NCBI GenBank assembly: GCA_951406725.2
Contig: OX597824.1
Span: 14,570,001 to 14,634,000, forward strand
Length of the DNA: 64,000 bases
Source of the DNA: Octopus vulgaris
Lineage: Eukaryota
Reading direction: 5' to 3'
The translations under genes were made by a program, and so were the position numbers. The notes beneath the pieces were generated by a model. It did not search any database. It was not told the origin of the DNA and saw only the letters and a program-made list of their open reading frames with translations. Shown piece by piece: positions 1 through 64,000 of the stretch (positions within the stretch are counted from its first letter, which is position 1; each line of letters begins with the position of its first letter).

Positions 1-26
1 TGATGAAAACATAACAAGGGACTCAC

Positions 27-128
27 TTTAGCAGCTGATCAGTTTCCCCATAATCATCAAGGTAGGGAGCTGTTTGAAAACAGCCTTTGTTCTGGCCAGC
101 TAGCAAAAATATCTGACAATCACGTATT
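27..128 (-). CDS. UBR2: UBR1/2 exon (102 nt, probably penultimate)
   Basis: IRDCQIFLLAGQNKGCFQTAPYLDDYGETDQLLK|gtgagt; phase 2-2. Confidence 0.94.
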
Positions 129-214
129 CTACAAAGAAAGACCAAAAAAAAAAAAAAAAAAAATCAGCAAACAATTTCATAAAAACAATTATTTAATGTT
201 TATTAAACATTACC

Positions 215-432
215 TATTTCTTTTACTACCCACAAGGGGCCAAACACAGAAGGAACAAACGGATTAAGTCGATTAGATCAACCCCAGTACGTAACTGGTA
301 CTTATTTAATCGACCCTGAAAGGATGAAAGGCAAAGTCGACCTCGGCAGAATTTGAACTCAGAACGTAGTGGCAGACGAAATACTGCTAAACATTTCACC
401 CGGCGTGCTAACGTTTCTGCCAGTTCGCCGCC
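215..432 (-). mobile_element. SINE family A (tRNA-like head GGCGGCGAGCTGGCAGAA...GAGTTCAAATTCC)
   Basis: 15-bp TSD ttattaaacattacc (200-214/433-447); about ten copies in the window. Confidence 0.85.
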
Positions 433-1419
433 TTATTAAACATTACCATTATCAGTTTAATGTCACTTTTCTACATTGCTAAAACGGCCAGGACAACTTT
501 GTTAACCCTTTTGTTACGGTATTTATTTCAAGATGCTCTGTGTTTCTTTCAATTACTTTAAATATAACAAAGAATTTAGTAAAATAACTTAGTTATCATT
601 CAGCTAGTGCTAGGAACATAAATTGTGACCAAGGTTTGGTGGAAGATTTTAATTCAAAACTTATGAAAACAAGGCATTTGTACTCAGAGCCAAAGCCGAT
701 TTCAGGGATAAACAGCATGTTTGTTCCCATGAGTTCTGCATTATTGTACCTGCACTGTTTAAATTTCAGAAATTTGACTTCATCACCAACAACTCTACTG
801 CCAGAATGGCCTAATTCTTCAAGGAGCATTGTCCAGTGTCGCTAATGTTGTCCATAATAGTGTAGTCATCATCCTAACTGCATCAAATATGAGCTCACAA
901 AGGAGCCTCTGCACAGTCTATCTACTGAAAGCTAACACCCAACTTACTCTTCAATTACATTTTACAGTCTTAGAAAAAAAAATTTTAAAAAAAAGGACAT
1001 TTGAAAATTTTAGTCCTAGATACACTGTGTGAACAAAAGACAGAATGGCTAGAATGTCTTTGATTATAAGTTTGCAAGAACAGGTCTGACCTGAGATTAA
1101 GCAATAATACCCAAATGTTTTCAGGTTCCCCATTACAATTCAATATTGCGTATTTAGCAGACCAAACTGAATTCAGTCCACTACAGAGAAATAAACACGT
1201 CCCATAATCATACAGTTATTAGTTTATAATCAGACTGATACAGGGTTTATATACTGGTCTCAAATTTTGACACAAGGCCAGCAAGCTCAGGGGAAGGAGT
1301 AAGTCAATTACATCGACCCCAGTATGCAACTGGTACTTATTTTATCAACTGTGGAAGGATGAAAGACAAAGTCAATCTTGGTGGAATTTGAGAAGCCCAG
1401 TGTGCTAATGATTCTGTCA

Positions 1420-1833
1420 GCGGTGAACTGGCAGAATCGTTAGCACGCCAGGCAAAATGCTTAGCGGTATTTTGTCTGCCGTTACATTCTGAGTTCAAAT
1501 TCCACCAAGGTCGACTTTGCCTTTCATCCTTTTGAGGTCGATAAATTAAGTACCAGTTACGCACTGGGGTCGATGTAATCGACTTAATCCCTTTGTCTGT
1601 CCTTGTTTGTCCTCTCTGTGTTTAGCCCCTTGTGGGTAGTAAAGAAATAGGTATTTCGTCTGCTGTTATGTTCTGAGTTCAAATTCTGCCGAGGTCAACT
1701 TTGCCTTTCATCCTTTCGGGGTCGATAAATTAAGTACCAGTTACGCACTGGGGTCGATGTAATCGACTTAATCCGTGTGTCTGTCCTTGTTTGTCCCCTC
1801 TATGCTTAGCCCCTTGTGGGTGGCAAAGAAATA
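1420..1833 (+). mobile_element. SINE family A, head-to-tail dimer
   Basis: Two tandem copies of the family A body; boundaries approximate. Confidence 0.8.
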
Positions 1834-1965
1834 GGATTCTGTCAGCTCACAGCCTTATAGGGCTTATCTATTAAATTCACCTGCTTATCAACCATACAAT
1901 GGGACAGATTAGTATAAAATATAAATTCAATGACATTTGTGTATGCACATACAAGCCATATTTAC

Positions 1966-2136
1966 CTGAGGAATATCCCAATACCAGCACCGCAAACATG
2001 CGAGTGTGCAGTTGCTGCACCAACTAATTTTTTGTCCACTTCTACTTGACAGCAGTAGCTATGGGAACAGAGGACTTGACCACAGACAAGGCACATTGTT
2101 GGTACACGGCTCTCATCTCCAGATGACCGGGGACAG
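1966..2136 (-). CDS. UBR2: UBR1/2 exon (171 nt, C-terminal Cys-rich domain)
   Basis: CPRSSGDESRVPTMCLVCGQVLCSHSYCCQ...AHSHVCGAGIGIFLR; phase 2-2. Confidence 0.96.
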
Positions 2137-3289
2137 CTGTGGAAGGGGAGAAAAAAAACAAGATTACAAATAAACTGCATAACATTAGAACTGCAGAACA
2201 GTAAACAACCAACAATCCCAATCAGTAAACAACAGTGAACAATTGATTATTTCCAGCCTCTGGGTGTGATACATTAATATTTAGCTCCAATGTTTTACAG
2301 ATTGTTGCTTTCCAGACTCACCCATATGCGTGTACGTGTATATGTATGCATGCATAAATATCAATACATATACATAGGGAAAAAAGAGAGTGAAAGAGAG
2401 GAAGAGGGAGAAAGATAACAAGACAGAGAGACAGACAGACAGATAGATAGATATATAGTTAGCAAGCTAGATAGATAGATCGACAGACAGACAGACCGTC
2501 AGATAGACAGATAAACTGAGACAAAAATAGCTTAGCAACTGATCAAAAATTTCTATCAAAAGTTTGATGTCTATTATGTTTCTGAAATGCAAAAGGTAGG
2601 CCTTTTCGGTTGTTTGGGATGCTGCATGTAAAGAAATGTATTATCGTTGGTCGAAGAGCCGGATACGTTCTTGGGGTCTTAGAATATATTCTGGAATTCG
2701 ACGCTACTTCATTATCCAACGACTACTGGATATACAAAGGAAAGAAGACGAATCTGAAGTATGACTTGCCCCAACACCAATTCATACCAGTTTTATGTTA
2801 GTGTTTAATTCTTCAGCATTTAAACTGACCATATCCGGCCAAAAATATCCTATGTGTTTCGTGTTCAGACTGACCTGATCCAGCCTATCACACCTACTCT
2901 ACAATGTCATTTGAACAGTAAACAATCACATCATTGAAATCTCAAAGCTAAGAGATAATGCAGGATTAATTCAAAACAGTGTGAATAAATAAGCATTACA
3001 TTTGACAGGGGGAATCTGAACACTAAAGGATTAATAATGGCTGGATAAGTCGAAACACACTAATCTTCTGCTATACATCTTGACATCTAAACAGCTGAAA
3101 CCCCAAATCAGCCGTTGTTGGATAAATGTATCTGAGGGTGTTTCTAATTACAGAAAAAGGAATTTGAGCGGTTACTCTTGTATGTGTATATGTGTGCCCA
3201 TATTTAGGAAGATATTTTGAAAATAGATGGCAGATGTGATTAATTTATCTACTTTGTAGGGTTAGAGATGTATTAATAGTGGCAACTCA

Positions 3290-3975
3290 GACTGCAGCAT
3301 GGACAAAGATGTCTCCATGAGGCTTGCAAAAGCAGAAGCCTCACTTTAGCTGACTTAGGACACATGTGTGGGCCGAACGAGGCATCAGACTTTCCACCAA
3401 GCTGGCAGTCTATAGGGCAGTTGTCATCACATCTCTGCTCTACAGCGGTGGACGTGGACGCTGTATAAGAGGCAAATGCAAGTACTTGACCAGTTCAACC
3501 TCTGCTGCTTACGATGAATCATGGGAATTTCCTGGGAGAACAGAGTCTCCAACACCGAGGTGCTTCGCAGAGCCGAAACATCTGGGATCGAAGCCCTTAT
3601 CATGAAGGTCCAGCTCTGGTGGGTCGGACATGTAGTCCGAATGGTCGACGTACGTCTACCAAAGATGACCTTCTTCCCTGAGCTGGGTTCCGGAGCAAGA
3701 AACCCTGGAAGACCACTGAAGCGATTCAAGGAGAGCCTGAAAACTTCCCTTGAGGCCTGCAGCACCTGGCATCCAGCTGTCCAAAAAGGTGTTAGGCTGT
3801 TCGAGGAAAAGCACCTCAAGAGCCTGGACCCGAAGCGACAAGCCCGAAAAGAGAGGATCCCCAACCCTACTTCTGCTGTTACGTGCCCAACATGTGGCTG
3901 CATCAGCGCGTCCGCCTTTGGGCTCCGCTCCAACTTCAGGCGTCACTGACATCATTGTTGAACCCAACAGACTTC
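3290..3975 (+). mobile_element. RTE-clade (BovB-like) LINE 3' fragment, degenerate
   Basis: TKLAVYRAVVITSLLY, ISWENRVSNTEVL, QLWWVGHVVRM..RLPK, GRPLKRFKESLK, terminal CPTCG..H; has a frameshift and a stop. Confidence 0.88.
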
Positions 3976-4002
3976 CATTATAATATTGGCAATTAGACTT
4001 AC

Positions 4003-4140
4003 GTGTAACTTGAAACTTGATTCATTAGTTCACTGTAATCGTTAGGTAACTTGACCAAATGATTCAGCGGTAAAGGATATCTAATAATCTTCTGGTTACT
4101 TGCTGTGAAGTGGTCTTTGATGGATGGATGGCTGCACCAC
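4003..4140 (-). CDS. UBR2: UBR1/2 exon (138 nt)
   Basis: WCSHPSIKDHF...IRYPLPLNHLVKLPNDYSELMNQVSSYT; phase 2-2. Confidence 0.93.
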
Positions 4141-5103
4141 CTGTGGAAAGATACAAATTATGAAGAAACTGAAGAAACAACACATACATACATCCACACA
4201 TATAAATATTGTAGGTAGAGAAAGAGGAGCAGGCATGGTTGTATGGTTAAGAACTTCACTTCACAGCCTTGTGGTTTCGTGATTGGTCCAATTGTGTAAC
4301 ATCTTAGACGTTTACCATAATCTCCAGTTGATTAATGCAATGTGAATGGAATTGGTAGACGAAAACCATATTGAAGCTTGTGCGTGTGTATAAATGCTAG
4401 TTCTGCATGTTCCTCATTAACCGTGATCGACCAGGCTATCAGATGTTGCTACACATCGCTGGTCACAATGCGCTTTGCATTGTTTTAGTCTTCAAATGAC
4501 GCCACCCCGCTGGCTAAGCGAGCAGGCCAACAGAAGAAAGAGTGAGAGAGAGTTGTGGCGAAAGAGTACAGCAGGTGTTTTCACTCAATAAACACTCACA
4601 ACGCCTGGTCTGGGAATCGAAACTGCGATCCTACGACCGCAAGTCCGCTGCCTTAACTACAGGGCCATTGTGCCTCCACTCCTCATTAACACCAAGCAAA
4701 AAATAGTGACGTCCACATTCTCCAATAAACAAACAATCTGTAGTTCAGCAGACAAAAGCAGACCAGTAGAGTGAAAAATAGCCAACATGTAAAACAAGTA
4801 AGAGTTGGTGACAGGAAGAGCATCCGCTTGTAGAAAATCTGCTTCAATAAGTTTTTGTCTTACCTTAGCATGGAAGGTGGACATTAACTGATGATGATGG
4901 TTGGACTTCAAGCAATGTTAATAATTGTTAGCAGTGAAAGGCCAAACAAAGTTATCTTTGTTTAATTAAGTATTACATATGTTCATTAATTAGAGATTTT
5001 GATATGAATTTATAGAGGACCTAGTTTTAGAACAACGACATTTCTAAAAGGATTTATGTGAAAAAAAAAAAAAAAGCATTATTAAAAAGAAAGATTAACA
5101 AAC

Positions 5104-5212
5104 CTAGCCATGAGTTCAGAAATAATATCTCCTTGATTTTCAAATAATGTAGTCAATTTTGTAGGGAGGGCTAGAAATCGACAAATATATTCAAACTGGT
5201 TGCTGGAGTTCT
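5104..5212 (-). CDS. UBR2: UBR1/2 exon (109 nt)
   Basis: ENSSNQFEYICRFLALPTKLTTLFENQGDIISELMAR; phase 1-2. Confidence 0.91.
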
Positions 5213-6179
5213 CTGAAAGAGAGAGAGAGTGAGAGATAAAAAAATGTCAGGGCTTCTAACTTCTTGGCCAGAAATAGTACAACTATTAGTCTAATACAAA
5301 TAAAACAAAACATGAAACTCAATATTTCATTTTTGTGTTTGGTTTGCCAGATTCTTGATGTGAACTCATGTTGAAACATATTCTGCTGTATCTTGGGAGG
5401 GTCATAATGCCAATAATAAACACACACACAAGTATTATTTCACTTCTTTTACTATTATTATTATTATTAGTATGGTGGTAAGCTGGCAGAGTCATTAGCA
5501 TGCCAGGCAAAATGGTCAACAGCATTTCATCCGTCTTTATATGCTAAGTTTAAATTCCACTTTGCCTTCCAAGCCTTGAAGGTCACTAGAATAAGTATTG
5601 ATGAGCAATGGTGTCCATGTAACCAGCTTACCTCTCCTCAGAAAGTGCTAGCCTTGTGTCAAACTTTGAAACCATTATTATTATTATTATTATTATTATT
5701 GTTGTTGTTATTGTTATTATTATTAGTCAATTGGTTAATCATTTAACCAATTGACTAATCAATTGATTGGTCAATCAATCAGATAGATTTGTCAAAGTCC
5801 TTTTCTCACTATTTGTAATAAGCCCTCTCAACATCAGGTCTACTGAAGCAGACAAACCTACCCAATTGATGGATTCACTGAATGATTAATCAAAGCACAA
5901 CCTACTAGTTAATCAGTTAATAGTTAACCAATAGTTGACTAATAATAATAAAGGGAGTGAAATAGAAGCAGCGCATGTATTTATTATTCTTTTCTACTCA
6001 AGGTACAAGGCCCGAAATGGAGGGAGGAGTCGATTAGATCAACCCCCAGTACGCAACTGGTACTTAATTTATTGACCCCCCCACCCCGGATGAAAGGCAA
6101 AATTGATCTCAGTGGAATCTGAACCCAGAACATACAGGCAAAATATTGCTAAGCATTTCACCCAGCGTGATAACATTTA

Positions 6180-6410
6180 CTTCTTTATTGCCCACAAGGG
6201 GCTAAACATAGAGGGGACAAACAAGGACAGACACACGGATTAAGTCGATTACATCGACCCCCAGTGTGTAACTGTTACTTAATTTATCGACCCCGAAAGG
6301 ATGAAAGGCAAAGTCGACCTAGGCGGAATTTGAACTCAGAACGTAACGCTAGAAGAAATACCACTAAGCATTTCGCCCGGCGTGCTAACGTTTCTGCCAG
6401 CTCACCGCTT
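6180..6410 (-). mobile_element. SINE family A
   Basis: Matches 215-432; further copies near 15551-15950, 27451-27674, 33405-33632, 40768-40996, 53490-53720, 58305-58540. Confidence 0.8.
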
Positions 6411-6631
6411 TAGCGCATATATTTATTATTGGCATAACGTCTCTCCTGAGATACAACCAAATATTAATTGAATATTATCACAAATGTTTTTTTTTTTTTG
6501 AATTGACTTTACATAATTCATAAATTTTGTAATTTTACAATTTCAATCATACAAAATCAAGAAGTCGGTTTGGTTTTGTTCTCCAAAGTTTAGTTTCCTG
6601 TTTGTACCAAATGTTGTTATATGTTATTTAC

Positions 6632-6768
6632 CTTGAAGCTCAGGAGGTGTGGAAACTCCTGTAATGCAATGATACATAAGCGCGGCACATCGCAAGAAAG
6701 GCAGACAGGCTTGTTTGAGATGAGTGGCGAGTGTCCAAGGACATACTTCACACGCATCACAACTCAAT
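6632..6768 (-). CDS. UBR2: UBR1/2 exon (137 nt)
   Basis: LSCDACEVCPWTLATHLKQACLPFLRCAALMYHCITGVSTPPELQ; phase 2-1. Confidence 0.93.
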
Positions 6769-6887
6769 CTAGAGTAAATAGACAAGAACAAACGAAACAA
6801 GGAGTAAGAAGTCTGAAAGGAACAATAAAGCTCAACATAAAAATAGTTTGAGGAGCATAGACATGATGAACATGGAAGAAAAACAAT

Positions 6888-7297
6888 GGATCTTTTCGGT
6901 TTGACAGGCAGTTTTTAACATAATTTCTAGGTAACTAAAAAATTTTAAACTTCGTATACTGGTAGAATGTGTTTATAAAACATCTTTTTCTTTTGGCTTT
7001 ATTGAGAAAATTCTACAGTTTGTAAGTTATTTGTTGTTTTTTTTTCTTTAATTTCTGCAATTTCAACCAATCAATGACGTCTATTGAGTTAAAAAGCATT
7101 CTGTGCCGTATGAATATGTCCCTCGTTTAAGAAACAGATTGGGTTTATTTACATTTGTGAAGAAAAAAGATACCCTTCCCCCACCCCTAACCCTAAAATA
7201 GATTGAAATGCAATAGATCGATTCTAGGGTCATAATTATGGGTGACAATTTCATATGACACCGCTAGAAAAAACTGCTATTCAAACCGAAAAGATCC
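6888..7297. mobile_element. MITE / non-autonomous DNA transposon
   Basis: Terminal inverted repeats ggatcttttcggtttga...tcaaaccgaaaagatcc; no coding capacity; internal ccctaaccctaa. Confidence 0.75.
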
Positions 7298-7332
7298 AAA
7301 ATATTAAGTGGTAAATAACAAATGATAATTAC

Positions 7333-7408
7333 CCAGCCTTCTCCCTTAGTTTCTTGTAGATTGTCACCAAACCGTCATCATCAGTATCGCATTCCATTTC
7401 CATCATAT
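7333..7408 (-). CDS. UBR2: UBR1/2 exon (76 nt)
   Basis: DMMEMECDTDDDGLVTIYKKLREKAG; phase 1-2. Confidence 0.87.
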
Positions 7409-8626
7409 CTAAAAATATTTTTTAATATATTTTATATTAGAGAAACAGCTTAGAAATACAAGAATTGAAAGTTTAAGTATTCAGAAATGAGGGTTAGGTC
7501 TTTGTGACAGGTGATCACAGTTCGCCTTACTGGCACCTGTGCCGGTGACATGTGGAAAAAGATTCGAGCGAGGTTGTTGCCAGCACCGTCCCTGACTGGC
7601 TCCCGGTGCCGGTGGCATGTAAAAAGCACCCACTACACTCTCGGAGTGGTTGGCGTTAGGAAGGGCATCCAGCTGTAGAAACACTGCCAGATCAAGACTG
7701 GAGCCTGGTGCAGCCATCTGGTTCGCCAGTCCTCAGTCAAAATCGTCCAACCCATGCTAGCATGGAAAACGGACGTTAAACGACGAATGAACAGGTGTGG
7801 CTGTATGGTAAGTAGCTTGCTTCACAACTCCATGGCTCCAGGTTCACTCCCACTACATAGCACCTTGGGCAAGTGTCTTCTGCTATAGCTTTGGGCTGAC
7901 CAAAGCCTTTGAGTGGATTTGGTAGATGGAAAGTGAAAGAAGCCCATTGTCTGTGTGTGTGTGTGTCTTTGTTTGTTCCCAAACACCGCTTGATAACTGC
8001 TGTGTTTATGTCCCCATATCTTAGCTGATCAGCAAAAGGGGACAACTGAATAAGTATAACGCTTAAAAAAAAAATTTTTTAAATACTGGGGTCAATTCAC
8101 TTGACTAAAGGAGGTGCTCCAGCATGGCCGACTGAAATAAGTAAAAGAAAAATAAACACTTTTTAAAACTTCCTCCCTTATTGTTCCTTTCCCTCTTCCA
8201 CACTTCTCTTTTCTACATTCTTCTCAACTCCTCAACCTTTCTACTGGACTTACATTCCTTCTTCAAGCAATGGTCACCATGTAAAGATGCTCCACAAGGA
8301 CATTTTTACAAGGAGCAGCAGTCAGTCCTTTTATTTATTATTTTCTCTTTTTCCTTTCTGTTGAAGAGCATAGGCTTGAAACATAAAAACTTTCTCATTT
8401 TTCCCTAGCGTCAAACTAATACACCTGTTTGTTGTTCATACACCTGTCTTCATCTTTTGTTTTTCCATAAATGTCAACTATATATATATATATCACCATC
8501 ATCTTTAACATCTGTTTCCCATGCTGGCAAGCTGCACCAGGTTCCCATCTGATCTGGTTTGGTTTATATGGCTAGATGCCCTTCCACTCTAGTGTGTGCT
8601 GGATGCTTTTTAATGTGACACTGGCA

Positions 8627-8672
<46 letters not shown>

Positions 8673-8675
<3 letters not shown>

Positions 8676-9208
8676 GGTGTCCCCAAAAAATGTATACACA
8701 CCTTAAATAATTGTAAATTTGGGGTTTATTATAATTCGAATAATTTTCAACATGTAAAAGAATTTACAAATATCATTCTATTGTCTTGTTATCGCATGTT
8801 CTCAAACTGATGTCCGTTCTGCTCCAGACACTATCGACAACGCGAAGCGATGGAATGGCACACATCATGGAACAGTTCCCTTGGGATATTCGTACATTCA
8901 TGTTCAATGGTTGCCCTCAATTGAACGACTGTTGCAGGTTTCTGTGCGTAGACTTTGTCCTTTAGGTATCCCCATAAAAAGAAGTCTAGTGGTGTGAGGT
9001 CTGGTGAACGTGGAGGGTATTCGACAAAACCTCTCCGTCCAATCCACCTGTTTGGCAAGATCCCATCAAGAAAGGATCTAACATCGCGATGGTACTGTGG
9101 AGGTGCCCCATCTTGCTGGAAATAAAACTCTTCCTGTTCAAAGTCCTCTCTAATGCTTGGCATGACAGACTGTTGCAGCAAGTGTATACATTTTTTTGGG
9201 ACACCCTG
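8673..9208 (-). mobile_element. Internally deleted Tc1/mariner transposon, DD41D type
   Basis: TIRs cagggtgtccc(c)aaaaaatgtatacac, TA flanks; transposase fragment QQDGAP...SPDLTPLDFFLWG with 41 aa between the two Asp residues. Confidence 0.9.
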
Positions 9209-9245
9209 TATATATAAAGAAAGAGATAAACATGCACACACATAC

Positions 9246-9479
9246 CTTGTGACTCTGGTTCATAGACAAGGAGAATCTGAACCAAGTGAGCAGTGAGAAC
9301 CAATTGCAGGGCATGCTGATCATTGAGGCTGCCTGTGGGGAACGTAGTAAGCAGTGAAGTTTGCCCCTCAGCATAGAGAGTTGGCAACGACATTACCAAC
9401 ACAGTTAAGTAGTGAAACATATCTAAGTCAAGAATGCAGGGTGGTTCATGTTTTTTCTCCAAACCATCAGGAATTAATG
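9246..9479 (-). CDS. UBR2: UBR1/2 exon (234 nt)
   Basis: ALIPDG...PCILDLDMFHYLTVLVMSLP...LQLVLTAHLVQILLVYEPESQ; phase 1-1. Confidence 0.93.
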
Positions 9480-9926
9480 CTGGAAAAGAAAACAAGAAAA
9501 CATCAAAATCATGTTTTCCAAATGGTTGATCAAATATCAGAAACGAGAATATAAAATGTCAAAGATAAAAGATATATAATTCAAATATTAAAGGAACTTC
9601 CGAATCTACCTGTTTTTGAATTTTTTGTTTTTACTCAATTAGTCTGATTATATTAATTAATATAGCTCTAAAGCTAGTTCATGGAGAACTCTAGTGGATT
9701 CCTGCTTTGCAATACATTCCTGATATATTTTGAGAAACAGAGTGCATAGTGTGTGTGTGTGTAACAGGTCACTTTCAGTTTCTGTCTACTAAATTCATTT
9801 ACAAGGCTTTGGTTAACTTGGGGATGTAGAGGATATTTGCCCAAGGTGCCATGCAGAGGGACTGGACTTCAGACCATGATTGGTAGGCAAACTTCTCAAT
9901 CATACAACCACGCCTGAACACTACTA

Positions 9927-9966
<40 letters not shown>

Positions 9967-10360
9967 ATTAAAATAAACAGAGGTTAAAGTCGCTCGACTA
10001 CTGACCACATGGTTATAAATTTAGATTTTACTAATCACTGTATTGTTGTTGTTGTTGTCCTCCTGAATAAAACACACAACTGTTTATTCCAGCTTTCTTG
10101 ACAAAACCAGGCATTTCAGCCATAACCCTTCCATCTTTTCTCAAAGATGGTAAATGTAACATCATCCTGTATATCTTTCCTTTTAAAGATAGTTGCATGT
10201 GATTTAAGAGAATTGGATCCTTTGAGAGACTAGCAGAGGCAAGACCATTGGAAAGCTGCTACACAGTCGAGTTGGTTGAGCTGCTAGAAATAACACCTAA
10301 ATTTCCATCAAATCACACCCTTCTTAGGAAAAAGGACACACAGGCACAGGAGTGGCTGTG

Positions 10361-10366
<6 letters not shown>

Positions 10367-10391
<25 letters not shown>

Positions 10392-10668
10392 TGTGTACAG
10401 TGCTCAGGTGCACTACAACTCATCTAGAGTGTATATATAATCAGGTGTAGTTTCGGCGGATTTCGGAAAGCATGAGGGCCTTAAAGGATGCAGTGTCATG
10501 GCAGTCAACAACTGACGCAGGCAGTTTATTCCATGCTTCAGCAACTCTGAGCGTGAAAAAATGTTTCCGAAAGTCACGGGAGCTGTGTTGTTTTCTGACT
10601 TTGTAGGCATGTCCACGTGTGTTAGACACATGGAGATCAAAAAGGTGTTCAGTGTTGTTGTTGGTGAG
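10367..10668 (-). mobile_element. CR1-like LINE 3' end nested inside a family B SINE (10343-11008)
   Basis: TRGHAYKVRKQ..RKHFFTLRVAEAWNKLP; (TTA)n tail; TSD gtggtaa (10360-10366/10669-10675). Confidence 0.85.
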
Positions 10669-11129
10669 GTGGTAAGTAGCTTGCTTTCCAACCAAATGGT
10701 TCTGGGTTCAGTCCCACTGAGTGGCACCTTCGGCAAGTGTCTTCTACTATAGCCTCAGGCCGACCAAAGCCTTGTGAGTGGATTTGGTAGATGGAAACTG
10801 AAAGAAGCCCGTCGTATATATGTATATATATATGTGTGTGTGTATATGTTTGTGTGTCTGTGTTTGTCCCCTCAACATCGCTTGACAACCGATGCAGGTG
10901 TGTTTACGTATTCCGTAACTTAGCGGTTCGGCAAAAGGGACCGGTAGAATAAGGCGGTGCTCCAGCATGGCCACAGTCAAATGACTGAAACAAGTAAAAG
11001 AGTAAAGAGACAGAGAGAGAGAGTATAGAATAAGGTAGTTTTGGATACCCTATGCCTTAAAAATGTAGGGATGGTCATGGCTTGAACACGTTAGGTCTGA
11101 ACTGGTACTAAACAGCAACAAGAACAAGC

Positions 11130-11529
11130 ATCTCCAAATACATGGGAAGCACTCCGTCGGTTACGACGACGAGGGTTCCGGTTGATCCGAATCAACGGAA
11201 CAGCCTGCTCGTGAAATTAACGTGCAAGTGGCTGAGCACTCCACAGACACGTGCACCTTTAACGTAGTTCTCGGGGATATTCAGCGTGACACAGAGAGTG
11301 ACAAGGCCGGCCCTTTGAAATACAGGTACAACAGAAACAGGAAGTAAGAGTGAGAGAAAGTTGTGGTGAAAGAGTACAGCAGGGATCACCACCATCCCCT
11401 GCCGGAGCCTCGTGGAGCTATTAGGTGTTTTCGCTCAATAAACACTCACAATGCCCGGTCTGGGAATCGAAACCGCGATCCTATGACCGCGAGTCCGCTG
11501 CCCTAACCACTGGGCCATTGCGCCTCCAC
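11130..11529 (-). mobile_element. SINE family E (tRNA-like head GGCCCAGTGGTTAGGGCAGCGGACTCGCGG)
   Basis: A/B-box-like head shared with family D; related copy near 4415-4679. Confidence 0.75.
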
Positions 11530-11743
11530 TTCTCCAAATATAAACCACTGTCTAGAGACAGAAATCTTTTGTTGCCAACACAGGTAAACAGATGTGAACT
11601 ATGTGTATTCAGGAGTCAAAAATAGATGATTTCATTCAAGAAATTTACTCCCCACCACCACCACCACCACCACCACCACCACTTAACGCTTCATGGAATT
11701 GAAAATACTGATGATATCTGAAGAGCATCGTTAAGGTTTTTAC

Positions 11744-11896
11744 CTGTTAACAATCGTATGCAATGTTGCTTGACTGTGTCTGCAGACATCACCTGGCTAC
11801 AAACCGCAGCAAACTTCACTAGTGCAACTAAACAGTCAGAACGACGACTGGGTAACGAACCAAACAACGGCTTGTTGTTGTGTTGCAAGCTTTGTT
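11744..11896 (-). CDS. UBR2: UBR1/2 exon (153 nt)
   Basis: EQSLQHNNKPLFGSLPSRRSDCLVALVKFAA...KQHCIRLLT; phase 1-1. Confidence 0.93.
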
Positions 11897-12008
11897 CTGA
11901 AAAAGAAAAACGGGGTGTTTTGTGAGACAAAAAATTCATTTCCACTCAAATGGGCGAAACACTCAAGAAAATAACAGAATATTATTAAGAAAATAACAGC
12001 ATCAGTAC

Positions 12009-12096
12009 CTATTACTTGAATTGTGTAGGCACAGGTATTCCAAACCATGATAGGAACACAAGGATTCTCACCATCAGGCTCCTTTGCTAATCCAAA
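12009..12096 (-). CDS. UBR2: UBR1/2 exon (88 nt)
   Basis: FGLAKEPDGENPCVPIMVWNTCAYTIQVI; phase 0-1. Confidence 0.93.
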
Positions 12097-12140
12097 CTAA
12101 AAAAAAATAAATAAAAAAGACAATTTTGAATTATTTAAAA

Positions 12141-12518
12141 TCTCTATATAAACGGCAAAATGTCTGTTTGTGTGTGTGTGTGTGTGTGTGTTCTTTATAC
12201 AAATCCGCAATTTTTCAGTTAGAGGGCTTGCACTTTCTATGCTCATTCAAAACCATCCAAGGGTGGTCGTGCACATCTTCACATTTCCCCAGTCACCCCG
12301 CAAAGCCATTAAAAAATCAATAGAAGTGACTTTTTTGTGAATTTTCTACCTAAACCCCAATCAAAATGCCTGAAACTTGATACGCCAATTGAATGCCAGC
12401 TAGCTGTATGTGATTGGTTGGAGATTTGGACAGTACTCGCGTATGTGCGCACGCACGCATGCAGCTGTATATGCATGCACTAGCACTATGACCCGGCGTT
12501 GCTGGGTCATAGTGCTAG
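12141..12518 (+). mobile_element. Non-autonomous Helitron-like element
   Basis: A|TC start, GC-rich subterminal hairpin (gacccggcgttgctgggtc), CTAG|T end, no TSD. Confidence 0.78.
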
Positions 12519-14744
12519 TTATAATTAAAATATCATTAACATTTTAACGTGTTTAGCTACAGGTAAGACCTCATCCAGTAGGTTGATTATGGTCAAAGGT
12601 ATTCAAAAACTAACAACGGTGCAGCTACTTAAAAGTGGTTGCTTGACCTATAAGGGTATTGAGCCAAAGCTTAAAATCTCACTCTAAAGACTTGGAAAAA
12701 AAAATTTTTTTAAATTTAAATAAGACACAGGGTTTGAATAAAAGATGGAGTGATCATGGCTGGAATATCTTTGATAATAACTGTTACATCAGGGCTGACC
12801 TGAAGCTAAGCAACAGCAAAACCACTTCATACCACATCAACAGCACTTCCCACCACCACACTAATCATTTAAATTATCTAATATCATGAAAACTAAAAAA
12901 GACAGGTTGTCAGCAGAGCTTGTCTGATGCCACCAGCACCACACTATATCGACCCTTTAGCATTCAGATTCTTCTGTCAAATGAAACGCGTATTTATTTA
13001 CATTGCTTGGAATTAATCGTGGATTCATCATCATCGTTTAACATCCGCTTTCCATGCTAGCATGGGTTGGACGATTTGACTGAGGTTTGGTGAACCAGAT
13101 GGCTGCACCAGACTCCAATCTTGATCTGGCAGAGTTTCTACAGCTGGATGCCCTTCCTAACGCCAACCACTCCGAGAGTGTAGTGGGTGCTTTTTACATG
13201 CCACCGGCACAGATTATCTTGTACTTTTGAGATTTTGACGATGTGACTATTTTTAGAATGACATTGTAAGGTGGATGTGAGAGGCAAGTTCTGGCCCGTG
13301 TGAATCTAAAACAGATAGAATATTTTGGCTGGATGAGGCCAGTTTAAATGCTAAAGGGTTAAGACAGAGCTATAGTTAACTGTATCTGTCTGTCAACCTA
13401 TATCTCCATCTATCTCTTGCCTCCATGAACTTTTTAAAGCCTATGAAACTTTTGAGAAAAAAAATTATTTTTAGATTTAAGATTTTTAAAGAATTTGTGA
13501 ATTATTCTAGAAAAATATTTTGAGGGCTTTTTGAAGTTTATTAACCCTTTGAGCCCTGACCTCTTGAACCTTATTTTACCATATACCTGGCACTCCACTG
13601 GTTCTACAGTATAGAGGAAAATAAACCATCCACCAGTAAACTGGTGTTACAGGCTCAAAGGGGTTAACATTTAAAAGAATTTTTTCTTTAAGCAATTTTT
13701 GAGATTTCTTAAAAAAAAAAAAAAAAAAAATTTTCTAAAAAATTTCCCCCCTTTGTTCTTAACTTCTTTCAATTTTAATCTATTCAGTTACAGTATTTCA
13801 TCTGCCTCTTTTACCTTTCCAATCTCTCCTGCCAATGGCATTACCCGGTTGTCTTACTACACTACAGTACAGCTAACTGTACTAGTCTACCTTTCTTGCA
13901 ATATGCTACACTTTTACAAACAGGAAACTAAGTTGTGGAGAATAAAACATACTTTCAACCATCTACGTCATGATTTCTATGGTTGAAATTATAAAATTGA
14001 AATTCTTTCCCTAACATTGCCCTATATTAAGACAGAGCTGTAGTTAATTGTCCAAGTCCGGTGTCGTCACCATTCACCATCAAGTCTATTGTATTCCAGC
14101 CACCTCTGCTTTCTTATTCATCTTTTAATTAGTCATATGATGTCTAGGCTCATTCTAATTATTTAATTCAATTTAACATAGTCTCTAGTCTAGGGCTGAT
14201 TCATTCATCTTTTAATTAATCCTTTTGTTACTATATTTGTAATTACAATATGTGTTGCAATTAAATTCTTAAATAATTGTAAATTTAGATTGGTTTCATA
14301 AAGCATCATCATCATCATTTAATGGCAGTCTTCCATGCTGGCATGGATCGGACAGTTTGACAGGAGCTGGCAAAAGCTGGAGGACTGAGTCAAGCTCAAC
14401 TGTCTGTTTTGGTAAGAGAAAGATTCTTTGAGAGTGGGATGTATATAGTGCCAAGTGATGAGAGGTTAGAGTTGGCAGAGGGAGAGAAACAGGGGAATAG
14501 GTGTCTTGCTGCAAAAGAGATAGATGGGTACCCCAGTCAGAGGGAGAGAAAGAGAAAGTGATCAAGAATGAGAGAGTGAGAGAAAGAGGAAGGGTGAGCA
14601 AGAGAGATGGTGGCAACATGCCAGGGTATACTCTTAAGGTATGGCGTGAGAATATAAATATGCTGGTAAAGCATTGCTAAAGGTGTATGAACAGGAAGTT
14701 CACACGAATGCAGTGAGTGGTGAAAACTGTGTGTGTGTGTGTGG

Positions 14745-14782
<38 letters not shown>

Positions 14783-14957
14783 TAGTACAAAGTAAGATAG
14801 GGGTTATGGGTGTAACCCACTAAGGGATAGCATTTATCCAATATACTGTTGGTAAAGTACCCAAATTCTTAATACACAAATGTTTTAATTGCAATGCAAT
14901 TAATTCATTTATTGTATTAAATGGGTAAAGGTAAAGAAATATTTTTACCGTAAATTC

Positions 14958-15101
14958 ATAATACAAATAAGAAAATGGAGAAACAAGTTTAGTTTGTTCA
15001 TCAACTTACGGATATTATAATGTTGGATTAATCCAACATTATAATATCCGTAAGTTGATGAACAAACTAAACTTGTTTCTCCATTTTCTTATTTGTATTA
15101 T
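14958..15101. repeat. Perfect spacerless palindrome, 72-bp arms
   Basis: Centre ggatt|aatcc at 15029/15030; arms checked by eye. Confidence 0.9.
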
Positions 15102-16506
15102 ATATATATACATATATATATATATAGTGGGGACAACAGGATAGCAATGATACAGTGAGCAGGGCAGTGAGGACAGAATTGGGCTGCAGGAGTGAAGAAG
15201 AAGAGCTAAAGAGATGTAGTTTGGTTTATTATGAAAAATTTATGTTACATGTGGGTGGAATAAGACAGCACTTCCAGAACTCAGTTTCACTGAGGTGGGT
15301 GGATCTCCTCATGAACCTCATATAGCCAGACATCTTGATATATTCTCATCTCCTCCGTGAGGCCCACCTTATTGATTTATTCAAGTGGTGTTTCAAAGAG
15401 AACTTAGATTCTTACATAAATCTACTTTGGAATTACTCTAACTATAGGTAAACAGAGATAAAAACCTGTAAAATATAAAGTTATTTAAATTTTATTTAAA
15501 TATTACCATATTAAAATGAGTTATTAACCAATATTATATTACATATCTAAGGTTGTGAGCTGGCAGAAAAGTTTAACACGCCGGGTGAAATGTTTAGCGG
15601 TATTTCGTCTGCTGCTATGTTCTGAGTTCAAATTCCGCCAAAGTCAACTTTGCTTTTCATCCTTTCGGGGTCGATTAAATAAGTACCAGTTACGCACTGG
15701 GGTAGATATAATCGACTTAATCCGTTTGTCCTTGTTTGTCCTCTCTGTGTTTAGCCCCTTGTGGGTAGTTATGAAATAGGTATTTCTCTTGTTGCTACAT
15801 TCTGAGTTCAAGTTCTACCGAGGTCAACTTTGCTTTTCATCCTTTTGTGGGGGTCAATAAATTAAGTACCAGTTGAATACTGGGGTCAATGTAATCGACT
15901 TAACCCCGCACCACAAATTTCAGACCTTGTGCTTATAGCAGAAAGGATTATATTTCATATCTACCTAAATGCTCACTATTATTATATTTACTGCAAAAGT
16001 GCTTAAACTTCATACGGTCTTCCTTTGTTTACAAATTGTGTAACAATTAGCCTCTGCCATTATTGTATGGGACACTTGGAATAAATGGAAATAAAAAGCC
16101 AATGGGTTGTGAGTCGCAGAAAAGACTGAGTTGGTTCCTTTGAAAAATTTTAGAAGAGAAATATTCTACAAAGTGTTTCTCTTCAACATCATTGTTTTTA
16201 CGACTGCTGCCCAACACGAGAATTAAGACATCCAATTTGGCCCATGTATTTTATGCTAGACACATTTTTGAAAATTCACTGCAAAATCAGTATTACTAAA
16301 ATTTTGCTGCAAGATCACTATTTCTAAATGTGAAGCTTGCATAATTTAAGAAAACAAAAAGATAGAATGTTATAGAAATACGAAAAAATTTAGAAAAAAA
16401 AGATTGCCAAAAAATTTAGAGACCACAAAATTCATGGTGTGAGAAAATGCTAGAAAAACCAGGTTATCTTCAATGCAGTAACAAGATTTACGTCAATATT
16501 TTAATT

Positions 16507-16987
16507 TAACCCTTTCATTACTGTATTTATTTTGAGATTTTCTGTGTTTCTTTCAATTAATTTTAAATATAATAAAGAATTTAGTAAAATAACTTAGTTA
16601 TCATTAATCTAGCGTTAGGAACATAAATTGTGACTAAGGTTTGGTGAAAGATTTTAATTCAAAACTTATGAAAACAAGACATTTATAATAAAGAGCCAGA
16701 GCCAGTTTTAGCCGGGTTGGTACCAAAAAGGTTAAGAATTGTTTCTCTATTACATATTTTAACCCTTTTGTCACCATATTTCTGTTGAGATGCTCTGTGT
16801 ATCTTTCAATAACTTTAGATATAACAAAGAATTTAGTAAAATAACTTTGTTATCATTAAGCTAGTGTTAGGAATATAAATTGTGACTAAGGTTTGGTGAA
16901 AGATTTTAATTCAAAACTTATAAAAACAAGACATTTGTACTATAGAGCCAGAGGTGGTTTCAGCTGGGTTAGTAACGAAAGGGTTAA
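16507..16987 (+). mobile_element. Two tandem TTAA-flanked (piggyBac-like) MITEs
   Basis: ttaacccttt...aaa(g/a)ggttaa termini on two ~230-bp units; relatives near 502-715, 26457-26705, 54310-54754. Confidence 0.72.
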
Positions 16988-17258
16988 ATATGAAAAAGTA
17001 AAACCCAAGCCTTTTTAGTATCTTATGACCATAAGCAGTTTAGTAATCAAAAGGATAAATTATATTGTTTGTAATCTAGATATAATTTATTCATTATTCT
17101 AATTAAACATTTTTAGTCTAATTGTAACTTTTTCATTCTTTTATGGTCTCTAGCATAGACTTTTTTTTTTACAAATTAGATAAACGCATTACAATTATTG
17201 TGTTAATAGTTCACATTTAAATACATAGTTTTGGTAGGCGAGACCTTTATATACTTAC

Positions 17259-17319
17259 AGTATATACATCTGTAGCAAACTTTTTCATCATTTCCCTCAT
17301 ACTCTCTGAAAAGTGGCCA
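17259..17319 (-). CDS. UBR2: UBR1/2 exon (61 nt)
   Basis: SGHFSESMREMMKKFATDVYT; phase 2-0. Confidence 0.9.
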
Positions 17320-17414
17320 CTATAAAACAAAATAATTCACATTAGGTATTAGCATTACTGAATTCTCAAAGATGTGCTGAATTAATTTAGGTCTGTAGCA
17401 AATTATATATATAA

Positions 17415-17975
17415 TGAAATTATTGTATACAGTGCTCAGGTGCACCACAACTTGTCAAAAAAGTGCGTATAAAGCATATGCAGTAATGTACAAATGTCTG
17501 GAAAGTGAACAGTGTATGAGTCAGATACATGCTTGCATGTGTATGGAGGGGAGAAAATCAGGTGTAGTGTTGGCGAATCTCAGGAAGCCTAGAAGTTTTG
17601 AAGGATGCAGTGCTCCGACAACTAACAACTGATGCCGGCAATTTGTTCCATACTTCAGCAACTCTTAGCGTGAAAAAATGTTTCTGAAAGTCATGGGAGC
17701 TGTGCTGTTTTCTGACTTTGTAAACATGTCCACGGGTGTTAGACAGGTGGAGTTTGAAAAGGTGCTCAGAGTTATTGTTTGTAAGATGGTTAATAATTTT
17801 ATGGGTGTCTGCCAATCAGCTGCCAGACGTCGAAGTTTCAATGTGTCCATGCCCAGGGAAGTAAGGCGTTCAGAATATGGCAAATGCCTGATGGAGGGTA
17901 TTCTCTTGGTTGCACATTGCTGAACAGCTTCCAGACGATTAATATCCTGGGCACGAGATAGGGGTTCCAGTTATG
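17415..17975 (-). mobile_element. CR1-like LINE 3' fragment
   Basis: PYSERLTSLGMDTLKLRRL..TRGHVYKV..FFTLRVAEVWNKLPASVV; frameshifted. Confidence 0.85.
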
Positions 17976-18183
17976 ATATAACTGAATAAACCTCAGTATA
18001 TTTCTGGTACTTATTTAATTGATTCTGGTTCAATTTGAAATCTTAAGCATAAAAGGATGAGACTAAAATATCATGAGCACATACTAGTTTTTACACATAA
18101 CTACATTCTAAAATAATTTATTATGTGAGAACATAGTGAAGTGCAATGCAGTTAAATGGATGAACTGCCAAGAAATGTCTTAC

Positions 18184-18295
18184 CTATTGTCATCATAAAC
18201 ATAGTTCCATAACAGAGTGAAGTTCTTGGCAACACTTTCAGCCATTAGTTTTGTTATCGTGGAAATAGGACAGGGTTGGAACAGTAAGCTCTCAT
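18184..18295 (-). CDS. UBR2: UBR1/2 exon (112 nt)
   Basis: DESLLFQPCPISTITKLMAESVAKNFTLLWNYVYDDN; phase 1-2. Confidence 0.88.
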
Positions 18296-18879
18296 CTACA
18301 ATGGGAAATATATAGAAGTTCTTGATAAACAATAGAATTACAGATAAAATACTACAAGTTTTATTTACAAGCAACACCTAGAAGAAATAGTTCTGATTAT
18401 AAACATTGGAAAGATAAAAACAACATACACCCAAGTAGGGTATGAATTCTGAATATAACTAAAACCAAATACAAGACATTTTGTTTGAGACTAACAATTC
18501 TTTTAGCCACCACCCTAAAATAAATGGAAATCATTAAGCATTTTAAAGATTTTTGATATAATGCCTGGCTGTAGTTTATTTATAGAGAAAATCTGATGAA
18601 TGAATTAACTAAGATTTTCAGTATAAAACAAAAACATAATTGCCTGGCAATCAATATATATGTGGTTCAAATCCTCAAATCCTGTCAAAGGGCCTGTTTG
18701 CTTTTCACTGTCTGAAGTGTTGTTGTTTATAATGTTTAATAAAATATTAGTTGTGGGAGAAAACTTAGTGTAATCAAGTGAAAAGACAAACATGAATATT
18801 ATGATATGGATTTCAAGGTTGAAGACATTTGAAAATATAAATAAGATAAACAGAGTAAACAAGAACGAAATTTCTCAAC

Positions 18880-18983
18880 CTTCAGACTCTTTATCAACAG
18901 CAGCTTTGACACTGGCTTGCACAGTTTTCTGGATGCCATCTAACCAATCATTGAAGCTGAGATCCACTGCCTTCTGTTGGTCA
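18880..18983 (-). CDS. UBR2: UBR1/2 exon (104 nt)
   Basis: DQQKAVDLSFNDWLDGIQKTVQASVKAAVDKESE; phase 2-1. Confidence 0.88.
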
Positions 18984-20319
18984 CTGGAATACAGACCAAA
19001 GCAAAGATATGGGACTTATGTAAACAAACAGTAGCAATTAAAAAGGAAATATTTCATAATATTTTAAATAATCAAATATTAAAAAAAAAAACGTACATCA
19101 AATGGAAATTGTAGTTGTGATGCCTGTGCCGGTGGCACGTAAAAAGCACCAACTGATCGTGGCCACTGCCAGCCTCCCCTGGAACGTGTGCCGGTGGCAT
19201 ATAAAAAGCTGTAGAAACACTGCCAGATCAGACTGGAGCCTGGTGCAGCCTCCTGGCTTCCCAGACCCCGATCAAACCATCCAACCCGTGCTAGCACGGA
19301 AAACGGACGTTAAACGATGATGATGTATCATTAGTGAAACTAACTTTACTCTTACACCATTGGTGTATCTTGATTCTACATAACACCAACTCTTTTGTAA
19401 CTCTTTCCAAAATGGTTTTTCATTCTTCTATCATTTTGTGCATCTTTAGCAAAGATCTCTATATTGGTAATAATGCCTGTGTGTTTTTGTAATTTAAAAC
19501 TATTTGCTCAGATAAAATATGCACAGAATTTGTTAAATGACTCTCCTTATGCTTTGCCTCTGCACATGCAGAAATTAGTGAACAGTTCATAATAAGTACA
19601 CATACCAAGGAGAAAAACTGTCGTCATTTATTTGCACTTCATCATTTAATGTCTGTTATACATACTGGCATGGGTTGGATAGTATGACCAGAAATGGCCA
19701 GCTAGGGGAGTTACACCACACTCCAGTTTGATTTGACAGTTTCTACAGCTGGATGCTCTTCCTAACACCAACCACTTTACAGAGTGTGCTGGGCACTTTT
19801 ACATGTTGCCGCTCGGGCACTTTTAAGTGCCACCACTCGGGTGCTTTTATGTGTCACTGCCACAAGTGCTTTACACCACCAGAAGGATTGGTCTTAACCC
19901 TTCTGCTGCAGAATACGGGTCTTCTTGAGTATGACCAGGCATCAGGTATCTCGGTCCTTTGTAATCTAACACACTGTCTGATAAGATTCTTTGCCACTAG
20001 CCCCTCTTTTCCACTCTTTCCAAGCTTGTCTTTTCTCTTTTACAGTCCTGTCAGCGTCACTGTTCTACCATCATGTCACCCTTGGTCTGGCAGGGACTTT
20101 GCTCCAACCACAAATCTGGTCTGTTGCCCTTAGATTGTCCAATAAGATCATCCAATTGTCCTCTTTGTCATATTTCTCTTGTATGAAATCAGAAGTTTAA
20201 ATTACATCACACAATCTCTCTCTCTCTCTCTCTCTTGAAGCGACAGAGAGAAAGAAAAAAAGAAGGCCAAGTTTATAAACTAAACTACTAACAGCAACCA
20301 ATAACCATTGTTAACTTAC

Positions 20320-20499
20320 ATGTCACATCCTGTAGCAACTGTCCTTAATGTGCTCAACGGTGGTAACATAGGAATCACAGTATTGCTAATTGCTCCACAT
20401 AGGGGACACAAAAATTCTAACTTTTCAATGTTGTAACTACAGGTATTTCGGTATCTGAAGGGTCTGCGACGTTCTTTTGCTGCGATGGCATCAAAATAT
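20320..20499 (-). CDS. UBR2: UBR1/2 exon (180 nt, RING-H2 end)
   Basis: YFDAIAAKERRRPFRY...EFLCPLCGAISNTVIPMLPP...; phase 2-2. Confidence 0.94.
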
Positions 20500-20980
20500 C
20501 TACAAGAGAAAGGAACAAACAACAGTAATTATATCTCTCTTTATAAGGGATTTAGAAAATAATTTACTAAATGGCTTTAAATTGTATCTGAAGCGATAAA
20601 TTTGGGTAACAGGAACAAGCGCAGAGTTATGTTCCTTGCTAAAGGGTTCAACACGATGTTATATGATACCTTAATTCACTTTTAATTGGGACCCTTACAA
20701 GAGTTGCATTTGGCATGATTTTTGTTTACATTCGAATAAATTGTTTCTGCTACTGTGAGTTCAATCCTCAACTCAAACTGGCAGAAAAGGTCCCTAATTT
20801 TAGAGCAGGCCTAAACATATATGAATATGATTAAATGGTGCATGTAGAATAGAAACAGTGATGGCATGGTTAAATTTGAACTCTGGATCAAATTGCATAG
20901 ATTTGTACCTTAACCATGTTCGTGCAAAAATATATATAAATATATTATGGAAACTGTCGAATATTTTAAAAGTGAATCAC

Positions 20981-21118
20981 CTTTGCCAACAGTCAGCATG
21001 CATCACATGACCACAAGAGCTGGTGTGAGTTCCACAAAAAAGGTCTGAAGACATAAATAAGGGATCTTCATCTTCGTTGTTTATGTGTTTGCCTCTTGAT
21101 TGAGATAAAACAGAAGAC
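20981..21118 (-). CDS. UBR2: UBR1/2 exon (138 nt, RING-H2)
   Basis: [10 protein letters not shown]...[29 protein letters not shown]; phase 2-2. Confidence 0.95.
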
Positions 21119-21612
21119 CTGAAATTTAGAAAATTACAACAATATAAACAAATATAAAACCAAAATTACAAAACAAAAAAATAACCAACAAAAAAAAAAA
21201 ACTAAGTATGGTTAAGTATTTTAATATTCCACAATTATTTCAAAAATGATTCTCAATTATTTGATATATAAAAAAGAAACAAATTAATTAAATTAATGAC
21301 AACCTCAGTGATATAGTATGCATTAACCTATGTGAAAGCCCCAATCTGTTCAAATTTAGTGCCCTTAGATGTTACAAGATCAAATGTACAGTACAGTCTA
21401 ACATTTAAACCTGGGGTCAGTATTTTCTTGATCTTTTTTCATAACATCCAAGTATAATGCTACCCTCTGATTTTCGCTGTTGTTTTATATTAGACCTCTT
21501 ATATTATCATACATGGGTAAATATGGCTGTTACTTCATGAGAATTTCTAGATAATGAAGTTATTAACCGAGGGAGATTTTTATTATAAAAATTAGTACAG
21601 ACGTACACTTAC

Positions 21613-21768
21613 CTTTGTACAAGGGCTGAAAGAACCATTACACGTGCATTGTAAGAAATCTCTTGGTCTTCTTGACACAGAATACACACAGCTTTAATGG
21701 GGACTACATTGTTGGTGCTAGTTTGTCCACAACCCAATGCAACAGGGAAAGGAGTAGATGTAAGTTCA
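21613..21768 (-). CDS. UBR2: UBR1/2 exon (156 nt, RING-H2 start)
   Basis: ELTSTPFPVALGCG...AVCILCQEDQEISYNARVMVLSALVQR; phase 2-2. Confidence 0.94.
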
Positions 21769-21889
21769 CTGGAAGAACAAAAAACACTGTACCCAATAAA
21801 TTAAAAAAATTAAAACAACAACTGAATGTACAAAACTACTTAGAGAGATAATAAATCTCTGAGCGAGGTATAAACAGTGGCTGCACAAC

Positions 21890-21991
21890 ATCGTGAAGTA
21901 TATTTGCCACTTAAATGTGGCTAACCCTTAAGGGTGGATGCATCCACCCTTAAGGGTTAGCCACATTTAAGTGGCAAATATACTTCACGAT
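21890..21991. repeat. Perfect spacerless palindrome, 51-bp arms, inside an insertion with a 12-bp flanking direct repeat
   Basis: Centre ggatg|catcc; tacttagagaga at 21837-21848 and 21991-22002. Confidence 0.9.
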
Positions 21992-22785
21992 ACTTAGAGA
22001 GACTCTTTCACCAATTTCTACCAAATGGACTAAATCTATTTTTAGTGTCTGCTTGATTGGTAGTCTTGTAATTCATCAATTAATTATAACATTTTCAAAT
22101 GGTCTATTCACTGAATTAATAATCTTGAAAGATTAATTATTATTAAACATTCGTGTTGTAGAATATCACAAGTTTTACATACTTCCTGTATCTTGTGACT
22201 TAACTGCACAAGGAGTTTGATGCAGGGAGCCTGGTTATGCATCTGAATATGGCTTCTAGTAGAACCAGGTATGACTTCGGCATTATTTGGATGCACAAAT
22301 TCTTACAGGTGCTTATATTTGTCGCCGCACAGGTGCTTTTACGTGCCACCACGAGTGCTTTTACGTGTCGCCACATGAGTGCTTTTACGTATCACCACAT
22401 GAGTGCTTTTCAGTGTTGTCGCATGGGCACTTTACACAACTACAAGGATAAGTGTTAACACTTCTGCTACGGGGTACAGGTCTTCTTGAGTACAGCCAGG
22501 TACCCTATCTTGATCCTTTCTCATCTCACTTGAAAGGTTCAGCTTCCTGAGGTCGTGCTTCAGTACTTCATCCCAGGTCTTTCTGGGTCTCACACTTTGA
22601 GAGATTGGCACCTTTTTTTATGGAGCTTTCAGCATCCCTAAGTAAATAATTACTACCCCAAAGGTAATAACTAATAAAGTTGCCCTCCAACAGCAGAACA
22701 CAAAGCATCAAGCTAGCTAATATAACTATACCCAACACTACACCACCTCCACTATTGTACAAGTGTAAAAATAACAAAACCGAAC

Positions 22786-23033
22786 CTCAAATCCATGTCT
22801 GACCAAGCTGAGGTCAGGCCGGATGTGGCCATCTCACAGAGAGTAGGATTGTCTTGAATAAAGCTTCGTTGCATTGCAGACAGCTGTGACATAATCCGTT
22901 GCCGCCGTTTAGCCGCCAACTCGGCCTTCTTCTTCTTCTCCTGCTCTCTTTTAACATCGTAAGTACTGCTCAGATTGTTTATACTGGAAATACTTTCAAA
23001 TTCATTCTCCATTTTCCTCACAGCAGAAAATTT
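22786..23033 (-). CDS. UBR2: UBR1/2 exon (248 nt, basic E2-binding region)
   Basis: KFSAVRKMENE...KKKKAELAAKRRQRIMSQLSAMQRSFIQDN...DMDL; phase 0-2. Confidence 0.95.
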
Positions 23034-23981
23034 CTGCAAAAAAATTGAATAAACAAAGGATTCAGTTACCTGTCAGTTTACAACTCACAAGTAGTTAGAA
23101 CAGAAGCATATATTGCAGGTTACAGGTTTTAGTCAACTGATAAGATCCCAATATTTTATTGGTCTTAAAACAGCGAAGTAGATCTAAGTGAGATTTGATC
23201 ACAGAACCTAAACAAAATACTACAAGGTATTTTCATCCAGTATTTTACAGAGTTTATCATTTGCCTAATGTACAATAAATATTTTGTTCCTCCAGGTTCA
23301 AAGCCTTATACAATTTAATCATTCAATTTTAAGAATTAAAGTAAACTTGTAAATATTTAGCAGAAGAATACATATTAACATGCATACAGATATATTAGTC
23401 TTTAATACTTTTGCCACTACATACTTCAAGTTTGAAAAAAAATTTGGAAGGATTTAAGTAAAATACCAAAATTTTTCATTTATTGGTGTATTAATCTGAT
23501 GTAACTAAAAAAAAACAATTACATATATTCCTCATCATCATCATCGTTTAAATTCGGTTTTCCATGCTGGCATGGATTGGATGGTTTGACTGCGGTCAGG
23601 AGAGCCAGCGGCTGCACCAGGCTCCAATCTGATCTGGCAATGTTTCTACAGATGGATACCTTTCCTAATGCTAACCACTCCAAGAGTGTAGTGGGTGCTT
23701 TTTACGCGCTGGATACTCTTCCTGGCACAGGAGCCAGTCGGCCAGGCCTGGCATCGATCACTTCGGATGGTGCTTTTTACGTACCACCAGCACAAGATTT
23801 TGTATTGGTTTTATAAAATACAAAAAAGAGATGGTCTTATATGGGTTGGTATCAAAAAGGTTCAAAAGGTTTAAACTATTAATCCTTAACAGAAAAAAGT
23901 TGGCTCATTTCAGGAAGAAATGTTTTAATATCATGTCAATTTCTTCTAGCAGGTAAAAATTAGAACTGTTATTCTACTCAC

Positions 23982-24076
23982 ATTAAGAACCCATTTGAGG
24001 AGCTTGCTCTGATATTCATGAGTAAGATTCTCACTGCCAACAACACTATGTAATAACTTGAGAATATTCTGACCAT
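23982..24076 (-). CDS. UBR2: UBR1/2 exon (95 nt)
   Basis: DGQNILKLLHSVVGSENLTHEYQSKLLKWVLN; phase 1-0. Confidence 0.9.
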
Positions 24077-24257
24077 CTGCAATAAAAATAAAAGACTTTA
24101 TTAAAAATACTGCAACTAGAAGAATCCGAGGGGGGAAAAAATGTAATTACTATATTAGCAGAGGCATAAAAGCTACGTCTGGTTTAACCAGCTTACACAC
24201 ACACACACACGCAAATTTCTCGTTACATCACAAAAAATAAAAACAAATTTGGAATAC

Positions 24258-24348
24258 CTTTTGTAGCTTTCGCAAGAAACTCAAAAGGCTCGTTGTTTTC
24301 ATAGGCTGCCTTCTGTTCATGGAGAGCCAGTCCAATTAGATGCATTAC
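24258..24348 (-). CDS. UBR2: UBR1/2 exon (91 nt)
   Basis: VMHLIGLALHEQKAAYENNEPFEFLAKATK; phase 0-1. Confidence 0.93.
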
Positions 24349-24806
24349 CTGAGTAAAAATTGATAGCAAAAATGTATAACAACAGTAACAATAGAAATAG
24401 CAGATAAGGGGTAAAAATAAAGCTTGACAAAGCAAAATGATATATCGTTAATAAGGGTCAACAGGAAAATCTCTACATAATTGTCTGATTTGCCAAATAC
24501 ATTAGCCAAAGTTTTCTCAAATCATACCATAACATCTTAAAAATAGTATATGTTGAATAATGTAGTCTTACATGCACTATCTGAATTAAAAGGTGAGAAA
24601 GTTACAACCAGAATATTTATGCCAGGTAACTGTGCCGCCACTGCCACCATCATCATCATCATAATCTAAAATTTGCTTTCCATGGTAGCATGGGTTGGAT
24701 GGTTGGACAGGAGCTGGTAAAGCCAGGGTGTCATTGTCTGTTTTGACATGCTTTCTATGGTTGGATGTCCTCCCTAATACCAACCACTTTAGAGTGTATG
24801 GGGTAC

Positions 24807-25002
24807 TTTTTACGTGACACCATCACCAGGTGCTTCTTACGTGACGCCATCACCAGGTGCTTTTCACGTGACGCCATCACCAGGTGCTTTTCACGTGACA
24901 CCATCACCAGGTGCTTCTTACGTGACACCATCACCAGGTGCTTTTTACGTGACACCATCACCAGGTGCTTTTCACGTGACACCATCACCAGGTGCTTTTT
25001 AT
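24807..25002. repeat. 27-bp minisatellite, ~7 copies, expanded from the family C internal unit
   Basis: Unit (c/t)acgtgac(a/g)ccatcaccaggtgcttt; adjoins a family C copy. Confidence 0.9.
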
Positions 25003-25096
25003 GCGCCTCATATATAAACAATTGTGTTCTTAATCAACAACCTCATATCCATTGCTGACATTTACATAAACGGCAATGTTAAATAATAATACATAC

Positions 25097-25251
25097 CCTT
25101 TCAAATTGAGTCTCGGACCATGATCTGGAGCGTTCAGCAGCTGTTCGAGACAGTACAATTGTCATTATATGGATCATTACATCACAACTCAATACATTCC
25201 GTACTCCAGCAAATAATTTACAGAACCGAGGAGGGGCTGGTGGTGGCAGAG
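25097..25251 (-). CDS. UBR2: UBR1/2 exon (155 nt)
   Basis: ALPPPAPPRFCKLFAGVRNVLSCDVMIHIMTIVLSRTAAERSRSWSETQFER; phase 1-0. Confidence 0.94.
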
Positions 25252-25492
25252 CTGTTGAGAGAAGTAAAACAAGATGAGTTGGCAGATTCCTTTACATGAA
25301 AGTTCATACAAACACAGTAAATTCTAAAACTAAGCTTTCACTATTAATTTCTTTCACTGACTTAAAACAGCATGTTTTGGAGAAGAGTACAGTTGGTTAT
25401 ATCAACCCAAGTACTTGACTGGTACTTTATTTTATCAACCCTGAAAGGATAAAAGGCAAGGTAGAACCAAATAGGATTTAAATTTAGCTTAC

Positions 25493-25541
25493 CTCGATCT
25501 TCTCCGGCTTGCTTCTTTTTCTTCATTTGGCTTTCTTCAGA
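25493..25541 (-). CDS. UBR2: UBR1/2 exon (49 nt)
   Basis: SEESQMKKKKQAGEDR; phase 0-1. Confidence 0.92.
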
Positions 25542-25708
25542 CTGCAAGAAATATATAAAGATTATTATCAAGATGTCCATCAATATTGTTGAGAAGGTTG
25601 ACTAAGACTTCAGACAGTGTTTGTTCTACAGCAAGTATTATATTGATGTCAGTGATAATAAAATAAATGATAATGCTTAGTATTAAAAAATCTGATTGTC
25701 AAAGTAGT

Positions 25709-26098
25709 TGAGTGGCTGTGTGATAAGTAGCTTGCTTATCAACCACATGGTTCTGGGTTCAGTCCCACTGCATGGCACCTTGGGCAAGTGTCTTCTACTA
25801 TAGCCTAGGGCCGACCAAAGCCTTGTGAGTGGATTTGGTAGACGGAAACTGAAAGAAGCCCATTGTTTATATGTGTGTGTGTGTGTGTGTGTTTGTGTGT
25901 CTGTGTTTGTCCCCCCCAACATTGCTTGACAACCGATGCTGGTGTCGTTACGTCCCCGTAACTTAGCGGTTCGGCAAAAGAGACCGATAGAATAAGCATT
26001 AAGCTTACAAAGAATAAGTCCTGGGGTCAATTTGCTCGACTAAAGGCAGTGCTCCAGCATGGCCACAGTCAAATGACTGAAACAAGTAAAAGAGTAAA
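25709..26098 (+). mobile_element. SINE family B (head GAGTGGCTGTGTGGTAAG...GGTTCAGTCCC; internal TG microsatellite; AAGAGTAA tail)
   Basis: Other copies near 7790-8150, 28175-28566, 35422-36030(-), 46279-46645(-), 50245-50615(-), 62163-62526(-), 63320-63678. Confidence 0.85.
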
Positions 26099-26739
26099 AT
26101 AAATTTTCAACATGTTGAACAACTTAAATGACAAATGCTGAGGTCTGGTTTTTGTTATTTGTAGACAAAAGACAAATCAATTTCCTGAGAGGATCTCAGT
26201 ATATTTCACATAAGAATTACAGATAACCTGTTTTAGTATTGTTTTAACAGTCAGGCGAAATGAAGCCATAGAATTAAATGAACAGACAAAATACACAACT
26301 ATGCATCTGTAATACATTTGAACTTCAGTTAATGCCCTAGCCATCTGTAATATAGAATTCAGTGTGTTTCCAGAGACATAAAGTCTGATGCAGACTAGCA
26401 ACATATCCACCTGGTAACAATCTCACTATGCTGTAATTATACATTTATAATCGTTTTAACCCTTTCATGATCATGCTTCTAATGGAATGAACTCCTTATG
26501 GGTTCGAAGTGATTTTGTAGAATAATTAAGAATTTTAAGGTATTTAGCAAAATAACATTGCCCATTATTAATCAGATGTTGGAACATAACAAAAGGTTCC
26601 AACATAAAATTATAACGGGTTTAAATTTAAATAAATACATTTTAAAAGGAATTTGTATCATAGAATTAGAGAAGGTCCCATTTGAGTTGATGTCAAAAGG
26701 GTTAAAGCCTCCTACGTTTTAGTACAGAGGGAGATAAAA

Positions 26740-27043
26740 GTGAAGGCATATGGCCTAGTGGTTAGAGCAGCAGACTCGCGGTTGAGGGATCGCGGGTTCG
26801 AATCTCAGACTGGACGATGTGTGTGTTTATGAGCAAAACACCTAAGCTCCACGCAGCTCTGACAGAAGGTAATGGCGAAACATCTGCTGACTGTTTCGCC
26901 ACAACTTTCTCTCACTCTTTCCTCCTGCATCTAGAAGCTCAGCTGCGATAGACCAGCGTCCCGTCCGGGTGGGGAACCTATACGCCAAGAAACCAAGAAA
27001 CCGGCCCTTATGAGCCAGACATGGCTCGAGAAGGAACAAACAA
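26740..27043 (+). mobile_element. SINE family D (tRNA-like head GGCCTAGTGGTTAGAGCAGC..GGTTCGAATC)
   Basis: A/B boxes; copies at 29526-30077 (split by an inverted family C copy) and 60735-61041(-). Confidence 0.85.
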
Positions 27044-27244
27044 AAAAAAAAAAAGAGGGAGATAAACCCTTCATTCTTGTAACAGAGATCTGTAAACAGA
27101 AGCAATCTGGCATTTGGGTTCTGAGATTGTGCTGTGGACAGCTGAACTACAACTTTACACACGAGTTGGAAGACTGAACAAAATAGAAACAATAAGCGGT
27201 TTGGTACTTCTAAAATACAATGAATGAGTATACATAACACTTAC

Positions 27245-27347
27245 TTTAGATTGTTCTGACCTGCTATAGTGATAGAAATAGGGATTGTATTGCTCACAAT
27301 ACTCTGGTTTTAGCTCATAGTGTCCTTTGCCTCCAACTTGACTTTTC
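27245..27347 (-). CDS. UBR2: UBR1/2 exon (103 nt)
   Basis: KSQVGGKGHYELKPEYCEQYNPYFYHYSRSEQSK; phase 2-0. Confidence 0.95.
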
Positions 27348-28316
27348 CTGAAATGATGGAAACGTTTCAATTAAAAAAAAAACATACTTACAAATTCAAT
27401 ATCAAGGTCTATATATTTCCTTATGCTAGCTTAAGTTAGATAGATGTATCTATTTCTTTACAACCCACAAGGGGCTAAACACAGAAGGGACAAACAAACG
27501 GATTAAGTTGATTACATCGACCCCAGTGTGTAACTGGTACTGAATTTATCGACCCTGAAAGGATGAAAGGCAAAGTCGACCTCGGCAGAATTTGAACTCA
27601 GAAAGCAGCGCCAGACGAACTACCGCAAAGCATTTCGCCCGGCGTGCTAACGTTTCTGCCAGCTCGCCGCCTTAAATAGTTAGAAAGATGTATCGTGCAA
27701 GCTCTCATTGTTCAGCTTGGACTATCATCACTATGTGAAGCCCAGCATCCTGAGATCTCATATCAGCAGTGTTTGCTTTCGTGACTGTCTTCTTTCGCTG
27801 TAAGGCACTCTGCACTGACAACTCTCATCACAATTTTCATTGAAAATCAATATCAGAACAGTTATTTCTCCAACACACTTTGGTAAATGCCTGAAGTCCA
27901 GATGCTCCCTCAGCTCACATGCGCTCCACCATTCATGCAAGTAAGCAATACACAGACAAACAATCATCCTTGCCTCAAATTATCTCACTACATGCAATGA
28001 CAATATCACACTTATTCCAGAGAGACAGACAGACAGACAGAGAGAATGTTGTTGTCCCCTCTATGTTTAGCCCCTTGTGGGCAATAAAGAAATAAGAAAG
28101 AGAGAATGTTAACTTCTACTCCTTCTTTACTCTAATTACAATAATTCTACTACAATCACCACCAGCACTAATTAGATAACCACATGGTTCCAGGTTCAGA
28201 CCCACTGCATGGCACCTTGGGCAAGTGTCTCTTCTACTATAGCCTTGGGCTGACCAAAGCCTTGTGAATGGATTTGGTAGACGTAAACTGAAAGAAGCCC
28301 ATCACATATATGTATA

Positions 28317-28357
<41 letters not shown>

Positions 28358-28773
28358 TTGTGAGTTTGTGTTCGCCCCCCCACCCCCAACATTGCTTGAC
28401 AACTGATGCTGGTGTGTTTGCGTCCCCGTAACTTAGCGATTCGGCAAAAGAGACCGATAGAATAAGTACTAGGCTTCCAAAGAATAAGTCCTGGAGTCAA
28501 TTTGCTCGACTAAAGGCGGTGCTCCAGCATGGCCACAGTCAAATGACTGAAACAAATAAAAGAGTAACTGAAAGAAAAACTAGGGGTGACACGATTAACT
28601 AAAACCCTTGAAAGTGGTACCCCCAACATAACTGAAACTAGTAAAAAAAGTATTTAGTAAATAATGTCAAAAGGATCCCTAAAGTGTAGCCTGAGATGGG
28701 GACAAAAACGAAACAATTACATTTCAATATGAGATTAGGCAACACAAAATAAAAGATGAAACAAATATCTTAC

Positions 28774-28826
28774 TTAAAATTTGCAACTTCATTCACCACA
28801 AGTTCAATTCCAGTCTCATGGTTCCA
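28774..28826 (-). CDS. UBR2: UBR1/2 exon (53 nt)
   Basis: WNHETGIELVVNEVANFK; phase 0-2. Confidence 0.93.
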
Positions 28827-29314
28827 CTGAAATAATTATTATCATCATTAATAATCTGCATAAGTTAGTAAAATTAAGCAAAGAAATTATAGATCTGTAG
28901 TAGAAAATGATGTTTGGCAGTTTGAACCAGACCTGCCTCAACTACTGTTAAACTTAAGTGCCAAAGCCCCCGACAACCCATATTAGACCTACCTTTGCCA
29001 TTGTCCCAGTCATTCATGTTAGGTTCACAAAGTTATTTCGGCAGAAACAGGTTTAGCAGGTCTTTAAAAAATTCAATTTCTTCACAGTTTAACTTTCAAA
29101 TGAAAATACTATTATCAACTATGACGTTACAAATGACAAACATTTTTAGAGTTGAAAATCTATTTATTCCACAAGTTTTTGAACTAGAAAATTTTTTTTT
29201 TTTTAAAAAAAAGGTGACCTGGATTATTAGAGTCAGACTAGGAAATGTTAAACGGTTTCTGTAGATATTACATTGCTTTTGTAGTATAGGTTAATAAATA
29301 AAGGTTGCACTTAC

Positions 29315-29439
29315 ATCTTCGGGTAGGGCTTTTACAAGTTCACTGTGTGCCATTGGAGTAATGCACAACTGGTGGATAATTTCCCTTTTGACAACATCTT
29401 TGTGGGTTACTTGACCCACACCAACTGTGTAACGTTCAC
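29315..29439 (-). CDS. UBR2: UBR1/2 exon (125 nt, winged-helix region)
   Basis: [42 protein letters not shown]; phase 1-0. Confidence 0.95.
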
Positions 29440-31119
29440 CTAAAATAAAAAAAGGGGGGAGGGATCAAACAATAGTTTACATTAAGCCCAATATTTTTTA
29501 AACATTTTTTTCCACATGCTAACCTTGGCCTAGTGGTCAGGGCAGCGGACTCGCAGTTGAGGGGTTGCGGGTTTGAATCTCAGACCGAGCGATGTGTGTG
29601 TTTATGAGTGAAGCACCTAAGCCCCACGCAGCTCCCGCAGAAGGTGATGGTGAGCTTCTGCTGACTCTTTCGCCACAACTTTTTCTCACTCTTTCCTCCT
29701 GCATCTTGCAGCTCACCAGCAACAGACCAGCATCCCGTCCAGGTGAGGAACCTATCATCGTTTAACATCCGTTCTCCATGCTAGCATGGGTTGGACGGTT
29801 CGACCGGGGATCTGGGAAGCCAGAAGGCTGCACCAGGCTCCAGTCTGATCTGGCAGTGTTTCTACAGCTGGATGCCCTTCCTAACGCCAACCACTCTGTG
29901 AGTGTAGTGGGTGCTTTTTACGTGCCACCTGCACAGGTGCCAGGCGAGGCTGGCAAGAGCCATGATTGGATTGGTGCATTTTACATGCCACCAGCATGGA
30001 AGCCAGTCAAGGCGGTGCTGGCATATGCCAAGGAAACCGGCCCTATGAGCCAGGCATGGCTTAAGAAGGAACAAACATGCTAACCTGTGCCCCAATAGTT
30101 CTGGAGGTTTCTAATAGCCAAATTATAAAGTTCTTAAACTGACAAACACAGGAAACTGATGTAACTATATCTCAGATTAAAACAATGGTTATAGACAAAA
30201 TTTGAACTATCAGTTTGGAATCTTAAGCCCATCTCAAAACTCCAATTAAATAAATTGTAATTGAGCAGGTTAAAAATTAACTTTCTTGAAATGAGGAGAG
30301 AGAGAAAGCAGCTGGTCATGAAATGGTATCAGTTAATGCCTACAGGTATAAAGTGATACACAAGAATGACACCTGTTGGAAGAAATCCAGTTGAATACTG
30401 AGAACTGAAAGTAATTATGGTAGAGCAAAATCTAAGGTGTAGGAATAAGTAGTGAGGTTATGTCTGGGTCTCAGAGGTGAGATGAACAATGTGAAATGGT
30501 GTGGCTGTATGTTGTTACATAGACTAGTGCAATATATGTATAAAAAAAAAATGATGAACTAATAAGGAGGTGGTCGAAAAAGCCAGCTTCTATATACGAC
30601 TAAAGCGAGAAGACCAAAAATGGCTTGAAAGTCATAACATGCCGGCGGAAAATAACATCACTAGGTGAGACAAGCTGACACTGAATTAGCTTCGCTGACT
30701 GACAGGTGACAGCTGTTTAGAGAATGCATGAGCTAAGACTTAGTTAAAGTTGAGACAGTGTCACGTGACAACTTGCTGGGGCTGCCTGCTGGAGCCTAGC
30801 AGCAGGTATTTAAAGGGAAAAAGATTTGACAAGTCAGTCAGTCACTCGCTGACGCTACATCGAGGAGGCCAGGGAACAGAAGAAAGAAGAAGAAATGCAC
30901 CCAACACTAGAGCTGAAGACACCTCCGAAACAGGGGTCCCGCCACGTCAAAACGGTTGAGGAATAGGGGCCGAAACTGGACGTGGTTCCTCCTGATGATG
31001 TCTTGAGCTAACTGGATCTTATAAAGGAGCTGTTGTGATAGCAGACCACGAAACACAGTTGAAATTCCTCAGATGATCTTGCCAAAATGATTACAAATAT
31101 GAAGAGGTCATATAATTAC

Positions 31120-31214
31120 CTAAAATTATAATTAAAAGGTTCAGAAACTCCTCAGCAAGCACACTGGTTTGTCTGACAGAATCTTCTTGGCCACCTGGAT
31201 CATCGTAAGTAGAC
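31120..31214 (-). CDS. UBR2: UBR1/2 exon (95 nt)
   Basis: STYDDPGGQEDSVRQTSVLAEEFLNLLIIIL; phase 2-1. Confidence 0.92.
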
Positions 31215-31361
31215 CTAGGATAAAATAGAAGCTAATTACAGAAAAGACAATTGTAATAATTATAATATGGACACATCAAATATCAGGTGTAGTTAAGTTA
31301 AAAATAAACTTCATCAACAAGAAAAAAAATAACAAAATGAAATTAATAGAGAGTCACTTAC

Positions 31362-31438
31362 TTGACCCAAGCAAGTAAACCATATTTGTTCAACAAGTGA
31401 ATGAGAAACTCATCAGGATTTAAAAGAGAAGCACCAAT
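31362..31438 (-). CDS. UBR2: UBR1/2 exon (77 nt)
   Basis: IGASLLNPDEFLIHLLNKYGLLAWVK; phase 0-2. Confidence 0.93.
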
Positions 31439-31679
31439 CTAGCAAAGTAAACAAAAAAAATTCTGTTACAAAACATTCAAAACAACAAAATCACAATTTT
31501 GGGTTGTGGAATAAAAGTGATTTATCATCAACGTATATATAGTATTCTAGAGTAGAAATGTGCATGTGTTATGCAAATAAATACAGCATAGTAGGTAAAA
31601 AGTGTTCCTGGGGTGATCATAAAAGGAATTTAACACTTGGAGTAAAGTGGTTAGATTAGATTTTAATATAATAATAATA

Positions 31680-32131
31680 ATGTATATTATCGTATACAGT
31701 GCTCAGGTGCACCACAACTTGTCAAAAGTGCGTGTAAAGCATATGCAGTAATGTACAAATGTCTGGAAAGTGAACAGTGTATGAGTCAGATACATGCCTG
31801 TGTGTGTATGGAGGGGAGAAAATCAGGTGTAGTGTTGGCGAATCTCAGAAAGCATGGAAGTTTTGAAGGATGCAGCGCTCCGACAACTAACAACTGATGC
31901 TGGCAGTTTGTTCCATGCTTCAGTAACTCTAGCGTGAAAAAATGTTTCTGAAAGTCATGGGAGCTGTGGTAAACATGTCCACGGGTGTTAGACAGGTGGA
32001 GTTTGAAAAGGTGCTCAGAGTTATTGTTTGTAAGATGGTTAATAATTTTATGGGTGTCTGCCAAGTCAGCTGCCAGACGTCGGAGTTTCAATGTGTCCAT
32101 GCCCAGGGAAGTAAGGCGTTCAGAATATGGC
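31680..32131 (-). mobile_element. CR1-like LINE 3' fragment
   Basis: Near-identical to 17415-17880; (TTA)n tail. Confidence 0.85.
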
Positions 32132-32508
32132 AACATGAAGTAGGTTATATCTCGGTCTCAGCAATAAAATGACTAGGATTGAGTATGGCTGTCTGTTGTA
32201 CAGCAGGCCGATTCAATGTATGCCAATATAAAAAAAAACAAACAAAAACAAGTGTTAAATCTGATAGTGGTGGTGATATTTCCAATCTCATTCGAAACAG
32301 GACTGAGCTTCATAGATGAGACAACACAGAATTGAGTTACATAGAAAGATACCACATACAGTGGAGGTTACACATGGATGTTATACCAATATTATAGATG
32401 ATGATGAGGGTGGAATATCCTGGCATGTAAAACTCAATCCAAGCAGCAACTTTATTGAATACACAGGACAGAACAAAACTTCCCACTTACAGGGAACATT
32501 AAGTATTA

Positions 32509-32929
32509 TCTCTCTCTATATAAACGGCAGTTTGTCTGTCTGTGTGTCTGTCAGGTTGTACCCTCACCCTGACAACGGCTTTCAACCGATTCTGATGAAA
32601 CTTGACACACGCATAGCCCAATGTCATAATTCAAAACTAACGCAGCGAAAATTTTGAAAAGTTCTCCCAGTTCTGAAAAAAATCGATAAATTCGACATGG
32701 GGTCGAGAATCTAAGCTTTTTATATGCAACACATTTTCTGTCTAGGGGACACAACTCGACAGCTAGGGACCGCTAGGAACATTGTATACACAGAAGTATT
32801 CGAGTGAAGAGAAGACATTGCAACCTACACATGCGCCTTCGTTCCCTAGAGGGAAAGGACTAGATTGGGATTAGTCGTTGCCTACTAGGGGCTCTTACAT
32901 ACCCGGGCAACGCCGGGCTATGCTGCTAG
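32509..32929 (+). mobile_element. Non-autonomous Helitron-like element
   Basis: A|TC...ctatataaacggca start shared with the 12141 copy; hairpin cccgggcaacgccggg; CTAG|T end. Confidence 0.78.
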
Positions 32930-33274
32930 TAATATAATATAATGAAATTATTGCATACAGTCCTCAGGTGCACCACTAACATCTAGTGGGAACCTAGAAT
33001 TTCAAACATCACAAAACCGTGGAAACTAAAACAAACACAATCATAACAGATACCTGTGCATGTTCTCTACTAATATGTGAAATATTTAGTGAGCTAACAC
33101 AATCAAAATGTCATAAAACTTCCAAACAACAGTCAGCAACATCTACTCGCGTGTGTCAGTGAGTCCTGACCTTTTAAAGTAGATCAATAAACCTTCACTA
33201 ACTATCACTAATGGAACTGATAGTCATATCTACGGAAAACAAGTTTAAAGGAACACACAGAAGATGAACTATAC

Positions 33275-33340
33275 CTGTAACATAACAATATCTTTATCAT
33301 ACATTTCTACACGGCATCTTACATTGTTATAAAAGAAGAT
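33275..33340 (-). CDS. UBR2: UBR1/2 exon (66 nt)
   Basis: IFFYNNVRCRVEMYDKDIVMLQ; phase 0-0. Confidence 0.94.
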
Positions 33341-33989
33341 CTGAAAGAGAAACAAAAAGAGAAGGTTACATCAAAAGAGAAAATTAATAACATACAAAAT
33401 ATTTATTTATTTATTGCCCACAAGGGGCTAAACATAGAGGGGACAAACAAGGACAGACAAGGGGATTAAGTCGATTACATCGACTCCAGTGCGTAACTGG
33501 TACTTATTTTATTGACCCCGAAAGGATGAAAGGCAAAGTCGACCTCGGCGGAGTTTGAACTCAGAACGTAACGGCAGATGAAATACTAAGTATTTCGCCC
33601 GGCGTGCTAACGATTCTGCCAGCTCACCACCTTTAACATACAAAATATTAAACATAATAAATATCCTTAATTCTTTTACATCAACTAATCCATCTTAATA
33701 CACACCCCACTTAAAACTATATGGAATGTTTCTCATCTTTACAGCACACTTTCATCCTAACTACACATCTTAAAGAAAACACATTCATTTAAACTCATCA
33801 CTTTTCCTTTCAATTAGATACAACCTAACAGTTTCAAATTGAAAATTTCAATAATCTGCATTTGCTATTTATAATTTGATAGAAAATAAATCATAAAAAG
33901 GAATAAAGACTTGAATTGAAATTGTGATTAATGCCACAAAATATAAAAAATGAAACAGCTATTTCTGAAGAATAAAATAACAATCTTAC

Positions 33990-34100
33990 CTGATTAAGAA
34001 GGGAGAAACCATTTCTTCTCCACATTCCAGCATAATTTTGAGCTATCATAACTTGAGTTCGCAGTGGCGGTTCTATCAAGTCAACAGGACTCATTTCAAA
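33990..34100 (-). CDS. UBR2: UBR1/2 exon (111 nt)
   Basis: FEMSPVDLIEPPLRTQVMIAQNYAGMWRRNGFSLLNQ; phase 0-0. Confidence 0.95.
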
Positions 34101-34752
34101 CTAAAGAATAAAAACCGAACCTTAATTAAATGCTGATTAATATTTGAAATTGATATTTGACAAAATAATGAAAATAAAAAGGTATTCTTTAGTAATTATA
34201 AACCTTTATGTCAGTTGAAACTTACTTTAAGAAGGGTTTCAGGTAACAGATTTCAGTTTGTGATGAAGAAATGAGGATGTTCTCAAATACAGGCATAAAT
34301 ATATCTCAAGAGACAAAGCGTCGTAAGTTTAATTAATGACGATGTGCCGGTGCCAGTGACATGTAAAAAGCACCGTCCTAACATGGCAGATGCCAGCGCC
34401 ACCTGACTGGCGTCCGTGACACGTAAAAGCACCAACCAATTGTGGCTGTTTGCCAGCCTCCTCTGGCCCCTGTGCTGGTGGAATGTAAAAAAACACCCAC
34501 TACACTCACGGAGTGGTTGGCATTAGGAAGGGCATCCAGCTGTAGAAACACTGCCAGATCAGACTGGAGCCTGGTGCAGCCTCCTGGCTTCCCAGACCCC
34601 AATCGAACCATCCAACCCATGCTAGCATGGAAAACGGACATTGAACGATGATGATGATGATGGTGATGATGTAACAACTTATGAGAGACAACAATGGTAA
34701 GGACGACATGATAAAGTAAGCATCTGTTCAATGAACATCAAACAAAACATAC

Positions 34753-34808
34753 CTGTGAAATCATCTCTGGAGAACATATACCAAATTTGTCCATATGTAG
34801 ATAAAGCC
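34753..34808 (-). CDS. UBR2: UBR1/2 exon (56 nt)
   Basis: GLYLHMDKFGICSPEMISQ; phase 1-0. Confidence 0.87.
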
Positions 34809-35624
34809 CTGGCAAGAATTAAAAAAAGAGGTAATCAATTCAAAGGAATTATGAAAAATATAAGATACAGATTATGATAGCAAACAGTTTTTTTTAATTT
34901 GGTTACAGAGAAAATCCACTTTCTTCCATGTTTCACTATAAAGAATTTACTCATATAATCACCAATCTAGTAATAGTTCCAATATTCATAATTAATTTGT
35001 TTTAAACCTAAAGGTCAAACTCCTTCGTACATAAGTTAAAGTGTGTAAAACAAATTATATTGTGGAAAAAGCCATTTTAATCATTCAACAACAAACAAAA
35101 CTGCTGAATTCACATTATATTTTAAATTTATTTCAAGAAGTGTCCAAACTTTCTTCATACAAATGCAACTTGGGTCAATGGCACAGTTCCTCTGTAACTC
35201 AGTTTAAATTTTAAATTAAAAATGAATCTAACAGCTTTGACGTTATTAAATGGTTAGAATGGTCCTTCCATGATGTAACTGATTCACTTGCAAGAAATGC
35301 TTTCAGATCAAGTCACTTGCTAGACAAGTACAACTCCAAAAGTGTATAAAAATTTTTGGATCTTACATGGTCTGCATGTGTACACACACACACACACAAT
35401 CACATTAATGTATGTATATATTCTTTTACTCTTTTACTTGTTTCAGTCATTTGACTGTGGTCATGTTGGAGCACAGCTTTTAGTCGATCAAATCGACCCC
35501 AGGACTTATTCTTTGTAAGCCTAGTGCTTATTCTATCGGTCTCTTTTGCCGATCCGCTAAGTTACGGGGATGTAAACAGCAGCATCGGTTGTCAAGCGAT
35601 GTTGGGGTGACAAACACAGACACA

Positions 35625-35657
<33 letters not shown>

Positions 35658-36337
35658 CACCATCCGAACGTGGCCGATGCCAGACTCCTCTGGCACCTGT
35701 GCAGGTGGCACGTAAAAAACACCCACTACACTCGCGGAGTGGTTGGCGTTGGGAAGGGCATCCAGCTGTAGAAACACTGCCAGGCTAGACTGGAGCCTGG
35801 GGCAGTCCCTAGCTCCCCAGACCCCGGTCGAAACCGTCCAACCCGTGCTAGCGCGGAAAACGGACGTTAAACGATGATGATGATGATGATGATGACAGGC
35901 TTCTTTCAGTTTCCGTCTACCAAATCCACTCACAAGGCTTTGGTCGGCCCGAGGCTATAGTAGAAGACACTTGCCCAAGGTGCCACGCAGTGGGACTGAA
36001 CCCAGAACCATGTGGTTCGTAAGCAAGCTATGTTAATTTTTGCTCAGATGATATGTAATTGTTTGTCGCAATAAATTCTTGACAGCAATTTTACCAAAAT
36101 TCATTTTGAGGAGAGAATAATTGTTTATTTCATAATTGAGATTAGTTAATTTGCTTTAGGAGTCAAGCATACTGTTCAATGATGTGATAGGATATGATTT
36201 AATTCAAACAGTGTATTATCAATGTATGAACATATATATCTAATGACAAATAAAAAAGATGTTGACAGATGGAGTAGAAGTTTAGGTGTATTTCAAGAAG
36301 GAAAAAATAGACAAATAAATAAAACCATATTAAGTAC

Positions 36338-36424
36338 CGGCAAAGAGGCGAATAACTGGTAAATGGATACTGACAGGCTGGCTAGCAACATCATATTTTA
36401 TACACTGGGCTACAATTCCTGCAA
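36338..36424 (-). CDS. UBR2: UBR1/2 exon (87 nt)
   Basis: VAGIVAQCIKYDVASQPVSIHLPVIRLFA; phase 1-1. Confidence 0.92.
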
Positions 36425-36529
36425 CTGAAATAGATGAAAATATATTATCTTAAAGGGAAATGTCACAAAGAATTTTACACAAATCAGGTACTGACTTTAC
36501 ATAAGACAAAATTTTCACCTGAGTTTCAT

Positions 36530-37057
36530 TTATATGTAGGACAAGGTTTTAACTTATATGTAGGACAAGGTTTTAACTTATATGTGGGACAAGGTTTTAA
36601 CTTATATGTGGGACAAGGTTTTAACTTATATGTGGGACAAGGTTTTAACTTATGTGTAGGACAAGGTTTTAACTTATATGTAGGACAAGGTTTTAACTTA
36701 TATGTAGGACAAGGTTTTAACTTATATGTAGGACAAGGTTTTAACTTATATGTAGGACAAGGTTTTAACTTATATGTAGGACAAGGTTTTAACTTATATG
36801 TAGGACAAGGTTTTAACTTATATGTAGGACAAGGTTTTAACTTATATGTAGGACAAGGTTTTAACTTATATGTAGGACAAGGTTTTAACTTATATGTAGG
36901 ACAAGGTTTTAACTTATATGTAGGACAAGGTTTTAACTTATATGTAGGACAAGGTTTTAATTTATATGTAGGACAAGGTTTTAACTTATATGTAGGACAA
37001 GGTTTTAACTTATATGTAGGACAAGGTTTTAATTTATATGTAGAAGAGGGTTTCAAT
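36530..37057. repeat. 24-bp intronic minisatellite, ~22 copies
   Basis: Unit ttatatgtaggacaaggttttaac; highly homogeneous. Confidence 0.95.
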
Positions 37058-37107
37058 TTACACATAAGACAAGGCTCAAATCTAGAAATAACAATGGTTG
37101 AATTTAC

Positions 37108-37201
37108 CATCACAATCTTCCATTTTATGGGCATCCAGTTTATCTCTACATTGGTAAAGGGTACAAAGAGTAGATCTAAAACAGTCACTAAAAACTGAAG
37201 C
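37108..37201 (-). CDS. UBR2: UBR1/2 exon (94 nt)
   Basis: ASVFSDCFRSTLCTLYQCRDKLDAHKMEDCD; phase 0-1 (different frame from the listed 230-aa ORF). Confidence 0.85.
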
Positions 37202-37839
37202 CTGAAAGTAGACAACAAGAGTTAGTGTGAAAGTATACAGTAGAAGGTGGAATGAAAGTTTACAGCATCACTTTACCTCTATTCAATCGAAATTACCAAA
37301 ATGTTTTCAGAGTTAGTGTTTTATAGATTTGCATTTCCTCAAAACCAAAATACACTAAAGATCAATACCCACATCACGGCCCTGCTTAGCAGTGTGGCTT
37401 ACCTGAGTAACACTGGCCCAGCATATATAATTGTAAATATGTACAACAGGTAAATACGGTTTCACAGCAAGTAAGTAAGTACAATACAAAGGACTAAAGT
37501 GCCTTGTAAGCCAAGAGTGATCAGTTCAAATCCTCACCTAGATCCAATGATTACGGAAGTCATCACAGCATGAAGAAAAATTTTTCCACACTGCTAGACA
37601 TGATAACTATATTCCTGTATGATCCATTTTACCTGACACGACAGCTATACACCCGTATGATACAGTTACAACAATAGCTGTTCACCTGTATAATTCATGT
37701 TATAATAAACGACAACAATACATCTATATGAGCCATATTGCAACACATGACAATTATACACCTGAGCGTATCCATGTTACAATTCACGACAAAAATACAT
37801 TTGTATGATCCATGTTACATGACATGACAACTTGATGTC

Positions 37840-38192
37840 TGTTAGCCAATGTCACTATAAAAACTTCCTTTGGTCAAGAATGACCATGGGATTGCACCTA
37901 GTGGTTACCTTCCAAGGCACATGTTCAGGCAAGGTTGTTATTAGAAGACCAGCAGTCACCCATACATACAAGCCTCGCCTCTCCACGCCACCAATGTTAT
38001 CCAAGGGAAAGGCTAAGACCAATACAGCTTGGTATCAGTGACATCACAACTCATTTCTACAGCTGAGTGAACTGGAGCAACGTGAAAAAGCGTCTTGCTC
38101 AAGAACACAGCACACGGCCCTGTCCGAGAATTGAACTCACTACCTCATGATTGTGAGCCCGACACTCTAACCACTGAGTCATGTGCCTTCAC
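37840..38192 (-). mobile_element. tRNA-headed SINE (additional family)
   Basis: Minus-strand head GACTCAGTGGTTAGAG...GAGTTCAATTC followed by CTTGAGCAAGAC..TGCTCCAGTTCACTCAGCTG core. Confidence 0.6.
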
Positions 38193-38352
38193 AATGTTAC
38201 AATACATAACAACTATCTGACAGCTTATACACCAGCATGATCCACAGGTCAGACCCAAGTCATAATATCTTAAGTAACCCACCATAAGAAAACAGGTGTA
38301 AAATAATTAAAAACAAAAACAATTTTAATAAACTTCAAAGTAAAATTCTTAC

Positions 38353-38481
38353 ATTACTGCCGCACCAGTCCAAAAACAAAGCAATGTTATCTTGTAAACG
38401 AAGTTGAAGATTAAATGCACTTTCCCATTCTGGTTCTATTTCTAAATGTTGACCAGTTTTACGGGTGACAGAATCCATTCC
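38353..38481 (-). CDS. UBR2: UBR1/2 exon (129 nt)
   Basis: GMDSVTRKTGQHLEIEPEWESAFNLQLRLQDNIALFLDWCGSN; phase 0-0. Confidence 0.95.
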
Positions 38482-38599
38482 CTGCAAAACAAGAAAAGAG
38501 AGATTGTAATGGAAACAATATTTAAAGAGTTGTTGTTTGTTGATAGTTTGTTTGGGACCATCTAAATAGCTCTATTGATTTATCTCTTATAACCCGACA

Positions 38600-39071
38600 A
38601 ATGAAGTGAGTTCACAGCTAGCAGGACGGCCTGCTGTGCTAACCTTGGATCGTAGAGTGACCTGCTGTTCTTGAGGAGACCTACTGAGTCAAGTACGTCA
38701 ACGCCAACATCAAAATAAAAATCAAATGGAAATTGTAGTTAAGATACCTGTGCCGGTGACAGATAAAAAGCACCGTCCGAACGTGGCAGATGCCAGCATC
38801 GCCTTGACTGGCGTCTGTGTCGGTGACACATTAAAGCACCAACCAATTGTGGCCATTTGCCAGCCTCCTCTGGCCCTCGTGCCGGTGGCATGTAAAAAGC
38901 ATCCACTACACTCACGGAGTGGTTGGTGTTAGGAAGGGCATCCAGCTGTAGAAACACTGCCAGATCAGACTGGAGCCTGGTGCAGCCTCCTGGCTTCCCA
39001 GAACCCGGTCGAACCGTCCAACCCATGCTAGCATGGAAAACGGATGTTAAACGATGATGATGATGATGATG
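38600..39071 (+). mobile_element. Retroposon family C (internal cacgtaaaaagcacc units; ...aacccatgctagcatggaaaacggacgttaaac(GAT)n tail)
   Basis: Most abundant repeat, variably 5'-truncated; copies near 7520-7788, 13027-13211(-), 19097-19325, 23533-23792(-), 29757-30021(-), 34340-34670, 35655-35895, 43005-43250(-), 44387-44775(-), 52680-53142, 59925-60280(-), 63790-64000. Confidence 0.85.
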
Positions 39072-39449
39072 AATTGGTATAACTCAGAAAAATCAAACAC
39101 TGCAAGTTTTATGTTTATGCCAATTTATTGTAGATTGAGTTTAGCATTTATTTCAGTTCAATGTGACCATCATTTGCTTTTTTTACCAGTTCAATCCCTT
39201 TACAAAATGAATGCACATGCCTTAACTATTTCTTTCTTTTTTCATTTTACTGAATGCTCGCTTGATTGAAGCCTTCATTGAAGACACATAGTTGTGTTAG
39301 ATATTGCTTCAGCTGCGCCATGCTCCAGCATGGCCACAGCCAAATGACTGAAACAAGCAAAAGAGTATAACTATTTTGCTGATGTTATTGAGCTGTGGAA
39401 GCTTCTTTTTGCTTACTAGACAGGTTCTTCAGTTTCAGAACTAACTTAC

Positions 39450-39555
39450 TTGTATGCTTATCAAAAGATCAAGCAATGCATTAAAGCCATTGCAGAAGCT
39501 TTTCTTCAATTGGTCTGTCCACTCTTCAGCACTTGGTTTACATAGCAATGCATAT
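39450..39555 (-). CDS. UBR2: UBR1/2 exon (106 nt)
   Basis: YALLCKPSAEEWTDQLKKSFCNGFNALLDLLISIQ; phase 2-0. Confidence 0.93.
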
Positions 39556-40234
39556 CTGAAATGTATGATAATGTATACAATATTAAAACTGCTAAATATA
39601 TATATATAAAGGAATGAGCCCCAAACATAATTAAATGGAAGCTCCTTGAACAACCAGGGACTCATATAAACAAGAGCAAACGATGTAAGCTTTAATTGGC
39701 AGAGAGCAAAAGAAGACTAAAAAAATTCGCTTGACCTGGAGACCTTTTTAAACTCCAAGAAAGAAGTATTCAGTCAATGCCCTCACCTAAAACATTCCCT
39801 ACTTCAGACTTGGAATTCTCCATTTGTTCAGTAGGCCAGCCACAGCTCATTTGAATATTACCACAGCCAAAGCCAGTGTAAAAGGGATAACTCCATCCCA
39901 TCACAGACAATTATTTTTTGTTTACAAAACCAATTGATTATTACATATTTCTTCCTCCAGTTGCAGAGAAGTTATGCACCTTCAGCTATATTTGAGTCTG
40001 ATGAGTCGCCTATACTGCTAAACATTTTATAGGTGCAAAACCAACGGTCATTCTTTGGCAGTGCGTAACTTTTTAAATATAAGTTCCCATCCACATATGA
40101 TATTAAATAAGTTCACAAGTCATATATCATAATATCAAATACAACTTATGAAATGTAAACTAACAATCTGCATATTAGAAGTAAATAATGAATATAATTA
40201 AATTTTGTCAGACTTGTGATTTAAATATAAAATA

Positions 40235-40465
40235 ACTCCAAAAAGTATTTCGTTTTTGTATTTGGTTTGCAAGATTCTTTATATGAGTCTGTGTGTTGAA
40301 GCATATTCTGTTGTGTTTGGGGAGAGACATTTTCTTTTTGTGCCTTATAATGTAACACACTCACTGGTAAAATTTCAATTTATAGAAAAATAGGAAATTT
40401 TACCGGTGAGTGTGTTACATTATAAGGCACAGAAAGAAAATGACTCTCCCCAGACACAACAGAAC
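40235..40465. mobile_element. Asymmetric hairpin repeat element
   Basis: ~70-bp inverted arms around a short AT spacer plus a one-sided extension; same family reversed at 54452-54677; single arm near 5318-5440. Confidence 0.75.
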
Positions 40466-41302
40466 TCAAACAAGGCTCCACTCTAGTGATTCAAGCACTC
40501 AAAATCCTCATCATTATCATCTATGTAAAGTAATTTAGGTGATGAGGCTACAGTGAACTTACTGATTAATTTACATAAAATCCACCCCATGCATATTTAC
40601 GTTTCACATATATTTAAGAATACTTGGATCCTTCTCCACAAAATAATAGGGGCAAACTGGCATTGGATAGAGTGTCTTGCAGTTTTTGATCTAGCTCCCT
40701 GCACCAGGAGTTCAAACCCCACTGAGGTCAACTGTGTTTCTGACCCCTTTTGGGGATCTATAAAGTACCTATTTCTTTACTACCCACAAGGGGCTAAACA
40801 CAGAGGGGACAAACAAGGACAAATGGATTAATTCGATTACATCGAACCCAGTGTGTAACTGGTACTTAATTTATTGACCCTGAAAGGATGAAAGGCAAAG
40901 TCGAACTTGGCAGAATTTGAACTCAGAACGTAACAGCAGACGAAATACCATTAAGCATTTCGCCCAGCATGCTCACATTTCTGCCAGCTCGCTGCTTTGG
41001 GGATCTATAAGGTACCACCTCTTGACTGGGATTGACTCTCCCACAGGAGGAAAATGACTGATCAGACCTGGAGAAGGATGGGTTCTGCTAAATCCAGAAA
41101 TGTCCAAAACACATCATGTCATGACAGTGCCCTTATACCTCTATCAAGAGTTCGATATGATATGGTTTCATTTATTGTCAGACCTCACAAAAACTTCTGG
41201 GGTTTTTTTTTTTTGCCTTTAATATTTTACAAACTTCTAATTTCCATATTTTGGAAGTTATCAAATCAAGTTAGCTTTACTCTATACACAAGAGCTACTT
41301 AC

Positions 41303-41381
41303 TTTAGATCATATAGTATAAACCAAGCTCTCTTAAACGAGTTGCCATTTTCACTTCTTCCAAATGATAATTTTCCTCTCT
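41303..41381 (-). CDS. UBR2: UBR1/2 exon (79 nt)
   Basis: RGKLSFGRSENGNSFKRAWFILYDLK; phase 1-2. Confidence 0.9.
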
Positions 41382-41666
41382 CTGCAACACAAATGAAAAC
41401 ATTAAAAATTAACTCAAAATTAAACCATTAACTTTGATAAGTTAATCACAACATAAATATTAATCAAATTCAGTAACATAAACGAATATTAAACACCAAT
41501 GCAATTAGTTAAAGAAACAGTATTAAATAAACAAAAGGTTACTGGATACTAGTTTTGAAAAGTGTTTGCAATGAAAGTTTTAAAAATGTACTTCAGGTAC
41601 AAGGAGGGGTAAACAGTTTTTTTTTTTCAACCATTCAGTAGCAAAGAGAAATAATCCTATAGATTT

Positions 41667-42205
41667 GGATTTAAATTAAATAATCCATTGGATTTAAACT
41701 GAATAATCCATTGGATCTAAAATGAATAATCCATTGGATCTAAACTGAATAATCCATTGGATCTAAACTGAATAATCCATTGGATTTAAACTGAATAATC
41801 CATTGGATTTAAACTGAATAATCCAATTGATCTAAACTGAATAATCCAATTGATCTAAGCTGAATAATCCATTGGGTCTAAACTGAATAATCCAATTGAT
41901 CTCAGCTGAATAATCCATCGGGTCTAAACTGAATAATCCATTGGATTTAAACTGAATAATCCATTGGATTTAAATTGAATAATCCATTGGATTTAAACTG
42001 AATAATCCAATGGATCTAAGCTGAATAATCCAATTGATCTAAGCTGAATAATCCAATTGATCTAAGCTGAATAATCCATTGGGTCTAAACTGAATAATCC
42101 ATTGGGTCTCTAAACTGAATAATCCAATGGATTTAAACTGAATAATCCATTGGATTTAAATTGAATAATCCATTGGATTTAAACTGAATAATCCTATGGA
42201 TTTAA
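41667..42205. repeat. 23-bp intronic minisatellite, ~23 copies
   Basis: Unit ggat(t/c)taaactgaataatccatt; self-complementary ggatt/aatcc ends. Confidence 0.95.
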
Positions 42206-42255
42206 AGAGTTAATGAATAAGAAAGCAAATGGGAAGTGAGAGTAAAACAACTTAC

Positions 42256-42337
42256 TATTCTTTTTACTTTCACATTGTTTTAAGAAGGTCTGCAATATCA
42301 CTCCCAACAGGTTGTGTTCTGTGATCAGGAAACGAGC
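42256..42337 (-). CDS. UBR2: UBR1/2 exon (82 nt)
   Basis: ARFLITEHNLLGVILQTFLKQCESKKN; phase 0-1. Confidence 0.92.
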
Positions 42338-45300
42338 CTATTACAAGGACAAAATGGTAGCATAATAATAGTTTTGTAAAGTTGCATAAGAATTAGAATT
42401 CTTATTTAAACATAAACCTCAAATAACAAAACATAACTTCAATTAATCACTAATAATTTGATTTCTTTTAGTCTGCTCCAGCCATGCGAGATAAGGTTCC
42501 ACTTCACAGTTCAGTGATCACAAATGGCATCCAGCAATAAAAAAAAACTATTTCAATTAATTAATTCCTACAAATTCCACAATTTCTATAAATATCTTCG
42601 TAGAGATATTTACTGTGATAAAATTTAACAGGGAAATGGTATGGGATAAGAGGAGGACAGACTGACTGTCCATCTTACTGAGGAGGTTGATAAGGTAAGG
42701 AGTTAAATACTGGAGGCTAATTTAATTCACTGTGCATTATTCCTCTTTCAGCAATCAGTGACATTATGTCAAAGCTAGTAGTCTATGTAATGTTCTTGAA
42801 TAAATTGTAACTGATACAAAGGAAATAAAACCATAGCTATTATATAAACAAGTATTCAAAAAAAGATAATCAAATACATTTTTAATTACACCAATTATTT
42901 TGTAATAGAGGTTATAATGGATTTCATTTTAAAAGTTCTCAGTTAATGAGGATGCTATTTACCAAAAGATAAACTTCATCAAATAATATCTTTGACATTC
43001 TCTCATCATCGTTTAATGTCCGCTTTCCATGCTAGCATGGGTTGGACGATTTTGACTGAGGGCTGGCGAACCAGATGGCTGCACCAGGCTCCAATCTTGA
43101 TTTCGCAGAGTTTCTACAGCTGGATGCCTTCCTAATGCCAACCACTCCGAGAGTGTAGTGGGTGCTTTTTACGTGCCACTGGCACGGGGGCCAGTTAGGC
43201 GGTACTAGCAACGACCTATATCGAATCTTTTTACACATGCCACCAGCACAGCATATATTCACTTATTTGTATTTATGTCTGTTTTCCATACTTGCATGGG
43301 TTAGATAAATATGCTGTTAAGGCATTGTTTTACAGCCAAATGCTTTCTGTTACTAACCTTTACTTTTTTTACAATTAAGGGATCTCATATCCCACTGGGC
43401 TTTGAAGGCACAAATGATTTGTTGATAGAATAACTGACAACAACAATACACACACACACACTCACAGAGTAATTCAGAATGAATGGTAAAAAAAAAACAA
43501 AAATAATACAGGTGAGTGTTGTAATTAATATATTGTACAATACAGATATTCTTTTTTTGTATCACTCATTTTGAATTACCGTGTATATATATATATGCAC
43601 AGACAATAGTCTTTTTTTCAGTTTCCATGAATCAAATCCTCTCACAACAAGGTTTTAGTCAGCTGAGGACTGTAACATGACACCTGCTCAAGGTGCCATG
43701 CAGTGAGGCTGAAACCCAAACCATGTGGTTGGGAAGTGAATTTCTTAACCACACACCCATGCCTGTGCCCTAAATATGCAATAACACTGATAAGCAGTAC
43801 TTGGATGTCTATTAAGGACTTCCATAATTATATTTTATTAATCTCTCTCTCTCACATCTGGTATACGTATGTGTGAAAGACAGAGAGAGAATAACAAAAT
43901 ATAATAGTGAAAATATTTAACAGACACCCAAGTATTGCTCAACAATAGAAATACAAGATTAAAATAAGACTTTATAAATACTTTAAAAGAGGCAATACTT
44001 TAAAAATGAAGACCATTTAAAGTTATTCACAGGAATGCCAGATATAACACAGCTCCAACAGAGTTTCTACTTAACAAAAAAAAAGTTTTTTTTAATGATA
44101 ATTAATGAAGGGAAAGCTAATGAACCAGTGAATTTCATTTTTTTAATGCCTTAGACAGAGGGGGAAAGGCAACACCAACAGCCTTTCTCAGGGCTTCAGG
44201 GAATGGTGAAAAGAAAAGAGGAAGTTAATCAAAGGCCAAAGACTTGATACAATAATTGCAACTGAATGCATTCTACTGAAGACAGTGAACTGGCAACTCC
44301 AAGACTTCAGACATGCTGCTTATTTGAAGTTTAGCTCTGTGCAATTAAATTTCATGATTATTCCAGTAATGATGTTAAATATCGATCATCATCATCATCG
44401 TTTAATGTCTGCTTTCCATGCTGGCATGGGTTGGACGATTTGACTGAGGTCTGGCGAACCAGATGGCTGCACCAGGCTCCAATCTCATCTGGCAGAGTTT
44501 CTACAGCTGAATGCCCTTCCTAACGCCAACCATTCTAAAAGTATTGTGGGTGCTTTTATGTGCCACCGGCACGAGGGCCAATCAGGTGGTACTGGCAACG
44601 GCCACGCTCAAATGGTGCTTTTTATGTGCCACCTGCACAGGAGCCAGTCCAGCAGCACTGGCAATGACCTCGGTCGAATGTTTTTTCAGTAAGGTGACGC
44701 AGGTAACGATCACGCTCGAATGGTGTTTTTTACGTGCCACCAGCATGGAGGCCAGCTTGTTTGCTCTGGCAACAATCATGCATAAAACAGAATTGTTATT
44801 TCCTACAAGTCATGTTATCTCAACAAACTTGACATGTCTCATCATAAAAATAGTTTCAAACATGACATTCCTCAAGAAAAAATAAATTGGTATATAAAAT
44901 TGGTTTCTGAAGTTTAGGGAGTGGAAATATCTGATTTCTGCAGTAGAAGGGGTTAATAGCTCTTGCCACACTACAAAAAGCTTTTGTATAGCTGGTTCAA
45001 ATTCTTGCATACTGATTGTTCGTAACTTTTGGGATTAAAATACCTGCAACATTTGCTGTGAATTCATTAATTCTTCTGCAAAACCCTGATCTGTTGCAAA
45101 TAAGCAGCTCAAATGTCTTTTTCCAAACCTGTTTATCCATATCAGGAAGTAGGAATGTCAAGAAATATTCTGATGACATAACGATACTTCTCATTGGTTA
45201 CTATTTACCATCAGCCTATGGTAAGGTTCTATAAATAATAGTTTAATCCATTTTGAAATAAGAATTAACTTATAGTTGTCAAAATATTTTAACTTTTTAT

Positions 45301-45369
45301 TGACAAACTAACATGACCTATTTCAGATGGTCAGATGTTTAATATGTGAGTGAGTGAGTGTGTGTGTGT

Positions 45370-45408
<39 letters not shown>

Positions 45409-45410
<2 letters not shown>

Positions 45411-46262
45411 GGGTGCGTTGGGTAAATTGTCACATTTTATATTTTTAATTTTGCACATGCACACCGTTTGTTTTTGATTTTGTTGACTACACAATATAGT
45501 AGGGTCAGTTGGGCACTATCTGTAAGAAAAACAGCATCCTGATGCAATTCCCTTTGCCATGCTGTAATGCTTGGCATTCATGCCAGAAGCTCCAATATGA
45601 ACATTTCAGAGTGTTTGTGGTTCAATTTGAGGACATGTACTGAGAGTGATAAAAAAAAAATCAAACCTCCCATCAACATCATGGTGTTTGGAGTGATCAC
45701 TAGTGATGGCAACACTATGCCTCCATTCGCCTTCGCACAAGGCCTCACACTCAACATGGAAGCCTACATCAAGTGCCTGGTGGAGGTAGTACTGCCCTAG
45801 GCCAAGAGGGTGGCTGCTGGAAGACCTTGTCTAGCAACAGGACTCTGCACCATGCCACACAAACAGGAGAGCCTAGTCATGGCTGTCAGACAATTTCTGC
45901 GACCACATCAACCCTAACATCTGGCTGTCTAACTCGCTAGACTGCAACGCCTTGATTATTATATGTGGAGTGCAGTTGAGCATGAGATTAGCAAAACTCT
46001 TTGTAACACCAAAAATGAACTGAAGGCAAGGATTATGGAAGCATTCACCAACTTAAACAAGGAGACTGTCCAGAAGAGTTGCAGGAGATTCTAAAGTCTT
46101 TTGGAGGCCGTGGTTGAAGCCAATGGCGATTTTATTGAATAAATTTACTCTTTAGTATTTCAAGATATTTTTATGTAATTTTGGTAAATAGATCTTAAAA
46201 TGAGATGTCAGTTATTTTTTATTTATGCGCAATTTAGACAACAGTTTATTCACTGCACCCTG
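45409..46262 (+). mobile_element. Degenerate Tc1/mariner transposon, DD37D (maT) type
   Basis: cagggtgc...gcaccctg termini next to a TA repeat; IMVFGVITSDG..MPP, QQDSAPCH...DCNxLDYYMW with ~37-aa D-D spacing; stops and frameshifts. Confidence 0.85.
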
Positions 46263-46856
46263 TGTGTGTATGCTTCCCCTTTTTACTCTTCTACTTGTTT
46301 CAGTCATTTGACTGTGGCCATGCTGGAGCACTGCCTTTAGTCGAGCACATCGACCCCAGGACTTACTCTTTGTAAGCCTAGTACTTATTCTTTCGGTTTC
46401 CTTTGCCGAACTGCTAAGTTACAGGGACGTAAACACACCAGCATCGGTTGTCAAGCGATCTTGGGGAGACAAACACAGACACACAAACATATACATACAT
46501 ATATACGATGAGCTTCTTTCAGTTTCCGTCTACCAAATCCACTCACAAGGCTTTGGTTGGCCCGAGGCTATAGTAGCCACACAGTGGGACTGAACCTGGA
46601 AACATGTAGTTCGTAAGCCAGCTACTTACCACACAGCTACTCTTATGCCTATATATATATATATCAATAGTAATGTATTGCAAAATGTCTCAAATTATAC
46701 AACTACAAGAAACATTTCTCAGATCTTTTAATGATGACATCTGGCAGCATATATTTCTGTGATGGAAATGGAAATTAGTCTAAAAACATAGGTTTAGGTA
46801 ATTCCTTTAGATATGGAACACTGCTTAAGAATGAGACAGCAGTAGAAACAACCTAC

Positions 46857-46955
46857 CACCTTAGGAGCTGTGAAAATCTGAAGGGAATCAGAGATAATGG
46901 AAACCGATCGTAAATGATCATCCTTGATAAAGTTCTGCATAAGTTGAGCATAGTG
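46857..46955 (-). CDS. UBR2: UBR1/2 duplicated exon, copy B (99 nt, candidate mutually exclusive)
   Basis: tag|HYAQLMQNFIKDDHLRSVSIISDSLQIFTAPKV|gtaggt; phase 0-0; 16/33 aa identical to copy A; long polypyrimidine tract. Confidence 0.88.
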
Positions 46956-47005
46956 CTAAAATAAGAAACAAGAAAATCAAAAGAAACGGTAATAAAAAGG
47001 TTATT

Positions 47006-47081
47006 ACATGGCAGTATTTTGCATTTACATAATCAATTACAACATATAACGTAAATAACAGCCATAAATATCAACTTTACT
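47006..47081 (-). promoter_or_regulatory. 3' arm of putative intronic long-range RNA stem (pairs with 48554-48632)
   Basis: Plus strand acatggcagt...tgcatttacataatcaattacaa...taaataacagccataaatatcaacttta is collinear with the reverse complement of 48554-48632; ends 50 nt before the exon B acceptor. Confidence 0.65.
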
Positions 47082-48553
47082 TGGTCATCCTAACAATATA
47101 TAAACAGTTCTATCAAATGAGTTTAACTAAATTTTAAAATAGGTGAAAAGAGTACGTCGTTAGTGATATTTTTTTCATAGTTGAAAACAATTAGATATAA
47201 ACACGTTTAGCTAATTCAGTTTTTAACAATCTAAATTTCTTTTTGTGGATAAATGCTTCAGTAGGTTGTACTTTCAATAAAAAAAAAAAGAATTTAACTG
47301 TAAAGCAATACAACTATTTAAAACTACTGCAGGGGAGTATATCAAATTTGATAAATTTCTGTTTCATGGTTATCAATTGTATTAACAATTACAACAATTG
47401 CTATTAAATTAGCAAATATTTGCTTTAAAAACGATAAAACAAATAGTTATGCTATTATTATAAAGCAATTATTCATGCAACAATAGCATTTGGTGGTGCT
47501 GCCAAGGACAAACAATTTCTTTAAAAGAATTTCTATTGTTTCAGTTGTTTTGTTACTTATTTGGCTCAGAAAATTATAAGAAAGTATATTTTTTTTTAAA
47601 TAAATTTTAAGAAGTTTAACAAAAGCAAAAATGAAAATAAAAAAAAAATTTCTATATATGGAATATTCTCAGAGAAGCTTTGCAATACTGCATTTTAATT
47701 TTGATTTCATTTCTTTTTTTTTCTCCAGCATGTAGTTAAGCAAGCGCTAAAGATTGTTTAAAACAAGTAATAATTCAACCATTGAAACTTCCAGAAAACA
47801 ATGAAATCTTCATTAAAATATTACTGTAAATCAATGTCACATGTTAATTAATTTAGATAAAGGTAAGGCCAATTAGTGATATGCCTTTTTTCCCATCATT
47901 TTTAAAATGAAATGAAAAAGAACGGGGAGAAATGTTTGTAATAAGCAGAACACACTTCAGCTTTGTACACTTTCATTCAACTAAAAGATTTATGAAAACT
48001 GTCTTGTAATATTTGTTTAACCTGGTGTAATTTTTTTTTTTTTTAATTTTTTTTTAATGGTAGCTAACCATGTAGACCAATCAGCAAACAAGTATTGCAA
48101 CCAGTGCAATAGTGTGCAAACTATAAACAATATAGACACCAGGATTAAAACCAAGATACCTGCAATTCCTAAACGATTGCTTTCTCCGCTTAACAGTCAG
48201 TTGCAGCACCAATTTAAAGTTAGTTTTTAAGAAATGCTAGGAAACACTTAAAAGAAAATAAACTATATTGCATTACATAATTTGTTGCATTCAGCTACAA
48301 ATGAAACCTGTCTGAACACCAAGTTTATTTGAAAATTAAATATCTAACCAAGAATATCAATCTCATTCTATTTGTCAATATTGCTGAATCCTCAAAGAAT
48401 CCAACCAAGAATTTAAAGGATACCAAAAAGTAACATGTCATTTAAGTTCCTTGATAGGATCAGCACAATCGCTAGATGGACCTAATTATACCTACTTCTA
48501 TACTAGTGTGCAGGTTAATTAATTTCATGTAACATCAAGTCTAACTGAGGCAC

Positions 48554-48632
48554 AATAAAGTTGATGTTTGGCTGTGATTTATGCTCAGGTGTTTGAAATT
48601 GTTTATGCAATTGCACAGTAAAACTGCCATGT
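48554..48632 (-). promoter_or_regulatory. 5' arm of putative intronic long-range RNA stem (pairs with 47006-47081)
   Basis: Pre-mRNA ACAUGGCAGU...UGCAAUUGCAUAAACAAUUUCAA...UAAAUCACAGCCAAACAUCAACUUUA; starts at intron nt 20 after the exon A donor. Confidence 0.65.
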
Positions 48633-48651
48633 GCTTTCCTGATTAACATAC

Positions 48652-48750
48652 CAGACTGGTCAGAGTAAAGATTTGGACAGAAAGGGACACGACGGACACT
48701 TCATGGTCGTGGTCATCTTGTAAAAAGTCTTCCATCAGTTGAGAATATTT
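48652..48750 (-). CDS. UBR2: UBR1/2 duplicated exon, copy A (99 nt, candidate mutually exclusive)
   Basis: cag|KYSQLMEDFLQDDHDHEVSVVSLSVQIFTLTSL|gtatgt; phase 0-0. Confidence 0.94.
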
Positions 48751-51700
48751 CTGTGGAAATATAGCACAGTAACATTTCATTGACCTAAACACGGCCAAAC
48801 CAGACAGTAATTTGAAGAGAACAAAAAAGGGGAAAGAGAATAACTGTATTGATTTGTCAGGAAAGGATATCAAAGTGGAAAAGAAATTGAGGGACACCAA
48901 TGACTTGGCTGGAATTTAGAACAGTTTTTATTATTAAAAAATATAAAATAAAAAATAAAATGGAACAGATCAATATACAATTATATATAGTTTAAAATTC
49001 AGATCAGGGAGAAATGAGCCAATATATGTGTGTCTACACCAAATTTAGAGGAATTATATAATACAATATTGTAGTGAACATTAAAAACTAATGCTAGCAA
49101 TTTTTAATAGATTTAGAGCTGCCTAATTTTTAATAGACTCTCAGACTTTTGGCAATAGTTTTATCTACAGTTCAATCAATACACATTCTTGTTCTGTCTA
49201 TTGTTAAAAAATACTGTATTCTGGTACAAAATAATGAAGTTAGTAGTTTATTACTGGTAGAGTTGATAAACTAGAAATTAATTAAAAGCAACAGAAATTA
49301 ATTTTAAAATGTGATTGGGGAAATGTTCCTTCTTCAAGATTTTCTCAGTATTTATATCTTTTACGACAGACTCATTCTATGTGATGCTCAGGTTTTTGCT
49401 ATGAATGTTCTGTTATACAACTTCAGCACAGCATCACATAACTTGATTCGCCAACTGAGACACTAACTCCTTAGTGTATAAACCAGCCATATCTGGCCCA
49501 GATATTCTACATGTTTTATATTCAAACTGGCCAGGTCCAGCCTCTCACACCTAACCTACAGTGACATTCTAACGATAAACAATCACATCATTGAAACCTC
49601 AAAGCTATAAGATAATGCAGGATTAATTCAAAACAATTTGAGCGAAAGAGTATTACATTTAACAGAGTAATCTGAACACAAAAGGGTTAAGTATTATTTC
49701 ACACTGAACATTCCCCTATTAACTAAAAGTTAACAAAGAATGAATTTTCTTTAAACTGAGATTTTGCAGTAAGAAATAATTGTGATCTACCAATTACTAC
49801 ACACTTCATCTTAAGTTTTCCTTATCCTAAAATGGCAATACAATAAATTTAATCTTGATTTTTTTTCTTCTTTTTACAACAATGTTTTTAATGTGTCTTG
49901 AACCTTTACTAATTTTATCATAATAATTATCACCATCATCATCTGCCTTCCATACTGGCAAGGATGGGACTAATTATAAATTTACTAAATAAGCAACTAA
50001 TTAAACTAAGCAGTTTTGCAAAGTATCTTTCCTGTCCTGTATTTGTAAATAATTGAGTAAACAACATAATCATATGAGGAATAGTTTAATATATTTCAGC
50101 ACTATCCCCATTAAAGATGCTGGTATTTCTACTAAACTTAAAGAAAACCCCTGCTAAAAATATCTAAGGGGACATAGTGGGGAAAAAAAGTAAGGCTCTC
50201 ACATTTACTCTATAAAAAATCAACCACTTAACCTGGTATTTTTTATCTTTTACTTGTTTCAGTCATTAGACTGTGGCCATGCTGGGGCACCACCTTGAAA
50301 AAATTTTAGTTAAATGAATCAACCCCAGTTCTTTTTTTTCACCCCTTTTTAAGCCTGGTACTTGTTCTATCAATCTCTTTTGCTGAACTGCGAAGTTACA
50401 GGAACATAACCACACTGAAACTGGTTGTCAAGCAGTGGTGGAGGTGGTGACATCACACACACACACAATGGGCTTCTTTCTGTTTCCATCTACAAAATCC
50501 ATTCATAAGGTTTTGATCGGCCCAAGATTATAGTAAAAGACACTTACCCAATGTGCCACATAGTGAGACTGAACCAAGAACCATGCAGTTGGAAAACAAG
50601 CTTCTTACCACAAAGACACACCCAGCATTATTATTATTATTATTATTATTATTATGAATTTTGTAAACGAATGTTCAAATTAGGCAACTAGATTCACTAG
50701 CATTAGGTAAAAAAATATTAAGGCCACTATTAATTTATCAATCAGGTAATCTCCCAACAATTTATGACAAATAGTTTTTATTATTAATATCCTTTTCTAC
50801 TCTAGGCACAAGGCCCGAAATTTTGGGGGAGGGGGGCCAGTCTTCAGTCAAATCGTCCAACCCATGCTAGCATGGAAAGCAGACGTTAAACGATGATGAT
50901 GATATGCCCAACCAGCCATATCTTAACTAATTTTGCATCCTTTCATATAATTTCCTTTTTCACAAACAGAAAGGGATGCTTATCTCATTTCTCTCTACAG
51001 ATCATCTCTATTCAATGATGCTGACTCATGTAGCCTCATTCTCTCTGCACATGTATTATACAACCTATCTTTTGTGGAGAGAGAGAGAGAGAGAGAGGGG
51101 GTATTCTGTTGCTGGAAGTATTTCCTGAATTTCTTCCAAACTGGCTGGGTTTTTTATTTTCCTTCTTTACTCCAATTGCAAAACTTTTACTATAACCACA
51201 CCCATCAGTAACCAAGCTACCTTAGGTAACAGAAACTGCCTAGTATTATCCTGCAGTTTCAATATTGCTTGCAACAAAACCTGAATGATAAAAGTCAGCA
51301 GTGTGAAGTTATCAAAGGATCTATGACAACAAAACAGAAATAGGTAGACTCTTTTAAAACTTATGTGAGAATGAACATAAAAGGCACTGAGTGATCTAGT
51401 GATATGGACACTGGAATGTAAATGAGTGAGGATAGCTGAAGGTTAACAAGGTGCCCTTAATTCGTAGAAGAAGACACCAGTGTAGGAGTAAGGAGGCTAG
51501 AGAAGCGTTGGAAGTTCAGGTTAGATCTGAGAAAGTGAGATCCTACAAATGAGATTACACAATAAATATAAAGTAAAGCTTTGTTACTGATATTTAAAGC
51601 AGGTTTCTCATGGGAAGAAGGTTTGCTGTAAAAGGTGAAACAGAGGAGGTAAACTGTCGTGTTTAATAGCAATTTGTCATCTTCTTAAACCTCTTAGTAT

Positions 51701-54451
51701 TCATCTCAAATATAATGCTTATTTATTCACATGGTTTCGAATTAATCTTGCATTATCTGGTAGCCCTTAGGTTTCAGTGATGTGATTGTAAGGTAGGCGT
51801 GAGAGGTCAATTTGAACATAAAACAGGTGGAGTATTTTGGCCAGATATCACCAACTTAACTGCTTAGGAGCGAAGAGGGTTTTAAACTTGTCTAGCATCA
51901 TGATGAAGAAAGAAGAATTATATGAATGCAAACTATACTGTCTAAGTGGAGGAGGCCAAAAAAGCCGATTGTGCTATTACAAGCACAAGTGTTGCAGTGC
52001 ACTAAGAAGCTTGCTTCCAAACCAATGGTGTCTAGTTCAGTCTCAATGTGTAGCACCATGGGCTAGTCTCTTCTACTATCGCCCTGGGCTAACCAAAGCC
52101 TTGCAAGTGGATTTGGTAGATGGAAACTAAAAGAAGCCTGTTTGTGTGTTTCATTTTGTCCCCAATAGAATAAGTACCAGGCTTACAAAAAAATTTTAAA
52201 AAGGCTTGTCCTTTCAGAAACTGGTGCCTATGCTGGTGCTGCATTGACGCACCAGTGCCAATGGCACATAAAAATCACATGGCACACTTAAGTGGTTGGC
52301 ATTAGGAAGGGCATCCAGCCGTAGAAACCATGCCTCAACAGACAGCTCCCTTCTAACCAGCCCCATGTCAAACTGTGCAACCCATGCCGGCATGGAAAGT
52401 GGAAGTTAAACAACAACGATGGGGTTGATTCATTTGACAAGAAAAAGTTTACAAAATGGTGCCCCAGCATGGCCACAGTCTAATGACTGAAACAAGTAAA
52501 AACGATTAGCTGAAAGAAGTGGAGATATTTGTCAGTTTAGCAGGCACTGATTAAAATAAAGATGATGATGATGATGATGCACAGTATGTTCAACTGCAGC
52601 CTACACAAGCATCTCCACTTTGCACATTTTGCTCCTCTTAATGTATCAGTCAAATCTCCCTTAAAGTTTCCAATTAATTTGAATTGAAATCAAAATCAAA
52701 TTAGATGACTGGCATCCATACCAGTGGAGTGCTAAGAGTACCATACGAACGTGATCATTGCCAGAGCAACTAACTGGCCTCCGTGCCGGTCTTAGTAAAA
52801 AGCACTATTTCAGCGTGATCGCTACCTGCACTGCCTTACTGGCACCTGAAAAAACATTCGGGCGAGGTCATTGCCAGTGCCGCTGGACTGGCTCCTGTGC
52901 AGGTGGCACATAAAAAGCACCATTTGAGCGTGGCCGTTGCCAGTACTGCCTGACTGGCCCTCATGCCAGTGGCACATAAAAGCATCTACTACACTCAGAG
53001 TGGTTAGCATTAGGAAGGGCTTCCAGCTGTAGAAACTCTGCCAGATGAGATTGGAGTTTGGTGCAGCCATCTGGTTTGCCAGTCTTCAGTCAAATCGTCC
53101 AACCCATGCTAGCATGGAAAGCGGACGTTAAATGATGATGATCTTGTGTTTCTGCCAAACCATAAATCTAAACTAGTAACCATCAAATACTGACACACAA
53201 TCTGTACCAATACCAACACAACTTAGATGTATCTATTATTTTCAACTTACTTTTGTTAACTCTATGTAAACATACTCTCTATTCCATTCCCTAAAACATT
53301 GGTATATGAAATTATCATTCATACCACACAATCTTCTCTAAATTATATTTATTAACATTTTGATCATCTCTACACTTGTTCTGTAAGCATTTTGATTTTA
53401 ATTCACCTTTCTAAATCTTAGCTGCATTTTTACTGATACAGTAAACAATATAAATATTGATCACATCAATGTGATGGTTACTTAAACTTATTTATTTACT
53501 ACCCACAGGGGGCTAAACACAGGGAGGACAAACAAGGACAGACAAACGAATTAAGTCGATTATATCGACCCCAGTGCACAACAGGTACTTATTTAACTGA
53601 CCCTGAAAGGATGAAAGGCAAAGTCGACCTCGGCGGAATTTGAACTCAGAACATTAGCGGCAGAAATACCACTAAGCATTTCGCCCGGCGCCCTAACAAT
53701 TCTGCCAGCTCGCCGCCTTAAACTAGATCGCTGTGGGCAGGATGGTTACTTAAACCTATTATATCTATCACTGATCTAGGTCTAACTTTTAAATGCTTAA
53801 ACTTGTTTATATTCTGAAAATAATTTTAAAAAAAAATAAAACCTACAGAAATTACTATGAACAATACTACTAGATACTACATCAACAAATTGTAAAGATT
53901 TAGAGAAATTTTGAATTTGTTCATTAAAACAAGATACTGTGAAGTCTTAAGCCTTTTCCTAATTTAGTTAAAATACATTCACTCGTGTTGTCATTCTAGG
54001 GTTGAAAAGCTCTTGAGCAGGGGTTCCCAAATTAGAATTGACACCAATTTAATAATTCTGGATTTATACATTTTTGTTTTTAATTATAATTTTAACAATT
54101 CTGAAGTTAAGAAAATTTGAATGCGGCCAATTTTGTGAAAAAAAATACAAATTATATATTTTTTTCTTTCTACCATATTAGATTTAATGATCAGTATTGT
54201 ATAATTCTTAATTACTGTGTTACAAATGGGGAAGTTAGGAAGACTAGTATATAAATGACATAAAACTGCAATGTACTGTGTATTCTTTATTGTTATTTGA
54301 ATAATGTCTAAGCTTTTGTTACCATATTTCTGTTGGAATATGCTGCTTTTGTTTCAACTGATTTTGAAAATGATGAAGAATTTAGTAAAATAACTGTCAT
54401 TATTAAGCTAGTGTTTGGAACACAAATTAACATGAAAATTTGATGAAAGGT

Positions 54452-54677
54452 CTGTTGTGTCTGGGGAGAGTCATTTTCTTTTTGTGCCTTATAATTTAAC
54501 ACACTCACCGGTAAAATTTTAGGAAAATAAAGATGAAAAATAAGTGGAAATTTTACCGGTGAGTGTGTTACATTATAAGGCACTGAAAGAAAATTATTCT
54601 CCCCAGACACAACAGAATATGCTTCAACACACAAACTCATATAAAGAATCTTGCAAACCAAATCCAAAAACGAAATA
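54452..54677. mobile_element. Asymmetric hairpin repeat element nested in a TTAA MITE
   Basis: 12-bp TSD ttgatgaaaggt (54440-54451/54678-54689); same family as 40235-40465. Confidence 0.78.
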
Positions 54678-55860
54678 TTGATGAAAGGTATTAAGTGGGA
54701 AGTTTGTATCACAGAACAAAGGTTTCTCAAGTGGACTGGTAGCAAAAGGGTTAAAAACAGCATTTAAAAAATTTCCTTTTTGTTGGTTGTTTTATGAAGG
54801 TAGAAGTGTAAATTCAAATTACTGAACTAAACAGAATTGCAGAATAAATTTACTTTGCAAAAATTGCAAGGGGTAAATAAATAAATAAATAAATAAAAAA
54901 TGGTTGGGAACTCCTGCTCTACAGATTTAGAGAATTATATATATATAAAAAAAAAAGTGTTTTGATGTCAGAGAATGAAGAATTTCAACAGTCAACTCGA
55001 AGTTTCACATGGTTCTTAAACTGTATAATAAAAATATGAAACTTTTTCTATTTAAAAAAAAAAAAAATGTAACATATTGCAATAAACTTATTTATAGCCC
55101 TATTATAATAATACTTTTAAAAAATTACAATGAAATAGTACTGGATTTGGCAATTCTGGGATTCAGATTAACACCAGAAGAAAAATTACAACTTTTTAAG
55201 AAAAGTTGGTGATAATCATTAAAAAAAACTGGAATAATATTCAATTATAATTTTAGGTACTGTATGCTCTAATCTAATAATAATAAGGTATTATCACAAG
55301 TTTAATTCTATAATCAGGTACCATAAGCTATAACCTAGAAACTGCAGCTATAAAATAAAACCAATTCATTGCAAACAGTTCATTCGTTTACTTGGTAATG
55401 TGTTATATACCATGTAGTTATTTTATATTTTGATCAACAGGCTTTCAGTTAAAGTCGCTGTCTCATGAGATTTCGCTATATAAATTCCAACAAGTTTTAC
55501 ATTCTTATGTAATAATAGATGTGTAAACCTTGACACAGCAATAAAAACAGCAGTAAGCTATGTTCTGAACAGGGTCAGTAGAGTATAAGAGACTAAGATT
55601 AAAATTTAGGAGTAAGATTTATGGAACACTAAACTATCATTTGGATAACATTGTCTATAAATAGAGATAATTAAATGACAGCAATAGATCATAAAACAAA
55701 CTAAAAAAACAACGTTGATTCTTAAACTGGGATAGTCAATAATTTACTGAGGACACTGTGGTAATAAATCTAGCATTTTTATTATTCGTGATTAGAAAAC
55801 AAACAAAAGCAAAATTATTAAAAAAAATTTTCCTATTGATTAAAAAAAAAATGTTCTTAC

Positions 55861-55912
55861 CTCAGTAAACATCACTCCAAACTGACGTTTACATTCCTGA
55901 TCCCTCAGAACC
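55861..55912 (-). CDS. UBR2: UBR1/2 exon (52 nt)
   Basis: aag|VLRDQECKRQFGVMFTE|gtaaga; phase 2-0. Confidence 0.9.
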
Positions 55913-56085
55913 CTTCAAAGAAAATATACCAAATAACGGTTTGAGCACTGAACGTTCAAGCAGTGGTTATATAAAACACAAAACATCAGTAAAAGTACAT
56001 CATTAAGAATATGACACCATGTTTTTAATATTGCAGTCTATCAACTCATAAAATAGTCACAAAGTTCGTTAAATGATGTATTTAT

Positions 56086-56494
56086 CATCATCATCATTGT
56101 TCGACCGTGGTCGAGACAATGGAATTTACCATGCTACGCCACACTTCACGGTCCATCATGGCATTACGGAGGTCCTGTTGCTGGATGCCTGTATCCCTGG
56201 AGATTACATCAGAGTAAGAGAGTGTGCGCCCTCTGGTATTGTGAGTAGATGGCTTCCAGAGGAGAAGAGTAGAAATTGCCTCGTTTTCAGCTCTACAACA
56301 ATGTCCAGCAAACTGGACTCTTCTACCTTTCACAAGAGATGACACAGGTGGTAGTTTCCCATATAATTGTATTTTTTTTTTTTTTTTTGCATGAGAGGCG
56401 GTTGGATGGAACCTACACTCGCCTCCTTATGAGAGCTCAAAATCTCTCGTGGAAGCATCATCCAACCAAAATGCAAATATGTGGGAAACTATGA
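56086..56494 (-). mobile_element. RTE-related LINE 3' end with inverted 5' segment
   Basis: Minus: YGKLPPVSSLVKGRRVQFAGHCCR...MMDREVWR + (GAT)n tail; plus: ERRLDGTYTRLLMRAQNLSWKHHPTKMQI; TSD gatgtatttat. Confidence 0.82.
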
Positions 56495-56734
56495 GATGTA
56501 TTTATAATGTGATTTGATAGTCAAAAATTACTGATAACAAGTGTGTATAAACATATACACACACTGAATTAGTTGCTAAAATTTTAAATGTAAATATCAG
56601 AAAAAATATGAGAATCACTTTGAGACATATAGAAGTGTGGGTGCTACTTTGGTATGCAATCTACATAACCAACATGGTCTACAAGAGTCAAATTCCACTT
56701 TAGGATGTGATCTACAAGTTTCATTTATTCATTA

Positions 56735-57236
56735 CTAGCAGTATCGCCCGGCGTTGCTCGGGTTTGTAAGGGAAATAACTATATAAGCATTTTTAGAGAG
56801 TTACTTCCCTTATAGATGCCAATTCGGGCTTTCTTAGCCATTTCTGTTTTGGTGTCTTCAAGCCATGAAGTCGTTGTTCTAAAAGAACACTGGTCTCCTT
56901 GACAACGCATTACGACATTGATTTCCTTACACTCCCTTTCCCACAGCTTCACGAGGGAGGGAAGAAGGGGGAGAAGCAAACAGGTGCAGGTGTGACCATG
57001 GACGCCAACTCCGCCGCCATCGACACACGAAAAATTATGCATTAAAATGGAATAAAAAATGATGTTAAATTATTTTTAAAATCGTAGACTCATGCTAATA
57101 CTCAGAAGGGCTCGATATGAATCACGACTATAAGATACCCGAATTTGGTTAAACTGCACCGCAAAATGTGGGAGTAGTTAGGAATCTAAATCGAAGGGGA
57201 CAGACACTCACACAACTACAGTTTTATATATATAGA
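56735..57236 (-). mobile_element. Non-autonomous Helitron-like element
   Basis: Reverse orientation: TC start at 57236, hairpin cccgagcaacgccggg, CTAG end at 56735. Confidence 0.75.
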
Positions 57237-57515
57237 TGACTTAAATAAAACATTCTTACATATTTATACATTTATTTTAAAAAATTAAAATGAAGCAGAT
57301 TTGAAACAAGTTTACTAATTTTATGGGTGAATCGAACAAACGAACGAATCAAATGAATGGGCAAATCAAACAAACATCAGCTAGAAAAGTAAAAAGTAGA
57401 TAATTAAAATTTTAATACATTTAGTATTTAAAAGAAATTAGAATAAAGCAAATTTAAACAAGTTTGCTAATTTTATTGTTAATACATTTATTATTAAAGT
57501 TTATGATTTAATACA

Positions 57516-57812
57516 TCTTTATATATAAAATTCAAGTTGTGTGTGTGAGACTCTGTCTCCTCCGCTTTAGATTCCTAACTACTTTTACATTTTGCAGTGC
57601 AGTTTAACCAAAAGCGGGCATCTTATAGTCGTCATTCATATCGAGCCCTTCTGGGTATTAGCGCGCGTCTATGATGAGTCTATGATTTAAAAAAAAATTT
57701 ACCATCATTTTTCCGCATTTTTGCTCGGGTTATATAAGGGAAGTAACTCTCTAAAAATGCTTATATAGTTATTTCCCTTACAAACCTGAGCAACGCCGGG
57801 TGATACGGCTAG
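57516..57812 (+). mobile_element. Non-autonomous Helitron-like element (internally shorter sibling of 56735-57236)
   Basis: A|TC start, cctgagcaacgccggg hairpin, CTAG|T end. Confidence 0.75.
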
Positions 57813-58035
57813 TTTATTATTAAAAAGAAATTAGAAAGAAGCAAATCTGACGCAAGTTTACTAATTTTATCAGTGAATCAAACAAACGTCAGGTGTTTTC
57901 CTTGTTCTTACTAAGTATAACTTTTCACGTTGTAGATCACAATCTAAAGTGTATTTCACATACCAAAGCAGTTTCATATGTAGACCACATACCCCAAAGT
58001 AGCACCCATATGTGTATATGTAAGCATATACCTAC

Positions 58036-58072
58036 CCACTCATCAATAGCTGATGACTTTGTATTCTGGCAA
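58036..58072 (-). CDS. UBR2: UBR1/2 small exon (37 nt)
   Basis: tag|IARIQSHQLLMSG|gtaggt; phase 1-2; required to bridge neighbouring phases. Confidence 0.9.
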
Positions 58073-58940
58073 CTAGAAAAGAGAAAGAAAATTATTATAC
58101 ATTAATATAACTATTTGAAAGATTCATTCTACATTTACTGTTTCACTTACATTATTCTAGAACATAGCTGGAACAGCCTATTTGCTGGGAAAACTGTTTT
58201 TATGTTGAGATATTAATTTACTGATAAGCACCGAAAGAATAGAATTTTGTCTTTTGTATAAAACTAGAGAACTGGAGCTAGCAGAGTTAATGGTATTGCT
58301 CAAGGAAGGCGCTGAGCTAGCTGAATCATTAGCACATCGGTCAAAATGCTTAGCAGTATTTCATCTGCTGCTATGTTCCGAGTTCAAATTCCGCCGAGGT
58401 TGTTTTGCCTTTCATCCTTTCAGAGTCGATTAAATAAGTACCAGTTACGCACTGGGGTCAATGTAATCGACTTAATGTTTGTCTGTCCTTGTTTGTCCTC
58501 TCTGTGTTTAGCCCCTTGTGGGTAGTAAAGAAATAGGTATCTTTGGTCGGTCTGAGGCTATAGTCAAAGACACTTGCCCAAGGTGCCAGGCAGTGGGACT
58601 GAACCCAGAACCATGTGGTTCGTAAGCAAGCTACTTATCACACAGCCACTCCTATGCCCATAGGAAAAAAAATTTTCATTAAAAGATAACATTACTTTTA
58701 ACATCATCTTACATATTAGAACATCTACAATATAGGTGTATAGTGTGGATTACATATAATGAGAGATGCAGCATTGAGAATGAATGAAGCCAGCTCAAAC
58801 CACCCCAGGTGAATGCTGTCTCAAGACAAGAAGACTTAGATGGAACTACATTATGATTCCAAGTGGAATAAAATTTTTTAAAAAAGCTGTAAGGATGTGT
58901 CAAGTGTAATAAAGAAAACATTACTAATTAATCAACTTAC

Positions 58941-59039
58941 TTTTCCACAGCTTGGTATCGGCCAGAATCAGACGCTCCATCAGTGAACCACCTTCAGCAG
59001 GCTGCATGGCTAACTTACAAAATAAATATCGCAGCCCAT
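58941..59039 (-). CDS. UBR2: UBR1/2 exon (99 nt)
   Basis: DGLRYLFCKLAMQPAEGGSLMERLILADTKLWK; phase 1-1. Confidence 0.93.
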
Positions 59040-60359
59040 CTACAGAGAAATAAACAAAAGATGAAAAATAGTTCATGACAATAACAATAAAAATAATTTT
59101 CTTAAATCAAAAAAGAGACCTTAAGTCTATATTTAAAATTTAAATGTTAAAATTCAAAATAAAGATTCTTTGTAAATAACCTTTTCTGAAATGGACTGGT
59201 AGCTTCCGGTACATCGACTACCCTCAATCATTATTCTTCATTCATTATATCCGCCTCCATTCACTCACTGCCCCTCACTCTCCCCATGCACTCTTGTAAC
59301 CTCTATACCCAACCAGACCCACCATTCTTCTGCCCTCACTCACTCCTACCCACCTCATACTTTGAGGATCCATCCTGACACCTAATCACCTTTATTTTTA
59401 TCTCTTTCCAGCTCCATCCCATTTACTCTTATCCTCTCTTCTATAATGTGAGTGGCCATGTTGCTCAACAGCAAGAAACCTGTTCTTTTGTGGCCCCTAT
59501 TTTCATATCTCAATCTCTCATTTCCTACCATAAAGCCATTCCCTTTCTATTATAGCTCCACTCAGTCAAAGAGGATCTCAGCCTTGCAATCTGAAAGGCA
59601 ACCTCACTAGTACTGGTGCTATAAAAAAAAGCATCTGGTACAGTCTGTAAAGTGGCTGGTGTAAGGAAGGGCACCCAGCCACAGAAGCCATGCCAAAACA
59701 GACAATGGAGCACAGTGCAGTCCTCAGATCTGTTGGATCCTAACAAACAGTCCAACCTATGCTAACATGGAAGCTGGACATAAAAACAGAAATGCTGATA
59801 GTGACAGATAATAATCTCAACTGTTACTATGTTTTTTCTTATAACTGACAAAAACCTCAACAAAAAAGTCACAGAACTCAAAAAGTATCAAACCCAGACA
59901 TGATTTAACTTCATATTAGTGAAATCATCATTGTTTAATGTCCGCTTTCCATGCTAGCATGGGTTGGACGATTTTGACTGAGGGCTGCACCAGACTCCAA
60001 TCTTGATCTGGCAGAGTTTCTACAGCTTGATGCCCTTCCTAACGCCAACCACTGAGTGTAGTGGCTGCTTTTTACATGCCACCGGCACGGGGGCCAGTCA
60101 GGCTGTACTGGCAACAACCTATATCAAAATCTTTTTACACATGCCACCGGCACAGGTGCCAGTAAGGTGACACTGGTAAAGATCACGCTCGAATGGTGCC
60201 TTTTACATGCCACTGACATGGAAGCCAGTTAGCCGCTCTGGCAACGATCACGCTCAGATGGTGCTCTTGGCACCCTACTATAATGCTAAATAAATAACAT
60301 AAAACATCTACCACATTGACAACAAGAGGATAAATATGACATTGGTGTTTATACCATAC

Positions 60360-60483
60360 CTGATTTAGAAATTATATACTGCAACCATTGAATAGATTTT
60401 AGCGCAAACTTCTGATGGGAAACAACAGTTGTATGCATAACCTGAACCTTGAGAGACTTGGAGCTCCCTCGAGCTGACATTTG
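60360..60483 (-). CDS. UBR2: UBR1/2 exon (124 nt)
   Basis: QMSARGSSKSLKVQVMHTTVVSHQKFALKSIQWLQYIISKS; phase 0-1. Confidence 0.93.
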
Positions 60484-61174
60484 CTACAAAAGAAAGGGCC
60501 AAAGAAGTCGGTTATTTCAGCAAATAATTAAGCTTGTTCTCAATATAAGAATAATAACTGTAGTGACGAAAAAATTCCATAAAATTTGCTGAGCAATTAC
60601 TGGCATACACCGCCAGAGTTTGAAACCTGCCACAGGCAGTATAAGGTAAAGTTGGTGAAGCCTTTTATTGGACTTGTCTCATCTTTTGTTTCCTTTCTTT
60701 TAATATTTGGCGTTTACCAATGTAAAGGCTATTTTTGTTGTTTGTCCCTTCTCGAGCCATGCCTGGCTCATAAGGGCCGGTTTCCCAGCTTCCTTGGCGT
60801 ATAGGTTCCCCACCTGGACGGGACACCAGTCCGTCGCAGGTGAGCTGCAAGATGCAGGAAGAAAGGGTGAGAGAAAGTTGTGGCGAAAGAGTCAGCAGAA
60901 GTTCGCCATTACCTTCTGCCGGAGCCACGTGAAGCTTAGGTGTTTCGCTCATAAACACACACATCACCCGGTCTGAGATTTGAACCCGCGATCCCTCGAC
61001 CACGAGTCCGCTGCTCTAACCACTAGGCCATGTGCCTCCACAAAGGCTATTTACAGAGGGAACATGGGAAAAGAGGAACATCTACAGAGTTCAGGATGAA
61101 GGATTGCATGTCTTATAGTTAGGGAGTGTGCGTGTGAGAGGGAAACAGTGTCTGATATGCAAAGGTAATAATCA

Positions 61175-61563
61175 GTTTTATGGACTGTATCTTCATTTCT
61201 TCAATAAAATTGTCATGTACCCAAGACAAAAGGAATTATTTCACTAAACCAAATTTTAATTGTATTACCAGTTTGAAAAGAAGCAGAGGCAGTTAACAGG
61301 TTTCTGGACAAAATAACAGGAAGAATAGGTAGAAAAGGGCAAAAGGCCATTTTTGTTAGATAAATTAGCTAAGAAGAGGTCAGTGGTTTCAAGGGAAACC
61401 AGCTGTGAAATGCTTTTTCCAATGATTTACAGTGAAATGCAAAATTGAAGAACACTGCAATACAGTAAGCTGGTACAATTAAAATTTGGTTTAGTGAAAT
61501 AATTCCTTTTGTCTTGGGTACATGACAATTTTATTGAAGAAATGAAGATACAGTCCATAAAAC
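61175..61563. repeat. Inverted repeat, 90-bp arms, 209-bp spacer
   Basis: 61175-61264 is the reverse complement of 61474-61563. Confidence 0.9.
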
Positions 61564-61787
61564 GGATTCCTAGTAACATAATGAAGCTGACATTATCCTC
61601 GGAGAGGTAAAAGACAAAGTAGATAATGCAGACAATCCCAAACATTTTAAATTCAGAAACAAGAGATATGATACTGAATATTTTAAATCATTTAATTTGG
61701 TTCTCTATTTTCAAAAACCACCTCCGCTGTCCTACTTTATTAAAAATTAAATTCAATACAATAACTAAAAATAAAATGTATACCTAC

Positions 61788-61850
61788 TTCAATTTGTTTT
61801 CTTGCTTTATCACAAACGTTGAAACCTCCAGTTTTTATACCACTTCTTCC
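61788..61850 (-). CDS. UBR2: UBR1/2 exon (63 nt, end of ClpS-like N-domain)
   Basis: cag|GRSGIKTGGFNVCDKARKQIE|gtaggt; phase 0-0. Confidence 0.9.
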
Positions 61851-63414
61851 CTGAAAGTAGAAATGGCAAACACCAAGAGAATGAAATCATTTTTCAAGGC
61901 ATATTTCAAAGTGGATGATCCAGCTATAAATAAAAGCATGTTAATATATCTGGTTAAAAAAAACCCTTAAATGAAAAAGAAGAAAAAAAAAACCCCAAAA
62001 AAAAAACCGGAAGACTACCTGCAAGAAACAAATCTTGCATCTTCTTTCCCATAAAAGATGTATTCACCAATTATACTAAAATAATCTACAGTACTTCCAT
62101 CAAATTAAGCGCTTTGATCTGACAAGTATGAAAATAGGCCTGAGAAGCTTCGAGAAATATACTCTTTTTTACTCTTTTACTTGTTTCAGTCATTTGACTG
62201 CAGCCATGCTGGAGCACCGCCTTTAATCGAGCAACTCGACCCCGGACTTATTCTTTTTGTAAGCCCAGTACTTAATCTATCGGTTTCTTTTGCCGAACTG
62301 CTAAGTAACGGGGACATAAACACACCAGCATCGGTTGTCATGCACACAAACACGCATATATATATACACATATATACGACGGGCTTCTTTTCAGTTTCCG
62401 TCTACCAAATCCACTCACAAGGCTTTGGTCGGCCCGGGGCTATAGTAGAAGACACTTGCCCAAGGTGCCACGCAGTGGGACTGAACCCGGGACCATGTGG
62501 TTGGTAAACAAGCTACTTACCACACGTAAATAAATAATTTTTATGATGTGGATACAATCAAAGATAATAAATTTGTAATATATCAAAAGAATGATTTAGT
62601 TTCGAGGTTTAATATCTCTTAGTACTTTTGCTCTTCAAAGTCATAAAAAAAAAACTAAAAGTTAATGAAAATTTATTACTGTTTGGAAACGAGAAAAATT
62701 CCTCCTCTGCTGAATATATTTATATAAATAAGAGAATGGGCATTTAACAAAACAGCTTCTATGAGTAAATAAATAATTTACATCATGAAACTGCAGCTAA
62801 GTTAAAGTAAAACGATCTGTTTAAATCTATGTCTAGACTAAGTGTAGTAACTCTACACTGCTAAATTGGCTCTACTTTGATCCTTAAGTCCTGTTTTGAT
62901 AAACAAGAGCAAGCCTAATGCTTTATTTAAAAGGACACAATCCTATACCAACTCATAACTCTTCAAACTTTATTGATACAGTCATTGTAACTCCTCAGCC
63001 TCTCCTTGTAGGATGCACGTGAAACAGCTGGTGGAGGATAAGTATGTACTTGACTGACAAATGGGATGATTAGAAAAAGTGTCATGTAGTCTGATATTAA
63101 ACACTACACCAAATTCATTCAGAAATTTATTACACACAGATTTCAGACATGCACACACAGCTGTTTGGCTGATGTCCACTTTGCAATCATGTGGTTTCAG
63201 GTTCAATCCCATGGGTCTGCGCCTCAGGCTGGTGTCTTCTACTATCGCTTTGGACTGAGCAATGCCTTGTGTGTTTGGTAGACAGAAACAGTATTAAGTC
63301 CATTGTGTGTATATGTTCATGTGCAAATATTTGGGCAAGTGTCTTCTACTATAGCCTCAGGCCGACCAAAGCCTTGAGTGGATTTGGTAGACAGAAACTG
63401 AAAGAAGCCCGTCG

Positions 63415-63461
<47 letters not shown>

Positions 63462-64000
63462 TTGTGTGTGTGTTTGTCCCCCCCCCACCAACATTGCTTG
63501 ACAACCGATGCTGGTGTGTTTACGCCCCCGTAACTTAGCGGTTTGGCAAATGAGACCGATAGAATAAGTACTAGGCTTACAAAGAATAAGTCCTGGGGGT
63601 CGATTTGCTCGACTAAAGGTGGTGCTTCCAGCATGGCCACAGTCAGATGACTGAAACAAGTAAAAGAGTAAAGAGTAAGCTCTTGTTTGAACCTACTGCT
63701 ACCAACTTTGCACATCAAACTGGGTTTGATGAAACAGTTCGTTAAATCTTGGCCTGCAGATGAACCATGTTTGCAGTATCTCTCAAAAATCAGAATCGAA
63801 ATCGATCAATGGAAATTGCAGATGTGTTACCAGTGCCGGTGGCATGTAAGAGAACCTTCCGTTTCGCGACCGTTGCCAGAGCCGCCCCGACTGGCCTCGT
63901 GCCGGTGGCACATAAAAAGCACCATCCGTTCGTGGCCGTTTGCCAGCTCTGTCTGGCACCATGCGGGTGGCACGTAAAAAGCACCCACTACACTCGCGGA

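Follow-up and report, generated by a model that had tools for sequence, protein, structure and literature searches.

A UBR1/2 gene of Octopus vulgaris contains two similar exons of 99 nt, which raises the questions of whether the two are alternatives, how old the arrangement is, what would keep them from being joined to one another, and what their exchange does to the protein. Part of the gene lies in the window (the whole stretch of DNA that was analyzed, 64,000 nt), and its identification as UBR1/2, which an earlier note had made from the letters alone, held up. Counting exon A, 40 exons of the gene are in the window, the 39 introns between them are mismatch-free against an Octopus protein (39/39 junctions), and the octopus protein matches human UBR1 and UBR2 over its full length. 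Pfam identified in both isoforms the UBR box (residues 95-162), a ClpS-like domain (219-297), a winged helix (765-861), and a C-terminal domain. The parts of the gene concerned are these:

26..61853, minus strand: the part of the UBR1/2 gene inside the window, encoding residues 264-1708 of about 1,754
55861..55912, minus strand: upstream constitutive exon, 52 nt, ending in phase 0 at a GT donor
48652..48750, minus strand: exon A, 99 nt, phase 0/0, bordered by AG and GT, with loop positions 15-17 D-H-E (acidic)
46857..46955, minus strand: exon B, 99 nt, phase 0/0, bordered by AG and GT, with loop positions 15-17 L-R-S (neutral-to-basic)
42256..42337, minus strand: downstream constitutive exon, 82 nt, starting in phase 0

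Elsewhere in the gene, two acceptors lie 18 nt apart (21786 and 21768), alternative use of which adds six residues in some annotated isoforms, and two intronic tandem arrays with units of ~23 nt are present at 41665-42206 (23.5 copies) and 36425-37107.

The earlier note had described A and B as a tandem pair, and in its particulars that description was exact: the two exons share length, phase, and AG-GT borders, neither contains a stop, either one joins the named ends of the flanking exons in frame, and the translations are as quoted, identical at 16/33 residues (55/99 nt). Identical bases number 18, 27, and 10 (each of 33) at codon positions 1, 2, and 3, and synonymous sites are saturated (pS 0.87, pN 0.33). 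The intron sequences flanking the exons are dissimilar, as had been claimed, with 17-18 of 60 nt identical, which is background. The BLOSUM62 score of A against B was 87, compared with a maximum of 14 (sense) or 24 (antisense) in the rest of the three introns and 12-37 in a shuffle control (n = 8 shuffles), so that the likeness is not due to chance and the third copy that the note had failed to see is indeed absent. A search of the octopus's own genome with exon A returned, among the best candidates scored, two matches, which were A and B themselves. The acceptor of A is weak (5.8 bits, in the lowest quartile of the gene) and the pyrimidine tract before B is strong (15.0 bits). Residue 23 of B is Asp in octopus and Argonauta and Leu, Ile, Val, or Met in all other copies; the site is otherwise hydrophobic and the change recent. 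At position 48703, in exon A, one run of another organism (X6) has G for A on the plus strand, which is likely a species difference.

How the exons are used can be read from the mollusc UBR1/2 proteins that span the region (n = 28), of which 18 carry A alone, nine carry B alone, one carries both, and none lacks both; constitutive inclusion of the two together is contradicted by 27/28 of these proteins. Two Logan proteins of 1,753 residues, P0008 and P0012, which cluster with cuttlefish UBR2, are identical at 1736/1753 positions and all 17 differences fall inside the exon. Their contigs, of 6,019 and 6,090 nt, bear full-length proteins and hence represent spliced RNA, and a full-length protein with B only is encoded by a contig of transcript length. 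Six isoform pairs (one squid-like, one from each of two Octopus species, and one from each of three Haliotis species) differ at 17 positions and in the exon only, which agrees with the mutually exclusive use proposed in the earlier note. In RefSeq, Octopus sinensis (X1 and X2), Haliotis rufescens, H. cracherodii, and H. asinina are each represented by an A and a B isoform; the idea that B is unannotated in general must be dropped, as RefSeq/GenBank isoforms carry it. The Octopus vulgaris models have RefSeq-style names, may have been copied from O. sinensis, and are not independent. The sole protein with both exons, P0005, is a genome model of Sepia pharaonis (1,782 aa) that reads A then B, and the joint form was found in 0/5 full-length Logan proteins and 0/12 RefSeq XP models over the region. 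Based on these proteins and gene models, we are highly confident that the exon was duplicated and that A and B are used one at a time, so that there are two isoforms, each full-length, with 17 residues different between them.

B is the path taken in 1/10 full-length Logan contigs of the P0008/P0012 cluster. If contig building keeps the commoner path, B would be dominant in some samples. Contig depth is unfit for ranking exons and we give no A:B ratio. A run search on 46760-47050 listed 24 runs, none of them recorded as RNA, which we did not count as evidence; 14/24 were guessed to be RNA, with 0.20-0.64 of 25 words present. The bin containing B was covered in 4/4 runs aligned to 42230-55960 (mean depth 2.2-7.2), and bin arithmetic in these four runs is compatible with exon-limited cover for A.

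Both copies have been kept in squid, cuttlefish, abalone, and an invertebrate contig (L003) that came from a metagenome scan yielding 218 candidate stretches and seven loci. Octopus A is identical to squid and cuttlefish A at 31-32/33 residues, and B is identical across cephalopods at 26-28/33, about the rate of the whole protein (82-89%). Abalone A matches octopus A at 21/33 residues and octopus B at 16/33, and abalone B matches octopus B at 20/33 and octopus A at 16/33. In AU tests on 11 rows, separate duplications in cephalopods and gastropods were rejected (p 0.029-0.034); with 17 rows, three separate duplications had p 0.036-0.052, and a separate duplication in the invertebrate contig, at p 0.26-0.32, was not rejected. 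Five columns separate all A-type exons (n = 5) from all B-type exons (n = 6). The invertebrate contig has both 99-nt exons in octopus order, with an A-B intron of 554 nt. Five other loci, L004 and L005-L008, contain a single copy, which does not form an exon of its own (L006-L008 are repeats of L005 and were excluded from the tree). In the animal-like UBR1/2 of L005 (5998-6096; also L006-L008) an intron lies at the 3′ border of the segment and none at the 5′ border, and in L004 neither border has an intron, so that the segment is an exon in its own right in some lineages only. Searches with B gave 0 candidates among short proteins and a single match, P0034, among 1.84 billion proteins. The retention of both copies, together with the values of pS and pN between them, points to purifying selection on each, and judging by sequence we place the duplication before the split of cephalopods and gastropods; that there was a single origin for these two groups we consider very probable. 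That split occurred >500 million years ago. The suggestion of an old duplication with both copies under selection is upheld.

A similar pair exists in vertebrates. In human UBR2 the same exon is duplicated, with 70 nt between the copies (event 232; supplements of PMC8373072 and PMC9741552), and hamster (CHO) Ubr2 has two 33-residue exons with 19 residues in common, according to the accessible part of bioRxiv 10.1101/863175. The human event was dated to Gnathostomata (PMC8373072), in a study that searched bilaterians only for events found in tunicates or lancelets (PMC8373072 section 7), and it is likely that molluscs were never examined for the UBR2 event in the published dating. We also identified a fish-like contig (L009) with two copies, V1 and V2, 73 nt apart. 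The exon borders are identical in molluscs, fish, and human, leading us to ask whether molluscs and vertebrates share one duplication or had two.

We consider it probable, from comparison of the exon sequences, that molluscs and vertebrates duplicated this exon separately, because the vertebrate copies are mutually closest and are arranged in the opposite order. Mean identity between the fish copies is 20.0 residues, compared with 15.6-18.1 in the four mollusc-vertebrate pairings and 16.2 between mollusc A and B; identity across the lineages exceeds the latter value for A only, and equally to V1 and V2. The clade of V1 and V2 received an SH-aLRT of 86.6 and a bootstrap of 70. Fish have the copy with Ser at 32 and acids at positions 15 and 17 in the downstream place, whereas in octopus and the invertebrate contig that copy is the upstream one. 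For human, the order of the copies rests on UBR2 being on the plus strand, which we take to be the case.

The rival reading, a single duplication before the protostome-deuterostome split, after which either the order changed or vertebrates re-duplicated a copy, with arthropods losing the pair along with its flanking introns, is feasible but in our opinion doubtful. The identical exon borders speak for it, as does the sharing of an acid at 17 and Ser at 32 by A-type exons and V2, where two single-copy outgroups have Ala/Gly and Thr. Shared-origin trees were not rejected by AU (17 rows, LG, p 0.06-0.33), and an old duplication with later re-duplication in vertebrates fits equally well (p 0.65-0.75), on a phylogenetic signal that is small (33 columns). 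Against it, V1 resembles V2 more than either resembles a mollusc copy, so that in the published test for ancestral events the splice sites are the same while the between-lineage values do not exceed those within lineages (PMC8373072 section 7). In addition, the copies run in opposite order when matched by positions 17 and 32, and Ser at 32 occurs in one fish V1 too, which marks the site as labile. The published dating likewise stops at jawed vertebrates, although bilaterians were unsearched for the UBR2 event (PMC8373072).

Since a transcript containing both A and B would be in frame, decay cannot be the safeguard against the joint product. In octopus the intron between the exons contains the following elements:

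46956..48651, minus strand: A-B intron, 1,696 nt, without repeats, with a single genome match (itself)
48554..48632, minus strand: predicted 5′ arm of an intron-closing stem, starting 20 nt past the A donor
47006..47081, minus strand: predicted 3′ arm of this stem, which stops 50 nt ahead of the B acceptor
48159..48257, minus strand: predicted 5′ arms of inner stems (pairs 48257-48241/47259-47236 and 48199-48159/47333-47295)
47236..47333, minus strand: predicted 3′ arms of the two inner stems
46956..47005, minus strand: unpaired 3′ end of the intron, with candidate branch adenines at 47001, 46990, and 46977 (by eye) and the strong pyrimidine tract noted above

A helix scan of 28 region pairs revealed a perfect 10-bp match (48632-48623/47015-47006) that alone is not significant; this core extends to 59 pairs at p>0.5 and 37 C (48632-48554 with 47006-47081). 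The duplex between the intron ends (first 100 and last 130 nt) was calculated at -65.8 kcal/mol, with a z of -9.1, and 0/300 dinucleotide shuffles were as good. Equivalent segments of 35 other introns gave z values of -2.5 to +1.5, and 0/1,332 cross-pairings of intron ends reached -37.5, the value obtained with shorter segments; the segments were chosen after the stem had been seen and were applied identically to all controls. The whole A-B intron of octopus folds with a z of -2.8 only (15 shuffles). A control fold of 36425-37107 was dropped as this region is a tandem array. No AG-free zone in the gene is longer than the one around the 3′ arm, 117 nt (about 117-119). Self-repeats cover 0% of the A-B intron and 11-55% of 23 other introns >900 nt, a comparison from which a composite 6,314-nt row that spans B was left out. 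A genome search with the A-B intron, of a kind that skips common words, produced no second match, and neither in the window nor in the genome search did the stem arms recur. Rfam gave 0 matches on 46600-49500.

We propose that the ends of the A-B intron are brought together by this predicted stem. With the stem folded, 19 + 50 = 69 nt would be left unpaired, which would put the A donor about 25 nt away from the branch-adenine candidate at 47001, 36 nt from that at 46990, and 49 nt from that at 46977. U1 and U2 are described as unable to bind jointly below a limit of ~50 nt (accessible parts of PMC5740500 and PMC7969005), and a donor-branch distance under ~50 nt would not admit the two together, so that joining of A to B would fail. 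On this modeled geometry, the stem probably blocks A-B joining by steric exclusion. A distant branch point of the OGDH type was considered and ruled out, as the intron contains 74 AG dinucleotides and its AG-free zone is 117-119 nt. In vertebrates the intron between the copies is truly short, 70 nt in human (from coordinates), 73 nt in the fish-like contig, and 63 nt in P0034, and in the fish-like contig every possible branch adenine is <=39 nt from the donor; we think it rather likely that this short intron imposes the same block, after a separate duplication.

An alternative for octopus is that exclusion is exerted by splicing factors or by competing pairing and that the stem has another job, as a substrate for editing, a relic of an inverted-repeat element, or a spacer. 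In the invertebrate contig the A-B intron is structured (z -4.55, 0/100 shuffles; z -0.82 for its upstream intron), with no end-to-end pairing detected, as 286/300 and 64/300 shuffles were equally good in two tests of its ends. There, 71 nt separate the donor from the first strong stem and 57 nt remain between the last strong stem and the acceptor; given the unpaired ends and the 71 nt, the steric geometry of octopus is not repeated in this contig, whose folding supports the proposed stem mechanism in part only. The octopus and L003 introns have no common sequence (best E 0.14). Control by factors would also fit the weak acceptor of A and the strong acceptor of B with its long AG-free zone, and in Drosophila Rdl predicted structures are dispensable, as stated in the accessible part of PMC13762713. 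For competing pairing, a docking-site and selector scan of 28 region pairs found beyond chance a single competing helix, of 11 bp (55466-55456/46841-46831), which links the beginning of the upstream intron, a repeat-free part, to a site 15 nt behind the B donor. It was matched by 0/20 shuffles, but is one of 28 comparisons; such a helix could tip the choice toward A. Set against these points are the placement of the stem, 20 nt from the A donor and 50 nt from the B acceptor, leaving a distance almost equal to the length of the vertebrate intron, and, with respect to another job, the lack of further copies of the arms in the window or genome search and the repeat-free state of the intron. We consider this alternative possible, though unlikely.

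Steric exclusion by the stem, the mechanism that we favor, would itself be in question if the isoform with both exons were real, the stem then bridging the A donor to the B acceptor and the protein gaining a 33-residue tandem insert. P0005 does read this way, and stems that shorten introns may help splicing (accessible part of PMC11802352). However, P0005 is 1/28 proteins and derives from genome annotation, the Logan and RefSeq XP sets contain no second example, and an extra helix-loop-helix within a packed scaffold would be unlikely to fold, making the joint isoform very improbable. As for B being a decaying pseudo-exon, its faster change than A across cephalopods and its unusual Asp at position 23 in octopus could be cited in favor, but B changes at the rate of the whole protein (82-83% octopus-squid identity), retains length, frame, and splice sites, is found in abalone and the invertebrate contig, and occurs without A in a spliced full-length contig, which refutes this reading and leaves it practically no probability.

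Two further features around the exons were observed. Inverted repeat copies of ~300 nt (44391-44689/52846-53142; 89-92% complementary, 8 kb apart) flank both exons, which they could loop out jointly, and could otherwise act as editing substrates; inverted repeat pairs are common in introns of this gene. The upstream constitutive exon lies in the second-longest repeat-free run of the window (2,041 nt, 54678-56718), a candidate regulatory region.

The residues encoded by the exon, 389-421 of the octopus protein, correspond to 395-427 of human UBR1/UBR2 and to 546-579 of yeast Ubr1 (eye count), between the ClpS-like and winged-helix domains, in the helical scaffold that extends from Ubr-Box2 to the winged helix. 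The acceptor-ubiquitin loop of yeast Ubr1 is given as residues 678-681 in the accessible part of bioRxiv 10.1101/2021.04.12.439291, which puts the exon ~100 residues ahead of it and, we infer, in region C of that preprint as far as its accessible part defines it. Structure predictions were poor (pLDDT 62.7 and 49.5) and gave helix, loop, helix across the exon in both cases; a fold search gave 0 matches at E<=0.001. Two of the five columns that separate A from B are in the loop (positions 16 and 17). Net charge is -3 to -5 for A-type and 0 to -4 for B-type exons, and the copy with the acidic loop is the more negative in 7/7 species pairs (five invertebrate, two fish). Our tentative suggestion, about which we hold slightly more doubt than belief, is that the swap retunes a putative surface loop in the helical scaffold, which is acidic in A and neutral to basic in B, and in this way alters partner binding or chain-building. 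N-degron recognition would be unaffected, as both isoforms have the UBR box and the ClpS-like domain.

The pair belongs to a known class, tandem-duplicated mutually exclusive exons, and its isoforms are already in RefSeq; what is new is the mollusc-wide age, the vertebrate parallel, and the predicted stem. We found no paper on the mollusc UBR1/2 pair, its stem, or the function of the UBR2 swap, in a literature search from which subscription journals were mostly missing. The human UBR2 isoform pair has been catalogued, and a mollusc pair at the same exon and the same loop positions indicates which residues to test. A single origin, if true, would push the published date back from jawed vertebrates to the ancestor of bilaterians; two origins, if true, would add a ubiquitin ligase to convergent cases that are dominated by ion channels and muscle genes. 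Independent duplications could even represent a threefold convergence, on the exon, on the switch between acidic and neutral at matching loop positions, and on steric exclusion (a 63-73-nt intron as opposed to a 1.7-kb intron that an 80-nt stem folds to 69 nt); we regard this as speculative and rather improbable, but if it were true the scaffold loop would be an unrecognized control point of N-degron ligases. In either case the stem offers a precise and cheap test case for structure-aided steric exclusion in a mollusc. On balance we lean toward the account as a whole, that is, an old duplicate used either-or, joining blocked by the stem, and a separate duplication in vertebrates.

Comparison with known systems places the octopus pair nearest to UBR2 of human and hamster, which has the same exon with 99-nt borders and 33 residues, and two isoforms of equal length as in octopus. 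In both pairs the copies are told apart by loop positions 15 and 17 and by position 32; they are identical at 19/33 residues in human UBR2 (eye count) and at 16/33 in octopus. The two pairs differ in that the vertebrate intron is 63-73 nt long, whereas that of octopus is 1,696 nt with a predicted closing stem, and in that the copy with the acidic loop is downstream in vertebrates and upstream in molluscs. In mechanism the octopus pair is likely, by analogy, to work as does the exon 17 pair of Drosophila Dscam, in which, in work by Yue and colleagues from 2013, steric hindrance is reportedly combined with RNA structure. Both have two exons, a kilobase-scale intron, and long-range pairing, which in octopus is predicted. 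The Dscam helix is listed as 15 nt across about 1,000 nt in a table of PMC6027157, and the predicted octopus stem is far longer, at 59 pairs and ~80 nt per arm. For OGDH exons 4a/4b, the accessible part of PMC7969005 describes exclusion by a donor-branch distance of < ~50 nt and an intron that resists transposons; octopus resembles OGDH in the short donor-branch distance predicted for the folded intron and in an intron that has kept out repeats. The branch points of OGDH adjoin the donor and are followed by a long AG-free run, whereas AG occurs 74 times in the octopus intron and its AG-free zone is only ~117 nt, and for this reason the closeness of donor and branch must come from folding. ATE1, which acts in the same Arg/N-degron pathway as UBR1/2, also has a duplicated exon pair, 7a/7b, described as being under RNA-structure control in the accessible part of PMC11802352 and reported to be common to the common octopus in that of PMC8373072. 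The two cases diverge in that ATE1 is counted as a single bilaterian event and has competing pairings, while for octopus UBR1/2 separate origins and one non-competing stem are favored.

Follow-up and report, generated by a model that had tools for sequence, protein, structure and literature searches.

A long-range RNA stem predicted to join the two ends of the intron between alternative exons of an octopus UBR1/2 gene

The UBR1/2 locus and its tandem exon pair

The window analysed here, 64,000 nt of Octopus vulgaris contig OX597824.1 (positions 14,570,001 to 14,634,000), contains most of the length of a UBR1/2 E3 ligase gene on the minus strand. A 42-residue query around one of its exons, denoted exon A, returned three candidates, all of which were cephalopod-type UBR2-like proteins, and an Octopus vulgaris-named protein, P0019, was mapped on the window with 39 canonical introns. 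Exon A is followed by exon B, which has the same length and phase, and both are open in the same frame (Table 1). As both exons match segment 395/396-426 of human UBR2, they are tandem homologous exons for one protein segment, and 14-16 of the 33 residues are identical between A-type and B-type exon peptides. The pair is placed between the ClpS (217-295) and winged-helix (763-859) domains, and the intron separating the two exons (48651-46956, minus strand) is 1696 nt long and runs from GT to AG. Among cephalopods, exon B is diverging faster than exon A, with 24-31 and 31-32 of 33 residues kept, respectively, and octopod exon B has S-D-S-L where exon A has S-L-S-V. Elsewhere in the window, an intron contains a long 24-nt tandem array (36434-37221) with repetitive open frames of 231-254 aa on both strands.

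Table 1. Features of the exon pair and of the intron between them, in the order of transcription
Feature	Position	Strand	Basis
Upstream constitutive exon U	55861..55912	-	tblastn and junction search; loose ends of exon A contigs read the U 3' end in 3/3 RNA-like runs
Variable exon A, 99 nt, phase 0, 33 aa; human UBR2 residues 396-426	48652..48750	-	spliced on both sides in X9, X10 and X13 contigs
Exon A donor (GTATGT) and 19-nt linker to stem	48633..48651	-	sequence
Stem 5' arm, 79 nt; closed by a perfect helix of its outer 10 nt, -15.5 kcal/mol	48554..48632	-	alignment, fold
Looped-out interior, 1472 nt, AT-rich	47082..48553	-	sequence, fold
Stem 3' arm, 76 nt	47006..47081	-	alignment, fold
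Candidate branch-point motif, predicted branch A at 47001 (-46); weaker candidate A at 46977 (-22)	47000..47006	-	motif scan
Exon B pyrimidine tract and acceptor AG	46956..46999	-	sequence
Variable exon B, 99 nt, phase 0, 33 aa, paralog of A; human UBR2 residues 395-426	46857..46955	-	B-only isoforms P0017, P0021, P0025, P0026, P0014, P0018
Downstream constitutive exon D	42256..42337	-	tblastn and junction search; loose ends at 48651 read the D 5' end

The two exons had been claimed to be mutually exclusive, and the isoforms on record, which with one exception use one exon at a time, are in keeping with this. Among 19 cephalopod proteins covering the site, 12 carry exon A only, six carry exon B only, including that of Argonauta (P0018), and one carries both, so that 18 of 19 have a single exon; the sole record with both is a gene model of Sepia pharaonis (P0007). 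Isoforms X1 and X2 of O. sinensis, as well as several O. vulgaris isoforms, differ by the A/B exon, so that the pair is already annotated. In a decapod-like cluster, the transcript-derived proteins P0010 and P0014 differ at this site by the A/B exon alone.

To these records we added four runs, compared over 46760-48860, out of a list of 24 that spans four closely related organism labels and contains none on record as RNA; three of the four are RNA-like, their RNA nature being presumed, and their contigs show the presence of a form and not its level, with rare forms and minor variants dropped. In all three RNA-like runs, contigs of exon A pass on either side into letters of exons U and D, corresponding to U-A and A-D joints. 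No A-B joint was listed in the contigs of any of the four runs, although contigs cannot prove absence. Exon B was covered in one of the three RNA-like runs, and missing coverage of exon B (X10 and X13) or of the 5' arm of the stem (all four runs) counts as no evidence. One X9 contig breaks off at 46957 and has 28 unplaced letters, which would fit a U-B junction because exon U, like the B acceptor, has AG at its end, whereas exon A has TG. This X9 contig (46760-46957) continues from exon B unspliced into the downstream intron and is likely a partly spliced U-B intermediate.

Complementarity between the two ends of the intron

The reverse complement of the 5' arm aligns collinearly with the 3' arm, and the perfect blocks named in the original prediction are present. 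The arms are about 75% identical, with indels, and the predicted duplex has 59 bp. When the duplex was compared with shuffled controls, as had been suggested, its energy was -60.3 kcal/mol against -23.8 +/- 3.7 kcal/mol for 500 dinucleotide shuffles of the arms (z -9.8), and the best shuffle reached -37.7 kcal/mol; this control is post hoc, as the arms were pre-selected. When the whole intron was instead compared with its own reverse complement without pre-selected arms, the score of 50 was reached by 4 of 300 shuffles, and the pair alone is only modestly beyond chance. In the fold of a 2201-nt stretch of the pre-mRNA, the stem dominates, with mean pair probabilities of 0.97 for the 10-bp helix and 0.94 for the 49-bp helix. 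It is predicted to become more stable on cooling, with an energy of -60 kcal/mol at 37 °C and -85 kcal/mol at 18 °C, which might allow tuning by temperature. Two inner helices (48199-48159 with 47295-47333 and 48257-48241 with 47236-47259; -43 kcal/mol over 106 nt, score 16) were within background and were rejected. For part of the linker next to the donor (48634-48642), the predicted partner is the pyrimidine tract that precedes exon A (48857-48865, probability 0.94) or, in a co-fold, that of exon B (about 46970-46985), and this part of the linker is possibly a small competing element.

The differences between the arms had also been said to give G-U pairs in the pre-mRNA. Such pairs are present, but they show no strand bias (3 of 59 pairs, against 4 of 62 on the opposite strand) and are not evidence for an RNA structure; the opposite strand folds equally well (-62.2 kcal/mol), and the absence of bias is what neutral decay would give. 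As for A-to-I editing, no substitution was seen in one RNA-like contig over 71 nt of the 3' arm, in an assembly where minor variants are dropped. In one run of another organism label, at a depth of 3.6, one of five substitutions lies within the 3' arm, where it would disrupt a base pair whose other position was uncovered.

Inverted pairs are common in this gene, and the best pair of an intron scores at least 50 in 12 of 40 introns. The length left outside the pair, however, is 69 nt in the A-B intron versus 394-4856 nt in the other 11. When the first 130 nt of each intron were scored against its last 130 nt (38 end pairs, with four short introns skipped and two added rows in which the acceptor is one base off), the A-B intron gave z -9.5 and a score of 50, whereas the other 37 gave z no lower than -3.0 and scores of at most 24. 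The signal is the placement at both intron ends, and the A-B intron is the only one in the gene that is paired end to end. By a hand estimate, two 78-nt arms placed at random in the intron would leave at most 69 nt outside with a probability of (69/1540)^2, or about 0.002. A long AG-free zone was discarded as evidence, as the 119 nt found here compare with 117, 110, 87, 85, and 83 nt elsewhere in the gene. Many strong inverted pairs also lie within single introns (for example, 57055-57712, 61170-61568, and 211-1835); they probably derive from dispersed repeats and could be editing substrates.

The arms could also have no part in splicing and be a neutral relic, left either by an old element whose terminal inverted repeats have decayed or by an inverted duplication. 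The arm identity with its indels, the lack of G-U strand bias, the frequency of inverted pairs in the gene, and the intron-wide shuffles would all agree with such an origin. On the other hand, the arms had been described as lying outside the repeat families of the window, and in the genome two DNA searches and two pattern searches revealed no other copy in 2.8 Gb, within a seed-limited sensitivity that may miss diverged or old copies. No target-site duplication was found at the arm ends, whose flanks differ. The loop interior had no genomic match outside itself and no Rfam family at the gathering score (one match fell below it), and its longest stop-to-stop frames are 59-73 aa. In a metagenome scan, one of 306 candidate stretches came up, a chance, bacterial-like hit. 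That the arms came to lie at the two ends of the one exclusive intron by chance is unlikely, and an element origin would be compatible with function, as a 69-nt intron would tolerate an insertion that folds. We consider a purely neutral relic improbable. A self-pairing insertion into an ancestral short intron may explain why the arms lie at both ends, an origin that neither an element family nor a target-site duplication supports.

Splice-site geometry and the predicted consequence of folding

The distances of the original prediction proved right: the stem starts 19 nt from the donor and ends 50 nt from the acceptor, the candidate branch A is at -46, and the loop is 1472 nt. The 3' arm had been placed directly before the branch motif; in fact, the two overlap by one base, a U that begins the motif and ends the stem. 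The predicted branch A at -46, which has the best motif, lies about 5 nt past the stem and is followed by the 44-nt pyrimidine tract. An intronic contig of the RNA-like run X13 (47011-47253) ends at 47011, 10 nt from this A, which, as a single contig, gives a weak hint of a lariat end. The linear distance from donor to branch A is 1651 nt, far above the limit of about 50 nt that defines the steric class, and only in the folded state does it become about 24 nt (19 nt plus a linker of about 5 nt), as had been predicted, which is below both the steric threshold of about 50 nt and the 42-nt minimum of the yeast model. With the weaker candidate at -22 the folded distance would be 48 nt, at the threshold, so the steric argument would weaken; separately, opening of the outer 10-bp helix would give about 55 nt by hand count. 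According to the available part of a study on OGDH (PMC7969005), branch points 25-41 nt from the donor enforce exclusion, with a threshold of about 50 nt, and the introns are restricted in size and intolerant of insertions. Modelling of the yeast A complex, in the available part of PMC12350175, requires a linker of at least 42 nt and at least 20 nt from stem to branch point. The octopus stem violates both rules, which supports a block of A-B splicing and also suggests that U2 could be hindered at exon B in general.

Based on the placement and the geometry, we are inclined to believe, by a modest preference, that the stem folds the long intron into a short intron that is sterically unspliceable, so that A and B are joined only to U and D. 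The intron ends, complementary over about 78 nt, would pair end to end in the nascent RNA, leaving an effective intron of 69 nt in which the exon A donor is about 24 nt from the predicted branch point. This spacing is likely too short for the spliceosome to join A to B, and each exon would be spliced only to the flanking exons. The structure had been described as a candidate switch, a term that we could not uphold: within the 13.8 kb between the flanking exons, each arm pairs best with the other, by a margin of 19-23 kcal/mol. The search for competing docking sites in 42200-56000 revealed none; there, the next-best partners reach -42.5 and -38.1 kcal/mol versus -61.2 kcal/mol and sites of 13-22 bp could be missed. 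The stem would act as a fixed clamp and not as a two-state switch, and the choice between A and B would be left to splice-site strength or to proteins. Nor does it hold that such a mechanism is needed because nonsense-mediated decay cannot enforce exclusivity, since in the available part of Hatje et al. (PMC5740500) 484 of 629 human clusters are left to other causes, for example RNA-binding proteins.

As the candidate branch A lies 4-5 nt beyond the end of the helix, compared with the 20 nt needed in the yeast model (PMC12350175, available in part), folding would likely weaken exon B too. The stem might then be functional mainly as a repressor of exon B, covering the strand upstream of the branch point where U2 loads, with B skipped by default and proteins excluding A when B is chosen. 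The runs are in line with this, as A was seen spliced in all three RNA-like runs and B was covered in one, in terms of presence and not level, and FGFR2 is reportedly regulated by a stem between mutually exclusive exons, as a title indicates. However, such a repressor would have no need for a 5' arm starting 19 nt from the A donor, the 69 nt outside the stem match the intron inferred in fish, and nothing was found that could compete for an arm and so open the stem. We regard it as unlikely.

In yeast, splicing is aided by stems that draw the donor close to the branch point (PMC12350175, available in part), and the octopus stem could likewise be a zipper that assists removal of the A-B intron and permits an A+B isoform. 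The stem keeps the separation of at least 10 nt from the donor found in zippers, and the branch candidate at -22 would give 48 nt, within their range of 42-85 nt; the Sepia model joins A and B. With the best motif at -46, in contrast, the distances from stem to branch and from donor to branch are about 5 and 24 nt, short of the zipper spacing, which the weaker -22 candidate alone reaches, and both the four runs lacking an A-B joint and the 18 single-exon proteins speak against an A+B product. We hold this role to be highly improbable.

Exclusion could also be due to a genuine distant branch point located close to the A donor, as in OGDH or tropomyosin, with the stem being incidental. This mechanism is known for longer intervening introns (PMC7969005, available in part), but the A-B intron contains 74 AG dinucleotides with an AG-free zone of just 119 nt, and the sole branch-like motif in its first 150 nt is at +9, so we see very little chance of such a branch point here. 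The clamp by the stem remains the reading that we prefer.

The vertebrate UBR2 parallel and comparison with known systems

A search of 1.84 billion representatives with exon B gave one match, P0027, a 106-residue read-through with two copies of the exon 21 codons apart. P0027 led to 305 proteins; 120 were among the matches listed and were vertebrate UBR2 wherever named. When 143 proteins were tallied by motif, 38 had two copies (one being the Sepia model), 104 had one copy, and one had none. In jawed vertebrates, UBR2 likewise has this 33-residue exon in two copies. Read-through proteins, six in all and fish or fish-like, gave spacers of 63, 65, 68, 78, 78, and 27 nt, as deduced from proteins that comprise three low-quality models of named teleosts and three fish-like records; the 65 and 68 nt spacers come from out-of-frame matches (31/33 and 9/9 residues). 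The intervening intron of teleosts would thus be 63-78 nt in five of six cases, bracketing the 69 nt of the octopus, and fish likely keep the same UBR2 exons apart by a truly short intron. Against the steric reading, a spacer between the exons is lacking in most of the 37 vertebrate or vertebrate-like records with two copies, which join them directly. In the teleost UBR2 models P0052 and P0066, the first copy is spliced onto an acceptor that lies 18 nt into the second, which is what one would expect of a regular acceptor too near the donor to be used. In the available parts of the sources, PMC9741552 (supplement row) lists the human UBR2 pair ENST00000372901 / ENST00000372899 and gives its age as Gnathostomata, and bioRxiv 10.1101/863175 describes two 33-residue exons of hamster Ubr2 whose use shifts with a drop in temperature.

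In a tree of 26 exon peptides (33 columns), the best topology separates A and B of cephalopods from E1 and E2 of vertebrates with support of 76/82, while shared origins of the duplication were not rejected (p-AU 0.11 and 0.38). The cephalopod and vertebrate duplications are likely independent. In both, the same 33-residue segment is duplicated and used alternatively; the difference is a linear intron of 63-78 nt, as deduced for teleosts, versus 1696 nt and a stem in the octopus. This parallel of the vertebrate exon duplication with the octopus pair, including the matching spacer deduced from proteins, is new, and it points to a likely convergent isoform switch in an N-degron ligase scaffold, in the ClpS to winged-helix region.

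With more reserve, we suggest a wider possibility, which we would not yet rate as an even chance: a self-pairing stretch of 1.6 kb may lie inside a former steric intron of about 69 nt, and its folding may restore the geometry of a short intron (a 'folded steric' route). Octopus and fish would then have arrived at an equal effective intron length along different routes, each after its own duplication of this UBR exon, and stems clamping intron ends could explain part of the exon pairs with long introns. For frame-preserving pairs with long introns, the cause of exclusion is mostly unexplained, the 484 human clusters being assigned elsewhere (Hatje et al., PMC5740500, available in part). The original prediction knew of no description in a UBR1/2 gene, and no account of the stem was found in the literature searched, most subscription papers lying outside it; UBR1 and UBR2 are absent from the text and 10 supplements of PMC5740500, as far as that source was available. 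Further literature compared, each in its available part, comprised PMC6071210, PMC11802352, PMC12962786, PMC4691838, PMC6027157, PMC8042237, PMC13762713, PMC7404189, PMC12397408, and bioRxiv 2023.08.19.553947. A stem that shortens the effective donor-branch distance is a simple and searchable rule, and if true, the folded route would free steric introns from their size limit. A natural comparison is offered by vertebrates, which have this exon in duplicate and among which teleosts appear to separate the copies by a truly short intron.

Mutually exclusive exons based on steric interference are known from alpha-tropomyosin. Like OGDH exons 4a/4b, the octopus exons are tandem and homologous, with a donor-branch distance below about 50 nt predicted to block their joining. 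The available part of Hatje et al. (PMC5740500) attributes 57 human clusters (9%) to steric interference, which was tested only in introns shorter than 500 bp. The octopus differs from this class in that the distance is short only once the intron is folded. In insect Dscam1 exon 17, the steric block reportedly results from linear proximity, and RNA structures are said to bias the choice. The difference would be that in the octopus the structure itself creates the proximity, and an overlap with the clamp model is possible. Similarities are that Dscam1 exon 17 is a two-exon cluster for which steric hindrance and RNA structures are invoked (Yue et al. 2013, from the title), and that its pairing spans 15 bp over 1000 nt (from a review table).

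The docking/selector pairings of Dscam1 exons 4, 6, and 9, ATE1, and srp are also long-range intronic pairings at mutually exclusive exons; in the octopus, however, no shared element with two partners was found, and the stem loops out intron only and no exon. The FGFR2 IIIb/IIIc stem brings protein-binding elements together and is not known to be a donor-branch clamp. It has in common with the octopus stem a double-stranded element at two mutually exclusive exons, as the title of a paper states. Yeast zipper stems of the RPS17B type are intronic and draw donor and branch point together as well (PMC12350175, available in part), but they keep a linker of 42-85 nt and aid splicing, whereas the octopus linker of about 24 nt is predicted to block it. 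Taken together, the octopus stem is outside the linear steric class, the docking/selector systems, and the yeast zippers, and it would work like the exclusion seen in OGDH.
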